Positions 1-35,534 of a DNA stretch of 35,534 bases are shown here, piece after piece; positions within the stretch are counted from its first letter, which is position 1, and each line of letters starts with the position of its first letter. Made by a program: the position numbers and the translations under genes. The notes beneath the pieces are model-generated. The model had not been told where the DNA came from and searched no databases. It worked only from the letters and a program-made list of their open reading frames with translations. Source of the DNA: a virus; the IMG/VR virus record IMGVR_UViG_3300025536_000008, positions 1 to 35,534 of that record. One strand, written 5' to 3'.

Positions 1-127
1 CTCTTTAACGCCTTCATTAGCGAGCCAACTAGAACGGCTATGGCTGCACCCCAGCCCAAAGTGGAGGTCGAAAGCACCGCAAACAGCCCAGCAAATCGAC
101 CCAATCCAAGGGCACTCAAAGCAGTTC
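1..127. repeat. Terminal overlap, copy 1. Identical to 35408..35534. Indicates a circularly closed or permuted assembly with a 35,407-bp unit.
   Basis: Read directly: ctctttaacgccttcattagcgagcc...ggcactcaaagcagttc occurs at both window ends. The length of 127 equals a common maximum assembler k-mer. Confidence 0.95.
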
Positions 128-665
128 CGCCTAGAGAGGTTCTCATTTTGCCCATGTTTCCCAGCGAAGGCAGTTTTGGCGGGCGTCCTGGCAAAGTAAT
201 ACTGGTGGTTGGCACAGCAGGATTGCCTTGTGATAAAAGTTGAGCGACCGTTTGTGACGGCGGCAAGGCTGGAGGCCCGCCAATACCGCCAGTCCCCATT
301 GCACGAGGTCTATTTGGATTAGGAAGAGGAGGCGGCCTGTTGCCCATTTTGGCAGCAGATTCTTCGATTCTTTTGGACAAATCTTCCATAAGGGAAATTT
401 GTTCTGCAATCTTTGGGATTGCGAAGGAACTGCCCGCAGCGGCTCCCACAGCAGCGGCACCGGCTGCCGATCCCAACGCCACACCTAACGCATTAACTGA
501 ATCTTTTGATTTAGCTGCTGCCGATCCTAATGCGGCAATGGCAGTTGTTTTGATGTCGGAAACGGAATTATCAACAGCCAAAACTTGAGCCTTTAAGTTC
601 TTCAACTCAGAGGTATCAATTCGGACTTTTATAATAAGATCGGCAAGTGTGTTGAACGAAAGCAT
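1..665 (-). CDS. Tape measure protein, N-terminal part. The gene starts at ATG 665..663, runs off the window start, and continues at 35407 down to 34108. Total is about 654 aa.
   Basis: Manual translation of the minus strand from 665 gives MLSFNTLADLIIKVRIDTSELKNLKAQVLAVDNS...GSAAGAAAVGAAAG...LSALGLGRFAGLF. This is in frame with the listed ORF 34108..35526 (position 119 = 35526, and 665-119 is divisible by 3). The ORF track misses it because the window edge cuts it. It lies directly downstream of the G/G-T chaperone genes. Confidence 0.85.
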   Translation of the reverse strand, partial: MLSFNTLADLIIKVRIDTSELKNLKAQVLAVDNSVSDIKTTAIAALGSAAAKSKDSVNALGVALGSAAGAAAVGAAAGSSFAIPKIAEQISLMEDLSKRIEESAAKMGNRPPPLPNPNRPRAMGTGGIGGPPALPPSQTVAQLLSQGNPAVPTTSITLPGRPPKLPSLGNMGKMRTSLGGTALSALGLGRFAGLFAVLSTSTLGWGAAIAVLVGSLMKALK

Positions 666-673
666 ATTGCTAT

Positions 674-1314
674 TTAGACAAGCCCATTAGCTTCTTTTTG
701 CCTTTTCGCCTTGAGTTCTCGTGCCTTCTTGAGATTGCTGGAATAATCATTGGCATTGCCCGACCAATTAAGCCAGTAAATTTGAGGCATCGTCAAGGCA
801 TTGATGACATCTGGCCCGACCCCTTCTTTCCATGCCTTTTGATAATCCTTTATCAATTTGTCGCTGTCTGACAATAACTGTCTCTTAGGACTTGTAGCTG
901 ATTTTTTTTTACGTCATCGTCGTCTCCATTGTAGATCGACGACAGCAAGATGATGACTTCGTTCATTTTGCCCAGATCAACAAAACTAAAAGCATCAACT
1001 TGTTCTCTGGTCACGTCCTTGTGTCTATGACGCAAAGACAAGAATACCACTTCTACAATTCCTTCTAGAGTGGCTATGCCGTCCTGAAAAGATTGGTCTT
1101 CGAGACTTACTCGCTTGGCAGAACATTCTTTGAGTTCGGCCCTGAGTAAATCCGCAGGGATGTCCCCAAGTTTTTTCAAAGTGTAATAACTGTGAAATTG
1201 AGCGAATCGAAGTAAATCACCAAGATCGCTTTTTGTGAGTGGGCTTAGTTCCCAGGTTTTGTCTCCGAGTTTATACAGCACTGGAGAAGCTGTGAGATCG
1301 CTTAACGGGTTCAT
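674..1314 (-). CDS. Tail assembly chaperone G-T fusion, made by programmed -1 frameshifting at the A9 run (902..910).
   Basis: Zero frame reads GAC GTA AAA AAA AAT CAG. The -1 frame reads TGA CGT AAA AAA AAA TCA GCT ACA AGT CCT AAG AGA CAG TTA TTG TCA GAC and continues into the listed 674..874 ORF (SDSDKLIKDYQKAW...). The -1 frame opens exactly at the A run. Confidence 0.75.
853..1314 (-). CDS. Tail assembly chaperone (gpG-like, zero-frame product).
   Basis: 153-aa acidic protein between the major tail gene and the tape measure gene. It ends 48 nt after an A9 slippery run, and a -1 frame ORF overlaps its end. Confidence 0.8.
   Translation of the reverse strand: MNPLSDLTASPVLYKLGDKTWELSPLTKSDLGDLLRFAQFHSYYTLKKLGDIPADLLRAELKECSAKRVSLEDQSFQDGIATLEGIVEVVFLSLRHRHKDVTREQVDAFSFVDLGKMNEVIILLSSIYNGDDDDVKKNQLQVLRDSYCQTATN
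902..910 (-). promoter_or_regulatory. Slippery sequence A AAA AAA (nine A on the minus strand) for the G/G-T -1 ribosomal frameshift.
   Basis: Nine T on the plus strand at 902..910. This is the only slippery heptamer between the -1 frame upstream stop (about 914..916) and the zero-frame stop (853..855). Confidence 0.7.
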
Positions 1315-1404
1315 ATTCTATGATAGTGGACCAATAAAAAATCCTCCATGATCTACACAGACCAAGAAGGATTTTTACTAGCTCAGGATGCAGGAAAAAC
1401 CAGA

Positions 1405-1857
1405 TTAGAAGAAGGCGTCACCACACAAATTATCGCAATGACCCGTCTCGGAGCATTCGTTGAGGACAGTATATGGACCATCACTCTTCCAGTTGCAAAC
1501 ATATCCCAATGCGCCATCTAGACTGTGGGTATATGCCACGCTGGTAATGACTGCATTAGGAACTTGGAAATTACACAGACTGTTTTCGCAGTTTGTCGCC
1601 TGCAAAGCCAAATAAACGCAAGAACCAGATCGAAGCTGAGGCGGCTGGGTAATGATGTCCGAATCCCAAAGGGCGGTAAAAGAGCCAGTTGCTTGTCTAC
1701 GACCCGTGATTAGCTTGCCGTAGCCGTTGCTTGATTTGTGAGTAGTGTCTATTTCACTAGCTTCATCATTAGCCGTCCATTCTTGAACGTGCATTGTATA
1801 GGTTTCGACATCGTTTGTCAGTATAACATCGCCTGAAATCCCAGCAAAAAACGCCAT
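1405..1857 (-). CDS. Major tail (tube) protein candidate.
   Basis: 150-aa beta-rich protein immediately upstream of the G/G-T pair. GGAGA lies 6 nt before ATG 1857 (MAFFAGISGDV...). Function is assigned by synteny only. Confidence 0.6.
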   Translation of the reverse strand: MAFFAGISGDVILTNDVETYTMHVQEWTANDEASEIDTTHKSSNGYGKLITGRRQATGSFTALWDSDIITQPPQLRSGSCVYLALQATNCENSLCNFQVPNAVITSVAYTHSLDGALGYVCNWKSDGPYTVLNECSETGHCDNLCGDAFF

Positions 1858-1933
1858 AGTTATCTCCATTGTCCTGATTGAACATTTGATCTAGAATATG
1901 TAGTCGCTTAGAAAAGAATTTTTGGAGATCAAA

Positions 1934-2677
1934 ATGCCCAAGATCAAATTTATTGAATATCGAGGCGAATCTAGAACAATCAGAGATTGGGCAAAATTAA
2001 AGGGCATCAAGCCTGCCACAATTGCCTATAGATTAAGAAATGGCTGGCCGATAGAAGATGCCTTAAATCTGGACTTGCACTCAGGAAAAAAGATGAAGCA
2101 TGGAAACTGGAAATTTCATCGAAAAGAATATAAGACTTGGCATGGAATGTTGGAAAGATGCACCGATCCAGAGCGATACCATTGCCAAAAAGGCATCAAA
2201 GTCCTATACAAGGATTTCGATGAATTCTTTCAGGACGTTGGTTCCTCACCCAGCCCTAGACATCAAATAGACAGAATTGATAATGATGGTCACTACGAAA
2301 AGGGGAATTGCCGCTGGGCAACGGCAAAACAAAATAATGATAATAGAAGCAACACTGTCATCGTAACCTATGGAGGAATTACGAAACTTTTAGTCGAATG
2401 GGCAAAAGAGCTTAATCTTAATTACATGACTACATTAAATCGTTTTAACAAGGGTTGGCCTCTAGAAAAAGTATTTGCGCCTAGAATGACGATTAAAGAC
2501 CCACTTGTCACATTTCATGGAGAAACAAAGACCATTGCACAATGGGCCAAGGAAAGAGGAATTCATTATGTAACTCTAAGAACTCGATTGTTGCGATATG
2601 GCTGGTCAGTCGAAGACGCCATGAATCAAAAACTAATTCAAGGTCAAAAACATCACAAACACGGCAACTCTTCCTGA
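1934..2677 (+). CDS. Free-standing HNH-family homing endonuclease with three HTH (NUMOD1/IENR-like) repeats.
   Basis: Nuclease motif HQIDRIDNDGHYEKGNCRWATAKQNNDNR. Three repeats of the W(A)KxxGIxxxTxxxRLxxGW type (TIRDWAKLKGIKPATIAYRLRNGWPIEDAL, LVEWAKELNLNYMTTLNRFNKGWPLEKVF, IAQWAKERGIHYVTLRTRLLRYGWSVEDAM). It lies on the opposite strand to the flanking tail genes. GGAGA precedes ATG 1934. Confidence 0.8.
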   Translation: MPKIKFIEYRGESRTIRDWAKLKGIKPATIAYRLRNGWPIEDALNLDLHSGKKMKHGNWKFHRKEYKTWHGMLERCTDPERYHCQKGIKVLYKDFDEFFQDVGSSPSPRHQIDRIDNDGHYEKGNCRWATAKQNNDNRSNTVIVTYGGITKLLVEWAKELNLNYMTTLNRFNKGWPLEKVFAPRMTIKDPLVTFHGETKTIAQWAKERGIHYVTLRTRLLRYGWSVEDAMNQKLIQGQKHHKHGNSS

Positions 2678-3111
2678 GTCTTCGTTAGCATAAAAGTTAA
2701 GGTTAATTGCCCTTCCCAAGAGTCACTTCCAATTGATTGACTTCGATCAGCAATTCGAGTGGCATTATGTACCCGATTGGTAATTTGTAATTGGGCGGCC
2801 CCATCCGTATACAAATCCTCTAGATTCTCAAGAACCGCCTCGACTTCTTCACGGCCTTTTCCAAAGACAAAAAAAGTTACAAAGACGTTTCTGACGGTAA
2901 TCCGCTTTCTGCCGCTCTTAGCTTCATTCAAAATTTGGGTTCTGATTTCGCTAAGAACGACGAAAGGTTTGATTCCTTGTCCAGCATTGCTCGGAAGACG
3001 ATCTCCATACATGGAGTCGTTACCAATCAAGGTGCGTAGATTGACAGCATCATTCAGTGTTGATGTCTTGTAAAGCTCTACAATCGCACCGAGTAATGAT
3101 GGAACTGCCAT
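2653..3111 (-). CDS. Tail completion / tail terminator-like protein.
   Basis: Start ATG 3111 lies 1 nt downstream of the stop codon of the upstream gene. Size (152 aa) and position in the neck module fit. The segment YGDRLPSNAGQGIKPFVVLSEI resembles tail-completion families. Motif-level only. Confidence 0.5.
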   Translation of the reverse strand: MAVPSLLGAIVELYKTSTLNDAVNLRTLIGNDSMYGDRLPSNAGQGIKPFVVLSEIRTQILNEAKSGRKRITVRNVFVTFFVFGKGREEVEAVLENLEDLYTDGAAQLQITNRVHNATRIADRSQSIGSDSWEGQLTLTFMLTKTQEELPCL

Positions 3112-3112
3112 A

Positions 3113-3706
3113 TTAGTTGAATAGAACAGCGATTCTAATGGTTTGTGAAGCTGTGCTGGCATGACTCAATTTCAAAGTCGCCACGCTAAAAGTCGCCAAG
3201 GGATTTGTAGAAGTGCCGTCCCAAATGGCAGCGGTTCTTCCAACCGGCAGAACAATTGCATACAATTCTGCATCCATACCATCGAGTAACACGAAGGTCG
3301 CTTGAACTGGAGCATAGGCTGTAAACGCCACAACATTATCTCCAGTAAGTACCAAATCCTCGACATCGACAATCATCACAGTAATTGCGGTGTCTGCGTC
3401 GGGAAAGTCGTCCCCAGAGCCGCCATCTACCGGCACGCTATTTACGGAAACGGTCCCCACGGTCACGCCTCTACGACTGCCTGTGGCCCAATAAATATCT
3501 ACCTCTGCGGCAGTCGTGATATTGTGACCGTCGCCCAGAGTGAGGATACCTGTGTCGGCATCTGTTCTGGTAGATAGAGTTCCTGCATTAGCACCAGCCA
3601 ATGTTACCTCTCTAACTTCCACAGCTTCGCTCGAAACAGTAAACGATGCAGGGAAATTTTTCCCTGCGACAGAAATTGATTCACGGACGGTCATGTCAAT
3701 AGCCAT
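3113..3706 (-). CDS. Virion structural protein of unknown role (neck module).
   Basis: 197-aa Ala/Thr/Val/Gly-rich, beta-type ORF tightly packed between adaptor and terminator genes. No recognisable motif. Confidence 0.6.
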   Translation of the reverse strand: MAIDMTVRESISVAGKNFPASFTVSSEAVEVREVTLAGANAGTLSTRTDADTGILTLGDGHNITTAAEVDIYWATGSRRGVTVGTVSVNSVPVDGGSGDDFPDADTAITVMIVDVEDLVLTGDNVVAFTAYAPVQATFVLLDGMDAELYAIVLPVGRTAAIWDGTSTNPLATFSVATLKLSHASTASQTIRIAVLFN

Positions 3707-3734
3707 AATTTTTTCCTCTGTTTTTATATAGGAG

Positions 3735-4100
3735 TTAAACGCTCAAATCTTCCCATTGGCTGTCTTCCCTAACTTCAATCTTGAAAAGTCTAGACAAACC
3801 ACACAAATTTTTCTTATCCAAAACTCGATAAAGTTTGATTGTTCCCAGGACTTCCCCCGTGTCTATCTCTATCAAACTATTGATTTCCACCTTATTCCAG
3901 GCAGTTTGGTCATCAGTGTAGAGTCTTCCTCGCTTAACTTCTCGCTGAGCCATCAAACTAGGCAGAACGTCTTGTGAGGGATATTCTTGATAGAAACAGT
4001 CAATATCCTGATCCAACACCACTTTATCTCTGGTGAAACCTGCGGATACATCCTGTCCATAAGCTATATCATGCGAAGTAAATGTGTGGGGAAAAAACAC
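3735..4100 (-). CDS. Head-closure / head-tail adaptor candidate.
   Basis: 121 aa. Its start abuts the stop of the connector gene at 4100. Assigned by size and position only. Confidence 0.5.
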   Translation of the reverse strand: MFFPHTFTSHDIAYGQDVSAGFTRDKVVLDQDIDCFYQEYPSQDVLPSLMAQREVKRGRLYTDDQTAWNKVEINSLIEIDTGEVLGTIKLYRVLDKKNLCGLSRLFKIEVREDSQWEDLSV

Positions 4101-4906
4101 TAGATGTACCGATCCTTGTAATTCGAGAGGATTGACAATAAATCAGGAGTCAATTTGCTTCTGAATTGATTGCTAAATTGCAGATCATAACTGTATTCAT
4201 CGAGCTTTTCTGAGACTCTGGTAGGTTGTCCAGCAAAGCCGCCAATATCGTTAAAAAAGGTCGTAATTAGTTCGGCCACGACGAACTTCAAATCATCTGG
4301 CAATGGATCAAAACCACCATTCCAAATGACCCTGACGGTGTGATTGCAACCGCACTTTCTATTCGGTTCTAAAATGCCTCGTTTTGGATCAAGTTGGTAT
4401 GATCCGAACCCATCCCAAACTTGCAGATTGTTAGGGGTTGAGCCTGCGCTAGAAATCAAATCAACAGCCAATCTTGAAGCATATTTAGCTGCGACAGAGG
4501 CGGCCCAGCCAGATTCATTATTGATGGCGTCCACCAGATCACTTAGACTAAGATTGGCATAATCTAAATCAATCGTGGTGACTGCCCGTGTAGTGCCATC
4601 GACTAGGTTGAGATTATTGTTGCTGATGCCATAAGAAGAACTTGTCGGGCCGGTAATTTTGATTGCTGATTGATGTTCATCAAAAACTCTGATGACATAA
4701 TCGACTGGATAAGCAGTCAAATAAAGCTCTAGGGTTCGGTCATAATAGATTTCATCATAATCACCTTTTACAAGGCGTCGTTTGCAATATCGCTCCATGC
4801 CTGCGAGGAGGGAGGTTGCAATTGCATCGAATCGAGTTTCGTCGCCTGATGTCAAATCTAGATGGGCGACCAAGGGATCGTTAAAATCAAGAATTTGGTT
4901 GGACAT
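4100..4906 (-). CDS. gp6-like head-tail connector (DNA-packaging/head-completion) protein with a C-terminal extension.
   Basis: AAGGAAG lies upstream of ATG 4906. The N-terminus LVAHLDLTSGDETRFDAIATSLLAGMERYCKRRLVKGDYDEIYY...LTAYPVDYVIRV matches the usual pattern of this connector family. Confidence 0.6.
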   Translation of the reverse strand: MSNQILDFNDPLVAHLDLTSGDETRFDAIATSLLAGMERYCKRRLVKGDYDEIYYDRTLELYLTAYPVDYVIRVFDEHQSAIKITGPTSSSYGISNNNLNLVDGTTRAVTTIDLDYANLSLSDLVDAINNESGWAASVAAKYASRLAVDLISSAGSTPNNLQVWDGFGSYQLDPKRGILEPNRKCGCNHTVRVIWNGGFDPLPDDLKFVVAELITTFFNDIGGFAGQPTRVSEKLDEYSYDLQFSNQFRSKLTPDLLSILSNYKDRYI

Positions 4907-5087
4907 TGGCTTCCTTTTTGTTGCATTCTTCGACCACAACCTCACCGGCATTTCTATACGCCATCTTCAATCTTTGAAAGGCATCTATTGTCAAAGGAAA
5001 TTCAAGTTCTTGGACCACTTCCTTGTTTTCACGGGATTTAACCATCTTATTTTCAGGGATTAACATGTTGTATTTAGAGTAATACAA
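4887..5087 (-). CDS. Small hypothetical protein (start uncertain; internal ATGs at 5066 and 5045).
   Basis: 66-aa ORF directly below the terminator at 5090..5116. No motif. Confidence 0.35.
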   Translation of the reverse strand: MYYSKYNMLIPENKMVKSRENKEVVQELEFPLTIDAFQRLKMAYRNAGEVVVEECNKKEANVQPNS

Positions 5088-5089
5088 CG

Positions 5090-5116
5090 AAAAAAGCCCA
5101 GGTATTACCTGGGCTT
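5090..5116 (-). terminator. Intrinsic terminator for minus-strand transcripts.
   Basis: Minus strand reads aagcccaggtaatacctgggctttttt: a 9-bp GC-rich stem (agcccaggt/acctgggct), a 3-nt loop and a run of six T. Confidence 0.75.
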
Positions 5117-5781
5117 CTTTACAAGAAATCTCAAAACCATGCCTGTACTAGACTTGCTAGGAAATACGCTGCCTTCACTTGCCCGGACCCTGCCGCCGCA
5201 CTACAAGTTAATACCGCAACATACCATTTACACAACTTCGCAATTCCTCACCGCAACGACAGGCGACCTCGCCAAAACCTCACGTCTCACGTCATCACCA
5301 TACCGTCACGTTACTTAACTAGACCCGTCTGAAAGATACCAATACACGAGAGTGCATGACCTCGCCATTACGGCTCATCACACGTCTCTGCGCCACTTTA
5401 CCAACGCATAAAGCGACTATGCCCACACCGTATGATACATAACCAAGACACTATTAGACGACACTACACCGAGACTTCACCAGCCAAACCTTGCCAGTAC
5501 ATGCTATACGATACCTCCACTTCATTTGGAGTAACTTTGCCATGACGCAAAGATTCACAACAATGCTAGGACTTGACTTCTCGGAACTACACCATCACTT
5601 TTCGTAATTTCACTTTTCGTAACCTAAACCTTACCTGTACGTGACATTTCAGTATATGGCTATACCACCACACTTCATTTCGGTACGACACCGCTACATT
5701 AGAAGGCTAGAAAATACCCCAGCCGAACGCAAGTTTACATGACTATGCCATGACTTCACGATGCCAAATGTCACGTCGCCA
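5117..5781 (-). other. ORF-free, repeat-containing region. Candidate long noncoding RNA or long 3' UTR on the minus strand; alternatively an iteron-type origin.
   Basis: No ORF of 60 aa or more in any frame between 5088 and 5781. Hand count over 5161..5760 gives about 192 C versus about 90 G on the plus strand. Dispersed repeats are present (CACGTC, ATACC, ACTTCA and a tandem tcacttttcgtaa). It is bounded by a same-strand gene upstream and a strong minus-strand terminator downstream. Confidence 0.45.
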
Positions 5782-6408
5782 TTACTGGTCGGAGACATCT
5801 TCCCACGAAAATCTGCCCTTCCCCGCCGATCTCCACTGCCCTAGACCAGACCAACGCCCGTGATCCAGCATTGCCACAATGCACTTATCTGGCAAAGTGC
5901 CATAAGGTACGTGTACTTCAAATTCTAAGATTGTTCCCGCTGGAATCACATAAGATCGAGCTATACTCGTGCGTGGCCCCTTTGGGGTATCAGCCCTGAG
6001 AGGTCTTTCACAGATTTCGAGCTTGGCATCGGCAGGTGCCACATAGATTTTGTTGGGAGAAATAAAAACACCGTGGCTCACCTTGGACTGCAACTGCTTG
6101 ATCGCAGTCTTTCCCTTTCCGAACTCCTTCATTACACGTCCCGCCTCTTTGAGCAAACCTTTGACCATGTAATGGGGTATATAATAGCCCTTTTCATCCT
6201 TGAGGAAGCCAGTCAAACCTCGTTCAAGCTCGTCAATATCCTCCACGCCATCCAAGGTAGATTCAAGTTCGGCGTTAATTTCATCTTCTGTCTTGCCATC
6301 ACGCTTCATGCCCTTTGTCATTTTCCCAGCGACATAATCTGTCCAAATGGACTTCTGGGTCGGCATGGTGCCGAGCATGTCGTCTAATAGTGTGAGTTTA
6401 ACTTTCAT
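5782..6408 (-). CDS. Hypothetical 208-aa protein with a RAMP-like C-terminal glycine-rich motif (weak inference).
   Basis: GGAG lies upstream of ATG 6408. The C-terminus is ...ERPLRADTPKGPRTSIARSYVIPAGTILEFEVHV...GRWSGLGQWRSAGKGRFSWEDVSDQ. I recognise no confident family. Confidence 0.7.
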   Translation of the reverse strand: MKVKLTLLDDMLGTMPTQKSIWTDYVAGKMTKGMKRDGKTEDEINAELESTLDGVEDIDELERGLTGFLKDEKGYYIPHYMVKGLLKEAGRVMKEFGKGKTAIKQLQSKVSHGVFISPNKIYVAPADAKLEICERPLRADTPKGPRTSIARSYVIPAGTILEFEVHVPYGTLPDKCIVAMLDHGRWSGLGQWRSAGKGRFSWEDVSDQ

Positions 6409-6448
6409 TTTCTTTCTCCTCTAGGTTTGGTTCGAGTTTCAAGGGTGG

Positions 6449-6602
6449 AGTCCACTTAGACTCGTCCATGCAGACAGGAACATCATCAATCTTTTCTTCT
6501 AGTTTTTTGAAATATCGTTCAATTTAGTCCACTTAGACTCGTCCATGCAGACAGGAACATCATCAATCTTTTCTTCTAGTTTTTTGAAATATCGTTCAAT
6601 TT
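6449..6602. repeat. Perfect 77-bp tandem duplication (6449..6525 = 6526..6602).
   Basis: Read directly: agtccacttagactcgtccatgcagacaggaacatcatcaatcttttcttctagttttttgaaatatcgttcaattt occurs twice with no gap. Confidence 0.95.
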
Positions 6603-6717
6603 GGAACTTGACAAATGATTTTGTGGCAAACAAACTTATGAGATGAGTACGAGCCTCGGCAATAGCCAGATTAAAAGTATTCAATTCATCGAGCAATTCT
6701 CTTAGTTCTCTATTCAT
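6499..6717 (-). CDS. Small coiled-coil protein. Its C-terminus is altered by the 77-bp duplication.
   Basis: ATG 6717 overlaps the stop of the upstream small ORF (ATGAATAG). Sequence MNRELRELLDELNTFNLAIAEARTHL... The frame shifts on entering repeat copy 1 (77 is not divisible by 3) and stops at 6499. Confidence 0.5.
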   Translation of the reverse strand: MNRELRELLDELNTFNLAIAEARTHLISLFATKSFVKFQIERYFKKLEEKIDDVPVCMDESKWTKLNDISKN

Positions 6718-6886
6718 CTCTGTGTATTCTTTTGTGAATGTTTGTCCCCTTGGCAAAAACATTCACTTCGCCAAGTTCGTGATCTAGATCACAGTCAATC
6801 TCTTCTTCCAACTCTTGTAATTCTCGATTGATTTGTTCGAGTTGTCTTTCAAAAAATTCTCTTTGTTTGACTTCAATTTCATTCAT
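6710..6886 (-). CDS. Small coiled-coil protein (58 aa, below the ORF-track cutoff).
   Basis: Manual translation gives MNEIEVKQREFFERQLEQINRELQELEEEIDCDLDHELGEVNVFAKGTNIHKRIHRDE. AAAGGAA precedes ATG 6886. It shares the NRELxEL motif with the next ORF. Confidence 0.45.
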   Translation of the reverse strand: MNEIEVKQREFFERQLEQINRELQELEEEIDCDLDHELGEVNVFAKGTNIHKRIHRDE

Positions 6887-6937
6887 TTCAATTCCTTTCG
6901 ATTGCTCTAAGTTGGCAAGAATTGCCCCAACTCCTAC

Positions 6938-6966
6938 AATCTAGTATATCCTATACGTTATTGCAA
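6938..6966 (-). promoter_or_regulatory. Candidate sigma70-like promoter for the 6886-to-5090 minus-strand cassette.
   Basis: Minus strand reads TTGCAA, 17 nt, TAGATT, about 50 nt upstream of ATG 6886. The host is unknown, so this is weak. Confidence 0.3.
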
Positions 6967-7554
6967 GCCAAAAAACCGAAATTTTTAGGGTAGACCTGGA
7001 GGATAGAAATAGGTATAAACATGACTGGACTCAAATCCATAGCTGCCTCAATTTGCAGTATTTCCTGTTCCTGGGTCTATCTGGACGGTTTAAGAGGATC
7101 AAAAGGTTCGTTAGGCAATTAGACTTCGAGAGCTAATCAGAGCGGCTTGTACCCGCTTTTACCTTGCTAGAAATAGTATTGCTTTTGATTTAAGTTGGAA
7201 CTGTTGGTAGTGTTTCCCTTCAAGGAAGCAGATGAACAGGTGACAATGATAATTAGTCGTCAAAATCTACCGATATAGACGAAACGGCATTGTGATGAAC
7301 AATGTAACGAGGAAATTATCGAGATTATAAGGGCGTTTTGTAAGAGCCTAACTATGAATCAACCTCTTACTCTTGGGTCTTATAATCATTCATGTCTAGA
7401 CACATGAATCTGCTAATCTCTTTCATTTAGCTTTAATTCAATTTATTGAGTTTAGTAAGTGTTTTTGGTTGGGAGGAAAGCGCAGCTTTTGGAATAGAGA
7501 CTCCAATAAAACCTATTTATTGCTATTTTCATAGCCATCATCGGAGAAACTAAA

Positions 7555-7989
7555 ATGACTGATTTTGGACTTGGTGACAAAATTGTTCTCGAAGAAGAAC
7601 TGACATCTACACTGAGACATCATGGTCTTATTGATCCCAAGACAACTTATTCCCGCCTGAACAAACAACATTGGGGCGTCAGACCTCAAATGATGCCCAT
7701 CTTCAATCCTGAACTAGACCTCGTGATTGATACGCCACTCGAAAAACTGAAATTCAAGGACTTCATGGTGTTGAAAGTGGGCGGATTTGACCAGTTCAGT
7801 AACTTGAAATATGATGAATTGGTAAAAAGGGCTTCGGCAGCCAATCTACATTCCATTTTAGAAGCTCTCACAAGCCGCAAGGCGGCTGCTACAGCCCTCA
7901 GATGGACTCTGAGAGGCTTAGACGCCCCCAAAGCCATACGGAAGGTCCAGGTCGATTTGGAAGTGTCGAAGAATTGTTATCCCAAATGA
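7555..7989 (+). CDS. Hypothetical protein (144 aa).
   Basis: GGAGAAA lies 8 nt upstream of the ATG. It is a plus-strand gene inside the accessory island. No motif recognised. Confidence 0.6.
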   Translation: MTDFGLGDKIVLEEELTSTLRHHGLIDPKTTYSRLNKQHWGVRPQMMPIFNPELDLVIDTPLEKLKFKDFMVLKVGGFDQFSNLKYDELVKRASAANLHSILEALTSRKAAATALRWTLRGLDAPKAIRKVQVDLEVSKNCYPK

Positions 7990-8094
7990 AGATGAAAAAG
8001 ACTGAAAGAAAACTATTGAGAGCGGCGTCCAAGGTTGTCGGCATCAACGTACCAGGAAGCTCACCCTGAATTGTGGGTGGACGCCTAACAAATC

Positions 8095-9099
8095 TTACCC
8101 TTGTCCGGGGAGAGCCATTAGCCCTAAAAAGCTAATGGCTCTTTTTTTTTTGAATCCCTCCTCAATCCTGGCAACCGCAGCCTGCTTTCTCTCCCAAATT
8201 TCCAACTCCTTGCCACTCAACTTAGGTGCCACCCAAACTGCCCTCTTAACGTATGGAAGTCGATCCTCGGCCATAAACGCCTCCAAGGCACTCAGAAGGC
8301 CAATAGACAGCGTTTCATAAGTCAATGACCTATATTGGTTGCCAAACACTCTCGTGGCTTCTATGCCCACTTCTGGAGCGTCTGTGGGCATCCAATGTGT
8401 CATGTGGTCAAACGGCTCAATACAACGAACTGGATGATGTTTTAGCCATATTCCCCAGGTAGGCGTTGAGAATGCCCCAGCGACATGCAATGGCCCTGAG
8501 TCAACAAAAATACACAGACTTGCCGATTCAATCATTGCGCCTAAATGGTCTACAGTAGACGCTGGCGTTTTATCGAGATTGACACAGATGTATTTGTCAG
8601 AAGCATTGATGAATTCCTCAATCCTCGTGAGGATTTTATCATCTAGATTCTTGGCCCACGTTTTGGAAACGCCTTTCCCGTGTAGCAGAATTACCTTCTT
8701 CCCAAGTTCATCTCGTTGCTTAAAAACTGCGTTTTTAATCTCTGGATCGAGAATGCAGTTATAGCTGTAAAGTTCTGCCTTTGGCTCAAGCCCAAGATCA
8801 TCAACTATACAATGCGTAGTTTTTGTTTGAGGTAGGTTTTGATATTCCCGATCAGCCATTGGGAAATTGATATAGAGCGACTCTTCCCAATTCCAAACAT
8901 CAAAAGGTGAACATAATTGTTTATATGTTGCTAAACCACGAAGAATTGCTTCTCGGCCAGGAAGAGTTTCAACTGCAAATTGCATTTCTGGAATATAATG
9001 CTTGAGATGTTTAAGCACGATAGAAAATTGCATAAAATCACCCAAACCATGTTTCATGCGTATTAACCACCAACCAGGGAATCTAAGCGTTTTTGGCAT
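8095..9099 (-). CDS. GT9-family (heptosyltransferase-like, GT-B fold) glycosyltransferase.
   Basis: N-terminal WLIRMKHGLGDFMQFSIVLKHLKHYIPEMQF and C-terminal FVDSGPLHVAGAFSTPTWGIW match the GT9 signature (lGD...; DSGpmHlAaAlGtP). Confidence 0.7.
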   Translation of the reverse strand: MPKTLRFPGWWLIRMKHGLGDFMQFSIVLKHLKHYIPEMQFAVETLPGREAILRGLATYKQLCSPFDVWNWEESLYINFPMADREYQNLPQTKTTHCIVDDLGLEPKAELYSYNCILDPEIKNAVFKQRDELGKKVILLHGKGVSKTWAKNLDDKILTRIEEFINASDKYICVNLDKTPASTVDHLGAMIESASLCIFVDSGPLHVAGAFSTPTWGIWLKHHPVRCIEPFDHMTHWMPTDAPEVGIEATRVFGNQYRSLTYETLSIGLLSALEAFMAEDRLPYVKRAVWVAPKLSGKELEIWERKQAAVARIEEGFKKKRAISFLGLMALPGQG

Positions 9100-9111
9100 G
9101 TCCTATAATAG

Positions 9112-9148
9112 AAAAAGCCTCGTGTGATTTTCATCACACGAGGCTTTT
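9112..9148. terminator. Bidirectional intrinsic terminator immediately after the capsid gene.
   Basis: aaaaagcctcgtgtgattttcatcacacgaggctttt: a 12-bp stem, a 4-nt loop, an A run upstream and a T run downstream. Confidence 0.75.
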
Positions 9149-9203
9149 AGTAAGACTATTTCACATCTGGTGAGGCTTTTAGTAAGACTATTTCACATCT
9201 GGT
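9140..9203. repeat. Perfect 32-bp tandem duplication (9140..9171 = 9172..9203).
   Basis: gaggcttttagtaagactatttcacatctggt occurs twice. Copy 1 contains the 3' half of the terminator stem. Copy 2 overlaps the MCP stop codon (9203..9205) by one base at 9203. Confidence 0.95.
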
Positions 9204-10399
9204 TAGCTGGACTGGTCGTCTAGAACCACAAATGGGCTTACGGTAGAAGTACCGTCTGCCAAAGTTACTGGATCGCTGAGCAAGCTCATGCCAGCAAATC
9301 GGGCAACGCCTCTGTAGACCACGCAGTCCTTCTTGAAGCTCACATGAGGAGAAGCCTCAATCGTAATGCTGCGGTTCACACCAAGAGCATAAGCCCCAAG
9401 GTCAAGCAGCAACACGTCACCTTCGGCACCAATGCCAGCAGTGTACTCGGACACTAGAACTGGATAGCCTAGCAAGTACATCTGTAGACCGTTGGCAGCA
9501 TTGGCGTTTTGAAGCCAAATGGCCTGACCCAAAGAAGACTCAAAGCCAAGCAATGAGGCCAAGTGGTATGGATGAATGACCCATGCGGCACCAGCACCAT
9601 TATTCAAACGCTTGTGAGCCGCAATCATGTTGCGGGCATCATGGAATTTGAACTGATTGCTTGTGTCACGCTGAACAGTAATGGTGGCACCATTGCCAAT
9701 AATTCCATCGCTGTTTGCGCCGTTGCCGTTCAGAATAACGTAATCCATATAGGAACTTAGGGTCTGACGGAAACCATCTACAATAACCGACTCAAGACCG
9801 ACATTGTTGTTTTGCAGAAGTTCATTGGAAACTTCGACGAAACCCATTGCCTTGTCAGCCTGGAGTTTGACTTGCTTAAAGGTAAGATTGGTGCTGTCAG
9901 TCGGCTCGGCTGCCTCGTTCACAATTCCGACAAGCAGGCCGCCATTGAAGGCAGATTCTCCACCGCCACCAGGAGTGGCGGTCTGGTCAAGAACTGGAAT
10001 ATAGGTCACATCAGTCGGCATTGCAATCTGACGGGCACGGCTATTAAGAGATTCATAGCCATCGAGCTTGAAAAGCTCATTGCTCCAAATCTCAGGCACA
10101 GTAAAACCACCGACGCCATCAGTGCTTTGCACCATGTCGGTCGTGGTTTTGAAATCATACTTGTTAGAAAGCATGTTGAAAGCCTTCTCACGAGTAGAAT
10201 TACGAGCAGTCTTGCCCACCAAGGCAAGCCATTCACCAAAGGTTCGGTCGTCGGCTGCCTTTGCTACCGCAGGCAGTCCCTTGCGAGAAAACTGAGTCTT
10301 CATCTCGGCCACAAGCTCCGATTTAAGTTCGGTCTTCAAATTTGACTTGATTTCTTCATACAAGTCTTGCTCGCTAGGAGCATTTACATTTTCAGACAT
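9203..10399 (-). CDS. Major capsid protein, HK97 fold, with an N-terminal delta/scaffold-like coiled coil.
   Basis: It follows the prohead protease. N-terminal SEQDLYEEIKSNLKTELKSELVAEMKTQF, then GGFTVPEIWSNELFKL and a long beta-rich body typical of HK97-type MCPs. No separate scaffold gene is present. Confidence 0.85.
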   Translation of the reverse strand: MSENVNAPSEQDLYEEIKSNLKTELKSELVAEMKTQFSRKGLPAVAKAADDRTFGEWLALVGKTARNSTREKAFNMLSNKYDFKTTTDMVQSTDGVGGFTVPEIWSNELFKLDGYESLNSRARQIAMPTDVTYIPVLDQTATPGGGGESAFNGGLLVGIVNEAAEPTDSTNLTFKQVKLQADKAMGFVEVSNELLQNNNVGLESVIVDGFRQTLSSYMDYVILNGNGANSDGIIGNGATITVQRDTSNQFKFHDARNMIAAHKRLNNGAGAAWVIHPYHLASLLGFESSLGQAIWLQNANAANGLQMYLLGYPVLVSEYTAGIGAEGDVLLLDLGAYALGVNRSITIEASPHVSFKKDCVVYRGVARFAGMSLLSDPVTLADGTSTVSPFVVLDDQSS

Positions 10400-10532
10400 T
10401 TTGTTTTTACCTTGAAAAAGAGTTAGAATCACTCTTCTGCCGACTTTTCAGATGTGTGAATCTCCAGCTTTTCGCCTGATCCCTCACTCGTCGTTTGTCT
10501 TTGAAGCTGAAAGATATGTAGACATGAACAAT

Positions 10533-10565
10533 AAAAAAAGCCACAAGATTTTTCTTGTGGCTTTT
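10533..10565 (-). terminator. Intrinsic terminator between the protease and capsid genes.
   Basis: Minus strand reads aaaagccacaagaaaaatcttgtggcttttttt: an 8-bp stem followed by seven T. Confidence 0.7.
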
Positions 10566-10690
10566 GGCCTGTGCGAAGGTAGACTAAGCTATTGCTATGT
10601 TATCAGTGACGTTGCACCGCACGCCATGTGACTACCTCGGGTTTGTTTTTATTGCTGGGCATCCTTGCCCTTTACGGCAGCCTCATGCTG

Positions 10691-11464
10691 CTATTTCTTC
10701 AAAATCTTTCTTAGAATATCACTCTTGCTGACCTGCACAACTTTCGGCGTCATTCCGCACTCTTCCGCTGTCCATGACCAAAAGGATTCATCTTCTGGCT
10801 CCTCTAAACCAAGCGTCTGATAGATGTCAGGACCAAAAATCCCCTTACTCACACTCTCTACCAAGGCTGTTGGATTGCTCTGGACAGTGCATAGAGAGAT
10901 TTCTAAAAGGGTCGATTCACGTATTACTCTCCTCACGGAGGCAAGTTCTGGGCGCAAAGTAATCTCTTTCTCAGTTGGCGGCCCTTGTTTCGTGGTAATA
11001 AAACCAATAGAAACGCCTCGAATGACTTTCTGTTGAGTCAAAGCAAAAATCTCCGCAGGGAACCAATTCCCTTGCCAATCGGCAGGCTGCTTAGCAAATT
11101 GAACTAAGGCTTTGAGGGCGTTCCCATCTAGCTTGTTCCACAAGGCTCGCCCTATTGGGGGACGAGAATAATCGTGTGCCCAGGCAATGACAGGGTTTTT
11201 ATTGAATTGACCCCTTTTGATCCCATCTACCAGGACGACTTCTCCATCTCGATCAATGTCAGTGGTTGAAGCGGTCAGTAATGCCTGCATTGGATCAAGG
11301 CCATCTTTGACCTCGATTTCATCAGAGAAAAACTTTCGCTCGAATGTCGCCTCCGGGTCTTTTAGGAGTTCTTCAATTTCCTCAGCAGCTTCCTTGCTGC
11401 GGACAGGAATATCCAGCACCGAAGTGCAGAAACCTTTTTTCTCGTACCAATTGTGGATCGTCAT
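10691..11464 (-). CDS. Prohead maturation protease, HK97 (S78) family.
   Basis: Motifs DRDGEVVLVDGI, NPVIAWAHDYSRPPIGRAL, VRGVSIGF and LLEISLCTVQSNPTALV. Positioned between portal and MCP. Confidence 0.8.
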   Translation of the reverse strand: MTIHNWYEKKGFCTSVLDIPVRSKEAAEEIEELLKDPEATFERKFFSDEIEVKDGLDPMQALLTASTTDIDRDGEVVLVDGIKRGQFNKNPVIAWAHDYSRPPIGRALWNKLDGNALKALVQFAKQPADWQGNWFPAEIFALTQQKVIRGVSIGFITTKQGPPTEKEITLRPELASVRRVIRESTLLEISLCTVQSNPTALVESVSKGIFGPDIYQTLGLEEPEDESFWSWTAEECGMTPKVVQVSKSDILRKILKK

Positions 11465-11478
11465 ATTACCTCGCTGTA

Positions 11479-11745
11479 TTATCTAGTCAGTTTTACGACA
11501 ATCTCACGCAGGCGTTGTTCCATTGCAACCACCATTTCCTTGCTAAATGGCACATCGTCCGCATCGGCAGAGGCGTCTTGTAGAGTATTTCGGAAGCAAA
11601 TAGCCATGTCTGCGAGATGAAGTGTGTCGTCCAAATTAAGTTCTTGATAATTTGGAACAGGCATAATCTCCAAAATGATTGGATTCCATTCTCTATGCTG
11701 TAAATCAGATGCTATGTTTGCCACGTCCAACCAGTAATTGCTCAT
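11479..11745 (-). CDS. Hypothetical acidic protein (88 aa).
   Basis: Tightly packed ORF. No motif. Confidence 0.55.
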   Translation of the reverse strand: MSNYWLDVANIASDLQHREWNPIILEIMPVPNYQELNLDDTLHLADMAICFRNTLQDASADADDVPFSKEMVVAMEQRLREIVVKLTR

Positions 11746-11755
11746 AAATACCTTT

Positions 11756-12139
11756 CTACATGGGAGCTTCTAGAATAGCTCTAACTTGATTCAATGTTTG
11801 TTGTGCCGCAGGAGTTAGGAATTGTCTATTCAAACCCAACGGGTTTTCTAGATATTTAGCATAGTAAACATTGGTCCCTATGCGGCCAACAATATCATTT
11901 CCCTCTTGAGAAACTTGGGTCGCAATAGATCGCCTTAGCTGTCCAGTATCTAATCTAGGTGGTTCTCCTGGCAAACTACGAATCTTCTTTTTGCCACCCT
12001 TGGGGCCGATTGTAACTCCAACCTTCGTCGAGATCAGACTCACAACCTTGTTGCGAACGATCCTAACGACCTTTTCCATGCGATGACGCAATTCGGCTTC
12101 AATCAATTCAATTGGTTGATTGTGAAAATTTGTTGTCAT
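11756..12139 (-). CDS. HK97 gp10-like head-tail joining protein, in an unusual position.
   Basis: Signature SLPGEPPRLDTGQLRRSI ... GTNVYYAKYLENP ... RQFL. ATG 12139 overlaps the portal stop (ATGA). Confidence 0.7.
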   Translation of the reverse strand: MTTNFHNQPIELIEAELRHRMEKVVRIVRNKVVSLISTKVGVTIGPKGGKKKIRSLPGEPPRLDTGQLRRSIATQVSQEGNDIVGRIGTNVYYAKYLENPLGLNRQFLTPAAQQTLNQVRAILEAPM

Positions 12140-14052
12140 ACAATTTCTCTCAACACACAATAGCACCCAGGATGAAGTGGTGGCAATTCATCATCTAGAC
12201 TCAATTCTGTCCCATCCAAAGGCTCACACAGAGGGCACGGAGCGTCGGTGCAAGTCCAAATAAATCCTTTAACCACGTCGCTCTCTATGGCACTCATTCT
12301 AAGTCCCTCATTGAATGCACGGGAACTCTCCGTCTTGGCAATCAATTCTGCCCGATAGGTACTAGCATTCTCAAAAATATCCTTAATCCTAGCAGTCAGT
12401 TCCCGAATGCCTGCCCCCTGCTCTAAGCCACTGGCAATCGCTTCACGAGTCAAGGCCAATGCCTCATCGACAGACTTTACAGTCGTGTCAAGAGTGGATT
12501 GAGACAGTCGCAAGGCATGTTCGGCTGCAAAAATGGCGGCATGGTCATTGAAAACATTCACTACATCGGGGTTAGCTCCAACCCGCACCAAAAGTTTTTG
12601 TCCGCTATTCTTGACAATGGCCTCTACCATTGGCTGCACGTCGTCTGCCAAGTCTTTAGGCCAATTTTTCATTGGTTTGAACTTGGTTGGAATGGTTTTT
12701 ATTTCAAGTTTGTCGAAGGTTTTTTCGATACTGTTGATTACGCTGTCTTTCCAAATGCCAAAATGTTTGGCACATATCTCCTGAATCTTTTTCTTTTGTG
12801 GAATGTAAGGAGCTTTCGGATACTTTTTGATCTCTTTTATCTCAGGCACGATTGAATTTTGCTCGACCTGAATATCACCCAAAGGCTCGTATCCAATTTG
12901 CGCCCGTGCCTCATCTACGGTCAGGATATTCGCACCTACAGCTTGAACCAAGTATGCCATCTGTTCTGCTTCCATCTCTGGAGATGGATCGTCAAAACAA
13001 AAGAACATATTCTCTGTGTCTTCAAATAAACTCAAGAACTGAGTGTTCAGAAAGTCCTGAATATCGAGCAGGCGAGGCATAATGGCACCGTCTACCCATT
13101 CCTTGAGAGCCACCTTATAGCTTGCCAAAGAAGTATTTTCTGCTCCTCGAAGAATCATCAAGGGCATAGAGAAGGCTTGAGCTATGTTCTCTTCTGCTCG
13201 TTCACTGATCTCAATGGCACCCAAATCAGCAGGCTTCCAGTTCATTATTGTGGCAGCCATGTCCTGGTCGGTGTACATGATGTCTTCGCCAGATAAGAAA
13301 GCACGCCATCTCCTTTTAAGTCTTTCAACTTCATCCTCGCCAACATCAGCGAACTCGCCCCTTGGGGAGAGCATCACAGCAGGACGAGGTTTCATTGCGG
13401 CGATGAGAGTCGCAAAAATCTTGTCCTGCAAAAGCAAGTTCTGGAAGCAAGACATTGCGGGACTTGTCCCTGGATAACTGTTATAGGGGTAAATCAGATT
13501 CTCAGTAGCCAGCACGAGCATCTGATTATCCCCGGCCTCTTGACCAAGAGGATAGATTTTGTCTGTGCCATATTCCCAATGAAGAATTAACCCATTGATT
13601 CCTCTGCGTGGCGTCACAACATTCGGTGGCAACACATAGAAATCGGCATTGTCTCGATGATTGATATAGGCAATTCCGCTCATATCCAAGTAAAGCTGGA
13701 CATAACTAATCAAAGCCCTGCCGGTCATGTAAGGATTAGGTTTTTTAAGAGCGGTCAATGAGTCGTGCGAAGTGACTTCTTCCACATTCTCATTACCGCT
13801 GACCATATACTTCTGTCGCATCTGTTGGACATATTTCTTCTTGTTTGGAGTCAAAGATTTGGTCTGATCTCCCGAGGTTGTGCGATAGAGTCTCAAAGTG
13901 GCGGAACTTACTTTGTCGGCGGTTTTTTTGGCACAAGAATAAATGGTACTTTTATACGAGGATAAAAGTGCATTGATATTCATGCCTGCACAGTTCTGTC
14001 CACCGCCAAAAGAAGTTTCCACATTCAATGATTTTTTCTTGTATTTTGTCAT
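12136..14052 (-). CDS. Portal protein fused to a Mu F / SPP1 gp7-like minor head protein domain.
   Basis: The N-terminal ~400 aa is portal-like (LKKPNPYMTGRALISYVQLYLDMSGIAYI). The C-terminus has the MuF signature TESSRAFNEG...CPLCEPLDGTELSLDDELPPLHPGCYCVL. ATG 14052 overlaps the upstream stop (TAATG). Confidence 0.8.
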   Translation of the reverse strand: MTKYKKKSLNVETSFGGGQNCAGMNINALLSSYKSTIYSCAKKTADKVSSATLRLYRTTSGDQTKSLTPNKKKYVQQMRQKYMVSGNENVEEVTSHDSLTALKKPNPYMTGRALISYVQLYLDMSGIAYINHRDNADFYVLPPNVVTPRRGINGLILHWEYGTDKIYPLGQEAGDNQMLVLATENLIYPYNSYPGTSPAMSCFQNLLLQDKIFATLIAAMKPRPAVMLSPRGEFADVGEDEVERLKRRWRAFLSGEDIMYTDQDMAATIMNWKPADLGAIEISERAEENIAQAFSMPLMILRGAENTSLASYKVALKEWVDGAIMPRLLDIQDFLNTQFLSLFEDTENMFFCFDDPSPEMEAEQMAYLVQAVGANILTVDEARAQIGYEPLGDIQVEQNSIVPEIKEIKKYPKAPYIPQKKKIQEICAKHFGIWKDSVINSIEKTFDKLEIKTIPTKFKPMKNWPKDLADDVQPMVEAIVKNSGQKLLVRVGANPDVVNVFNDHAAIFAAEHALRLSQSTLDTTVKSVDEALALTREAIASGLEQGAGIRELTARIKDIFENASTYRAELIAKTESSRAFNEGLRMSAIESDVVKGFIWTCTDAPCPLCEPLDGTELSLDDELPPLHPGCYCVLREIV

Positions 14053-14237
14053 TACCAAATCCTTAAATGTCCCACAACCTCGAAGAGAGCGTCATTATTG
14101 ACATTACACCAACTATCAGCTTTTTGTTTCTTATCTATTGGTTTCGGCTGGGCTTTTGGCTTTTTCCCACGTTTCTTGGTCTTGGGTTCAGGAGGCTGTC
14201 CCTTCTTCCACAATCTATCAAATATCTCCGTCATCAT
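14052..14237 (-). CDS. Small basic protein (61 aa).
   Basis: Lys/Pro-rich ORF bridging TerL and the portal. It overlaps both neighbours. Confidence 0.4.
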   Translation of the reverse strand: MMTEIFDRLWKKGQPPEPKTKKRGKKPKAQPKPIDKKQKADSWCNVNNDALFEVVGHLRIW

Positions 14238-16365
14238 CTCTCCTCATTGCTTGTTTACGTTCTAGATGTAGAACAAGGTAGCGCAATCCGTCGCAGTTCT
14301 TCACCAGAATATCATTGGCATAATACTCATCACCATCTCCGACAGTGATGTTATATACATCATGCCGACTTTTTAGGTGTTCGATTTTGATGATATGCGG
14401 CATCTGGGCCTCGCCTACGGTGTCTTGCTTTGCAATTTTGATGGCAGAATCTTCCATGCTTGCTATGAGCTTCGTATGTTCTTCCACAGCAATCACATTG
14501 TTTGGAGGTAATTGTTTTTCCGAAGCGACATTTTTTGGCATGTTTTCGGTGCCATTCCAGTCCTGCTGCCGAGCCGTGCCATTTAGAAGCAAGCGGACGG
14601 ATTGTTTCGAGGAGTTTCCGATTGGCACGCTTCTGCTTTTCGGTTCGGGGATGTCTTCTGAAATGCTCCGTGGGACTAACGCATTCGAGATTTTGGATTG
14701 AATTGTTTGCTGGGTCGCCGTCCTTGTGATGAATATGCCATCCTTTGGGGATGATCCCTCGCTTTTCTTCCCAGACAACCCGATGTAAATATCTTGGTTT
14801 TCCTTGCCAGCCTTCGGATTTGAAGTATTTTCTGTCAGCCTCGTTTGAAGACTCTGGGTAACGTCTGTATTTGACGCCTTTGTATATTTTTGTTTCACGC
14901 ATACTCTATCATAGTATCGCAAAGCATCAATTCGACAGAAATCTTTACCTTCTGCCCAAACAGGATGGTCGGGGGTGCCCGTCAGGGTGTGACCATTTGA
15001 CAAAGTAATTTGCATTACACAAGCATTTTTTTGAGTAAGAGCTATTGCAGTGATGGGCTTGTAGCCACTTCTTGTTAAGGCGAGGTCATGCAATTTCAAA
15101 TCAACAAGGGTTTTTGGTCCTTCAATTGTGTCAATCAGAGTTTCTCCAATAAGACAGGCGTGGTCTTTTTGCCCATTCATCGGCTTATTTCCCACTGCAT
15201 TCCCATCCTCGCCAGTCAAATATCTATACGTCAAAAATTCGCTGTGTAAGTTCGGACAACATTCAGTCACAATCTTCAATTTGCCACGTCTTATTCGAGC
15301 TTGTACCAAACTAATTCCCAAAGAAATGCTCTCCGGCCCCTTGAGTGCTGGCTTGGCATTCACGCCTAATTTTCTTAAAGCAAGAATTGCATTCTTTTGA
15401 TGATCGCAAGTCCACAACCTGATTTTATCGCCAGTAGCTTCCTTAAATTTCTTCTCAAAGCCAGTAATGCTGTCAAACAACTCTAGAATGTCACCAGGAG
15501 CATAATGCTCGTGAATTATCCACAGGCAGTCATCGTAATCAATTAGCCCTAAGAGCCAACAATGAGGGTCGGTGCCGCCAAAATCTACCGCCGCTACATA
15601 TTGTGCTGCCTCTGGCAACCCTTCGTCAGGCATATCCACAAAACAACTCTTCCCATTGGCATCTACTGGATCATAAACCAACCCTGGCATCTTCGAGAAT
15701 TTGCCCTCGAAATTCATCTCAAATTCCCAAGTTGGCATTTCCTTTCTAGCCTTCTCGATGAGTGTCATATCGCTGGCTGGATTTAGCCAGGAAGGAAAGA
15801 CTCGATAGAAATAATTTTTATCACCGTTATCAGCAGCAGCCATTATTTTTGTTTTAAGCCAATCATACTTCATATAAGGTGTTGAACTCAAAAAGATTCT
15901 GGCTCCTTTGCGATTAACTAATCTTCCCTCGACTGTTTTGAGCGTCGAATAGGGACAGTTCCCACATTCGTCTATCCACCCTGAGTCGGCTTTTATTCCT
16001 TCATAATCCGCTTCTGCGGATCGGAAGTAGATAACACCACCACCAGGGAGTTTATACTCGTGCAAGCCGCTCGTGCCTTGATAAGCAGTCCCTTGTAAAG
16101 TCTTCTCTAAAGCAGTTTTTGTCGCCTTTGTAACAACATCGAATGTACTGGCAACCACCAAATGTGTGCCTTTGCCCTTGAGCTTCTCTATTTCTCTGAG
16201 TTGCCATAGGGCGGCACACGCTGATTTGCCGCCATTTTTGCCTCCTATAGCGGCAATAATTCTGGCCTCTGATTGCAAACAATCAAATTGCCCCTCGTGA
16301 ACTGGAAAGTATTTGTTTGTGATGCCATTCTCATCAATGAAAAGATCGCCCCAATTCAATGTCAT
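14218..16365 (-). CDS. terL: Terminase large subunit precursor containing an intein (extein 1..403 and 691..715).
   Basis: Walker A AIGGKNGGKS, Walker B WIDECG and nuclease AVDFGGTDPHCW. The conserved C-terminal KDHA-CDGLRY motif is split by a 287-aa insert. ATG 16365 overlaps the TerS stop (ATGA). Confidence 0.9.
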   Translation of the reverse strand: MTLNWGDLFIDENGITNKYFPVHEGQFDCLQSEARIIAAIGGKNGGKSACAALWQLREIEKLKGKGTHLVVASTFDVVTKATKTALEKTLQGTAYQGTSGLHEYKLPGGGVIYFRSAEADYEGIKADSGWIDECGNCPYSTLKTVEGRLVNRKGARIFLSSTPYMKYDWLKTKIMAAADNGDKNYFYRVFPSWLNPASDMTLIEKARKEMPTWEFEMNFEGKFSKMPGLVYDPVDANGKSCFVDMPDEGLPEAAQYVAAVDFGGTDPHCWLLGLIDYDDCLWIIHEHYAPGDILELFDSITGFEKKFKEATGDKIRLWTCDHQKNAILALRKLGVNAKPALKGPESISLGISLVQARIRRGKLKIVTECCPNLHSEFLTYRYLTGEDGNAVGNKPMNGQKDHACLIGETLIDTIEGPKTLVDLKLHDLALTRSGYKPITAIALTQKNACVMQITLSNGHTLTGTPDHPVWAEGKDFCRIDALRYYDRVCVKQKYTKASNTDVTQSLQTRLTENTSNPKAGKENQDIYIGLSGKKSEGSSPKDGIFITRTATQQTIQSKISNALVPRSISEDIPEPKSRSVPIGNSSKQSVRLLLNGTARQQDWNGTENMPKNVASEKQLPPNNVIAVEEHTKLIASMEDSAIKIAKQDTVGEAQMPHIIKIEHLKSRHDVYNITVGDGDEYYANDILVKNCDGLRYLVLHLERKQAMRRDDDGDI
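14296..15156 (-). mobile_element. Intein within TerL (287 codons, Cys1 to Asn287, +1 Cys).
   Basis: Block A CLIGETLIDT, block B GHTLTGTPDHPVW, blocks F/G DVYNITVGDGDEYYANDILVKN followed by C. Coordinates were verified codon by codon (TGT at 15156..15154, AAC at 14298..14296). Confidence 0.85.
14360..14902 (-). CDS. HNH homing endonuclease encoded inside the intein in a different reading frame (+2/-1 relative to TerL).
   Basis: ATG-initiated 180-aa ORF with LHRVVWEEKRGIIPKGWHIHHKDGDPANNSIQNLECVSPTEH and a C-terminal Cys/His finger CDCCGRTYEAHSKHGRFCHQNC. The frame offset follows from the coordinates (16365 mod 3 = 0, 14902 mod 3 = 1). Confidence 0.8.
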   Translation of the reverse strand: MRETKIYKGVKYRRYPESSNEADRKYFKSEGWQGKPRYLHRVVWEEKRGIIPKGWHIHHKDGDPANNSIQNLECVSPTEHFRRHPRTEKQKRANRKLLETIRPLASKWHGSAAGLEWHRKHAKKCRFGKTITSKQCDCCGRTYEAHSKHGRFCHQNCKARHRRRGPDAAYHQNRTPKKSA

Positions 16366-16907
16366 TTGGCCTCGATTGTGAGTGGTTGTGGTTGTTTGTT
16401 TCCAACCACAAAAGCCACGCTGGCTACCGTTTGGTTTTGTTGCTCGTCCAATTCGACCAATGTTCCAGATGGGAAGAACTTCTCGAATTGAAGGAAGAAC
16501 TTCATCGCATTGCCCAAGCGACCCGAATGAATATATTCCCTCATTTCTTCATCTACTTTTGGCATTCCGTGTCGAGCAAATGCCTCGAAGAGAGTTCTTA
16601 CGGCTGCGATCCTAATCGGACCCATTTTTTTGTCGTAGTTAAAAATCGCTGTGGGAATATCGGCATCAGCCCTGGCGACGTGATCCTCTGGCAATGCTCC
16701 TACAGCCAAACATGAGCTACTGATTTTGCCGGTATAAAGAACCTGATCCATTGAGGTATATTGACCGGCATCATACTTGCCAAGCCGAGTAATCAATGTG
16801 CCCTTCTTAATGCCAAGTTCCTTGGACCACTCGGATATAGTCAGCTTCTTACCGTTGTGTTCCAAAACACGATGGTAAGGCATATTGTAATGTGTTTTCC
16901 CAGCCAT
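16362..16907 (-). CDS. Terminase small subunit candidate (N-terminal HTH).
   Basis: It lies immediately upstream of TerL and is translationally coupled to it. HTH KKLTISEWSKELGIKKGTLITRLGKY. Function is assigned by synteny. Confidence 0.55.
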   Translation of the reverse strand: MAGKTHYNMPYHRVLEHNGKKLTISEWSKELGIKKGTLITRLGKYDAGQYTSMDQVLYTGKISSSCLAVGALPEDHVARADADIPTAIFNYDKKMGPIRIAAVRTLFEAFARHGMPKVDEEMREYIHSGRLGNAMKFFLQFEKFFPSGTLVELDEQQNQTVASVAFVVGNKQPQPLTIEAK

Positions 16908-19288
16908 TAAGCCACCGTATAGAACCCAGGTCGATAACTATTGGACTCGGCCAATAACCATTCCTCACTCCTCACCAAAGAAGTGATTCTTACTTCCTGC
17001 ATCTTCCCCTCGAAATACTCCTCATTTTCTTTTCGCCCAATGTAACTTCCTGTAATACTAGGAGCCAATGAGCCATAAGGAATCTCAGTAAATCCTTCTA
17101 ATAGTCCGTCGAGATAAATCGAAATACCAACAAATGGTTCCCAAATTATCGCAATGTGATACCAACAGGTCGTCTCTAACACGGTTCTTCCCCTCACTCG
17201 ATATTCTTTGATTCCATCGGCGGTCACTACTTGCGCCCGACCCCACAGTTGTTGTCCATCTGTATGTCCAATGGCAATTTGATAACTGCTTTCATTTTCA
17301 GTTCTCCCCATTGAAAAGAAAACCTTATGGAAGTAAAGATTACTTCGTTTTGCCCACAACGACACAGTAAATGCTTGGTCATCATTCAATGAAAATTCTG
17401 GGGTGTTGATATAATCCGAGCCATCAAACAAGTTTGCCCTATAGAACAAGCCTCTGGCCCGATTTGGCGTCTTGGTGATCCATCCGCCGCCACCTTGGGC
17501 GTCATAAGCATTAGTGGTGCTATCCTTAAATTCACCCACGGTTCCATCTCCTTGTTCTAAGAGATGATAGATTGCCTCATAATCTTCATAGAGTTGATTT
17601 GGAACACTTGGTCTAATTCCGCCTCCAAAACCAAATCCGCCAGTTGGCTCAAACCAATTTTGGTCGGTAGGAGCAGTGCCGCCAAACTTAAAGCCGCCCG
17701 CTGGCATGATCCGATAAGTGATCGAACAAATGCCGTCGTCCTTAACCAAAATTGCAGCGTCATTCAATCCGCTGAATTCAAAACCACCTGACGGAATGAA
17801 GGTTTGATCTTCTTCTGTCGATGCTTCTCCACCAAGTTCAAGACCTCCAATTGGAGTCTCGTGCATTATTTTATAGGGGATTGCACTTCCGCCAAATTCA
17901 AATCCTTCGCCATCTACTGATGGAGTGTCTGTAATTGGAGCATGGCCGCCGAATTCCATTCCGCCAATAGAATGATCCGCTTCACCTGTAAATTCGATTC
18001 CTCCATCTGGATGAAAGACTTCGATTGGAGAGGCAGTTCCTCCGAATTCAAATCCTTCTCCATCGACTTCGATTGGAATTACTCTGGTTCCTGGTGCTTC
18101 GCCACTGAATTCAAATCCTCCAGATGGAGTCTCACTAATACAATCTATAGTGAGATTTAGAACTGGAGCAGTTCCATTGCCTGCCAGGAAAGCCCAGCGA
18201 TTATTTCCAGTGTCGCTACCATTGTCTTGTGTTGTGATGACAATGGCATTGCCAGAGGTCCAACCTGGACGAGTAATGATCTCTGTGATGATCGGAGAAA
18301 TATCGGGCGTGTCATAGAATTGACTGGCTTGCCAGGGCGTGGGATTCCAATCTACATAAGCGGACGTTAAGACCCTAGATTCAGCATCAGTTTCGTCTGT
18401 TGGGGCCGTTGCGTTGTCGTCTGCGAAGGCAAAAATTCTAAGTTTGATTCTGGTATCGGTCGTATCTGTTTGAAAATAAGGTTGCGCACCAGGATGTGTT
18501 CCACCGTCCCCTTTTCCTGCACTAGCTCTATTGCCAGCGCCAGAACTGTAAAGAACATAAAGAACAATGTGGTTGCCTGGGGTCCAACCGGCTCGATCAA
18601 CAATTTCTTGAATTACACTGGAGATGTCTGGAGATGTGTAATAATTGAAGGGAGGTCCAGCAGCAAATGAAGGCACAGTCCAAGAAACACTCGCACTTGT
18701 AACTGATCTTCCATCAGCATCAGTAGCAGTGGCGGGTGCGGTCGCATTATCTTCCGCCACCGCAACAATCGTAACATCTAAAGATGTTGAATTAGTTTCT
18801 TCTGCAAGAAAACTAATTCTCGTGTCACCAACAGTATCTCCTTGAGCAATGTAAACATCTTTATATCTCAAGAAGCAATTTGTATTATTGCCACTGATTT
18901 TCCCAAAGCGGTCAAAATCATTAGTGGTTAAACTCCCGCCACTTACCCAATAGCCGTCATCAGCATCAGCAAAGATTATTGGATTGCCGAGGTTTATATT
19001 GGATTGTAGAGTGACTGAGGCAGTCTCAATTACATTAGGTCCGACATGAACTGGCACAAAACGAAAGAATTGCTTGGTAGGAACTCCGTAATAACCAAGT
19101 TGGAGATTAGGGATCGTGGCACCAGTATAAAAATCAGGAATGCCAGGACGCCATTCACCGTTATCCAACACATTATCAATCTGAATAGATTGAGGGTCTA
19201 TGCAAATTTCACTCGAACCACCTTTTTCAGCTAGTTCGATATTTGCAAGATAAGAGAGTTCGGAACCAAGACGGCCAGTAAATGTCAT
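16907..19288 (-). CDS. Large repeat protein with a C-terminal LamG/concanavalin-like domain. Probably a fibre or receptor-binding protein.
   Basis: It has an internal ~95-aa duplication (DNATAP...TSPDISxxIxEIxxRxGWTxGN). It has nine GGFEFGG-type repeats (aa ~385-560). The C-terminal segment FDGSDYINTPEFSLNDDQAFTVSLWAKRSN...ISIYLDGLL is typical of LamG_3-like domains. Its stop overlaps the TerS ATG (TAATG). Confidence 0.7.
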   Translation of the reverse strand: MTFTGRLGSELSYLANIELAEKGGSSEICIDPQSIQIDNVLDNGEWRPGIPDFYTGATIPNLQLGYYGVPTKQFFRFVPVHVGPNVIETASVTLQSNINLGNPIIFADADDGYWVSGGSLTTNDFDRFGKISGNNTNCFLRYKDVYIAQGDTVGDTRISFLAEETNSTSLDVTIVAVAEDNATAPATATDADGRSVTSASVSWTVPSFAAGPPFNYYTSPDISSVIQEIVDRAGWTPGNHIVLYVLYSSGAGNRASAGKGDGGTHPGAQPYFQTDTTDTRIKLRIFAFADDNATAPTDETDAESRVLTSAYVDWNPTPWQASQFYDTPDISPIITEIITRPGWTSGNAIVITTQDNGSDTGNNRWAFLAGNGTAPVLNLTIDCISETPSGGFEFSGEAPGTRVIPIEVDGEGFEFGGTASPIEVFHPDGGIEFTGEADHSIGGMEFGGHAPITDTPSVDGEGFEFGGSAIPYKIMHETPIGGLELGGEASTEEDQTFIPSGGFEFSGLNDAAILVKDDGICSITYRIMPAGGFKFGGTAPTDQNWFEPTGGFGFGGGIRPSVPNQLYEDYEAIYHLLEQGDGTVGEFKDSTTNAYDAQGGGGWITKTPNRARGLFYRANLFDGSDYINTPEFSLNDDQAFTVSLWAKRSNLYFHKVFFSMGRTENESSYQIAIGHTDGQQLWGRAQVVTADGIKEYRVRGRTVLETTCWYHIAIIWEPFVGISIYLDGLLEGFTEIPYGSLAPSITGSYIGRKENEEYFEGKMQEVRITSLVRSEEWLLAESNSYRPGFYTVA

Positions 19289-19344
19289 GTCATTATCTAG
19301 TAATTTTGCCTAGTAATGCGTTGAGTCAGTCGGTATAATTACTT

Positions 19345-19404
19345 AACCGTGCAAGTTGCCTCTAATAATTTGTTGCCCTTCAAAGTCATGCAACTTGCAC
19401 GGTT
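19345..19404. repeat. 15-bp perfect inverted repeat with a 30-nt loop, between the 76-aa ORF and the LamG gene.
   Basis: aaccgtgcaagttgc (19345..19359) and gcaacttgcacggtt (19390..19404). Confidence 0.9.
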
Positions 19405-19405
19405 T

Positions 19406-19636
19406 TCAATAATTGACCTTCACCACCGTGTCAAGGCTTGCAGAAACATCAATCTTGGCATAAGCGTGTAGCTGCTCCCCTCCAAGATCGAGAACCTCAT
19501 AAGGCACGATAACATCAGCCCCATCTGTAATAGAAATGACAGGGCTTGTGATTCCTTGAACTTTAATTGGCAAGATAAATCTGGGCATATCCTCGGCAAC
19601 TGTGCCGCTAGGAATGGTGACAACCTTCTGACTCAT
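19406..19636 (-). CDS. Small beta-rich hypothetical protein (76 aa).
   Basis: ORF overlaps the upstream gene end by 4 nt. No confident motif. Confidence 0.55.
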   Translation of the reverse strand: MSQKVVTIPSGTVAEDMPRFILPIKVQGITSPVISITDGADVIVPYEVLDLGGEQLHAYAKIDVSASLDTVVKVNY

Positions 19637-19980
19637 CTAATTTTCCTCAAACAGTTTTGAATCAAAATGCTTGAGATAACTTTCAGAGCGGCTTCCAATC
19701 CCTTTCTATTCAAGCAAATTGGGTCACATCCATTCCATAGTTGATCTTTGATTGTCTGAGAAATGGCACCGAGAACTTCACGATCACATTCGTGATTGTC
19801 ATGCAAAACCATGAAGTCATAGATTTCTTCAAGATTGATTTGAATGAATTCGCCGCAGTCTGTGGTCATTTTGAGCGGCCCAGGCTTCTTGCCAAGTTCA
19901 TCTCCAAATCCATCCACGAGAGCATCTAGAAAACTATAATAGTTGTCCGGGATGTCGTCTTGTTTTAACCAAAAATTCAT
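19633..19980 (-). CDS. Hypothetical protein (115 aa).
   Basis: Tightly coupled ORF. No motif. Confidence 0.55.
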   Translation of the reverse strand: MNFWLKQDDIPDNYYSFLDALVDGFGDELGKKPGPLKMTTDCGEFIQINLEEIYDFMVLHDNHECDREVLGAISQTIKDQLWNGCDPICLNRKGLEAALKVISSILIQNCLRKIR

Positions 19981-20387
19981 TAGTTCTCCGAGAAACCTGT
20001 AATGGTCGGCGTCAATTTGAGTTCGTCGGTATCAACCAAAGTCTTCACCGAGCCGAAGCGTTCTGCCCAGACAAGCCGTGGCGTGCCTGAATCGTCATAT
20101 ATAAAATACCCATACACGGTGCCGCCAGATGCGCCACAAGTCCAGCTTTGTTCGGCTGAATAGGCTTTAACTGCCTTGTGGGATACGGTCGCCGCTGCGT
20201 CCCAACCACCGCTTAGAGTCTTAATCACATCTAAGCCGTCGCCTGTTGCCAAATCAAAATCAGCATAAACACTGTCTTGATCGGGAGTTTCATTGTTCTC
20301 GTATAGAGCCAATTTTAGATCGGTTCCCGAATCCAAAAGGCGATCCATAAGATAGAGTTCTGATAAATCGGGGACGATGAGCGGCAT
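19980..20387 (-). CDS. Hypothetical virion-associated protein (135 aa).
   Basis: AAGAGG lies 7 nt before ATG 20387 (MPLIVPDLSELYLMDRLL...VYGYFIYDDSGTPRLVWAERF). This sequence type is common in phage structural regions. Function unknown. Confidence 0.6.
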   Translation of the reverse strand: MPLIVPDLSELYLMDRLLDSGTDLKLALYENNETPDQDSVYADFDLATGDGLDVIKTLSGGWDAAATVSHKAVKAYSAEQSWTCGASGGTVYGYFIYDDSGTPRLVWAERFGSVKTLVDTDELKLTPTITGFSEN

Positions 20388-20477
20388 AAAATTACCTCTT
20401 AAATGTTTCATTATAATAGGCATTCCAGAAACATTCTTTGCTATACTTTATAGTTTGCCATTCCTCTGGAACAACAA

Positions 20478-21383
20478 ATGCTCAACAAATATGAATTAGA
20501 AAAAGTTCTCAAAAGTGGCGCATCTAATGTTGAAGCCGCCACAATTTTTGATTGTGGTGTGCGCACAATAGTGCGTGCCAGGAAAACTTTTGGTCTTGAT
20601 CGTGGTTTCATCAGTCACGGCAATCATATCCTTAGTGACGTGCAAAATGAAATCCTCACGGCATGTCTATTGGGAGATGGTTACATCAACTTTTCATCTA
20701 GAGGTCACTCTAGATTTGGTTTTGGGCAAGCGAAGCGAAGGCGAAAATATGTCGAATTTATAAATGAACTTCTCAAGCCATTATCAGTGACGCCTTTTTT
20801 TGAAACTCGATTGGACCCAAGAGTAAAATCCGGGAAGAGTGAATCTTGGCGATTTTATACTCACGCAGATCACCAATTTACTGATCTTCGTGAGAAGTGG
20901 TATAACCCAGAAAAAAAGGTGCCGAGTTGGTTAAAATTGTCACCCCTTATCTTTTCTCATTGGTTTCTTCAAGATGGTTGCAATTCACCAGAAAAAAGAG
21001 CTTTGACTCTTGCAACAGATGCGTTTAGCAGAGCCGATGTGGAATTTCTACAAGAGCGACTCAGAACTGATCTAGAGTTGGTTTCTACAATTCAAGGAAG
21101 CAAACAATTTCACTTAGCCATCGGTGCTTATGAATGTGAAAAGGCTTTATCCATGATAAGGCAATATAATAACTTTCGTTGCTTTCGATACAAGAATCGC
21201 TTCATCAAGAAGAAAAACCCAAATCTAGGTGCATCTAAACTTAACAAATCTATTGCAGAACAAATTAGAATCAAATGGAAGAATGGCGTTAAACCACCTT
21301 TGTTGGCCGAGGAATACGACGTGGGGGTTGTGTCCATCTACAATATCCTAAGCTATCGAACCTATGCTGTTACTTCAACATAA
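20478..21383 (+). CDS. Free-standing LAGLIDADG homing endonuclease flanked by HTH domains.
   Basis: Motif 1 ILTACLLGDGYINF and motif 2 IFSHWFLQDGCNS. N- and C-terminal HTH-like segments. Opposite strand to its neighbours. Confidence 0.75.
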   Translation: MLNKYELEKVLKSGASNVEAATIFDCGVRTIVRARKTFGLDRGFISHGNHILSDVQNEILTACLLGDGYINFSSRGHSRFGFGQAKRRRKYVEFINELLKPLSVTPFFETRLDPRVKSGKSESWRFYTHADHQFTDLREKWYNPEKKVPSWLKLSPLIFSHWFLQDGCNSPEKRALTLATDAFSRADVEFLQERLRTDLELVSTIQGSKQFHLAIGAYECEKALSMIRQYNNFRCFRYKNRFIKKKNPNLGASKLNKSIAEQIRIKWKNGVKPPLLAEEYDVGVVSIYNILSYRTYAVTST

Positions 21384-22003
21384 TGCACTTTGGAGTGAAA
21401 TTTCCAAGTATTGTAAGCAACTCCAAAAGCACTCAATTTCAAACTGTCATTCGTGTCGTCAGCGGTCACATTCATTATAATGGGAGCATCTAATGCGAAA
21501 AATAGATTGTTCACTGATCCAACTATATCAGTTGTGCTGCCATTTTTCTCAATCGTTCCAACATGAAGCCAAGCACATGTCTCATTCGTACTTGTATTTT
21601 TTGCGATGGTGTGAATCAAAAATGTCCAAGCTGAATCATCAGGCAGATTCAATCTTGAATTGGCTATGGCATCAATAAAGAACTCAGTATCAGATGTTGT
21701 GGTAATGGTGGCATACAAATCAATTTCCTGTTGCCACCGAGTATTTACATCTCTTGTAATGACATGGGTGACATCCTTGCCGCTATTGTGAAGAACAGCC
21801 GTCGTGTCCTCCATGCCTCGTTGAACTGTAAATGTATTCCCACTAATGGAAGTAACTAACAAAAGTTCTTGTTCAATTACAATTCTAAAATTGGCAATGG
21901 TTGGAAACCCCGTTACGCTCACGACATCTAATGTGGTTTGACTATCGTCGATAGAACCATCTAGAAGTGTTTGGATATTGTTAGTGAACGTGTCGAGCAT
22001 CAT
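21362..22003 (-). CDS. Fibre/structural paralogue B (213 aa).
   Basis: MMLDTFTNNIQTLLDGSIDDSQTTLDVVSVTGFPTIANFRIVIEQELLLVTSISGNTFTVQRGMEDTTAVLH is colinear with paralogue A. ATG 22003 overlaps the upstream stop (TAATG). Confidence 0.65.
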   Translation of the reverse strand: MMLDTFTNNIQTLLDGSIDDSQTTLDVVSVTGFPTIANFRIVIEQELLLVTSISGNTFTVQRGMEDTTAVLHNSGKDVTHVITRDVNTRWQQEIDLYATITTTSDTEFFIDAIANSRLNLPDDSAWTFLIHTIAKNTSTNETCAWLHVGTIEKNGSTTDIVGSVNNLFFALDAPIIMNVTADDTNDSLKLSAFGVAYNTWKFHSKVHYVEVTA

Positions 22004-22647
22004 TAGGCTGTAATCTCCGTCCAAAAAACTTTTGACCGCCATTGCCAATTATTGCTGCTCGTGCCAGTCACAGTAATTATGAGAGCATCATTGGTGTCGT
22101 CGGCTGTGATTGCCACTGTCAGAGCGGCGTCTTCTTGATTAAATAATTGCCCTACAGTTCCAACAATGTCAGTTGTCGTTGAATTGTGTTCGATACAACC
22201 GGCATGATACCAACCACCAGTTTCATTTGTGTCTTCATTTTTCGCCACGGTCAAAACTGTAAACATCCAAGCCGAGTCTGATGGCACGAGTAATCTAGAG
22301 TTGCTCACCCCATCTAGAAAAATTTCTGTTGCCGTGTTGTTAGTTGTTCTTCCGCTCAATAAAAAGTATTGCCCAAATCTAGTAGCCACTGCCGCCGTGA
22401 GAATGTGAGTAATTTTTTGGTTATCCACATGGGCAACCGCTGTAGTGCCTTCAATTTCACGGATAACCGTTAAAGTATTGCTGGAAACGTCTGTAACCAA
22501 CATCAACTCCTGTTCGACCAGAACTCTAAAGTTTGGTGTCAAAGGAAAGAGGGAGGCATCAGTCACATCGAAGCTCGTTTGCGAATTGTCGATGTCGCCA
22601 TCCAAAGTGGCTTGTCCGAAATTTGAAAAAGTGTCTAAGAGAGCCAT
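22003..22647 (-). CDS. Fibre/structural paralogue A (214 aa).
   Basis: MALLDTFSNFGQATLDGDIDNSQTSFDVTDASLFPLTPNFRVLVEQELMLVTDVSSNTLTVIREIEGTTAVAH. The C-terminal halves also align (ITADDTNDALIITVTG versus VTADDTNDSLKLSAFG). Confidence 0.65.
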   Translation of the reverse strand: MALLDTFSNFGQATLDGDIDNSQTSFDVTDASLFPLTPNFRVLVEQELMLVTDVSSNTLTVIREIEGTTAVAHVDNQKITHILTAAVATRFGQYFLLSGRTTNNTATEIFLDGVSNSRLLVPSDSAWMFTVLTVAKNEDTNETGGWYHAGCIEHNSTTTDIVGTVGQLFNQEDAALTVAITADDTNDALIITVTGTSSNNWQWRSKVFWTEITA

Positions 22648-22666
22648 GCTCTATAAAGAGTAAATT

Positions 22667-22918
22667 TCAGCAATTATCGAACGTGGCGATATATTTTGTT
22701 CCGTCAAAAAAGAAAGAAAATACCCAGCGTTCGTCAGCATTTAGGCCGGTGACATTGTTGTCATTGGTATCTCCACAGGTCGTCACCAAGAATTGATCGA
22801 CATTGCAAGTGACATCAACACCGCCTTCTCCAACTGCTCCAACCTTCAAGATAATCACGAATTCATCTCCGAACTTAGAATAGCTCGTATTGCAATTGAT
22901 GGTAAGATTATCAGACAA
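22667..22918 (-). CDS. Hypothetical Cys-containing small protein (83 aa).
   Basis: ORF upstream of the paralogue pair. No motif. Confidence 0.45.
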   Translation of the reverse strand: MSDNLTINCNTSYSKFGDEFVIILKVGAVGEGGVDVTCNVDQFLVTTCGDTNDNNVTGLNADERWVFSFFFDGTKYIATFDNC

Positions 22919-23178
22919 GGTGCTTGTCTTACCGCAAAAATTCTGTTTGCGGTAAGGAAATAAGCTAGATTAAGCAAGCACTTGTAAATAAATGCGCCAG
23001 CGTTGAGAATTTCGTCTTCTGTTTTTAGTTCTAGCAGGTAAACCCAGGCGTCTTGATTAAAATCATCAGGATCGAGCTTTTTGAACTTATTGGAGATGTG
23101 TCTGGTAATCTTTGTGATTTTCTCGAACAGTTCCGGGCTAGTTTTCCTGTTCATTAGAAAATCAAGAATGGGGTCCAT
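22855..23178 (-). CDS. Hypothetical protein. Weak resemblance to sigma-factor region 2.
   Basis: DPDDFNQDAWVYLLELKTEDEILNAGAFIYKCLLNLAYF. The C-terminal end overlaps the next ORF. Low-confidence function. Confidence 0.4.
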   Translation of the reverse strand: MDPILDFLMNRKTSPELFEKITKITRHISNKFKKLDPDDFNQDAWVYLLELKTEDEILNAGAFIYKCLLNLAYFLTANRIFAVRQAPCLIILPSIAIRAILSSEMNS

Positions 23179-23398
23179 CTTTTTCCTTGAAGTAATCCTT
23201 GATGATTTTCCGAATCAAAGCGGATACTTTGAGGCCGAGTTTATTGGCTTCTTGAGTAAGTCGTTCCTTTTCTTGTTTGCTGGCCGAGATAGACATTGGT
23301 TTAGCCACTTTGCCAAGTTTTCTCTTAGTGGGCGTTTTTCTGAGTTCTGGTGCTTTTCTTGGGAGTCTACCCAAGGCTCGCAGGAAGTCTTCATTCAT
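23162..23398 (-). CDS. Ribbon-helix-helix DNA-binding protein candidate.
   Basis: MSISASKQEKERLTQEANKLGLKVSALIRKIIKDYF fits a beta-alpha-alpha RHH pattern after a basic N-terminal tail. Confidence 0.5.
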   Translation of the reverse strand: MNEDFLRALGRLPRKAPELRKTPTKRKLGKVAKPMSISASKQEKERLTQEANKLGLKVSALIRKIIKDYFKEKDGPHS

Positions 23399-23424
23399 AA
23401 AAAGTCCTTATCGCTCCAGATCGT

Positions 23425-23733
23425 TTATAGAGCGATCTGTAGTCTTCTGCCCGTTGGGCGAGGTTTGGGGTCACGCAGGGCCATTAGAGCCTGTCCTGAG
23501 CGTTCGACGGGGCTTCTGTGGGCTTTTAGCCAGTTATGGACAGCCAGATGATGTGGGTCACAGAGGGGCATGAGGTCTTCGAGGGGTTCGTTGCCGAGGT
23601 TTTTGTAAGTAATGTGATGGAGTTGGTAATGTTCATCGTGGCAAATCAAGCAATGTTGAGGTTTTTTGCTGAGTTGGTATTCAAGACGTTTTAATTGCCA
23701 AGCTGTGGATTGAATATAGCGGTGATAGTTCAC
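23425..23733 (-). CDS. Small HNH endonuclease-domain protein.
   Basis: CLICHDEHYQLHHITYKNLGNEPLEDLMPLCDPHHLAVH (Cys/His HNH core). Confidence 0.65.
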   Translation of the reverse strand: MNYHRYIQSTAWQLKRLEYQLSKKPQHCLICHDEHYQLHHITYKNLGNEPLEDLMPLCDPHHLAVHNWLKAHRSPVERSGQALMALRDPKPRPTGRRLQIAL

Positions 23734-23876
23734 ACGCTAGATAGGCGGGTGGATTAACAATTTAAGAATTCAAATCTAGCAGATTTAGCCTTTAACATGC
23801 TCCTTTTTTCCTTTCCCAATGTTGATGTTGCAATCCAGTATTGCTCTTCCCACTCACCCCCTCTCTAAGACTGTTA

Positions 23877-23985
23877 TGGTAGGGACACCCATAGACACCC
23901 ATTTCTCAGGTCTTTTACTTATATGTACCTAAAGTACATAATATGTTAGAACTCAGGAAATGGGTGTCTATGGGTGTCCCTACCA
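23877..23985. repeat. 29-bp perfect inverted repeat (23877..23905 and 23957..23985). Each arm contains two tandem 10-bp iterons (gacacccat). A nested 7-bp palindrome lies in the 51-nt spacer.
   Basis: tggtagggacacccatagacacccatttc is the exact reverse complement of gaaatgggtgtctatgggtgtccctacca. The spacer contains tatgtacctaaagtacata. Confidence 0.95.
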
Positions 23986-24055
23986 CCATGAAATAAGGAC
24001 TTACGTCATTTTTTTTAATTGCCACCTGGCAACTGGCAGCAAATTAGGAACATCG

Positions 24056-25444
24056 TTATTGTACCAAAGTTGGTGGCAACATGGTCCTCAAGCCTATATT
24101 TTCATAAAGACTGCGTTTTCTGTAGTATTTGATTTTACCTGGGAACACTGTGTTCAAGTCCCGCAACAACCAATCAATTTGACCCCGATCCAGCCCCATC
24201 GTATTATGCAGTCGAGCATATAAATCCTGTCGAGAACAAGACTGTGGCTTATCGTTAAACTCGATCTCGACAGGAAATCTTTGTCCATTATTACAACAGG
24301 AATGGAGAATCAGATGGTCTTGGATAAATTCCCAAAGTCTGGGGTTTCCGCTAGTCTGGAAATTTTTGACGTGTTCCACAGAACTTGTTTCGTCGAATTG
24401 TTGATTTGTTCGCAATCTAACCAAGCCTTCTACCGCCCAATTGATAATCCCCGTCATTTCGGATGCCAATTTTGTGTCAAGCTCTTTATCAGCCTCGGCT
24501 TCAAAACTTTTTTCATGTTGAAGCATCAACGTGCGACTTGGCATTGCGCCTGCTGAATCGGCATAGGCTGGAGGCTCGTTTGCCGCCAACATGAATCTAA
24601 CTGGTAGTTTGGCGGAAGTGCCATCTCTATATTTTTTTTCTATAGATACACAATCTTCTCCCACAATCGAATTCATACATTGGATAATGAGTCGCTTATG
24701 ATTGGCATTTAGTTCGATCTCACCGACTATAGCCACTAGAGCATTCACGAGCTTGGCTGTGCCATAAGGTCGGGCAAGATCATTCAGATCGAAGCCGACA
24801 GCATTTTTGCCCATGAGCTTCTCGAAAACCCGTAGAATTGTGCCTTTGCCTCCTCGTTTAACGCCGACCAACATAAGCAATTTTTGGAATCTGGTGTCAC
24901 GAGTCAAGCAATAGCCCATCCATTCTTGCAGTAGATTCTTTTTACCTATATCTCCTTCATAAACCTCGTCGAGAAATTTTAACCAACAGGGACATGTAGC
25001 TTTCGCATCAAAATCAAAATCTAGGCAATAATCACAACAAAAGTTTGGTGTATGTTCAACTAGATTAAAACCATCTAGATTGAGCAATCCATTGACAAGT
25101 GGGATTAAATTTCTTGGGTCTGGCATATCCTTGGGATTACGCCAATAAGGCATAGTTTGTTTTTTGAAATTCAATTCTCCATTGTAAATTCCAGGCATGG
25201 CATAAATAATTGGAATGGTATTTTTTACTGTATGATTTTTCTGACCCAGCCCTTTTTTTCGTAACCAATGGCGGAAATAATTTTCAAGTTCCTCTTCCAA
25301 CATTAGGCAATACTTGTTACCATCGTAGAAGTAAATTTCACCATCATGGCAAAGAGGATGTTTGTCAGAGATTTCATCAACGAACTCATCAGCTAACTGA
25401 TCGAATAACGTGAGTGCTGTGGGATCAACTTTCTTGCGAGGCAT
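24056..25444 (-). CDS. P4/D5-family primase-helicase (SF3 NTPase).
   Basis: LQEWMGYCLTRDTRFQKLLMLVGVKRGGKGT (Walker A) and LVAIVGE. Overall layout is typical of the phage/plasmid primase P4-family C-terminal domain. It follows the PrimPol gene. Confidence 0.75.
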   Translation of the reverse strand: MPRKKVDPTALTLFDQLADEFVDEISDKHPLCHDGEIYFYDGNKYCLMLEEELENYFRHWLRKKGLGQKNHTVKNTIPIIYAMPGIYNGELNFKKQTMPYWRNPKDMPDPRNLIPLVNGLLNLDGFNLVEHTPNFCCDYCLDFDFDAKATCPCWLKFLDEVYEGDIGKKNLLQEWMGYCLTRDTRFQKLLMLVGVKRGGKGTILRVFEKLMGKNAVGFDLNDLARPYGTAKLVNALVAIVGEIELNANHKRLIIQCMNSIVGEDCVSIEKKYRDGTSAKLPVRFMLAANEPPAYADSAGAMPSRTLMLQHEKSFEAEADKELDTKLASEMTGIINWAVEGLVRLRTNQQFDETSSVEHVKNFQTSGNPRLWEFIQDHLILHSCCNNGQRFPVEIEFNDKPQSCSRQDLYARLHNTMGLDRGQIDWLLRDLNTVFPGKIKYYRKRSLYENIGLRTMLPPTLVQ

Positions 25445-25446
25445 AT

Positions 25447-26397
25447 TTACTTCCTAAAAAATGAGTTAAGTTTTTCTTCGAGTGCGACTGATTTGAGGCG
25501 ATTGACCTCTGCGAACGCCGCAGGATAATCTCCCTCAAAATTCAAGGCTGTCCAAACTGCGAATTTGGAATAACCTTGGGATGGCTCTAGCCCTGGTACT
25601 GAACTAGAGAATAGATAAAAGACTTGATCGAGAGTGCTTGCGGAGACGCCCTTATATTTGCCTGGGCGTCTCCAATGATTGTCGGATAATTCAACCCAGC
25701 CATGCGGTTCAAGAATTGAGTTCCAACTCATACGCATGAAAAAATTGCTAATTGGATCGGAACCAAAGTCAATTTCAGAGGAACCTTTGGGTTCCTTCTT
25801 TTTAACTTGCACCTGATTAAAAGTTTTGGCTAGATCGCAGAGTGCCAGTAAATCGCCAGGATTTTTGTCTTGGAGCGAGAATAAATCTCGTTGTAGCCAT
25901 TTGCGATCAGAAAAAAGCGGTGAGGGACAAAGGCAATACTTATTGAAGCCCAAAAGTTCTATGTTTACCAATTCATTTGCTGGAACATTGGCATTGCGTG
26001 ATAAAACCTCGTGTCGAACAATATGATTTGGAACTCGTAGCCAGATGTGAAAACCCTTGCGAGTTTTTTCTATGCCGCAGCCCTTTAGTCGATCTCCTGC
26101 CTGCTTGCAAAACGGGACAAACGATCTTTCCTGTTGATGATCGAAATCTAGAACATAGACTGGATTAAGATAGCCGCAAAGGATGGCAATTCGAGAATCG
26201 CACATGGCGTTTCGGATATTAGGCCAATGCAATCGAGGCCCAGAATGGTTATATGTCGAAACATTGGGAGTTTTGTCACGAGCATGAATTGGCAGAATCG
26301 CCCATCCCGCCTCCCAAAGTTTCCAAGCAAATTCCCAATTTTGTTTTTCTAGGGACTTGCAATTTGTATCGAGTTGGTCTATACTATCAGTAGACAT
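25447..26397 (-). CDS. Bifunctional primase-polymerase (PrimPol/AEP) domain protein.
   Basis: GWAILPIHARDKTP, VYVLDFDH, KGFHIWLRV and IELLGFNKYCLCPSP match the AEP motifs. Confidence 0.7.
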   Translation of the reverse strand: MSTDSIDQLDTNCKSLEKQNWEFAWKLWEAGWAILPIHARDKTPNVSTYNHSGPRLHWPNIRNAMCDSRIAILCGYLNPVYVLDFDHQQERSFVPFCKQAGDRLKGCGIEKTRKGFHIWLRVPNHIVRHEVLSRNANVPANELVNIELLGFNKYCLCPSPLFSDRKWLQRDLFSLQDKNPGDLLALCDLAKTFNQVQVKKKEPKGSSEIDFGSDPISNFFMRMSWNSILEPHGWVELSDNHWRRPGKYKGVSASTLDQVFYLFSSSVPGLEPSQGYSKFAVWTALNFEGDYPAAFAEVNRLKSVALEEKLNSFFRK

Positions 26398-26477
26398 TAA
26401 ATGATCCTTTCGGGGTTGTTGATGTAGTTTCCTGAAAATCAGTGATACACCCTTTCGCTGATAATCTCCTCAAATAA

Positions 26478-26515
26478 ACACCCGCCTTCTTGTCCAACAA
26501 AGGCGGGTGTTTTTT
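26478..26515. terminator. Hairpin terminator/attenuator between the HTH regulator gene and the PrimPol gene.
   Basis: acacccgcct (26478..26487), a 13-nt loop, aggcgggtgt (26501..26510). A run on one side and T run on the other. Confidence 0.6.
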
Positions 26516-26774
26516 ATTCACGCACGACAAGTCGCAGTGGCGTGCGATGAAACTCAGACCCAGGTTTACGACCATTTTTCCCCGGCGTATATCCGACCTC
26601 AGCCACAACCTTTTTGATTTGTGCCTGCTGCTCAAGACTATAAAATGGCGTTTTCCCAATCCAGAGTTCACCTGCGGGGATAATCCCACAACTGCGGTAG
26701 AAGCCCCACACAGAGGGGCTTATTCCTAGATTTTTAGCAACTTCTCGACCCAAAAGATGTGTTTGCATATTCAT
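26514..26774 (-). CDS. HTH DNA-binding protein (MerR/excisionase-like); probable early regulator.
   Basis: LLGREVAKNLGISPSVWGFYRSCGIIP. It is the first gene of the minus-strand replication arm, next to the divergent control region. Confidence 0.55.
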   Translation of the reverse strand: MNMQTHLLGREVAKNLGISPSVWGFYRSCGIIPAGELWIGKTPFYSLEQQAQIKKVVAEVGYTPGKNGRKPGSEFHRTPLRLVVRE

Positions 26775-26884
26775 ATAAATAGTTACGTTCCTTTTGTTTT
26801 TCTAGGAAAATCGAAAATACACACTAGATAAGAAAGCTCAATCCCATGTGGTTGAGAACTCCTTTCTAGAGTGTAAGTTGCCAG

Positions 26885-26916
26885 AAGCCCAGGCTAACCC
26901 CTGGGCTTCATTTTTT
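26885..26916 (+). terminator. Plus-strand intrinsic terminator inside the divergent control region.
   Basis: aagcccagg ctaacc cctgggctt ca tttttt. It uses the same stem sequence as the terminator at 5090..5116. Confidence 0.6.
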
Positions 26917-26972
26917 GCTAATCAAAATCTAGCAATTTCTAGCAATCAAAACAATAGCATCCATACTCTTTT

Positions 26973-27170
26973 ATGTCTATGAGAGACAAATTGAATTTAT
27001 GGTTCACGAGAATACCAATCATTTCAGCCAGTACAACCAGCCGAGGCAAATTGAAATTCTTGGGAAACATGTTGGAGCAAATGATTGAAACTCAACGACC
27101 TCCGAGTGTTGCCCAAGAGAAACTTTTGTTGCAATGGTGGAAGCACGCTGAAAGAAAAAGAATCAAGTGA
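26973..27170 (+). CDS. Small hypothetical protein (65 aa).
   Basis: First ORF of the plus-strand block. No obvious RBS. Confidence 0.4.
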   Translation: MSMRDKLNLWFTRIPIISASTTSRGKLKFLGNMLEQMIETQRPPSVAQEKLLLQWWKHAERKRIK

Positions 27171-27198
27171 TCGAAGAAGCTAGAAAAGGTTTACTCGA

Positions 27199-29217
27199 AT
27201 GAATGAATTACAAATTGGCAAGGCTGGAGAATATCTTGTCTGTGCTGACTTAATTATGCAAGGGTATGTTGCATTCCCATCGGAACAAGGATTGCCATTT
27301 GATGTAGTCGTCGATGTGAATGGGAAGTTAATTAAGGTACAGGTGAAGACAACGCTGGAATATAAGCCCTTTAATGGCTGCATAGGTTATGTTTACCATG
27401 TCAAACAATGCGGTAAACATGGAAGGCAAACTTATAGAACCCAAGATGTTGATATTTTTGCGCTTGTAGCTCTTGATAAACGGCTCATTGGTTATGCTCT
27501 ACCTTCACAGATGAAGACAACCATGTTTTTTCGCATACCTGATTTTGTTTATCCGGCAGATAAGGCTCGGACTCAGCGTGTTGAGAGAGATACTAGAATA
27601 AATGAATTAGTGAAATCGGGGATGCCTAAAAGAGATATAGACAGATTGCTTGGTCTTAGATTAGGAACAACATCAAACATTTTGGCGAAGCCCATAAACA
27701 ATCACAAAAGAAACATGTTTGGAAAACGACAACTGGTAGTAAGAAAAGCTCCCGCCACCGATCCTCAATATGAACAGCGGCCCACGAGGACAATTCGTCT
27801 ACGGCCTCGCTGCTTAGCCCAAGCCCCTGAACAGATGCTCAAGATAAATCATGGAGCAGGCGGCATAGGTGACGCCCTGTTGGGCCTCACGATTACTCGT
27901 GGCCTGCAAGCCCAAGGTTATCAAATTGCTTATGCAGTTTCTCCTCTGGCCCAACCCTTTGTAGCCCTTTTTGAGGGTTGCGATTTCTTGGCGGAACACA
28001 AGCATGACGCCAATCAAATTGAATATCCTGATGAGAACTTACAAATCAATGTCGGTTACACTATCGAATGCAAGGAAAAATGTGGCAATGGGTTGATTCC
28101 AAGATGGAAGAGATACGCAGATAATCTGGAATACTCTGGAGAACCTATAATCCCAGAGTTAAGGGATCGGAGGGGGATTGAAGAGTTAGGGCTGTCTTTC
28201 AAAGACAAGGTAATTCTTGCCCCATTTTCCACCTGGGAAGCACGGGCTTGGCGTATCGAGAGTTGGCTGACGTTGAATCATTTGCTTCAATCAAAAGGAT
28301 ATGAAACTGTCGTCATCAGCCAGAAGCATAAAAAGCTAGAGTTATTCAAAAATACAGAGATTGTGGAAGAGGCCACTGCCGCCAAGGTGGCGGGAGTTCT
28401 GCTTAACGCCGCAGCCTGTGTGGCCTGTGACTCGGGGATGAGCCACCTCGCAGGATTGCTTGGTACATCCTGCATCACCTTATGCGGACAAACCACTGGA
28501 AAAGATATTTTTGGTTTGTATCCCAGCGTGAAAAGCATCCAAGGTTCTTTGTTGTGTAATGGATGCTGGTGGAACGAGCCGCCGTATGACCATCATGCCT
28601 GTGGTCATTGCTGTGCGAATTTGCAATCAATTACACCAAGTCAAGTTTTGCACGAGATAGATCAGATTTGTTTGCCAAAATTTGCCAAGGACGAGGCGGT
28701 AATTTGTCGAGGAAAATTGGCGGTGGTTCGGGATTGTTTAATGGAAGTGAAACATCTGGAGGGGGATGTTGGGGAGTTTGGTGTCTATCGTGGGGGCGTG
28801 GCGGCGTTCATCCAGCATTACTTGCCAAACGATCAGCTTCATCTCTATGACACGTTCTGCGGTATGCCTTTTGGCGATAAACATCCTGGGGGTCGTCACC
28901 GAGCGGGAGATTTCGCAGGATGTAGCATGGAACAAGTGAAAAGTTTAGTCCCCAAGGCAAAATTATATCCAGGTGTCTTTCCCAATTATGCGTTGCCGGA
29001 TGTGAAATATAAGTTCACCCATCAGGATTTTGATCTTCAACAAAGTGCAGAAGCGGCTTTTGTCTATAGCAAACCGAGACAAGTTCCTGGTTCATTGATG
29101 TTGATCGACGATTTTGGATGGGAAAATTGTCCTGGCATAAAGGTAGCTGTGGCGAAATGTTTCCCAGGCTCCTCGATTGAGCGACCCTCGGAATATCAGG
29201 CACTTATCAGGTTTTAA
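27199..29217 (+). CDS. Multi-domain fusion: PD-(D/E)XK nuclease-like domain + HTH, GT9 glycosyltransferase, and TylF-like SAM O-methyltransferase.
   Basis: aa 1-100: GKAGEYLVCADLIMQGYVAF...PFDVVVDVNGKLIKVQVKTT...DVDIFALV. HTH: INELVKSGMPKRDIDRLLGLRLGTTSNIL. GT9: an internal MLKINHGAGGIGDALLG (ATG 27835) and ACDSGMSHLAGLLGTSCITLCG, then the Cys cluster CNGCWWNEPPYDHHACGHCC. Methyltransferase: GDVGEFGVYRGG...LYDTFCGMP...DFDLQQS...GSLMLIDDFG. Confidence 0.75.
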   Translation: MNELQIGKAGEYLVCADLIMQGYVAFPSEQGLPFDVVVDVNGKLIKVQVKTTLEYKPFNGCIGYVYHVKQCGKHGRQTYRTQDVDIFALVALDKRLIGYALPSQMKTTMFFRIPDFVYPADKARTQRVERDTRINELVKSGMPKRDIDRLLGLRLGTTSNILAKPINNHKRNMFGKRQLVVRKAPATDPQYEQRPTRTIRLRPRCLAQAPEQMLKINHGAGGIGDALLGLTITRGLQAQGYQIAYAVSPLAQPFVALFEGCDFLAEHKHDANQIEYPDENLQINVGYTIECKEKCGNGLIPRWKRYADNLEYSGEPIIPELRDRRGIEELGLSFKDKVILAPFSTWEARAWRIESWLTLNHLLQSKGYETVVISQKHKKLELFKNTEIVEEATAAKVAGVLLNAAACVACDSGMSHLAGLLGTSCITLCGQTTGKDIFGLYPSVKSIQGSLLCNGCWWNEPPYDHHACGHCCANLQSITPSQVLHEIDQICLPKFAKDEAVICRGKLAVVRDCLMEVKHLEGDVGEFGVYRGGVAAFIQHYLPNDQLHLYDTFCGMPFGDKHPGGRHRAGDFAGCSMEQVKSLVPKAKLYPGVFPNYALPDVKYKFTHQDFDLQQSAEAAFVYSKPRQVPGSLMLIDDFGWENCPGIKVAVAKCFPGSSIERPSEYQALIRF

Positions 29218-29270
29218 TCATTATCATCTTAGTGATGATTAAAATTGCAAAGTATTGTTGCAAACTCTGG

Positions 29271-29298
29271 TTGACAATCCACTTTTTCGGCGTATAGT
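29271..29298 (+). promoter_or_regulatory. Near-consensus sigma70-type promoter.
   Basis: TTGACA (29271..29276), 16-nt spacer, TATAGT (29293..29298), upstream of the 29320/29365 ORF. Confidence 0.5.
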
Positions 29299-29319
29299 GA
29301 TTGTAGAAAGGACTCCGAC

Positions 29320-29610
29320 GTGGAATCTTGGCAACATCAACTAGAGAAGCAAAAGGAACCGCCGATGACCTTGGCTGAATTTGAAAGGCGTCTTGAGGAT
29401 CGAGGTTGGCACTGCAAGATTAGCAGTCGTCTGATAAAATCGCCCTCCCGGATTGATTTTGAGCATGGAACCGTTACCTTGAGTTATGCCTATCTCAATG
29501 CGTTTGACGAGGGCAATCTGGAGGAATCTCCCCATACTGCCAAGGAAATGTTCGAGCAAATTCTTTTTGACATCATGCCTGCCAAAACGACCCTCACTAT
29601 TGTTGGGTAA
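29320..29610 (+). CDS. Hypothetical protein (start at GTG 29320 or ATG 29365).
   Basis: ORF downstream of the promoter. No motif. Confidence 0.5.
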   Translation: MESWQHQLEKQKEPPMTLAEFERRLEDRGWHCKISSRLIKSPSRIDFEHGTVTLSYAYLNAFDEGNLEESPHTAKEMFEQILFDIMPAKTTLTIVG

Positions 29611-29812
29611 TCACATCCGTCTCTACAAGACCAAATCTGAATTGCTTTGGGAACTGCTCAAGAAGCAATCCAAAGTCCCTTCCCGCCCTGAACTGCGAAG
29701 GCTTTTTGAGGCAGCTTATCAGCAAAACATAAGTGACGCCCTGATGTCTCGTGTCGTAAATCTGTGGGAGAAGTGCATATCTCAACCGACTATTTCTACA
29801 AAGGAGATGTGA
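29603..29812 (+). CDS. Hypothetical small helical protein (TTG start inferred).
   Basis: The open frame continues from the overlapping ORF 29486..29812. TTG at 29600/29603 overlaps the upstream stop. Sequence SELLWELLKKQSKVPSRPELRRLFEAAYQQNISDALMSRVVNLWEK. Confidence 0.35.
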   Translation: MGNHIRLYKTKSELLWELLKKQSKVPSRPELRRLFEAAYQQNISDALMSRVVNLWEKCISQPTISTKEM

Positions 29813-29813
29813 A

Positions 29814-30041
29814 ATGAAAATGACATTTGATGATGCTTATGAACTGTATTTTGGCAGCCACCTTGACCCCTATCATAAGCTACATCCTCTTGAGGCTCTT
29901 TGTTTCCAGGCCAATGGCCGCTGGTATCTTGAGGGGTCTGCTGGGTATCTTGCTACCGTGCTGAACACTGGCGAGGTTATATACGACGAGGATGATTATT
30001 TAGGAGCGCAAGAAATCAACAGCCAAGAAGCCATGCCCTGA
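29814..30041 (+). CDS. Hypothetical protein (75 aa).
   Basis: AAGGAGA lies upstream of the ATG. No motif. Confidence 0.55.
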   Translation: MKMTFDDAYELYFGSHLDPYHKLHPLEALCFQANGRWYLEGSAGYLATVLNTGEVIYDEDDYLGAQEINSQEAMP

Positions 30042-30100
30042 GTCGTAAATCTGTGGGAACAACATGTGGAAAATCCGCCCTCGACTAAAACTGGTGAGAA

Positions 30101-30394
30101 ATGAAGACCTTCCTCTGGACAATTTTGATTTTGTTTTGTTCGACTGCAAATGCGCAGGTGAGTTCAAGTTACAGGGCGTCTCATACGCCTTTCGGCTCCA
30201 GTTCGAGCAGAACTCAAACGCAAATCATTCGAGGAAAAAACGGTTTAATCGAAGGCACCGCCACCACTCATAGTCATTCCAGCACCACCATCTACCGCAA
30301 TCAATTTGGTCGCATTACTGGCACGGCCAACAGGGGCAAAACAACTACTGTGTTTCGAGATTCTCACGGGAAAATTATAGGGAGTGTGAAGTGA
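30101..30394 (+). CDS. Secreted small protein with three internal repeats.
   Basis: Signal peptide MKTFLWTILILFCSTANAQ. Repeats IRGKNGLIEGTATT, YRNQFGRITGTANR and FRDSHGKIIGSV. The ATG overlaps an upstream in-frame TGA (ATGA). Confidence 0.6.
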   Translation: MKTFLWTILILFCSTANAQVSSSYRASHTPFGSSSSRTQTQIIRGKNGLIEGTATTHSHSSTTIYRNQFGRITGTANRGKTTTVFRDSHGKIIGSVK

Positions 30395-30759
30395 CGAAGA
30401 AATCAGATCAAAAACTAATCATATTTGCCGTAGCGGGGGTGATTTGCTTTGCCACCCTTCTCGGCTGCATGGGGATTAGTTTTGAAATTTTTTCAATCCT
30501 GCACCGCAAAATCGCCTTGGAACAAACAAAAGCCGAGATTCGAGACGTTTTCAATCCCTCCCTTGCCGAAAAGAAGGCGGCACTCAAAAAACAGTATAAG
30601 GAGACAATGACTAGAGATTATGCCAAATACAAAAGAGAAGACCCTGTAAAGTTTGCCAAGCTAGAAAAGGATTTCAAAAAGGCTGACGCCGAGTGGTACA
30701 AAAAGCTCGATGCCATCAAGACAGACCAACAGTTTGAGACTTTCACACAAGGAAACTAA
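30391..30759 (+). CDS. Single-pass membrane protein with a Lys-rich coiled-coil tail.
   Basis: TM segment LIIFAVAGVICFATLLGCMGISFEIF. The start overlaps the upstream stop. Confidence 0.55.
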   Translation: MTKKSDQKLIIFAVAGVICFATLLGCMGISFEIFSILHRKIALEQTKAEIRDVFNPSLAEKKAALKKQYKETMTRDYAKYKREDPVKFAKLEKDFKKADAEWYKKLDAIKTDQQFETFTQGN

Positions 30760-30761
30760 CC

Positions 30762-31295
30762 ATGTTCTCTCTCGTCCTTTTGCTTGCACTCACAGCCCCT
30801 CCTGAGCAATCTAAAGGCTTCGATCCCATCGAAACTTGGGTATCCAAGGCCGCAGCCTGTGCCTCCGAAGGGGTTAGGAGTGCCCCGTATGACATCAAAA
30901 AACAAGTTCAGGAGAAATACCTCACCGAGCCGCCAAAAGTCCGCTTAGTGGCTCCCACGAGCGGACCAACGGTAGGCGTTCTAGCCCCCATGAGTCAGAC
31001 GGAAGCCAAACACGCCTACTTCCGGTACAAAATTTTCGACATTGAATCGGATTATGAAGGCAAGGCTCAAATCGTCAAGATCGGCAGCATTGCCAGCAAA
31101 AGGCCGACCAAGTGGATCAAGGGATTGAGGATGGGACAGTTACGGATTGGTGATGAGATTGCTTTCGATGAAGAGACAATCTTTGTATCCCATCGTGTCT
31201 CGGACCTCAAGACACAGGTGACGGATCACGAGTTGCTTGAGGTTCTGGATTGGAAGGAGTGTTTGAAAAGGTATCAGGAACGGATGAAGAGGTAG
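30762..31295 (+). CDS. Secreted/periplasmic hypothetical protein.
   Basis: N-terminal MFSLVLLLALTAPPEQ is signal-like. No catalytic motif recognised. Confidence 0.55.
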   Translation: MFSLVLLLALTAPPEQSKGFDPIETWVSKAAACASEGVRSAPYDIKKQVQEKYLTEPPKVRLVAPTSGPTVGVLAPMSQTEAKHAYFRYKIFDIESDYEGKAQIVKIGSIASKRPTKWIKGLRMGQLRIGDEIAFDEETIFVSHRVSDLKTQVTDHELLEVLDWKECLKRYQERMKR

Positions 31296-31323
31296 CCACG
31301 CTGAGTCACGGATGACAAAAAGA

Positions 31324-31360
31324 AGACCTCGGCATAGACAACGAGTTTATGCCGAGGTCT
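31324..31360. terminator. Bidirectional terminator separating the plus-strand block from the end of the long minus-strand operon.
   Basis: agacctcggcata, an 11-nt loop, tatgccgaggtct (13-bp stem). The T run is stronger on the minus strand (tcttttt). Confidence 0.65.
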
Positions 31361-31414
31361 TTCTGCATACATAGATAACTTGATTTATAATACCCAGATC
31401 AACTAACTATTTCT

Positions 31415-31627
31415 ATGAAAAACAAATTCATCTGCGAAGGAAAAGCCCAAGCAATTTTAGGGAAAACAAGATTTGCTGACCCAAGAAAATTCTTGTTAAG
31501 TCATAGGCCCATACCAGACCCCCGAAAATTCTTGATGACCTGCAACGATAATCAGCCTTATCTGTTGACAGAAGATGGTGAATTTCAACTGGCTCTTGAG
31601 GATGGGACTCCAATCTTGTTGGAATGA
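31415..31627 (+). CDS. Small hypothetical protein with a duplicated DPRKFL motif (reality uncertain).
   Basis: TATAAT at 31386..31391, but no RBS. It overlaps the 3' end of the convergent 31585..32046 ORF. Confidence 0.35.
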   Translation: MKNKFICEGKAQAILGKTRFADPRKFLLSHRPIPDPRKFLMTCNDNQPYLLTEDGEFQLALEDGTPILLE

Positions 31628-32046
31628 GCTTGCTTGGCCTTCCATTTCAATCGCATCATTTGGGTATATTGAGCCGCACTTTTCAGTAGATGTTCCTCAT
31701 TTTCCGTGGGGATATACCCAGGGTTGGCTTCAATGACGGCTCTAATCCTGGTCTTCTCCTGCATGATCCAGGTGCGTTTGCTTTGCTTGATGGCTGCATT
31801 GACGCAGCAGTATATGTAATTGAATGGCTCGTTATATGGATCAATGCGGCGAATATAACGCAGGACAATTACCCAGGAGTCATTGACCATTTCTTCATCC
31901 AGTTTGCGGTTGATCTTCGAGACAGCCATCTCGATTGTGTCACTTAGCAGCAGCGTCAGGGCATCATTGAGCTTAGTGCCTTCTGGAGTGGCTTGATGAT
32001 CGGCAAGTTCTTTGCATAGAGCTTTTTTATCTACAGTTAGGTGCAT
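31585..32046 (-). CDS. Hypothetical protein (153 aa). Weak sigma/regulator-like features.
   Basis: Last ORF of the minus-strand operon. Helical. No confident motif. Confidence 0.5.
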   Translation of the reverse strand: MHLTVDKKALCKELADHQATPEGTKLNDALTLLLSDTIEMAVSKINRKLDEEMVNDSWVIVLRYIRRIDPYNEPFNYIYCCVNAAIKQSKRTWIMQEKTRIRAVIEANPGYIPTENEEHLLKSAAQYTQMMRLKWKAKQAHSNKIGVPSSRAS

Positions 32047-32048
32047 CT

Positions 32049-32231
32049 TTACCTCGCTGGTCTATTTTTCTTGCCGCAACCGCATCTCCTTTTGGTAGGT
32101 ATGTTTTGAATTGAAACTTCTCTGATTGAACAGCGGGCGTGAACCTTCTCTGGTGGATGAGTGGTGATGATTTGTAGCCCGCAATTGAGGCATTTCACAC
32201 CACCTTCGATTGCTTCAAAAATGCAGTTCAT
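32049..32231 (-). CDS. Small zinc-ribbon-like protein (60 aa).
   Basis: Cys pairs CLNCG and CGCG. The start overlaps the upstream stop. Confidence 0.45.
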   Translation of the reverse strand: MNCIFEAIEGGVKCLNCGLQIITTHPPEKVHARCSIREVSIQNIPTKRRCGCGKKNRPAR

Positions 32232-33145
32232 TAGTATGGTGAAATGTCAGTTATACCAGTTTCATAACCGACTCCTTGCAAACCTATGGTTGCCCAATCG
32301 CCAAGGCCCACGGGCTGTTTGCTGAGATTGGTTGGACTACAACTCATCCAAACGAACCAATAGTCAATACCTCCAAAATGCGCCAAAGAGAAATCTGAAA
32401 TGCCATAGAAGTCCCTCGAAACCACCCATCGCAACAAATCATTTTTCTTCAATCTGATGTTCCCCGCATTACAATCCGTGAAATATGTTTGTTCATGGAA
32501 CTTGTAAGTTTTAACAAGCGAGAAGCCAGACCCGGTAAAGTCGTATAGATATTGCTGGGGATAGTCCCAAAAAATCGAACTGCCCCACCAAGGACTGTAC
32601 CACCGCAATGTGTCAGTGTCGTCCTTACGGCCAATAAAGAGATTTGTGAAGTATCGTCTAATTGTAGCTGGATACGTGCCGCCGCCATCGCTCACGCTAT
32701 GCGTGATATTGGAACGAGTAGTCAAGAACACATCCATGTCGTTCAAAACTTTGATGCCTCGGGGTCCGTAATAGACGTGTGGAATATCGTAGCTACCTGC
32801 TAAGTCCTCTTCCATCTGAAATGATGCACTCGCCGCATCAGCACCGCCAATATAACTCTCATTGTAGAGATTGGGTGTATTCCAGGCATTTTGAATCGCC
32901 AACCATTTTGATGTAGGAGTATCACTGCCGTGAAAAGCAGCCAATCCAAACAAATTAAATGAATCTCGTGCAGGAGGGTCTACCGTTGTTGGCTCGGCCA
33001 TGATGTGAACGCCCGAACTGTCGTCTACCACTTTGATTCCGTGACCCGCAATTATATTGGTCCGTTGCAACTTTTCGTTGACGGAATTGACCCAATTGGC
33101 GGTCAAGAATTCGCCTTGCTTAAAATTGTTCCATTTATTTTCCAT
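32231..33145 (-). CDS. Tail tip/baseplate-associated structural protein (function by position).
   Basis: ATG 33145 lies 2 nt after the upstream stop. Aromatic-rich beta protein. No motif. Confidence 0.55.
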   Translation of the reverse strand: MENKWNNFKQGEFLTANWVNSVNEKLQRTNIIAGHGIKVVDDSSGVHIMAEPTTVDPPARDSFNLFGLAAFHGSDTPTSKWLAIQNAWNTPNLYNESYIGGADAASASFQMEEDLAGSYDIPHVYYGPRGIKVLNDMDVFLTTRSNITHSVSDGGGTYPATIRRYFTNLFIGRKDDTDTLRWYSPWWGSSIFWDYPQQYLYDFTGSGFSLVKTYKFHEQTYFTDCNAGNIRLKKNDLLRWVVSRDFYGISDFSLAHFGGIDYWFVWMSCSPTNLSKQPVGLGDWATIGLQGVGYETGITDISPY

Positions 33146-33147
33146 GT

Positions 33148-34017
33148 TTAATCCGGGCAAGTAGGCGGTGTATGACTAATCCAATACGGATTCTGCTGCA
33201 TTACTCGTGCGTTAAAATCAATCGGAATATAGACTGGCTTGGAAATTCCGCCACCATGCCTGATCCTGTAAGGCACGAATTTACCAGCAGATATAGAATA
33301 GCGATTGTTCCAGCCGTTATAGTTGCATTGAAAGTTAAAAACCTGCTCGTTGGCAGTTCCACCATTCGTGGTCACGGCCCATCTAGTCCTCATTCCGTTG
33401 AATAATAAAGTTCCTGGGCTGAATCCATTCCACGCATATTGATTGACTTTCCCAACGGCACAAGACCAGACCGAAGGATCGGGGAATGATCTATAATTCA
33501 AACTAATTGAAATAGATGCCTTTGGAATAACCTTGTAAATTGCCTCGTCAGTAAATGGCTGACGATTAGTGGCATTGTCGTTATTCGCAGGATTGGGAGC
33601 GGTGGAAAAGAATTCATCAATCGTATCTGATTTATCCAAAGGCAATTTTAGATGTTCTGCGGACAAATCAAAATCAATTTCCCCAGAAGATACGCTGAAC
33701 TTACCAAAGGAAACAGTGACGAATGCCGTCTTAAAATCTCCCTCGCCTCTGGAAGGAGGATGTTCCACAGCTTGACAAGTGTAATCGCCAGCCTCCTGTA
33801 CATCGACAGCCAAGGCAAATAACCGCACCCCCGGTCTAGCATATATTTCTGGCTCGAACGCCACCATAACACCATCAACAACTCGAAAGCCCCCAACAGC
33901 AAGCGTTGCGTAGGCAATAGCTTCATTGAACGGAGCATAGAAAGAAACTTCTGCTTCCGGCCCGTCCTTGGTCACTCTGAATTTTTCTGTTACTTCTTCA
34001 AATGCCAAATAACCCAT
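33148..34017 (-). CDS. Distal tail protein candidate (first gene after the tape measure).
   Basis: Synteny only. Confidence 0.5.
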   Translation of the reverse strand: MGYLAFEEVTEKFRVTKDGPEAEVSFYAPFNEAIAYATLAVGGFRVVDGVMVAFEPEIYARPGVRLFALAVDVQEAGDYTCQAVEHPPSRGEGDFKTAFVTVSFGKFSVSSGEIDFDLSAEHLKLPLDKSDTIDEFFSTAPNPANNDNATNRQPFTDEAIYKVIPKASISISLNYRSFPDPSVWSCAVGKVNQYAWNGFSPGTLLFNGMRTRWAVTTNGGTANEQVFNFQCNYNGWNNRYSISAGKFVPYRIRHGGGISKPVYIPIDFNARVMQQNPYWISHTPPTCPD

Positions 34018-34107
34018 CTTGATTCCTTATGTTCCAACCGTTAAAATTTATCCCTGATGGGAGAGATGAGTCAAAATGCTTATGATATTTGCTCATCTCT
34101 CCCGTTT

Positions 34108-35534
34108 TTATGCCAACCCCACCTTTAATCCCTTGACGGACGTGCTTATATTAGACAAGTGTTGATTCATCTGTTTTTGTTCGTTAAGTTGATTCTTCTG
34201 CAACTCAGTTTGTTGTTTGGCGTCTGATACATCCATCGTATTCAAATCACGCCATGCTTGCCCTAATTCTTGAAATTGAGGTTTTGCCTGACCTAAACGA
34301 ACCAAAGGATGAGTTTGAGGCATATTCTCTTTGTTCCAAATCTTCGATCTCTCTGCGACATCCTTGGCAATGTTGTCCGAGAAGCCGGTCAATTTGCCCA
34401 ATGCCGAACCAATCGCAGACATCTTCAACAACTTGTCCACGATCCGCCCCAGCGTCAGGTCGATATTGATTAGATCGAATGCGAAATTTTCAATGGCCTG
34501 ACCTATGTCGCCAAAAATCGAGCCGATAATCATAAAGAACATTTCCCATTGGGTCCAATCAATGCTGTCAATTATGTCTGCCACTCTCTGAAATTGGGCA
34601 ACCAACCCATTCTGGACCTTGCTCACCAGTTCAGTCATCCATTTGGCACCTTGTCCAAACCAAGCCACTATTTTTCCCAGCAGTTTTCCAAAAGGAGCAA
34701 AAATGGTCAGCAACTCCTTCCCAAAAATTACCATTGCGGTCAAAGGATTCATTACTAGAAAAACGGCCCCAGCCAACATGCTGATAACTTTTAGAACTGC
34801 TTTGAAGATGTCTTTAATCCCCGTGCCTTCACCAACAATGTCGGCCAGACCCTTATAAATGTCTGCCAACCATTTAACCCAATCATTAGCAATTTCTAGA
34901 ATTGCCTGGGCAAATGGCGCAAGTATTTGACCGAGATATTTCAGTGCTTCTCCAACATTAGCCATCAATTGGTCCCAAGCCCCGCCCAAACTATTCACTT
35001 GCTTCTTTTCATCTTCCAGACCAGCATTTCCAAGCTCGGCCAACTTCTCCATACGTTGATTTTGCCCGTGATACCCACGCAAAGCATGAGTGTCGGTCTT
35101 AATGCCTTTGGATTCCTCGGTCAGAATCTTCATGGCGTTTTCTGTGCTGCCGCCAATCTTGTTTTTTAGTCCAACAGCTAATTGTGTGAAGTTTTCAAGT
35201 TCCTTGGTTGGGACTTTCATGTCCAAGCCAATTGAGGCCACCTTGAGAATTTCCTCAGTGGTCAGTCGGCTCGTCTTGGACAAGTTACGAGCAAAATCTT
35301 GAAAACTTTTTGTGAACGATTCGAGTTGAGATTGCTTTCCTTCAAAATCTAGCGAAGCCTCTGCGGCAGCCTTGAAGGCAACGAGTTCTTTTCTCGCTGC
35401 CACAAAGCTCTTTAACGCCTTCATTAGCGAGCCAACTAGAACGGCTATGGCTGCACCCCAGCCCAAAGTGGAGGTCGAAAGCACCGCAAACAGCCCAGCA
35501 AATCGACCCAATCCAAGGGCACTCAAAGCAGTTC
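34108..35534 (-). CDS. Tape measure protein, remaining part (continuation of 1..665 across the circular junction).
   Basis: Long helical, Ala/Gly/Leu-rich protein with hydrophobic segments (LGWGAAIAVLVGSLM, ISMLAGAVFLVMNPLTAMVIFG). Synteny fits: major tail, chaperone G/G-T, this gene, distal tail genes. Confidence 0.85.
   Translation of the reverse strand, partial: TALSALGLGRFAGLFAVLSTSTLGWGAAIAVLVGSLMKALKSFVAARKELVAFKAAAEASLDFEGKQSQLESFTKSFQDFARNLSKTSRLTTEEILKVASIGLDMKVPTKELENFTQLAVGLKNKIGGSTENAMKILTEESKGIKTDTHALRGYHGQNQRMEKLAELGNAGLEDEKKQVNSLGGAWDQLMANVGEALKYLGQILAPFAQAILEIANDWVKWLADIYKGLADIVGEGTGIKDIFKAVLKVISMLAGAVFLVMNPLTAMVIFGKELLTIFAPFGKLLGKIVAWFGQGAKWMTELVSKVQNGLVAQFQRVADIIDSIDWTQWEMFFMIIGSIFGDIGQAIENFAFDLINIDLTLGRIVDKLLKMSAIGSALGKLTGFSDNIAKDVAERSKIWNKENMPQTHPLVRLGQAKPQFQELGQAWRDLNTMDVSDAKQQTELQKNQLNEQKQMNQHLSNISTSVKGLKVGLA
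35408..35534. repeat. Terminal overlap, copy 2 (identical to 1..127).
   Basis: Exact 127-bp match to the window start. Confidence 0.95.

What the first reader, a model, noticed from the sequence alone, without database searches (positions are those of the whole stretch)
5117..5781. ORF-free 0.66-kb segment with persistent C-over-G skew and diverged internal repeats
**ORFs and composition.** No ORF of 60 aa or more exists in any of the six frames, in an otherwise densely coding genome. Hand count over 5161..5760 gives about 192 C versus about 90 G on the plus strand, so the minus-strand transcript would be G+U-rich.

**Repeats.**
- A diverged repeat pair: 5486..5530 aligns with 5626..5683. Both start aaacctt(g/a)cc(a/t)gtac and end ccac(a)cttcattt(g/c)g.
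- A tandem tcacttttcgtaa at 5595..5607 and 5610..5622.
- tcgccattac at about 5362 and 5775.
- gacctcgcca at 5265 and 5358.
- Six CACGT(C)/GTCACGT cores, at 5281, 5288, 5307, 5383, 5639 (reverse complement) and 5772.
- Seven ATACC.

**Interpretation.** Candidates are a structured or repeat-modular ncRNA, a long regulatory 3' UTR, or an iteron-type replication origin or protein-binding array.

**Caveat.** Neighbouring minus-strand genes also show C>G on the plus strand, so skew alone is not diagnostic.
Basis: seen in the sequence. Interest (0 to 1): 0.65.

Follow-up and report, generated by a model that had tools for sequence, protein, structure and literature searches.

The report
Phage VIPR guide-RNA array beside RAMP gene
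The gene-free stretch is very probably the guide-RNA array of a phage "VIPR" system, a CRISPR-like RNA-guided DNA-binding module first described in two 2026 preprints. It is real and interesting, but it belongs to a kind that is already known.

Summary
Positions 5117-5781 have no ORF of 60 aa or more, with 192 C against 90 G over 5161-5760, and the listed short repeats are present.

On the minus strand, G recurs every 5.17 nt (31/6) along the whole segment. This periodicity is far above shuffles and occurs nowhere else in the 35.5-kb window.

The segment parses into about 129 head-to-tail units. Most are YNNNG pentamers. A YNNNGG hexamer appears roughly every sixth unit.

- **Position.** It starts at the stop codon of a 208-aa minus-strand gene (5782-6408) and ends at a strong intrinsic terminator (5120-5090).
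- **The neighbouring protein.** It is a stand-alone Cas7-like RAMP protein with a glycine-rich loop and a thumb hairpin.
- **Conservation.** In 150 of 166 distantly related loci, the homologous RAMP gene has the same kind of array beside it. The array is always on the gene's strand.
- **Match to the literature.** This fits VIPR (bioRxiv 10.64898/2026.04.26.720920 and .720927). There, Vipr protomers coat a pentamer-repeat vrRNA, and its variable dinucleotides read double-stranded DNA to silence rival phages.

This is a new member of a known kind, of the degenerate YNNNG type. No target was found, and expression was not tested.

The parts
5090..5120 (-). Intrinsic terminator that closes the vipr-array transcription unit. 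The stem is AAAGAAGCCCAGG/CCTGGGCTTTTTT, followed by a T-run on the minus strand.
   Evidence: Terminator scan: 14 pairs, 6 of them G-C, 3-nt loop, T-rich tail. Inverted repeat I1.
5121..5781 (-). vrRNA-like array. It has about 129 head-to-tail units: 108 pentamers of form YNNNG (position 1 is Y in 80%, position 5 is G in 81%) and about 26 hexamers of form YNNNGG, one every 4-7 units. The mean period is 5.17 nt. The lattice phase is already detectable from about 5795, inside the last codons of the upstream gene.
   Evidence: Spectral peak at 5.18 nt, power 6.95 against at most 2.9 in 1000 shuffles. Rows of 31 nt line up. Dynamic-programming segmentation and logo. The same lattice sits beside homologous genes in 150 of 166 loci.
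5782..6408 (-). vipr-like gene. It encodes a 208-aa stand-alone Cas7-family RAMP protein with an RRM core, a thumb beta-hairpin (about residues 131-155, containing RPLRADT..GPR) and a glycine-rich loop (GLGQWRSAGKGRF).
   Evidence: Family alignment. PDB profile hits to type VII Cas7 and to Csm4. AlphaFold2 model, pLDDT 83. Foldseek top hits are type VII Cas7, Csm3 and Cas7-11 (E about 4e-6). Best BFVD hit is a 'Cas system-associated RAMP' protein. hhalign against the SUSP1 Vipr clade gives probability 74%, E 2.9e-5, with the G-loops aligned.
6499..6886 (-). Two small upstream ORFs on the same strand: 58 aa (6710-6886) and 87 aa (6499-6762). In two other assemblies the second is 95 aa and overlaps the vipr start. 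They may be co-transcribed. Function is unknown, and they are not conserved next to vipr homologues.
   Evidence: ORF list. Gene calls in L002 and L003. No conservation and no Pfam match among the small ORFs upstream of homologues.
6943..6971 (-). Candidate sigma-70-type promoter for the unit (TTGGCT, 17-nt spacer, TATACT).
   Evidence: Consensus scan only, 9 of 12 matches. The number of such sites in the region is not above the shuffle expectation. Weak evidence.

Best explanation
The segment is the guide-RNA (vrRNA) array of a phage VIPR (Viral Interference Programmable Repeat) module.

**Shown here**
- A 208-aa Cas7-like RAMP gene, a 660-nt array of 5-nt units on the same strand, and an intrinsic terminator lie one after another.
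- The lattice is statistically real and unique in this genome.
- Distant homologues of the gene almost always carry the same kind of array on their own strand.

**Inferred from the SUSP1 system in the two preprints**
- The unit is transcribed from a promoter upstream of the gene.
- RAMP protomers polymerise along the RNA, one per unit, as a helical filament.
- Each protomer sequesters the conserved G and the following pyrimidine through its G-loop and thumb. W192 and R193 of the window protein align with SUSP1 W178 and R179.
- The variable bases are displayed to read double-stranded DNA, with one target base skipped per unit.
- Binding silences genes of competing phages, prophages or satellites.

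**Why YNNNG rather than YNNGG (tentative)**
In my alignment the two SUSP1 residues that read the first G (H17, D177) are replaced by G13 and Q191. The N-terminal part of that alignment is weak.

**The extra G (my inference)**
The extra G about every sixth unit may track the six-subunit turn reported for the RNA-only filament.
For: - **Anatomy:**
- **Periodicity:** 5.18-nt peak with power 6.95, against at most 2.9 in 1000 shuffles; the strongest such region in the window.
- **Unit logo:** YNNNG pentamers with YNNNGG hexamers.
- **Pooled arrays:** 87 arrays and 6306 units give pentamer HNNNG (G 93%) and hexamer CAANGG, most often 5-6 units apart.
- **Linkage:** 80 of 86 metagenomic and IMG/VR loci and 70 of 80 GTDB genome loci have a same-strand array next to the homologous gene, upstream, downstream or both. 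None has an antisense array.
- **Protein:** RAMP fold, G-loop and thumb.
- **Link to a bona fide Vipr:** I located the SUSP1 locus, and it shows perfect T-NN-GG pentamers beside ALH47069.1. hhalign of the two clades gives probability 74%, E 2.9e-5, 178 columns, with GLGQWR aligned to GVGDWR.
- **Literature:** pentamer vrRNAs; the variants NNNGG, YNNNG and NNNNG; staggered arrays; predominantly viral and proviral location. One protomer per repeat, a six-subunit binary helix, and the roles of D177, W178, R179 and H17.
- **Context:** an ordinary tailed-phage genome with no cas genes.
Against: - The preprint's primary search criterion, at least four tandem YNNGG, is not met (0 hits). Only the relaxed YNNNG/NNNNG consensus fits.
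- Homology to the SUSP1 Vipr clade is below the usual 90% hhalign confidence.
- No conserved 3' tail or pseudoknot, no recognisable vap accessory gene, and no discrete vrRNAs of about 100 nt were found.
- No target was found. Two 24-base NNx patterns had no exact match in IMG/VR, and seed searches in a local database of about 0.7 Mb (both strands scanned) gave no excess.
- Transcription, processing and protein binding are untested for this locus.
- Lattice quality in the window (G at 81-86% of anchor positions) is lower than in most relatives (91-99% in those listed).
Confidence: 0.82

Rival explanations
1. The RNA is bound by the RAMP protein but is not a guide. The long, uninterrupted array would act as a scaffold, storage form or decoy for the protein filament, for example a sponge or an autoregulatory 3' UTR, with no sequence-specific DNA targeting.
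For: - The array is continuous (about 129 units), with no tails or evident processing signals.
- No targets were found.
- The non-G positions are compositionally biased rather than uniformly random.
Against: - The non-G positions differ completely between relatives while the lattice is kept. This is the pattern of programmable positions reported for vrRNAs.
- The preprint reports arrays without tails, including staggered arrays and single vrRNAs.
- My target searches were far too small to count as negative evidence.
Confidence: 0.08
2. A DNA-level element: an iteron-type origin or a phased protein-binding array. The G's recur every half helical turn (31 bp equals three turns of 10.33 bp), positioning a DNA-binding protein.
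For: - 5.17 nt is numerically half of a 10.33-bp helical repeat.
Against: - The lattice is strictly strand-specific relative to the adjacent gene (150 same-strand, 0 antisense). A double-stranded DNA site has no reason to keep this.
- The partner protein has an RNA-binding RAMP fold.
- There is no 10.3-nt spectral peak, only 5.18 and its harmonic 2.59.
- The replication genes (Prim-Pol, D5-like helicase) lie about 19 kb away.
- vrRNAs of a related system were sequenced and co-purified with the protein.
Confidence: 0.02
3. A type III toxin-antitoxin-like pair. The repeat RNA would be processed by, and would neutralise, an endoribonuclease encoded next to it.
For: Gross resemblance: a protein of about 200 aa next to a tandem-repeat RNA, bounded by a terminator.
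Against: - The protein is a Cas7-like RAMP, not a ToxN/AbiQ-fold nuclease.
- The units are 5-6 nt and degenerate, not 34-45-nt near-identical repeats.
- The array lies downstream here and on either side in relatives. By my recollection, not tested here, ToxI-type arrays precede the toxin gene.
- No PADLOC search was run.
Confidence: 0.02
4. A decayed pseudogene or a plain long 3' UTR, whose skew and repeats are incidental.
For: ORF-free, and located 3' of a gene.
Against: - The period is 5.17 nt, not 3.
- The signal is far above shuffles.
- The same lattice recurs beside homologues at 30-45% protein identity, in genomes assigned to unrelated bacterial phyla.
Confidence: 0.01

Closest known systems
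VIPR (Viral Interference Programmable Repeat) systems. Type II exemplar: Escherichia phage SUSP1 (bioRxiv 10.64898/2026.04.26.720920 and 10.64898/2026.04.26.720927).
   Same: - Phage-encoded stand-alone RAMP protein of about 200 aa, with RRM core, thumb and G-loop.
- Long intergenic regions beside the gene, made of tandem 5-nt units with a conserved G followed by a pyrimidine and variable bases between.
- Same strand as the gene, and no CRISPR array or cas genes.
- W and R of the G-loop are conserved.
- Six units per extra G here, against a six-subunit helical turn in the binary filament.
   Different: - Units are YNNNG, not YNNGG. The first G is lost, and the residues that read it in SUSP1 appear to be substituted.
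- One uninterrupted array of about 129 units, punctuated by hexamers, rather than separate vrRNAs of about 100 nt with 9-16 repeats and a pseudoknotted 3' tail.
- No recognisable vap gene.
- Protein homology to the SUSP1 clade is only remote (hhalign 74%).
- Which of the seven published types this clade belongs to could not be determined, because figures and data tables are not available as text.
Cas7 backbone subunits of class 1 CRISPR-Cas effectors (type VII Cas7, type III Csm3/Cmr4, Cas7-11 domains).
   Same: Closest solved folds (Foldseek E about 4e-6, TM about 0.5). They share the G-rich loop motif and a thumb hairpin that interrupts the guide periodically.
   Different: - Period is 5 (with an occasional 6) rather than a strict 6 nt.
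- No CRISPR repeats or spacers, and no Cas5, Cas6, Cas10 or Cas11 partners.
- The lattice is written into the RNA sequence itself.
Type III toxin-antitoxin systems (ToxIN, CptIN, TenpIN).
   Same: A protein gene next to a tandem-repeat non-coding RNA within one terminator-bounded unit. Often carried by phages or plasmids.
   Different: The protein fold is unrelated. Their repeats are 34-45 nt and near-identical, and the RNA is an antitoxin rather than a guide.
TRAP-trp leader and other RNA-binding protein oligomers that read short motifs at spacings of about 5 nt.
   Same: A single conserved purine motif recurs every 5-6 nt in unstructured RNA and is read by one protomer per motif.
   Different: TRAP is a closed 11-mer ring that binds 11 triplets for attenuation. 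It has no RAMP fold and no arrays of hundreds of nucleotides. This comparison rests on my own knowledge and was not tested.

Membership tests
VIPR system | Stand-alone RAMP protein with RRM core, thumb and glycine-rich loop, outside any CRISPR-Cas locus | tested here: met
   - G-loop GLGQWRSAGKGRF, with invariant G188, W192, R193, G198 and F200.
- AlphaFold2 model with a beta-hairpin at 131-155.
- Foldseek hits to Cas7, Csm3 and Cas7-11.
- No cas genes among the annotated ORFs of the window.
VIPR system | Sequence homology to an experimentally characterised Vipr (SUSP1 ALH47069.1 clade) | tested here: inconclusive
   hhalign profile-profile gives probability 73.7%, E 2.9e-5, 178 aligned columns from the N-terminal strand to the G-loop. 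Against the single sequence it gives 61.6%. Supportive, but below conventional confidence.
VIPR system | Tandem YNNGG repeats, at least four units, in the intergenic DNA flanking the gene (the preprint's primary search rule) | tested here: not met
   The regex (Y..GG){4,} finds nothing on either strand of the window.
VIPR system | Alternative pentamer consensus accepted by the preprint (NNNGG, YNNNG, NNNNG), on the gene's strand | tested here: met
   - 108 pentamers, with Y at position 1 in 80% and G at position 5 in 81%.
- 5.18-nt period far above shuffles.
- Nine runs of at least five NNNNG inside 5100-5800 on the minus strand, and none on the plus strand.
- The preprint's methods list these variants.
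VIPR system | Conserved lattice with hypervariable intervening bases across relatives | tested here: met
   Arrays beside homologues share no primary sequence but keep the G lattice. This holds in 150 of 166 loci.
VIPR system | Structured, invariant 3' tail capping each vrRNA (type II feature) | tested here: inconclusive
   No repeated tail-like element was found inside the array. Only the terminator hairpin lies at the 3' end. The preprint reports other architectures without tails. I did not search relatives for a conserved 3' element.
VIPR system | Accessory vap gene next to vipr | tested here: inconclusive
   The small ORFs upstream of vipr in seven loci share no similarity and have no Pfam match. 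The preprint notes that some Vipr genes stand alone.
VIPR system | vrRNA is expressed, co-purifies with Vipr and directs sequence-specific double-stranded DNA binding by the 1-nt skip rule | not testable with these tools
   Needs RNA-seq, pull-down and reporter assays. My in-silico target searches found nothing, but they were underpowered.
CRISPR-Cas class 1 effector (Cas7) | CRISPR repeat-spacer array and partner cas genes (Cas5, Cas6, large subunit) | tested here: not met
   No direct-repeat or spacer structure. No cas domains in the window ORFs I scanned. Rfam found nothing.
Type III toxin-antitoxin | ToxN/AbiQ-type endoribonuclease plus near-identical repeats of 34-45 nt | tested here: not met
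   The protein has a RAMP fold. Tandem Repeats Finder reports only a 7-nt, 2.7-copy repeat.

The most novel reading that the evidence does not exclude
This large clade (2368 protein clusters at 50% identity) may use a vrRNA architecture and reading frame not covered by the published type II mechanism.

- The arrays are uninterrupted, 200-1000 nt long, and built from modules of typically five single-G pentamers plus one G-G hexamer. The hexamer is CAANGG in most relatives and YNNNGG here.
- That is one extra nucleotide per roughly six protomers, which is one turn of the binary filament.
- This could mean very long continuous filaments, or mini-guides of about 31 nt cut at the hexamers.
- It could also mean an altered code in which the former first-G position has become informative.
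- A hint for that last point: TAA and TAG are depleted at unit positions 2-4 across 7434 units (z = -9), while TAT, TAC and TGA are not.
Probability: 0.25. Interest if true: 0.6.

Novelty: new member of a known kind. Interest (0 to 1): 0.45.

Why it matters
VIPR was proposed in 2026 as a phage-borne, pre-CRISPR form of RNA-guided DNA recognition with a gapped code.

- **Detection.** Such arrays can be recognised from raw sequence by a 5.17-nt G periodicity alone, even when the canonical YNNGG search rule fails. The same signature marks 150 of the 166 related loci examined (phage contigs and bacterial genome assemblies).
- **A natural variant.** This locus keeps one G instead of two. It appears to carry matching substitutions in the residues that read the first G, and it has a once-per-turn extra nucleotide. 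This could help define how filament geometry and the recognition code co-vary.
- **Annotation.** The practical result is that this 0.66-kb "gap" is an RNA gene array, not an origin, a UTR or junk.

Tried and rejected
- **Rfam.** Gathering and permissive thresholds gave only noise at the terminator. No tRNA or tmRNA.
- **Folding.** Single-sequence folding of either strand gave z-scores of -1.5 and -0.5, so there is no evidence of a compact structure.
- **DNA similarity.** Window 4000-8000 has no match in GenBank phages.
- **Single-protein scans of IMG/VR.** These gave almost nothing. An alignment-based scan was needed.
- **Covariation.** Not possible. The only close relatives (L002, L003) are identical over the array.
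- **vap gene.** The small ORFs upstream of vipr are not conserved.
- **Targeting rules.** I tried 16 rules (which unit positions pair, with 0-3 skipped target bases, with and without an extra base at hexamers) as 14-base seeds against about 0.7 Mb of fetched loci, scanned on both strands. Only the period-5 rules showed an excess. All of that excess came from arrays I had not masked.
- **Codon reading.** Reading positions 2-4 as codons gives a pseudo-protein with one stop in 129 codons. It has no significant tblastn hit in phages (best E 0.04). Residual triplet preferences correlate with codon usage about equally in other registers and in antisense. I do not claim a codon-like code.
- **NNx patterns.** Two 24-base patterns built from units 5421-5340 under the published rule had no exact match in IMG/VR.
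- **Half-helical-turn DNA reading.** I considered and rejected this reading of 5.17 nt because of the strict strand linkage.

Full report
**The observation.**
Positions 5117-5781 contain no ORF of 60 aa or more. The longest is 59 aa on the plus strand; the others are 33-38 aa. GC skew over the segment is -0.35, against +0.02 to -0.16 in neighbouring minus-strand genes. CACGT (5 against 0.7 expected) and ATACC (7 against 1.4 expected) are enriched over shuffles.

On the minus strand, G recurs with a period of 5.18 nt, with a harmonic at 2.59. Spectral power is 6.95, against a maximum of 2.9 over the whole spectrum in 1000 shuffles. No other part of the 35.5-kb window approaches this. Written in 31-nt rows, the G columns line up along the whole segment.

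- A dynamic-programming parse gives about 129 head-to-tail units: 108 pentamers, about 26 hexamers and 3 tetramers.
- The pentamer logo is Y (80%; T 61%), N, N, N, G (81%).
- The hexamers are almost all YNNNGG and occur every 4-7 units.

**Surroundings.**
The array begins at the stop codon of a 208-aa minus-strand gene (5782-6408). It ends at a strong minus-strand intrinsic terminator (5120-5090: 14-pair stem followed by a T-run).

- Two small ORFs and a weak sigma-70-like site (6971-6943) lie upstream on the same strand.
- The rest of the window is a tailed-phage genome: HK97-type capsid, portal, an intein-bearing large terminase, head-tail adaptor, Prim-Pol and D5-like helicase, and HNH and LAGLIDADG endonucleases. 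There are no cas genes.
- The window's two ends share 127 nt with each other, so the genome is probably complete and circularly permuted.
- Rfam, tRNA scans and single-sequence folding gave nothing.

**The protein.**
It has no Pfam or PHROG match but belongs to a large family.

- The first search found 29 relatives at 30-46% identity. A profile search of 1.84 billion cluster representatives found 2368 clusters.
- The alignment shows an invariant C-terminal motif, GLGQWRNSGKGRF in consensus, which is the RAMP glycine-rich loop. It also shows a basic RPLRADT..GPR stretch.
- A profile search of the PDB hits type VII Cas7 (E 0.002) and Csm4 through that loop.
- The AlphaFold2 model (pLDDT 83) has an RRM-like core and a long beta-hairpin at residues 131-155.
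- Its best Foldseek matches are type VII Cas7, Csm3 and the Cas7 domains of Cas7-11 (E about 4e-6, TM about 0.5).
- The best viral match is annotated "Cas system-associated RAMP superfamily protein".

**Conserved linkage.**
I fetched contigs carrying distant homologues. The ORF-free DNA next to the gene showed the same 5.14-5.18-nt G periodicity on the gene's strand, with no primary-sequence similarity and even a different base composition: G+A-rich there, G+T-rich here.

- An alignment-based scan of IMG/VR returned at least 572 relatives. Of 86 loci examined, 80 have such an array directly next to the gene: 48 upstream, 19 downstream and 13 on both sides.
- An independent scan of GTDB genomes gave 70 of 80 loci with an array.
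- No locus in either set had an array on the opposite strand.
- The genome hits are mostly metagenome-assembled genomes of Clostridia. Others are assigned to Thermodesulfobacteriota, Verrucomicrobiota, Planctomycetes, Bacteroidales and Coriobacteriia.
- Pooled over 87 arrays and 6306 units, the pentamer is H-N-N-N-G (G 93%; position 1 is C 50%, A 32%, G 3%).
- The hexamer is a more constrained C-A-A-N-G-G. It is most often 5-6 units from the next hexamer, hence the modal 31-nt module.

**Identification.**
A literature search led to two 2026 bioRxiv preprints from one group that describe exactly this kind of module.

- VIPR systems consist of a phage-encoded "ancestral RAMP" (Vipr) and vrRNAs made of tandem pentamers, with a conserved GGY and a hypervariable NN.
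- In phage SUSP1 the vrRNAs were sequenced, co-purified with Vipr, and shown to direct binding to double-stranded DNA. Each NN pairs with the target and one target base is skipped per unit. Binding represses transcription, and natural targets are competing satellites and prophages.
- Seven types are described. They include variants with NNNGG, YNNNG and NNNNG units, "staggered" arrays, and ribozyme-interspersed arrays.
- The structural preprint shows one protomer per repeat. The RNA-only complex is a right-handed filament with six subunits per turn. G1 is read by H17 and D177, G2 by R138 and W178, and Y3 by R179.

**Testing the link directly.**
- I located the SUSP1 locus in KT454805.2. ALH47069.1 (28474-29061, minus strand) is flanked by intergenic DNA with perfect T-NN-GG pentamer runs followed by conserved tails.
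- Profile-profile comparison of my family with the SUSP1 clade gives probability 74% and E 2.9e-5. It spans 178 columns from the first beta-strand to the G-loop, with GLGQWR aligned to GVGDWR (single sequence 62%).
- So W192 and R193 of the window protein correspond to the residues that hold G2 and Y3.
- D177 is replaced by Q191. Less certainly, H17 is replaced by G13.
- This fits the loss of the first G in this clade's units (YNNGG becomes YNNNG). It is an inference from a moderate-confidence alignment.

**Where it does not fit the type II description.**
- The preprint's primary rule, at least four tandem YNNGG, finds nothing here.
- There are no separate vrRNAs of about 100 nt, no repeated 3' tail and no recognisable vap gene.
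- The array is one uninterrupted run punctuated by hexamers. One extra nucleotide about every six units matches the six-subunit turn of the binary filament. That link is my inference.
- I could not see the preprint's figures (S17, S18). I therefore cannot say which type this clade is, or whether the hexamer punctuation is their "staggered" architecture.

**Targets.**
I could not identify any.
- Sixteen candidate reading rules, tried as 14-base seeds against about 0.7 Mb of fetched loci (both strands scanned), gave no excess. The only exception was trivial array-to-array matches.
- Two 24-base NNx patterns had no exact hit in IMG/VR.
- A pseudo-protein read from unit positions 2-4 had no significant phage match.
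- These searches are underpowered and do not argue against a guide function.
- One unexplained observation remains. Across 7434 non-redundant units, TAA and TAG at positions 2-4 are depleted (254 stop triplets against 382 expected from within-array column shuffles, z = -9), while TAT, TAC and TGA are not. A codon-usage comparison was not discriminating.

**Verdict.**
The segment is, with high probability, the vrRNA array of a VIPR-type module inserted as a self-contained unit in the structural region of an uncultivated phage.
The origin/iteron and plain-UTR candidates are not supported.
- The kind has been known since April 2026, so this is a new member, of the degenerate single-G type.
- Some architectural details (hexamer punctuation, substitutions in the residues that read the first G) may be new.
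- Expression, protein binding and targeting remain to be shown for this locus.

Noticed in passing
window 6449-6525 and 6526-6602: An exact 77-bp tandem duplication. It is absent from two independent assemblies of the same phage (L002, ENA; L003, Logan), which are otherwise 100% identical over the fetched stretches. It frameshifts the small ORF just upstream of the RAMP gene: 95 aa overlapping the vipr start in the other assemblies, 87 aa here. It could be a real variant or an assembly artefact (77 is a common assembler k-mer size).
   Followed up: partly
window 1-127 and 35408-35534: The two ends of the window map to the same 127 nt of contig L002. The window therefore looks like a complete, circularly permuted or terminally redundant genome of about 35.4 kb.
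   Followed up: partly
pooled arrays from 141 loci (units_all; e.g. L006:6582-7019, L084:3588-4487): At unit positions 2-4, TAA (125 against 178 expected) and TAG (54 against 125) are strongly depleted. TAT, TAC and TGA are not. This is unexplained. It could hint that the third variable base is read, or reflect some RNA-level constraint.
   Followed up: partly
L009:6838-6885 (also L010-L012): A G+C-rich inverted repeat (CCCTCTCCCCC TGC GGGGGGAGAGGG) interrupts the pentamer array of one relative. It may be an internal hairpin, a terminator or an inserted element that splits the array in two.
   Followed up: no
L013:2028-3502: One relative without a detectable array has a reverse transcriptase (RVT_1) and an RNase H gene about 3 kb upstream of its RAMP gene.
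   Followed up: no
representative proteins P0150 (458 aa) and P0151 (432 aa): The two best profile hits are about twice the normal length and match the profile in two stretches. They may be tandem-fused double RAMP proteins.
   Followed up: no
window 14218-16365 (minus), 20478-21383 (plus), 1922-2677 (plus): The large terminase appears to carry an intein (Intein_splicing domain, scoring just below Pfam's curated cut-off). The genome also has free-standing LAGLIDADG and HNH endonuclease genes. For its size, this small phage is rich in selfish elements.
   Followed up: no
window 8095-9099 (minus) and 27199-29217 (plus): Two glycosyltransferase family 9 (heptosyltransferase-like) domains. One lies next to the capsid gene. 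The other is fused to a PD-(D/E)XK nuclease domain and a TylF-type methyltransferase domain. This is unusual cargo for a 35-kb phage.
   Followed up: no

Follow-up and report, generated by a model that had tools for sequence, protein, structure and literature searches.

How can one stretch of a phage terminase gene encode an intein in one reading frame and a complete endonuclease in another, and which of the two frames is maintained by selection? This question is raised by the terL gene of the window, by which we mean the entire viral contig of 35,534 nucleotides (IMGVR_UViG_3300025536_000008). All features described below lie on the minus strand. The terL precursor ORF (14218..16365) encodes 715 amino acids and consists, according to the ORF list, of an N-extein of 403, an intein of 287 and a C-extein of 25 residues. 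Its product matched the PHROG terminase large subunit (E = 3e-28) as well as Pfam Terminase_6N, and the gene order around terL is that of two intein-less relatives (L092 and L093). The precursor was aligned with six intein-less TerL homologues (P0002–P0007; 428–443 aa, 45–54% identity), all of which run NHA-LDALRY without a gap at the position where the window carries 287 additional residues, exactly between ..KDHA and CDGLRY. By this alignment the N-extein (15157..16365) comprises the ATPase and most of the nuclease domain up to ..KDHA, and the C-extein (14221..14295) begins with Cys+1 and the nuclease motif CDGLRY. An earlier note on this DNA had proposed an intein of 287 codons splitting this motif, and the alignment bears it out.

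The insert (14296..15156) extends from Cys1 to Asn287 and was delimited by the alignment, Pfam, PDB sequence matches and a structural model. Its N-terminal Hint half (14893..15156, intein residues 1 to approximately 88) contains block A (CLIGETLIDT) and block B (TGTPDH), and its C-terminal half (14296..14379) contains blocks F/G, DVYNITVGDGDEYYANDILVKN. The residues described before were thus recovered: C1, T61-x-x-H64 (the TxxH of block B), N287 and Cys+1 are all present, and C1, T61, H64 and N287 are invariant in an alignment of 17 members. The intein ends with VKN and has neither the penultimate His nor the block-F His. A penultimate His is common in inteins, but not universal. Within the present family both histidines are frequently absent, also in isolated phages with VSN ends, and the inteins end with HN, SN, KN, QN, AN or LN. 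The Pfam model Intein_splicing scored 34.2–35.1 bits against the insert, slightly below its gathering score of 35.8. In a PDB sequence search the joined Hint halves matched NrdJ-1 (E = 1.6e-7) and gp41-1, and the intein model matched gp41-1 with a target-normalised TM-score of 0.84 and a probability of 1.00. In this model the N-terminal half is beta-rich with pLDDT values of 85–95 and the C-terminal half reaches 88–92; residues 91–252 between them fall below 50. This segment belongs to the TerL-frame linker (14380..14892, residues approximately 89–259), in which the HNH gene is read out of frame. The linker is predicted to be unstructured, showed no Pfam match and, as the earlier note had stated, contains no nuclease motif. 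Compared with the intein of locus L001, the N-terminal Hint half is 36% and the C-terminal half 52% identical, and no similarity between the two linkers was found.

We conclude that the insert is a class-1 intein situated inside the TerL nuclease motif DHA/CDGLRY. Splicing is predicted because terL is essential and genome records of isolated phages carry the same arrangement. The TerL frame of the window is open throughout from 16365 to 14218, and the stop and restart of a fractured gene are absent. Since no stop or restart separates the Hint halves, a single precursor and splicing in cis are predicted.

Between the Hint halves, an ORF of 180 codons (14360..14902) with its own ATG and stop is read in the +2 frame relative to terL, an offset of 2 nt. 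In this frame, TGA and TAG (14906..14911, read from the sequence) close the reading 2 and 3 codons upstream of the ATG, and the ORF ends about 21 codons short of the terminal Asn of the intein, in the slot expected for an endonuclease. The protein matched Pfam HNH_3 (PF13392) with E = 8e-18 and 64 bits (gathering score 24.8) and the PHROG HNH endonuclease family with E = 2e-25. In a Pfam scan reporting up to E = 0.1 only HNH_3 was found, and Endonuclease_7 was not matched. The catalytic core (14651..14794) covers residues 37–84, with the Pfam match at residues 37–80, and alignments of the HNH family showed H58, H59, N67, N71, H80 and H84 to be invariant. The same holds for the four cysteines C136, C139, C153 and C157 of a zinc ribbon (14432..14497), which in the structural model resembles that of YacG and corresponds to the Cys/His finger noticed earlier. 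The window protein, in which a second zinc ribbon present in many relatives is missing, aligns from end to end with the nested L001 ORF at 35% identity. The HNH model had a pLDDT of 90.5. No match was obtained in the PDB sequence search, and the best PDB structure match, I-HmuI, was weak (E = 0.012, TM-score 0.27, 15% identity). I-HmuI, a homing endonuclease of the HNH type encoded in an intron of Bacillus phage SPO1 (PDB 1U3E), has no YacG-like zinc ribbon, whereas the window protein is nested in an intein and possesses one. The nested ORF is of the HNH_3 homing-endonuclease type and probably I-HmuI-like, and its product is predicted to cleave intein-less alleles.

To place the locus among its relatives, the HNH protein alone was used as query, and the best 80 of more than 343 viral relatives (IMG/VR contigs) were analysed. 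A locus was called nested when an alternative frame was without stops across the HNH ORF. By this definition, 75 of the 80 HNH ORFs are nested inside a TerL intein at the same four-codon motif; every spanning ORF consisted of TerL with an intein within this motif. In 62 of these loci one relative frame is used and in 13 the other, the third frame being closed in all, and no in-frame HNH was seen among the 80 best viral relatives. The HNH ORF is intact in approximately 65 non-redundant nested loci, which form 40 clusters at 50% identity. Even L001, whose TerL is only 26% identical and which is more G+C-rich, shows the same arrangement and the same relative frame. The arrangement also occurs, unannotated inside terL, in the genome records of five isolated phages (TJE1, phiCDHM19, phiCD119, Highwayman and LS06-2018-MD07). 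Among the named organisms in the tblastn tally, Tetrasphaera was the only actinophage host.

The insertion motif DH..D..RY is common to very divergent TerLs (only 20–30% identical). The distribution of the element is sporadic: neither intein nor HNH is present in the closest TerL relatives, whose gene order is the same, and in some pairs the element is far more similar than the extein. For L022 and L027 the identities were 99% (HNH), 95% (Hint) and 63% (extein), and for L023 and L070 they were 79%, 60% and 29%, respectively. BP10 and Highwayman were considered as a pair with and without the element and rejected, their terS-terL modules being different genes (27% identity). A blastn search with terL against 50,697 phage records gave no match. 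No relatives were found with the 287-aa TerL-frame intein as query, because the search patterns came from the unconstrained linker. A profile built from 17 TerL-frame inteins retrieved 13 proteins, too few for a deep alignment, and a scan of genome contigs gave only 2 distant matches.

For a characterization of the selection on both frames, mismatches were counted per codon position in 207 locus pairs, the pairwise counts not being phylogenetically independent. In the exteins and Hint halves, mismatches peaked at position 3 of the TerL codons (0.43–0.48 vs 0.09–0.22 at the other positions). Within the overlap the peak lay at position 3 of the HNH codons (0.345 and 0.358), with the order position 3 > 1 > 2. 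TerL and the Hint halves are under purifying selection in the TerL frame and the overlap in the HNH frame; across the overlap, the TerL frame is merely kept free of stops. Of the constraint on both frames that the earlier note had expected, the part concerning HNH was confirmed, and the TerL frame contributes there only its openness. Stops in the host frame number 0 in nested loci compared with 1–12 in free-standing or fractured homologues.

The openness of the frame had previously been judged from the window alone, with a chance of about 2 in 10,000 from (61/64)^181. This calculation is arithmetically correct, but its null model does not hold. When the HNH protein was back-translated with the codon usage of the window, the TerL frame was open in 4.6% of the trials (mean 2.6 stops), and when synonymous codons were shuffled it was open in 12%. 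The ordinary genes of the window contain 0.054 stops per codon in the same frame, which amounts to about 9.8 in 180 codons, and the longest stretch that stays open in them is 107 codons. From the window alone, the open frame is therefore only suggestive. Selection for openness is settled by the family, because 75 of 80 loci chosen by their HNH protein have one alternative frame that is fully open and continuous with TerL; the claim of selection thus stands on the family data and not on the single-sequence probability. A joint probability of stop avoidance of about 1e-106 was discounted, as it is partly circular (absence of stops being the criterion by which loci were called nested) and the loci lack phylogenetic independence. 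The out-of-frame state looks stable rather than transient, since the 80 best relatives include no in-frame case and purifying selection acts on the nested HNH.

The start of the HNH gene was conserved as well. In 58 of 66 unique nested loci a start codon (50 ATG, 8 GTG) was located at the position aligned to Met1 of the window protein, and across the relatives a stop in the HNH frame precedes the aligned starts by a few codons. In the family, structure prediction gave on average weaker mRNA folding around the nested starts than elsewhere in terL (p = 6e-4). In the window itself a local hairpin pairs the HNH start codon (z = −2.8); given this average for the family, the hairpin was rejected as a shared feature. 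The HNH ATG of the window is not preceded by a Shine-Dalgarno motif, and in the family such motifs were found in 29 of 75 loci, which is near chance and without clear enrichment. A sigma-70 promoter scan yielded nothing upstream of HNH beyond the level of shuffled sequences, and no slippery heptamer of the type X XXY YYZ was seen by eye around the HNH start in the window.

Taken together, these data make it likely that the locus is a composite selfish element in the essential terL gene of a tailed phage, in which a class-1 intein is combined with an independently translated HNH gene overlapping its linker in the +2 frame. In this model ribosomes would read terL straight through, giving a 715-aa precursor with an unstructured linker loop of approximately 170 residues. 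The Hint halves would fold together and splice by an acyl shift at Cys1, transfer to Cys+1 and cyclisation of Asn287, releasing a TerL of 428 aa with a restored nuclease motif. A minority of ribosomes would use the internal ATG (14902) to produce the 180-aa I-HmuI-like HNH nuclease with its zinc ribbon. During co-infection this nuclease would cut or nick intein-less terL alleles in or near the conserved sequence coding for DH..D..RY, and repair from the occupied allele would copy intein and HNH gene together. Such an element may go back to the invasion of a mini-intein by a free-standing HNH gene associated with terL; the insertions that survived would be those in which the host frame was left open, or in which a stop and a new start were supplied, resulting in a fractured gene.

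Four other explanations were weighed against this composite element. The almost exact fit of the HNH ORF to the endonuclease slot, the metagenomic origin of the assembled contig and the occurrence of an in-frame member of this HNH family (the NrdJ intein of L084) would all be compatible with a canonical intein whose in-frame HNH was displaced by two compensating indels in the assembly. Such an artefact is extremely improbable, because the same out-of-frame layout recurs in 75 of 80 independent viral contigs and in finished genomes of isolated phages, each nested ORF begins with an ATG or GTG of its own behind a stop in its frame, the two relative frames are each conserved within their group and an in-frame HNH is absent from the 80 best relatives. 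It is also highly unlikely that the HNH gene once invaded the intein and is now an unexpressed or non-functional relic, so that only the intein matters. The window copy has no recognisable ribosome-binding site or promoter, its second zinc ribbon is missing and its start codon is partly paired in a hairpin, as might be expected of a decaying gene. Against this, the pattern of substitutions across the overlap is that of the HNH frame (position 3 > 1 > 2), indicating that its protein is under purifying selection, catalytic and zinc-binding positions do not vary among nested and free-standing members, the ORF is intact in approximately 65 non-redundant loci from 40 clusters at 50% identity, and start codons are conserved.

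A same-strand overlap with no Shine-Dalgarno motif before the HNH start could also point to programmed frameshifting, with ribosomes passing from the TerL to the HNH reading behind the N-terminal Hint half and possibly returning later, so that the nuclease would be made as a fusion to intein or extein; the paper on the ShiLan element (PMC11855218) leaves open how hidden HNH genes are translated. The stops 2 and 3 codons upstream of the ATG argue against a fusion, as do the start codon that 58 of 66 loci have at the corresponding place and the lack of a visible slippery heptamer near the start. The two groups with different relative frames would moreover need opposite shifts, and fractured and free-standing relatives encode the same protein on its own. 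We regard frameshifting as quite implausible. Finally, the HNH protein might mainly be an accessory nuclease of packaging at cos sites, similar to HK97 gp74, that is kept in terL for co-expression rather than for homing. Its free-standing family members are located in the packaging module, and zinc-ribbon HNH proteins encoded beside terminase genes are a known class (PMC3592412). This role is nevertheless very unlikely: HNH is missing from the closest TerL relatives that share the gene order, the domain is the I-HmuI-like HNH_3 of homing endonucleases, the nested HNH is always accompanied by a mobile intein, which occupies one motif in TerLs of only 20–30% identity, and in some pairs the element is more conserved than the extein.

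The earlier note knew of no contiguous intein with an overprinted endonuclease gene. This no longer holds, as preprints of the Gogarten laboratory (2025-26) report out-of-frame endonucleases in inteins. Gosselin et al. (2025) described inteins whose endonuclease slot carries a same-strand ORF in 'frame 3', found such non-canonical inteins in terminase large subunits among other hosts, called the architecture rare and proposed that it originates from invasion by a free-standing endonuclease gene. The window shares with these cases the contiguous intein, the out-of-frame ORF on the same strand and the unstructured reading of the host frame. Their nuclease is endonuclease VII-like (IPR004211), whereas that of the window is HNH_3/I-HmuI-like with a zinc ribbon, and the HNH family described here, in contrast to a rare architecture, comprises more than 70 loci, 40 HNH clusters and two relative frames. 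Out-of-frame endonucleases in inteins were thus already reported in 2025 for other nuclease families, and HNH_3 in the TerL motif represents a different one.

Other known systems share single features with the locus. In the fractured genes of Dassa et al. (2009; PMC2677866), split inteins are associated with free-standing endonucleases of the GIY-YIG or Vsr-like type, not HNH. As in those genes, the Hint halves of the window flank an endonuclease gene of its own translation, which here is presumed, but its host frame is neither stopped behind the N-terminal half nor restarted ahead of the C-terminal half. With canonical HNH inteins it has in common a Hint fold with an HNH nuclease in the endonuclease slot; unlike theirs, the HNH of the window would be a separate polypeptide encoded in another frame. 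In the ShiLan element (Arsenault et al., 2025; PMC11855218), an HNH ORF is concealed out of frame within a phage DNA methylase and likewise lies over an open host frame on the same strand with no recognisable ribosome-binding site. This element has no splicing domain, and its insertion is believed to be accommodated as a loop, whereas conserved Hint halves flank the ORF in the window. The TerL inteins of mycobacteriophages (Kelley et al., 2016; PMC5050341), which were shown to splice and to have active endonucleases, are also located in terL; all seven of their sites lie in the ATPase domain, in contrast to the C-terminal nuclease motif DH..D..RY of the present family. The inteins of the actinophage survey mostly carry in-frame LAGLIDADG domains.

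The HNH family itself occurs in several states: free-standing, nested out of frame in two relative frames, in a fractured gene with a split intein, as an HNH gene downstream of a mini-intein, and in frame. The free-standing relatives are found in the packaging module, adjoining terS/terL or portal genes. A fractured terL with a split intein and the same HNH is present in L014 and in Lactobacillus phage CL2, and the in-frame domain of the L084 NrdJ intein shows 34% identity. The solved Hint structures closest to the window halves are the fractured-gene split inteins gp41-1 and NrdJ-1. The arrangement had been considered intermediate between a canonical intein and a fractured gene. The presence of every state in one HNH/Hint family and the similarity of the Hint halves to gp41-1 and NrdJ-1 are in line with this proposal; that the state is necessarily transitional does not follow, because it looks stable. 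More speculatively, and in our opinion rather doubtful as a whole, out-of-frame nesting might be a stable, selected and widespread design that uncouples a nuclease made at low level from the abundant TerL precursor. The HNH/Hint family would then form a living bridge between free-standing homing-endonuclease genes, endonuclease-bearing inteins and split inteins of the gp41-1/NrdJ-1 type, and it may stem from a terL-targeting HNH gene that invaded a mini-intein at an internal ..DALRYxD mimicking the terL target DALRY.

To our knowledge, the acquisition of endonucleases by inteins and the origin of split inteins have so far been argued mostly from isolated examples. Here, one nuclease/Hint lineage at one host motif shows every proposed stage from the free-standing gene to the in-frame domain. 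Gene callers miss the nested HNH because a longer ORF overlies it, and TerL precursors with a 'nonsense' linker of approximately 170–230 residues have been deposited as ordinary terminases. Isolated carriers such as TJE1, the C. difficile phages phiCDHM19 and phiCD119, Acinetobacter phage Highwayman and Lactobacillus phage CL2 make splicing, internal initiation and homing directly testable. Finally, these inteins, which are natural and presumably cis-splicing relatives of gp41-1 and NrdJ-1, two fast split inteins, seem able to accommodate a long disordered stretch and may therefore be of interest to intein engineers.

The terL gene (14218..16365, minus strand) is a 715-aa ORF that matched PHROG phrog_2 (E=3e-28) and Pfam Terminase_6N; an identical protein has been deposited from a 70.9-kb contig of a MAG that bears the label Simkania sp. 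A homologue search in a collection of 5.8 billion proteins yielded six TerL homologues of 428–443 aa, which were 45–54% identical to the window's protein in the alignment. The proteins aligned over their whole length, with the exception of 287 residues (14296..15156) present only in the window between ..KDHA and CDGLRY, exactly where the earlier note had placed an intein splitting this terminase motif. The insert starts with Cys (CLIGETLIDT), contains TGTPDH as block B and ends in ..YANDILVKN followed by Cys, and judged by these motifs it has the hallmarks of a class-1 intein. A profile search on the TerL frame gave 35.1 bits for Pfam Intein_splicing, slightly below the curated 35.8. In an AlphaFold2 model of the 287-aa intein, residues 1–88 (pLDDT 85–95) and 260–287 (88–92) are predicted to form a joint beta-rich Hint fold, and residues 91–252 scored below 50. 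The nearest Foldseek matches of this model were the gp41-1 intein (6QAZ, target-normalised TM-score 0.84) and NrdJ-1, which were also the sole PDB matches of the joined Hint halves by sequence. Both are naturally split inteins of 'fractured genes' (Dassa et al., PMC2677866).

The HNH ORF (14360..14902, minus strand, 180 aa) is offset by two bases from the terL frame. Its frame is shut by TGA TAG directly upstream of the ATG, and it ends about 21 codons ahead of the intein's final residue. Pfam HNH_3 (E=8e-18) and the PHROG HNH endonuclease family (E=2e-25) matched this frame, confirming a complete ATG-initiated HNH ORF in another same-strand frame within the intein. Given the insertion, the intein hallmarks and the coordinates and matches of the HNH ORF, the original observation was accurate. 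The confident model of the protein (pLDDT 90.5) contains the HNH core together with an N-terminal beta-hairpin region, a pair of long helices and a YacG-like zinc ribbon. Its top PDB match was the intron-encoded homing endonuclease I-HmuI at E=0.012; so weak a match is not surprising for a multi-domain protein of elongated shape. The catalytic residues H58, H59, N67, N71, H80 and H84 do not vary among nested and free-standing members, nor do the four cysteines of the zinc ribbon. Many relatives of both kinds have a second ribbon (CxxC...CSxxC); the window's protein has a single one (14432..14497; C-terminus 14363..14420), the second having been lost by a deletion of roughly 10 residues combined with a stop that comes earlier.

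Only one distant TerL match, P0008 (26% identical), contained an intein, and its linker was likewise 'nonsense'. The contig encoding it (L001, from an unrelated assembly) carries a 232-aa HNH ORF within the intein, in the same relative frame as in the window. Identity between the two loci was 35% for the full-length HNH proteins (E=7e-24), 36% for the N-terminal and 52% for the C-terminal Hint halves; the TerL-frame linkers showed no similarity. With the HNH alignment as sole query, at least 343 stretches encoding relatives were found in IMG/VR. Among the best 80 of these, which were kept, the HNH frame lay wholly within a longer same-strand open frame in 75, with spanning ORFs of 613–1030 aa where the contig has the whole ORF. 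The relative frame was that of the window in 62 of these nested loci and the other one in 13, and the third frame was broken in all cases (open stretches of 2–56 codons). Each spanning ORF encodes a TerL whose intein sits in the same motif, following the pattern ..DH(x)/C[FL]..GT.I ... VYNL.VE..EYFANG.LV[HSK]N/[CS]D..RY. Searching GenBank phage records by tblastn revealed hidden HNH ORFs under the annotated terL of Tetrasphaera phage TJE1, C. difficile phages phiCDHM19 and phiCD119, Acinetobacter phage Highwayman and Rhodobacteraceae phage LS06-2018-MD07. Compensating sequencing errors, which could in principle create such a second frame, cannot account for this recurrence in L001, in 75 of the 80 IMG/VR loci and in isolated phages. 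Some precursors with a nested HNH gene (L022, L027, L040, L051–L059, L063 and L067; 899–1030 aa) have more than 200 extra residues past the intein, with C-exteins far longer than the 25 aa of the window.

Mismatch rates at TerL codon positions 1, 2 and 3 were determined for 207 pairs of related loci. Mismatches piled up at position 3 in the N-extein (0.18, 0.11, 0.48), the N-terminal Hint half (0.22, 0.18, 0.45), the C-terminal Hint half (0.11, 0.09, 0.43) and the C-extein (0.20, 0.09, 0.48). Within the overlap the peak moved to TerL position 2 in the window's frame class (0.17, 0.345, 0.24) and to position 1 in the other class (0.36, 0.15, 0.105), in both cases HNH position 3. This substitution pattern indicates that purifying selection acts on the overlap in its HNH reading. 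Translated in the TerL frame, the overlap shows no conservation at the protein level but is stop-free throughout the nested loci, compared with 1–12 stops in the same frame of free-standing or fractured homologues. The proposal that selection keeps the TerL frame open is supported by this comparison, while from the window alone the evidence for stop avoidance is modest: the TerL frame was open in 4.6% of trials when the HNH protein was back-translated with the window's codon usage and in 12% after synonymous shuffling. Ordinary genes of the window contain on average 9.8 stops per 180 codons in the corresponding frame. Keeping terL open thus appears to have shaped both the residue composition and the codon choice of nested HNH genes.

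At the position aligned to Met1 of the window's HNH protein, 58 of the 66 unique nested loci have a start codon (ATG in 50, GTG in 8), and an HNH-frame stop lies a few codons upstream. These starts and stops argue for a cistron of its own and against a frameshift product, and the HNH protein is presumably made by internal initiation. Predicted mRNA structure was weaker around HNH starts than in other parts of these terL genes (−8.6 versus −10.7 kcal/mol, p=6e-4). Weak structure is usual at initiation sites. No Shine-Dalgarno motif or promoter was evident for the HNH gene, and the window's AUG is predicted to be partially paired in a small hairpin. Low expression would suit a nuclease gene.

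Across the window and L003–L091, the insertion point varies by one to four codons within the TerL nuclease motif D-H-x-x-D-x-x-R-Y. Most loci have the form DH/CxDxxRY; DHA/CDxxRY occurs in the window, L001, L022 and L025, DHALD/CxRY in L017 and L035, and ..DA/CRY in L015 and Highwayman. These shifts within one motif suggest that a single short, conserved DNA target was invaded repeatedly and independently. At many loci the N-terminal Hint half ends in ..(D)ALRYxD right before the HNH start, resembling the extein DALRY after the intein. In the window, 21-nt stretches from the N-terminal Hint end (14903..14930) and the C-extein start (14275..14295) match at 15 positions. The ALRY-like match could mark the entry point of the HNH gene into the intein, or it could be a chance resemblance on top of the usual Hint 'L..GD' motif.

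Endonucleases in a separate frame have been described in actinophage inteins by Gosselin, Arsenault and Gogarten (bioRxiv 10.1101/2025.01.02.630785), as antisense LAGLIDADG, antisense Vsr-like and same-strand 'frame 3' endonuclease VII-like types, and these architectures were termed rare. A 2026 preprint reports a cyanobacterial dnaX intein with an out-of-frame endonuclease. These reports provide precedents for the arrangement, of which the earlier note knew no described case. Arsenault et al. 2025 (PMC11855218) found an out-of-frame HNH in a methylase lacking an intein, and the mycobacteriophage TerL inteins of Kelley et al. 2016 (PMC5050341) all lie in the ATPase domain. In the literature searched, which was incomplete and does not prove absence, we came across no account of an out-of-frame HNH_3 gene inside an intein, of the nuclease-motif TerL intein family or of an intein in TJE1, phiCDHM19 or Highwayman. 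The terL intein with its nested HNH gene is real, functional-looking and was rightly interpreted; it belongs to a recently described kind and is not categorically new. It differs from those cases in nuclease family and host motif, in the use of two relative frames and in its much greater breadth. We infer splicing, internal initiation and homing for this element.

In the window, terL lies beside the packaging and head module, comprising a single 640-aa ORF (12136..14058, minus strand) that joins the portal to a Mu-F-like head-morphogenesis domain, a prohead protease (10691..11464) and the major head protein (9203..10432); the primase is more distant. The portal fusion also occurs in L092 and L093, two intein-less relatives. 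Directly upstream of a small ORF and terL is a 793-aa ORF (16907..19288, minus strand) with many GGFEFSG/GEGFEFGG-like repeats and no PHROG match; its positional counterpart in L092 bears a Laminin_G_3 domain. The two closest TerL relatives readable in context share the window's gene order (large Laminin_G-like protein, small protein, TerL, small protein, portal/Mu-F) and have neither intein nor HNH gene on the whole contig.

Some pairs carry a near-identical element within divergent terminases: HNH, Hint and extein identities were 99%, 95% and 63% for L022/L027, and 79%, 60% and 29% for L023/L070. The HNH proteins formed 40 clusters at 50% identity, with free-standing members interleaved with nested ones. 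In L014 and the isolated Lactobacillus phage CL2, terL is fractured into the N-extein with the N-terminal intein half and a stop, the HNH gene, and a short ORF for the C-terminal intein half and C-extein. In L014 (IMGVR_UViG_3300031993_001010, 2500..3600) the N-terminal piece reaches its stop after four codons of the HNH ORF, and the C-terminal half has its own Met (MKVKAVRYSGKTDVYN..SHN/CDSMRY). In CL2 (L087, KR905067, 506..2730) the annotated 'large subunit terminase' (506..1954) ends in the N-terminal split-intein half and is followed by the HNH gene (1967..2590) and, in another frame, by a short ORF (about 2600..2730) that is not annotated and encodes the C-terminal half and the final TerL residues; judging from this layout, trans-splicing would be required to make the terminase. 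L082 has an in-frame mini-intein and an HNH gene directly downstream of terL; in L038 and L081 the HNH gene lies downstream of a terL that lacks an intein. Acinetobacter phage BP10 (L085) has an intein-less TerL and a free-standing HNH upstream of terS; the HNH of Highwayman (L089), 51% identical to it, is nested in the TerL intein. The flanks of these two related phages share 92–96% nucleotide identity, and their terS–terL modules differ; the nuclease gene sits at a module-exchange boundary. In a gammaproteobacterial MAG (L084, CAYIHE010000020.1, 1900..4000), the HNH-plus-zinc-ribbon family lies in frame within an NrdJ intein of a giant ORF (at least 1967 aa) with several inteins, which looks like a class II ribonucleotide reductase. 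This series of states is what would be expected if a free-standing, terL-associated homing-endonuclease gene repeatedly invades inteins, the model of Dassa et al. (PMC2677866) and Gosselin et al. (bioRxiv 10.1101/2025.01.02.630785).

Follow-up and report, generated by a model that had tools for sequence, protein, structure and literature searches.

Among the described relatives of the proteins studied here, heptosyltransferases of the BAHT type (TibC/AAH) have an N-terminal beta-barrel, assemble into a dodecameric ring and modify an autotransporter substrate. In the sugar O-methyltransferases NovP and MycF, the ExGxxxG motif of the solved structures is presumably the SAM-binding motif and an Asp triad the metal-binding one. 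The structure 2OST is that of I-Ssp6803I, a homing endonuclease of the PD-(D/E)XK type encoded in the tRNA-fMet intron of Synechocystis. The catalytic residues of I-Ssp6803I are said to be an E...D...(Q)xK set, a result attributed to Zhao et al. in 2007. Cluster O mycobacteriophages encode glycosyltransferases together with O-methyltransferases (Corndog gp35-38), and methylated glycans have been proposed on their capsid (PMC4351075). Phage GT-B enzymes can also add heptose to 5hmC (bioRxiv 10.1101/2023.12.21.572611). In TibC, the cysteines of the iron-finger are C339, C342, C358 and C370, and the donor is ADP-heptose (PMC4358343).

We analysed a stretch of viral DNA of 35,534 nt (the window), in which one ORF on the + strand runs from ATG 27199 to a TAA ending at 29217 and encodes 672 aa, with zero in-frame stops inside. 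The earlier note on this DNA had described a single ORF joining a nuclease, a GT9 glycosyltransferase (GT) and a TylF-type O-methyltransferase (MT), and this ORF is indeed present and uninterrupted. Every motif that it quoted was found in the translation: GEYLV (aa 10-14), FDVVVD (aa 34-39) and VQVK (aa 47-50) for the nuclease, GGIGD (aa 221-225) and CDSGMSH (aa 410-416) for the GT, CNGCWW (aa 453-458) and CGHCC (aa 468-472) for the cysteines, and EFGVYRGG (aa 526-533), YDTFCGMP (aa 550-557) and LIDDFG (aa 635-640) for the MT. The three assignments were also borne out by Pfam searches judged against the curated gathering scores, and fold matches agree. PDDEXK_5 covers aa 1-104 (E 2.7e-11; 44.1 bits vs. 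a cut-off of 26.1), Glyco_transf_9 aa 335-445 (E 2.1e-10; 40.8 vs. 22 bits) and TylF aa 500-644 (E 4.3e-07; 29.9 vs. 23 bits). As all three matches exceed their gathering scores, they are far beyond chance.

The same phage is present in another public assembly, ENA contig k141_298287 (L007), which carries 97 extra bases at window position 27712/27713. BLASTN identity extends over 9,901 nt and 7,376 nt on either side of the junction; 17,367 nt of the flanks are identical, the sole ‘mismatch’ lying within the overlap of a 7-nt repeat, and the alignment of the two DNAs contains one clean 97-nt indel. The junction (27706..27712) reads AAAAGAA, one of the two copies of an imperfect direct repeat of 7 nt, and direct extraction of the segment showed that the missing 97 nt are flanked by AAAAGAA and AAAATAA. 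Because of these additional bases, k141_298287 contains two genes in different frames: a nuclease gene (9388-9990, 200 aa) ending at its own stop codon and, after a 10-nt spacer and a change of frame, a GT-MT gene (10001-11503, 500 aa; P0001), whose start ATG is preceded there by TAGGAAAATAAAC. The modules that the earlier note had taken for one fused protein are therefore separated in the second assembly, and by just such a stop and frame change as the note had named as evidence against its reading. In the window, the nuclease and the GT-MT part are in the same frame since the length of the deletion is 3n+1.

The 97 nt encode the last 29 residues of the nuclease, which are typical of its family, its stop codon, and an AGGA before ATG 27715. 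The 200-aa ENA product is the same as the window ORF through residue 171 and then ends with REQRKSTQVYRGGGKYHRDFSFALAIKNF and a stop, an ending that is encoded nowhere in the window. In the nuclease family, the tail follows the consensus GRYLxDxxFxxAI with an invariant Tyr187. The ENA variant (P0277) has the complete C-terminal tail of the HTH-bearing subfamily of ~195 aa, GKYHRDFSFALAIKNF, which the window lacks; neither of the two remaining frames at about 27640-27900 encodes it, and it is missing altogether. As the ENA tail fits the family consensus, including Tyr187, and the window does not, the ancestral state is the one with the 97 nt, from which the window is derived. We therefore consider it about 85% probable that the 672-aa ORF consists of two neighbouring phage genes which a recent deletion of 97 bp has joined. 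A search with an exact 54-nt pattern from upstream of the junction gave zero matches in IMG/VR and JGI metagenome contigs. The products recorded at this locus are the 672-aa form (NCBI, JGI and Logan) and the 500-aa and 200-aa forms (ENA).

The deletion between AAAAGAA and AAAATAA took away the last 29 codons and the stop codon of the nuclease, and with them the ribosome-binding site (AGGA) of the second gene. In the fused variant, the GT-MT part would still be made, and would probably still work, on a disordered linker of 50 residues, and the nuclease would lack its conserved tail. The GT9-TylF gene opens with 40 codons (MFGKRQ...APEQ; 27715..27834, + strand) that are predicted to encode a disordered segment; aa 167-221 of the fused protein are predicted as disordered, and AF2 gives a pLDDT of 24-34 at aa 171-220. 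The internal ATG at 27835 (M213), put forward earlier as a possible start of an independent GT-MT product, is present, but the separate gene starts at ATG 27715 (M173). Neither of these ATGs is preceded by an SD-like motif in the window. Such motifs are found before 17 of the 31 genes of this phage, i.e. only about half, so that their absence here leaves the existence of a separate GT-MT product undecided.

The 672-aa protein could alternatively be an evolved, functional three-module enzyme, in which the nuclease/HTH part targets the GT-MT part to DNA or regulates it. Its ORF is uninterrupted, its product is present in NCBI, JGI/IMG and Logan, the catalytic motifs of all three modules are intact, and GT relatives bear other, Cys-rich N-terminal extensions, so that the N-terminus seems to tolerate added modules. 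This explanation is nevertheless largely refuted by the two-gene variant, i.e. an otherwise identical genome with two separate genes in different frames. Moreover, the conserved C-terminal tail of the nuclease family is missing, the fusion is absent from all other examined members of either family, the joint is a segment predicted to be disordered, and no cytosine methyltransferase, hydroxymethylase or TET-like enzyme was found in the scanned ORFs to supply a DNA acceptor. A functional three-module enzyme is thus very unlikely indeed. It is also highly improbable that misassembly of the window created the fusion and that the two-gene form alone exists in nature. It is true that the two assemblies differ solely at this one site and that the junction lies within a short A-rich repeat. 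However, this repeat is 7 nt long, imperfect, and far shorter than the assembly k-mer. The ends of the window show an exact terminal overlap of 127 nt, typical of a k=127 graph, so that, given a 7-nt repeat, reads spanning the junction presumably must exist. In addition, several sources list the 672-aa product, which is found on two contigs; one of these, of 70,930 nt, corresponds to about two units of 35,407 nt (the deleted form) and not to two units of 35,504 nt. A point against our own reading is that, given these records, the 672-aa form may be the commoner one in the sampled population, and that selection for the fusion is possible. A recent deletion joining two genes is thus the explanation that we retain. 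The proposal that a module resembling a homing endonuclease had been fused in frame with a GT-MT gene was essentially right, though not as a meaningful architecture, since the joining is due to the 97-nt deletion.

The first gene encodes a free-standing PDDEXK_5 nuclease bearing an HTH at its C-terminus; such proteins normally stand alone and have ~200 aa. Its PD-(D/E)XK core (aa 1-104; 27199..27510, + strand) matches PDDEXK_5 and PHROGs 24524 and 5018, and its best sequence match in the PDB is 2OST (I-Ssp6803I). The AF2 model of the core (pLDDT 86-95) also resembles 2OST in Foldseek (E 1.7e-6, TMt 0.61-0.64), which indicates a restriction-endonuclease-like fold. Two alignments, of 17 and of 10 nuclease homologues, show E11, D35, Q48 and K50 to be invariant; V49 is so too among the homologues, and D35 and QVK align to 2OST. 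The core is followed by a helical linker and helix-turn-helix region (aa 119-171; 27553..27711, + strand), shortened on its C-terminal side by the deletion, with AF2 helices at aa 119-139, 144-150 and 157-163. This region aligns to the HTH part of stand-alone homologues of ~195 aa, and in two of these Pfam recognises HTH_7 or HTH_23; the window ORF itself has zero Pfam HTH matches. A likeness to the HTH at the N-terminus of this phage's LAGLIDADG protein had also been suggested, but BLASTP gave zero alignments at E<=100.

In the relatives, the nuclease and the GT-MT part are separate, a point on which the earlier note had called for a check. All 120 nuclease homologues among the matches listed (of 795) stand alone, with 132-248 aa. 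The best BFVD match is a stand-alone phage protein of 164 aa with 52% identity, and the sole nuclease match in INPHARED is a stand-alone PDDEXK_5 protein of Klebsiella phage KO-TP1 (33% identity). The homologues were found in differing phage contexts, and no closely related phage devoid of the nuclease gene was found among the relatives examined. One homologue lies upstream of a DNA methyltransferase gene, with a 4-nt overlap, which looks more like restriction-modification than homing.

The second gene encodes a bifunctional enzyme of 500 aa, with a GT9 domain bearing a Cys4 cluster followed by a TylF-type O-methyltransferase domain. This enzyme belongs to a family without a name, found in phages and prophages. 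At E<=1e-30, the family numbers 148 or more representative clusters, counted without domain calls, and more than 40 of them span both GT and MT. No PDDEXK domain was found in the GT9 relatives examined, which were the 17 with precomputed Pfam calls and aligned N-termini; the N-termini of the GT relatives are Cys-rich extensions or nothing. The best GT-MT relative is 48-50% identical, and the GT-MT part has zero matches in INPHARED. With a narrower alignment, a genome scan recovered one Planctomycetota prophage and one JGI contig, apparently the host contig of L006. In one relative (P0004), an HldE-like gene (NF008454, E 3.7e-63) lies directly downstream, and in another (P0017), a PfkB+CTP_transf_like gene overlaps its end; no HldE-like gene was found in the phage of the window. 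Other relatives adjoin further GT2/GT4, methyltransferase or sulfotransferase genes. Several are co-directional with tail or fibre modules and lie where these end, and some family members are located in temperate elements, adjoining integrase or serine-recombinase genes. In the window, the GT-MT part lies in the early/replication region, outside the structural module, and a second GT9 gene is found directly after the capsid gene (9203-10432). A Laminin_G_3 protein (16907-19288) and fibre-like proteins (21362-22647) are encoded there as well.

The GT9-type (GT-B) domain (aa 213-497; 27835..28689, + strand) is supported by Pfam, profile and Foldseek matches. The family profile matches WaaF (1PSW, 3.6e-9), WaaC (1e-7) and TibC (E 0.009), and Foldseek matches 1PSW (8e-7), 3TOV (1e-6), WaaC (2e-5) and TibC (2e-5). 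G-x-G-D (D225), R349, S412 and H416 are invariant in the family. The C-lobe is modelled with confidence and the acceptor-binding N-lobe poorly, with a pLDDT <50 at aa 244-297. The cluster C453-x2-C456-x11-C468-x3-C472 in the C-lobe (28555..28614, + strand) is a probable metal site, its four cysteines being invariant in 18 family members and also in a sub-alignment of 16 sequences. It had been regarded as an insertion into GT9, but the stretch from GxT(T/S) to the ‘ItP..V’ helix has about the same length in E. coli WaaF (positions 310-350 of the family profile vs. 291-326). The NCBIfam matches to LPS heptosyltransferase equivalogs all fall far below the cut-offs (TIGR02193, 37.2 vs. 185.3; TIGR02195, 22.8 vs. 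134.6; NF008204, 26.5 vs. 437), so that the sugar and the acceptor can be named only presumptively.

The TylF-type sugar O-methyltransferase domain (aa 500-672 with the stop codon; 28696..29217, + strand) is likewise supported by Pfam, profile and Foldseek. Its profile matches are SpnH 5I10/4CDZ (6e-10), NovP, MycF and CalS11, and its Foldseek matches SpnH 4CE0 (6e-10, TMt 0.71), NovP (6e-10), MycF and CalS11. The pLDDT is mostly >90, and ExGVxxGG (EFGVYRGG), D551, DxD (610/612) and DD (637/638) align to SpnH. Judging from the domain and fold matches and from the ADP-heptose synthesis genes beside two relatives, the GT9 domain would use ADP-heptose as donor and place its heptose on an acceptor, and the TylF domain would then O-methylate this sugar, which we consider the likely function of the second gene.

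The acceptor is the weakest part of our reading, with virion proteins (capsid or fibre) as a first guess and the host envelope as a second. The GT9-Cys4(-TylF) proteins could form a new family of phage protein O-heptosyltransferases that, together with the second GT9 and the HldE of relatives, coats the virions of Planctomycetota phages with O-methylated heptose. This proposal is speculative and rather unlikely to hold in full; if true, BAHT-like chemistry would have been recruited for virion glycosylation. More exotic still would be a tethering of this activity to DNA by the nuclease/HTH module of the fused variant. A modification of the host envelope (LPS core or surface glycan) in lysogenic conversion or superinfection exclusion, rather than of virion proteins, is possible, although we regard it as somewhat unlikely. 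In its favour, the LPS heptosyltransferases WaaF and WaaC are the nearest GT enzymes of solved structure, family members reside in temperate elements beside integrase or serine-recombinase genes, and the gene of the window lies in the early/replication region rather than in the structural module. Against this, the equivalog scores of these heptosyltransferases are far from reached, several relatives are co-directional at the end of tail/fibre operons, the second GT9 gene directly follows the capsid gene, and mycobacteriophages provide a precedent with O-methyltransferase and GT genes among head genes (PMC4351075). It is improbable that the GT-MT is itself a protein O-heptosyltransferase of the BAHT type with an iron-finger. 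The invariant Cys4 site in the C-lobe, the profile and Foldseek matches to TibC, a weak match to TIGR04414 (2e-4) and the linked ADP-heptose synthesis genes in relatives would fit, but TIGR04414 reaches only 20.3 bits where its cut-off is 200, Foldseek ranks WaaF and 3TOV above TibC, the C-x2-C-x11-C-x3-C spacing differs from that of the TibC cysteines (PMC4358343), and aa 167-221, before the GT, are disordered in the AF2 model, with no N-terminal beta-barrel. A profile of the Cys region gave no TibC match at E<=10, so that equivalence with the iron-finger is unsupported by sequence. Of the likeness to TibC/AAH drawn earlier, the invariant Cys4 stands, and BAHT membership is not supported. No autotransporter substrate was seen among the ORFs scanned in this phage. 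Glycosylation of DNA ranks low, as these ORFs include no cytosine methyltransferase and no TET/hydroxymethylase-type enzyme. Transfer of heptose followed by its O-methylation, on a virion protein as a first guess, is the reading that we keep.

For annotation, this locus is a caution: a striking ‘fusion’ in a metagenomic phage can be a strain-level deletion that joins a selfish nuclease to its neighbour, and in this case the question is settled by another assembly of the same phage genome. It also gives a snapshot of decay, in which a free-standing nuclease gene is losing both tail and stop codon and the gene after it can still be translated. The GT9-Cys4-TylF family is unnamed, is linked to ADP-heptose synthesis in two relatives and has one member in a Planctomycetota prophage. 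If methyl-heptosylation of the virion or host surface is true, phage glycobiology would reach a poorly studied host phylum.

Compared with described systems, the nuclease belongs to the same Pfam family (PDDEXK_5) as I-Ssp6803I (2OST), its best match by sequence and fold, with D...QVK aligned; beside this shared set, E11 is invariant across its homologues. The identity between the two is only ~18%. Unlike the intron-encoded I-Ssp6803I, the nuclease of the window is free-standing and has an additional C-terminal HTH and tail region, of which the last 29 residues are deleted relative to the full-length family. The GT part has its best solved structural matches in WaaC/WaaF (2H1H, 1PSW) and 3TOV, with which it shares the GT-B fold, the DSGxxHLA nucleotide-sugar motif and the G-x-G-D motif. 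ADP-heptose synthesis genes adjoin two of its relatives, a further likeness to WaaC/WaaF. It differs from them by its invariant Cys4, its fusion to a methyltransferase, its location in a phage and its divergent, poorly modelled N-lobe. With the BAHT enzymes (TibC/AAH), it has in common a GT9-like catalytic core and the presence of a Cys4 site in the C-lobe, in its own case a probable metal site, and it is distinguished by its Cys spacing, the lack of a beta-barrel, the lack of a significant match in the Cys region and its score below the TIGR04414 cut-off. The TylF domain shares its Pfam family, fold (TMt ~0.7), SAM motif and Asp triad with SpnH, NovP, MycF and CalS11. It is shorter, being devoid of about the first 70 profile positions (it matches 69-235 of 264), and, unlike these four enzymes, it is fused to a GT; they act on antibiotic deoxysugars, whereas its own substrate is presumably the transferred heptose. 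Finally, Corndog gp35-38 likewise combine phage-encoded GT and O-methyltransferase genes, but with different GT families, in separate genes and for an actinobacterial host; the Corndog genes lie among head genes, whereas in the window it is the second GT9 alone that adjoins the capsid gene, the GT-MT being next to the replication module.

The 672-codon frame at window positions 27199..29217 (+) is single and uninterrupted. Every motif quoted for it in the earlier note was found at its position, and the three domain identities proposed there are supported by Pfam matches that each exceed the curated threshold: PDDEXK_5 at residues 1-104 (E 2.7e-11), Glyco_transf_9 at residues 335-445 (E 2.1e-10) and TylF at residues 500-644 (E 4.3e-7). 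The AlphaFold2 model, for which 57 aligned sequences were used as input, has a mean pLDDT of 79.8; residues 1-165 and 300-672 are confident, residues 244-297 are poor and residues 167-221 are disordered. Foldseek against PDB retrieved the homing endonuclease I-Ssp6803I (2OST; E 1.7e-6, TMt 0.61-0.64) for the nuclease part, the GT9 enzymes WaaF, 3TOV, WaaC and TibC (E 8e-7 to 1e-4) for the glycosyltransferase part, and the sugar O-methyltransferases SpnH, NovP, MycF and CalS11 (E 6e-10 to 1e-6) for the methyltransferase part. The suggested likeness between its HTH and that of the LAGLIDADG protein (20478-21383) was not detectable.

Three products are on record for this locus in the protein collection. 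The 672-aa product comes from NCBI, JGI/IMG and Logan, and products of 500 aa and 200 aa come from one ENA contig (k141_298287; 35,568 nt), a second assembly of the same phage. In this contig, the nuclease gene (9388-9990) is followed 10 nt later by a GT9-TylF (GT-MT) gene of 500 codons (10001-11503). The 200-aa protein is identical to the window ORF up to residue 171 and then ends in REQRKSTQVYRGGGKYHRDFSFALAIKNF and a stop, a peptide absent from the window in all frames. DNA alignment revealed one clean 97-nt indel, with a 7-nt overlap at its flanks (AAAAGAA/AAAATAA) that contains the lone BLAST "mismatch"; elsewhere the two assemblies are identical (17,367 nt compared). The 97 nt encode the last 29 nuclease codons and a TAG stop codon, then AGGAAAATAAAC ahead of ATG 27715. 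Without the deletion, the frames of the two genes differ and their start codons are 613 nt apart; in the window the distance is 516 nt, the loss of 3n+1 nucleotides having brought them in frame. The segment is ancestral rather than inserted, because its peptide fits the consensus tail of stand-alone nuclease homologues (GRYLxDxxFxxAI, invariant Tyr included), which the window sequence at this position does not. The nuclease and the GT-MT had been read as one fused architecture; a stop and a change of frame separate them in the sister assembly, and the "fusion" is explained as a strain-level deletion.

We infer that the deleted form is a real molecule and not an assembly artefact, because an assembly graph built at k=127 cannot collapse at an imperfect repeat of 7 nt, because several sources record the 672-aa product, and because the length of one contig with this product, 70,930 nt, agrees better with two deleted than with two undeleted units. 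The window ends overlap exactly over 127 nt (1-127 = 35408-35534), which indicates a circularly closed assembly with a unit of 35,407 bp; the undeleted genome would measure 35,504 bp.

The N-terminal 212 residues have 795 homologues, and the 120 listed are all stand-alone proteins of 132-248 aa. Those of about 195 aa share the same layout of core, HTH and tail, two with Pfam HTH_7 or HTH_23. Among viral structures, the closest match to the nuclease is a stand-alone phage protein of 164 aa (52% identity), and the PDDEXK module occurs in none of the 17 GT-MT relatives for which domain calls and N-terminal alignments were available. As E11, D35, Q48 and K50 are invariant across the family and D35/QVK align with residues of I-Ssp6803I, the product of the undeleted gene is most likely a functional DNA endonuclease that bears an HTH; the window nuclease is a truncated PDDEXK_5 member. 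A homing role is suggested by the closest solved structure, by the free-standing, patchy phage occurrence and by a G+C content of 39.3%, lower than in the GT-MT (47.4%) and in the genome as a whole (44.1%). The homologues occupy unrelated phage contexts, one adjoining DnaB and DNA methyltransferase genes and another HNH and DUF5131 genes; neither a homing site nor an empty allele was found. On contig L009 (4001-5328), a 194-aa homologue and the N6_N4 DNA methyltransferase gene whose start it overlaps by 4 nt resemble a restriction-modification pair. A restriction-like role is thus possible for some members, and the label of homing enzyme may not apply to all PDDEXK_5-HTH proteins.

The window comprises the complete genome of a tailed phage, with genes for an HK97-type capsid protein (9203-10432, -), a prohead protease, a portal with a Mu-F-like head-morphogenesis domain in a single 640-aa ORF (12136-14058, -; Phage_portal E 8e-32, Phage_Mu_F E 1.2e-9), a large terminase (14218-16365, -), fibre-like proteins, a Laminin_G_3 protein, a PrimPol and a D5-type helicase. 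Further elements of selfish-nuclease type are an HNH endonuclease (1922-2677, +; phrog_3377, E 2e-55) and a LAGLIDADG_2 endonuclease (20478-21383, +; E 2.6e-22), both running against the structural genes around them, and an intein-like insert in the terminase (Intein_splicing 34.2 bits, just below the 35.8 cut-off). Just downstream of the helicase gene, a perfect 29-nt inverted repeat (23877-23905 and 23957-23985, 51 nt apart) with a doubled GACACCCAT motif could be a terminator or origin-like element. A near-consensus sigma-70-type promoter (TTGACA-16-TATAGT, 11/12; 29271-29298, +) lies just past the 672-aa ORF, before the next + strand genes. A second GT9 gene (8095-9099, -; Pfam E 1.4e-6), directly downstream of the capsid gene, shows only distant kinship to the GT9 of the 672-aa ORF; fusion to a class-I or FkbM methyltransferase domain is frequent among its relatives, which include a protein of the planctomycete Schlesneria paludicola. 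Since, in addition, the sole match in the GTDB species genomes lies in a prophage that a Planctomycetota MAG carries, the host is probably a member of this phylum.

At E<=1e-30, the GT-MT, by domain a member of GT9 and TylF, has relatives in 148 representative clusters. Both domains are spanned in more than 40 of these, the GT9-TylF fusion recurring in dozens of clusters. Most of the 17 N-termini examined carry a Cys-rich extension and some carry nothing. In P0002-P0008, P0010, P0011, P0013 and P0018, it comprises 100-150 aa with many CxxC pairs and is zinc-ribbon-like; the window protein lacks it, and the Cys-rich region of P0014 is C-terminal. The window RPRCLAQAPEQ-MLKINHG resembles the end of the P0002 extension (CATCADRLPHEVT-MQINHG), so this domain may have been lost.

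The GT9 domain retains the G-x-G-D motif (D225), R349 and the DSGxxH motif, all invariant, and the TylF domain its SAM motif and the Asp residues aligned with the SpnH metal triad. After relative P0004 (42% identical) comes an HldE-like gene of full length (NF008454, E 3.7e-63), of the type that serves ADP-heptose synthesis, and the end of the more distant P0017 is overlapped by a PfkB+CTP_transf_like gene. The genes flanking other relatives are of GT2, GT4, further methyltransferase, radical-SAM or sulfotransferase-like type, and several relatives close a tail or fibre operon. From these motifs and neighbours, we propose, with a probability of about 0.6, that the GT9 domain would transfer heptose from ADP-heptose and that the TylF domain would then O-methylate this sugar. 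The two phage-like contigs on which an HldE-like bifunctional heptose kinase/adenylyltransferase gene lies directly downstream of a relative are L001 (2710-4140) and L015 (9152-10480); upstream on L015 are three Methyltransf_24 genes, one class-I methyltransferase gene and one radical-SAM gene.

Virion proteins are tentatively the leading candidate acceptor, given the structural-operon contexts of relatives, a capsid gene with the second GT9 next to it, and a mycobacteriophage precedent (PMC4351075). Modification of the host envelope, suggested by closest structures of LPS type and by the occurrence in temperate elements, seems somewhat less probable. DNA is an improbable acceptor, nothing like a 5hmC pathway appearing in the ORFs scanned.

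C453, C456, C468 and C472 are invariant and thus likely form a structural metal site. The proposed equivalence with the TibC iron-finger could not be established: the TibC cysteines (339, 342, 358, 370; PMC4358343) are spaced differently, the Cys-region profile did not find TibC, the TIGR04414 score of 20 bits falls far below the cut-off (200), WaaF and 3TOV match the fold better than TibC, and a beta-barrel domain is lacking. Nor is the cluster clearly an insertion, since the corresponding region of WaaF is about equal in length. Viral databases already contain phage GT9, Aah/TibC-named and macrocin-O-methyltransferase-named proteins, and what stays of note is a phage family for heptosyl/methyl transfer that is as yet uncharacterised. 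The window enzyme belongs neither to the LPS heptosyltransferase equivalogs nor to BAHT.
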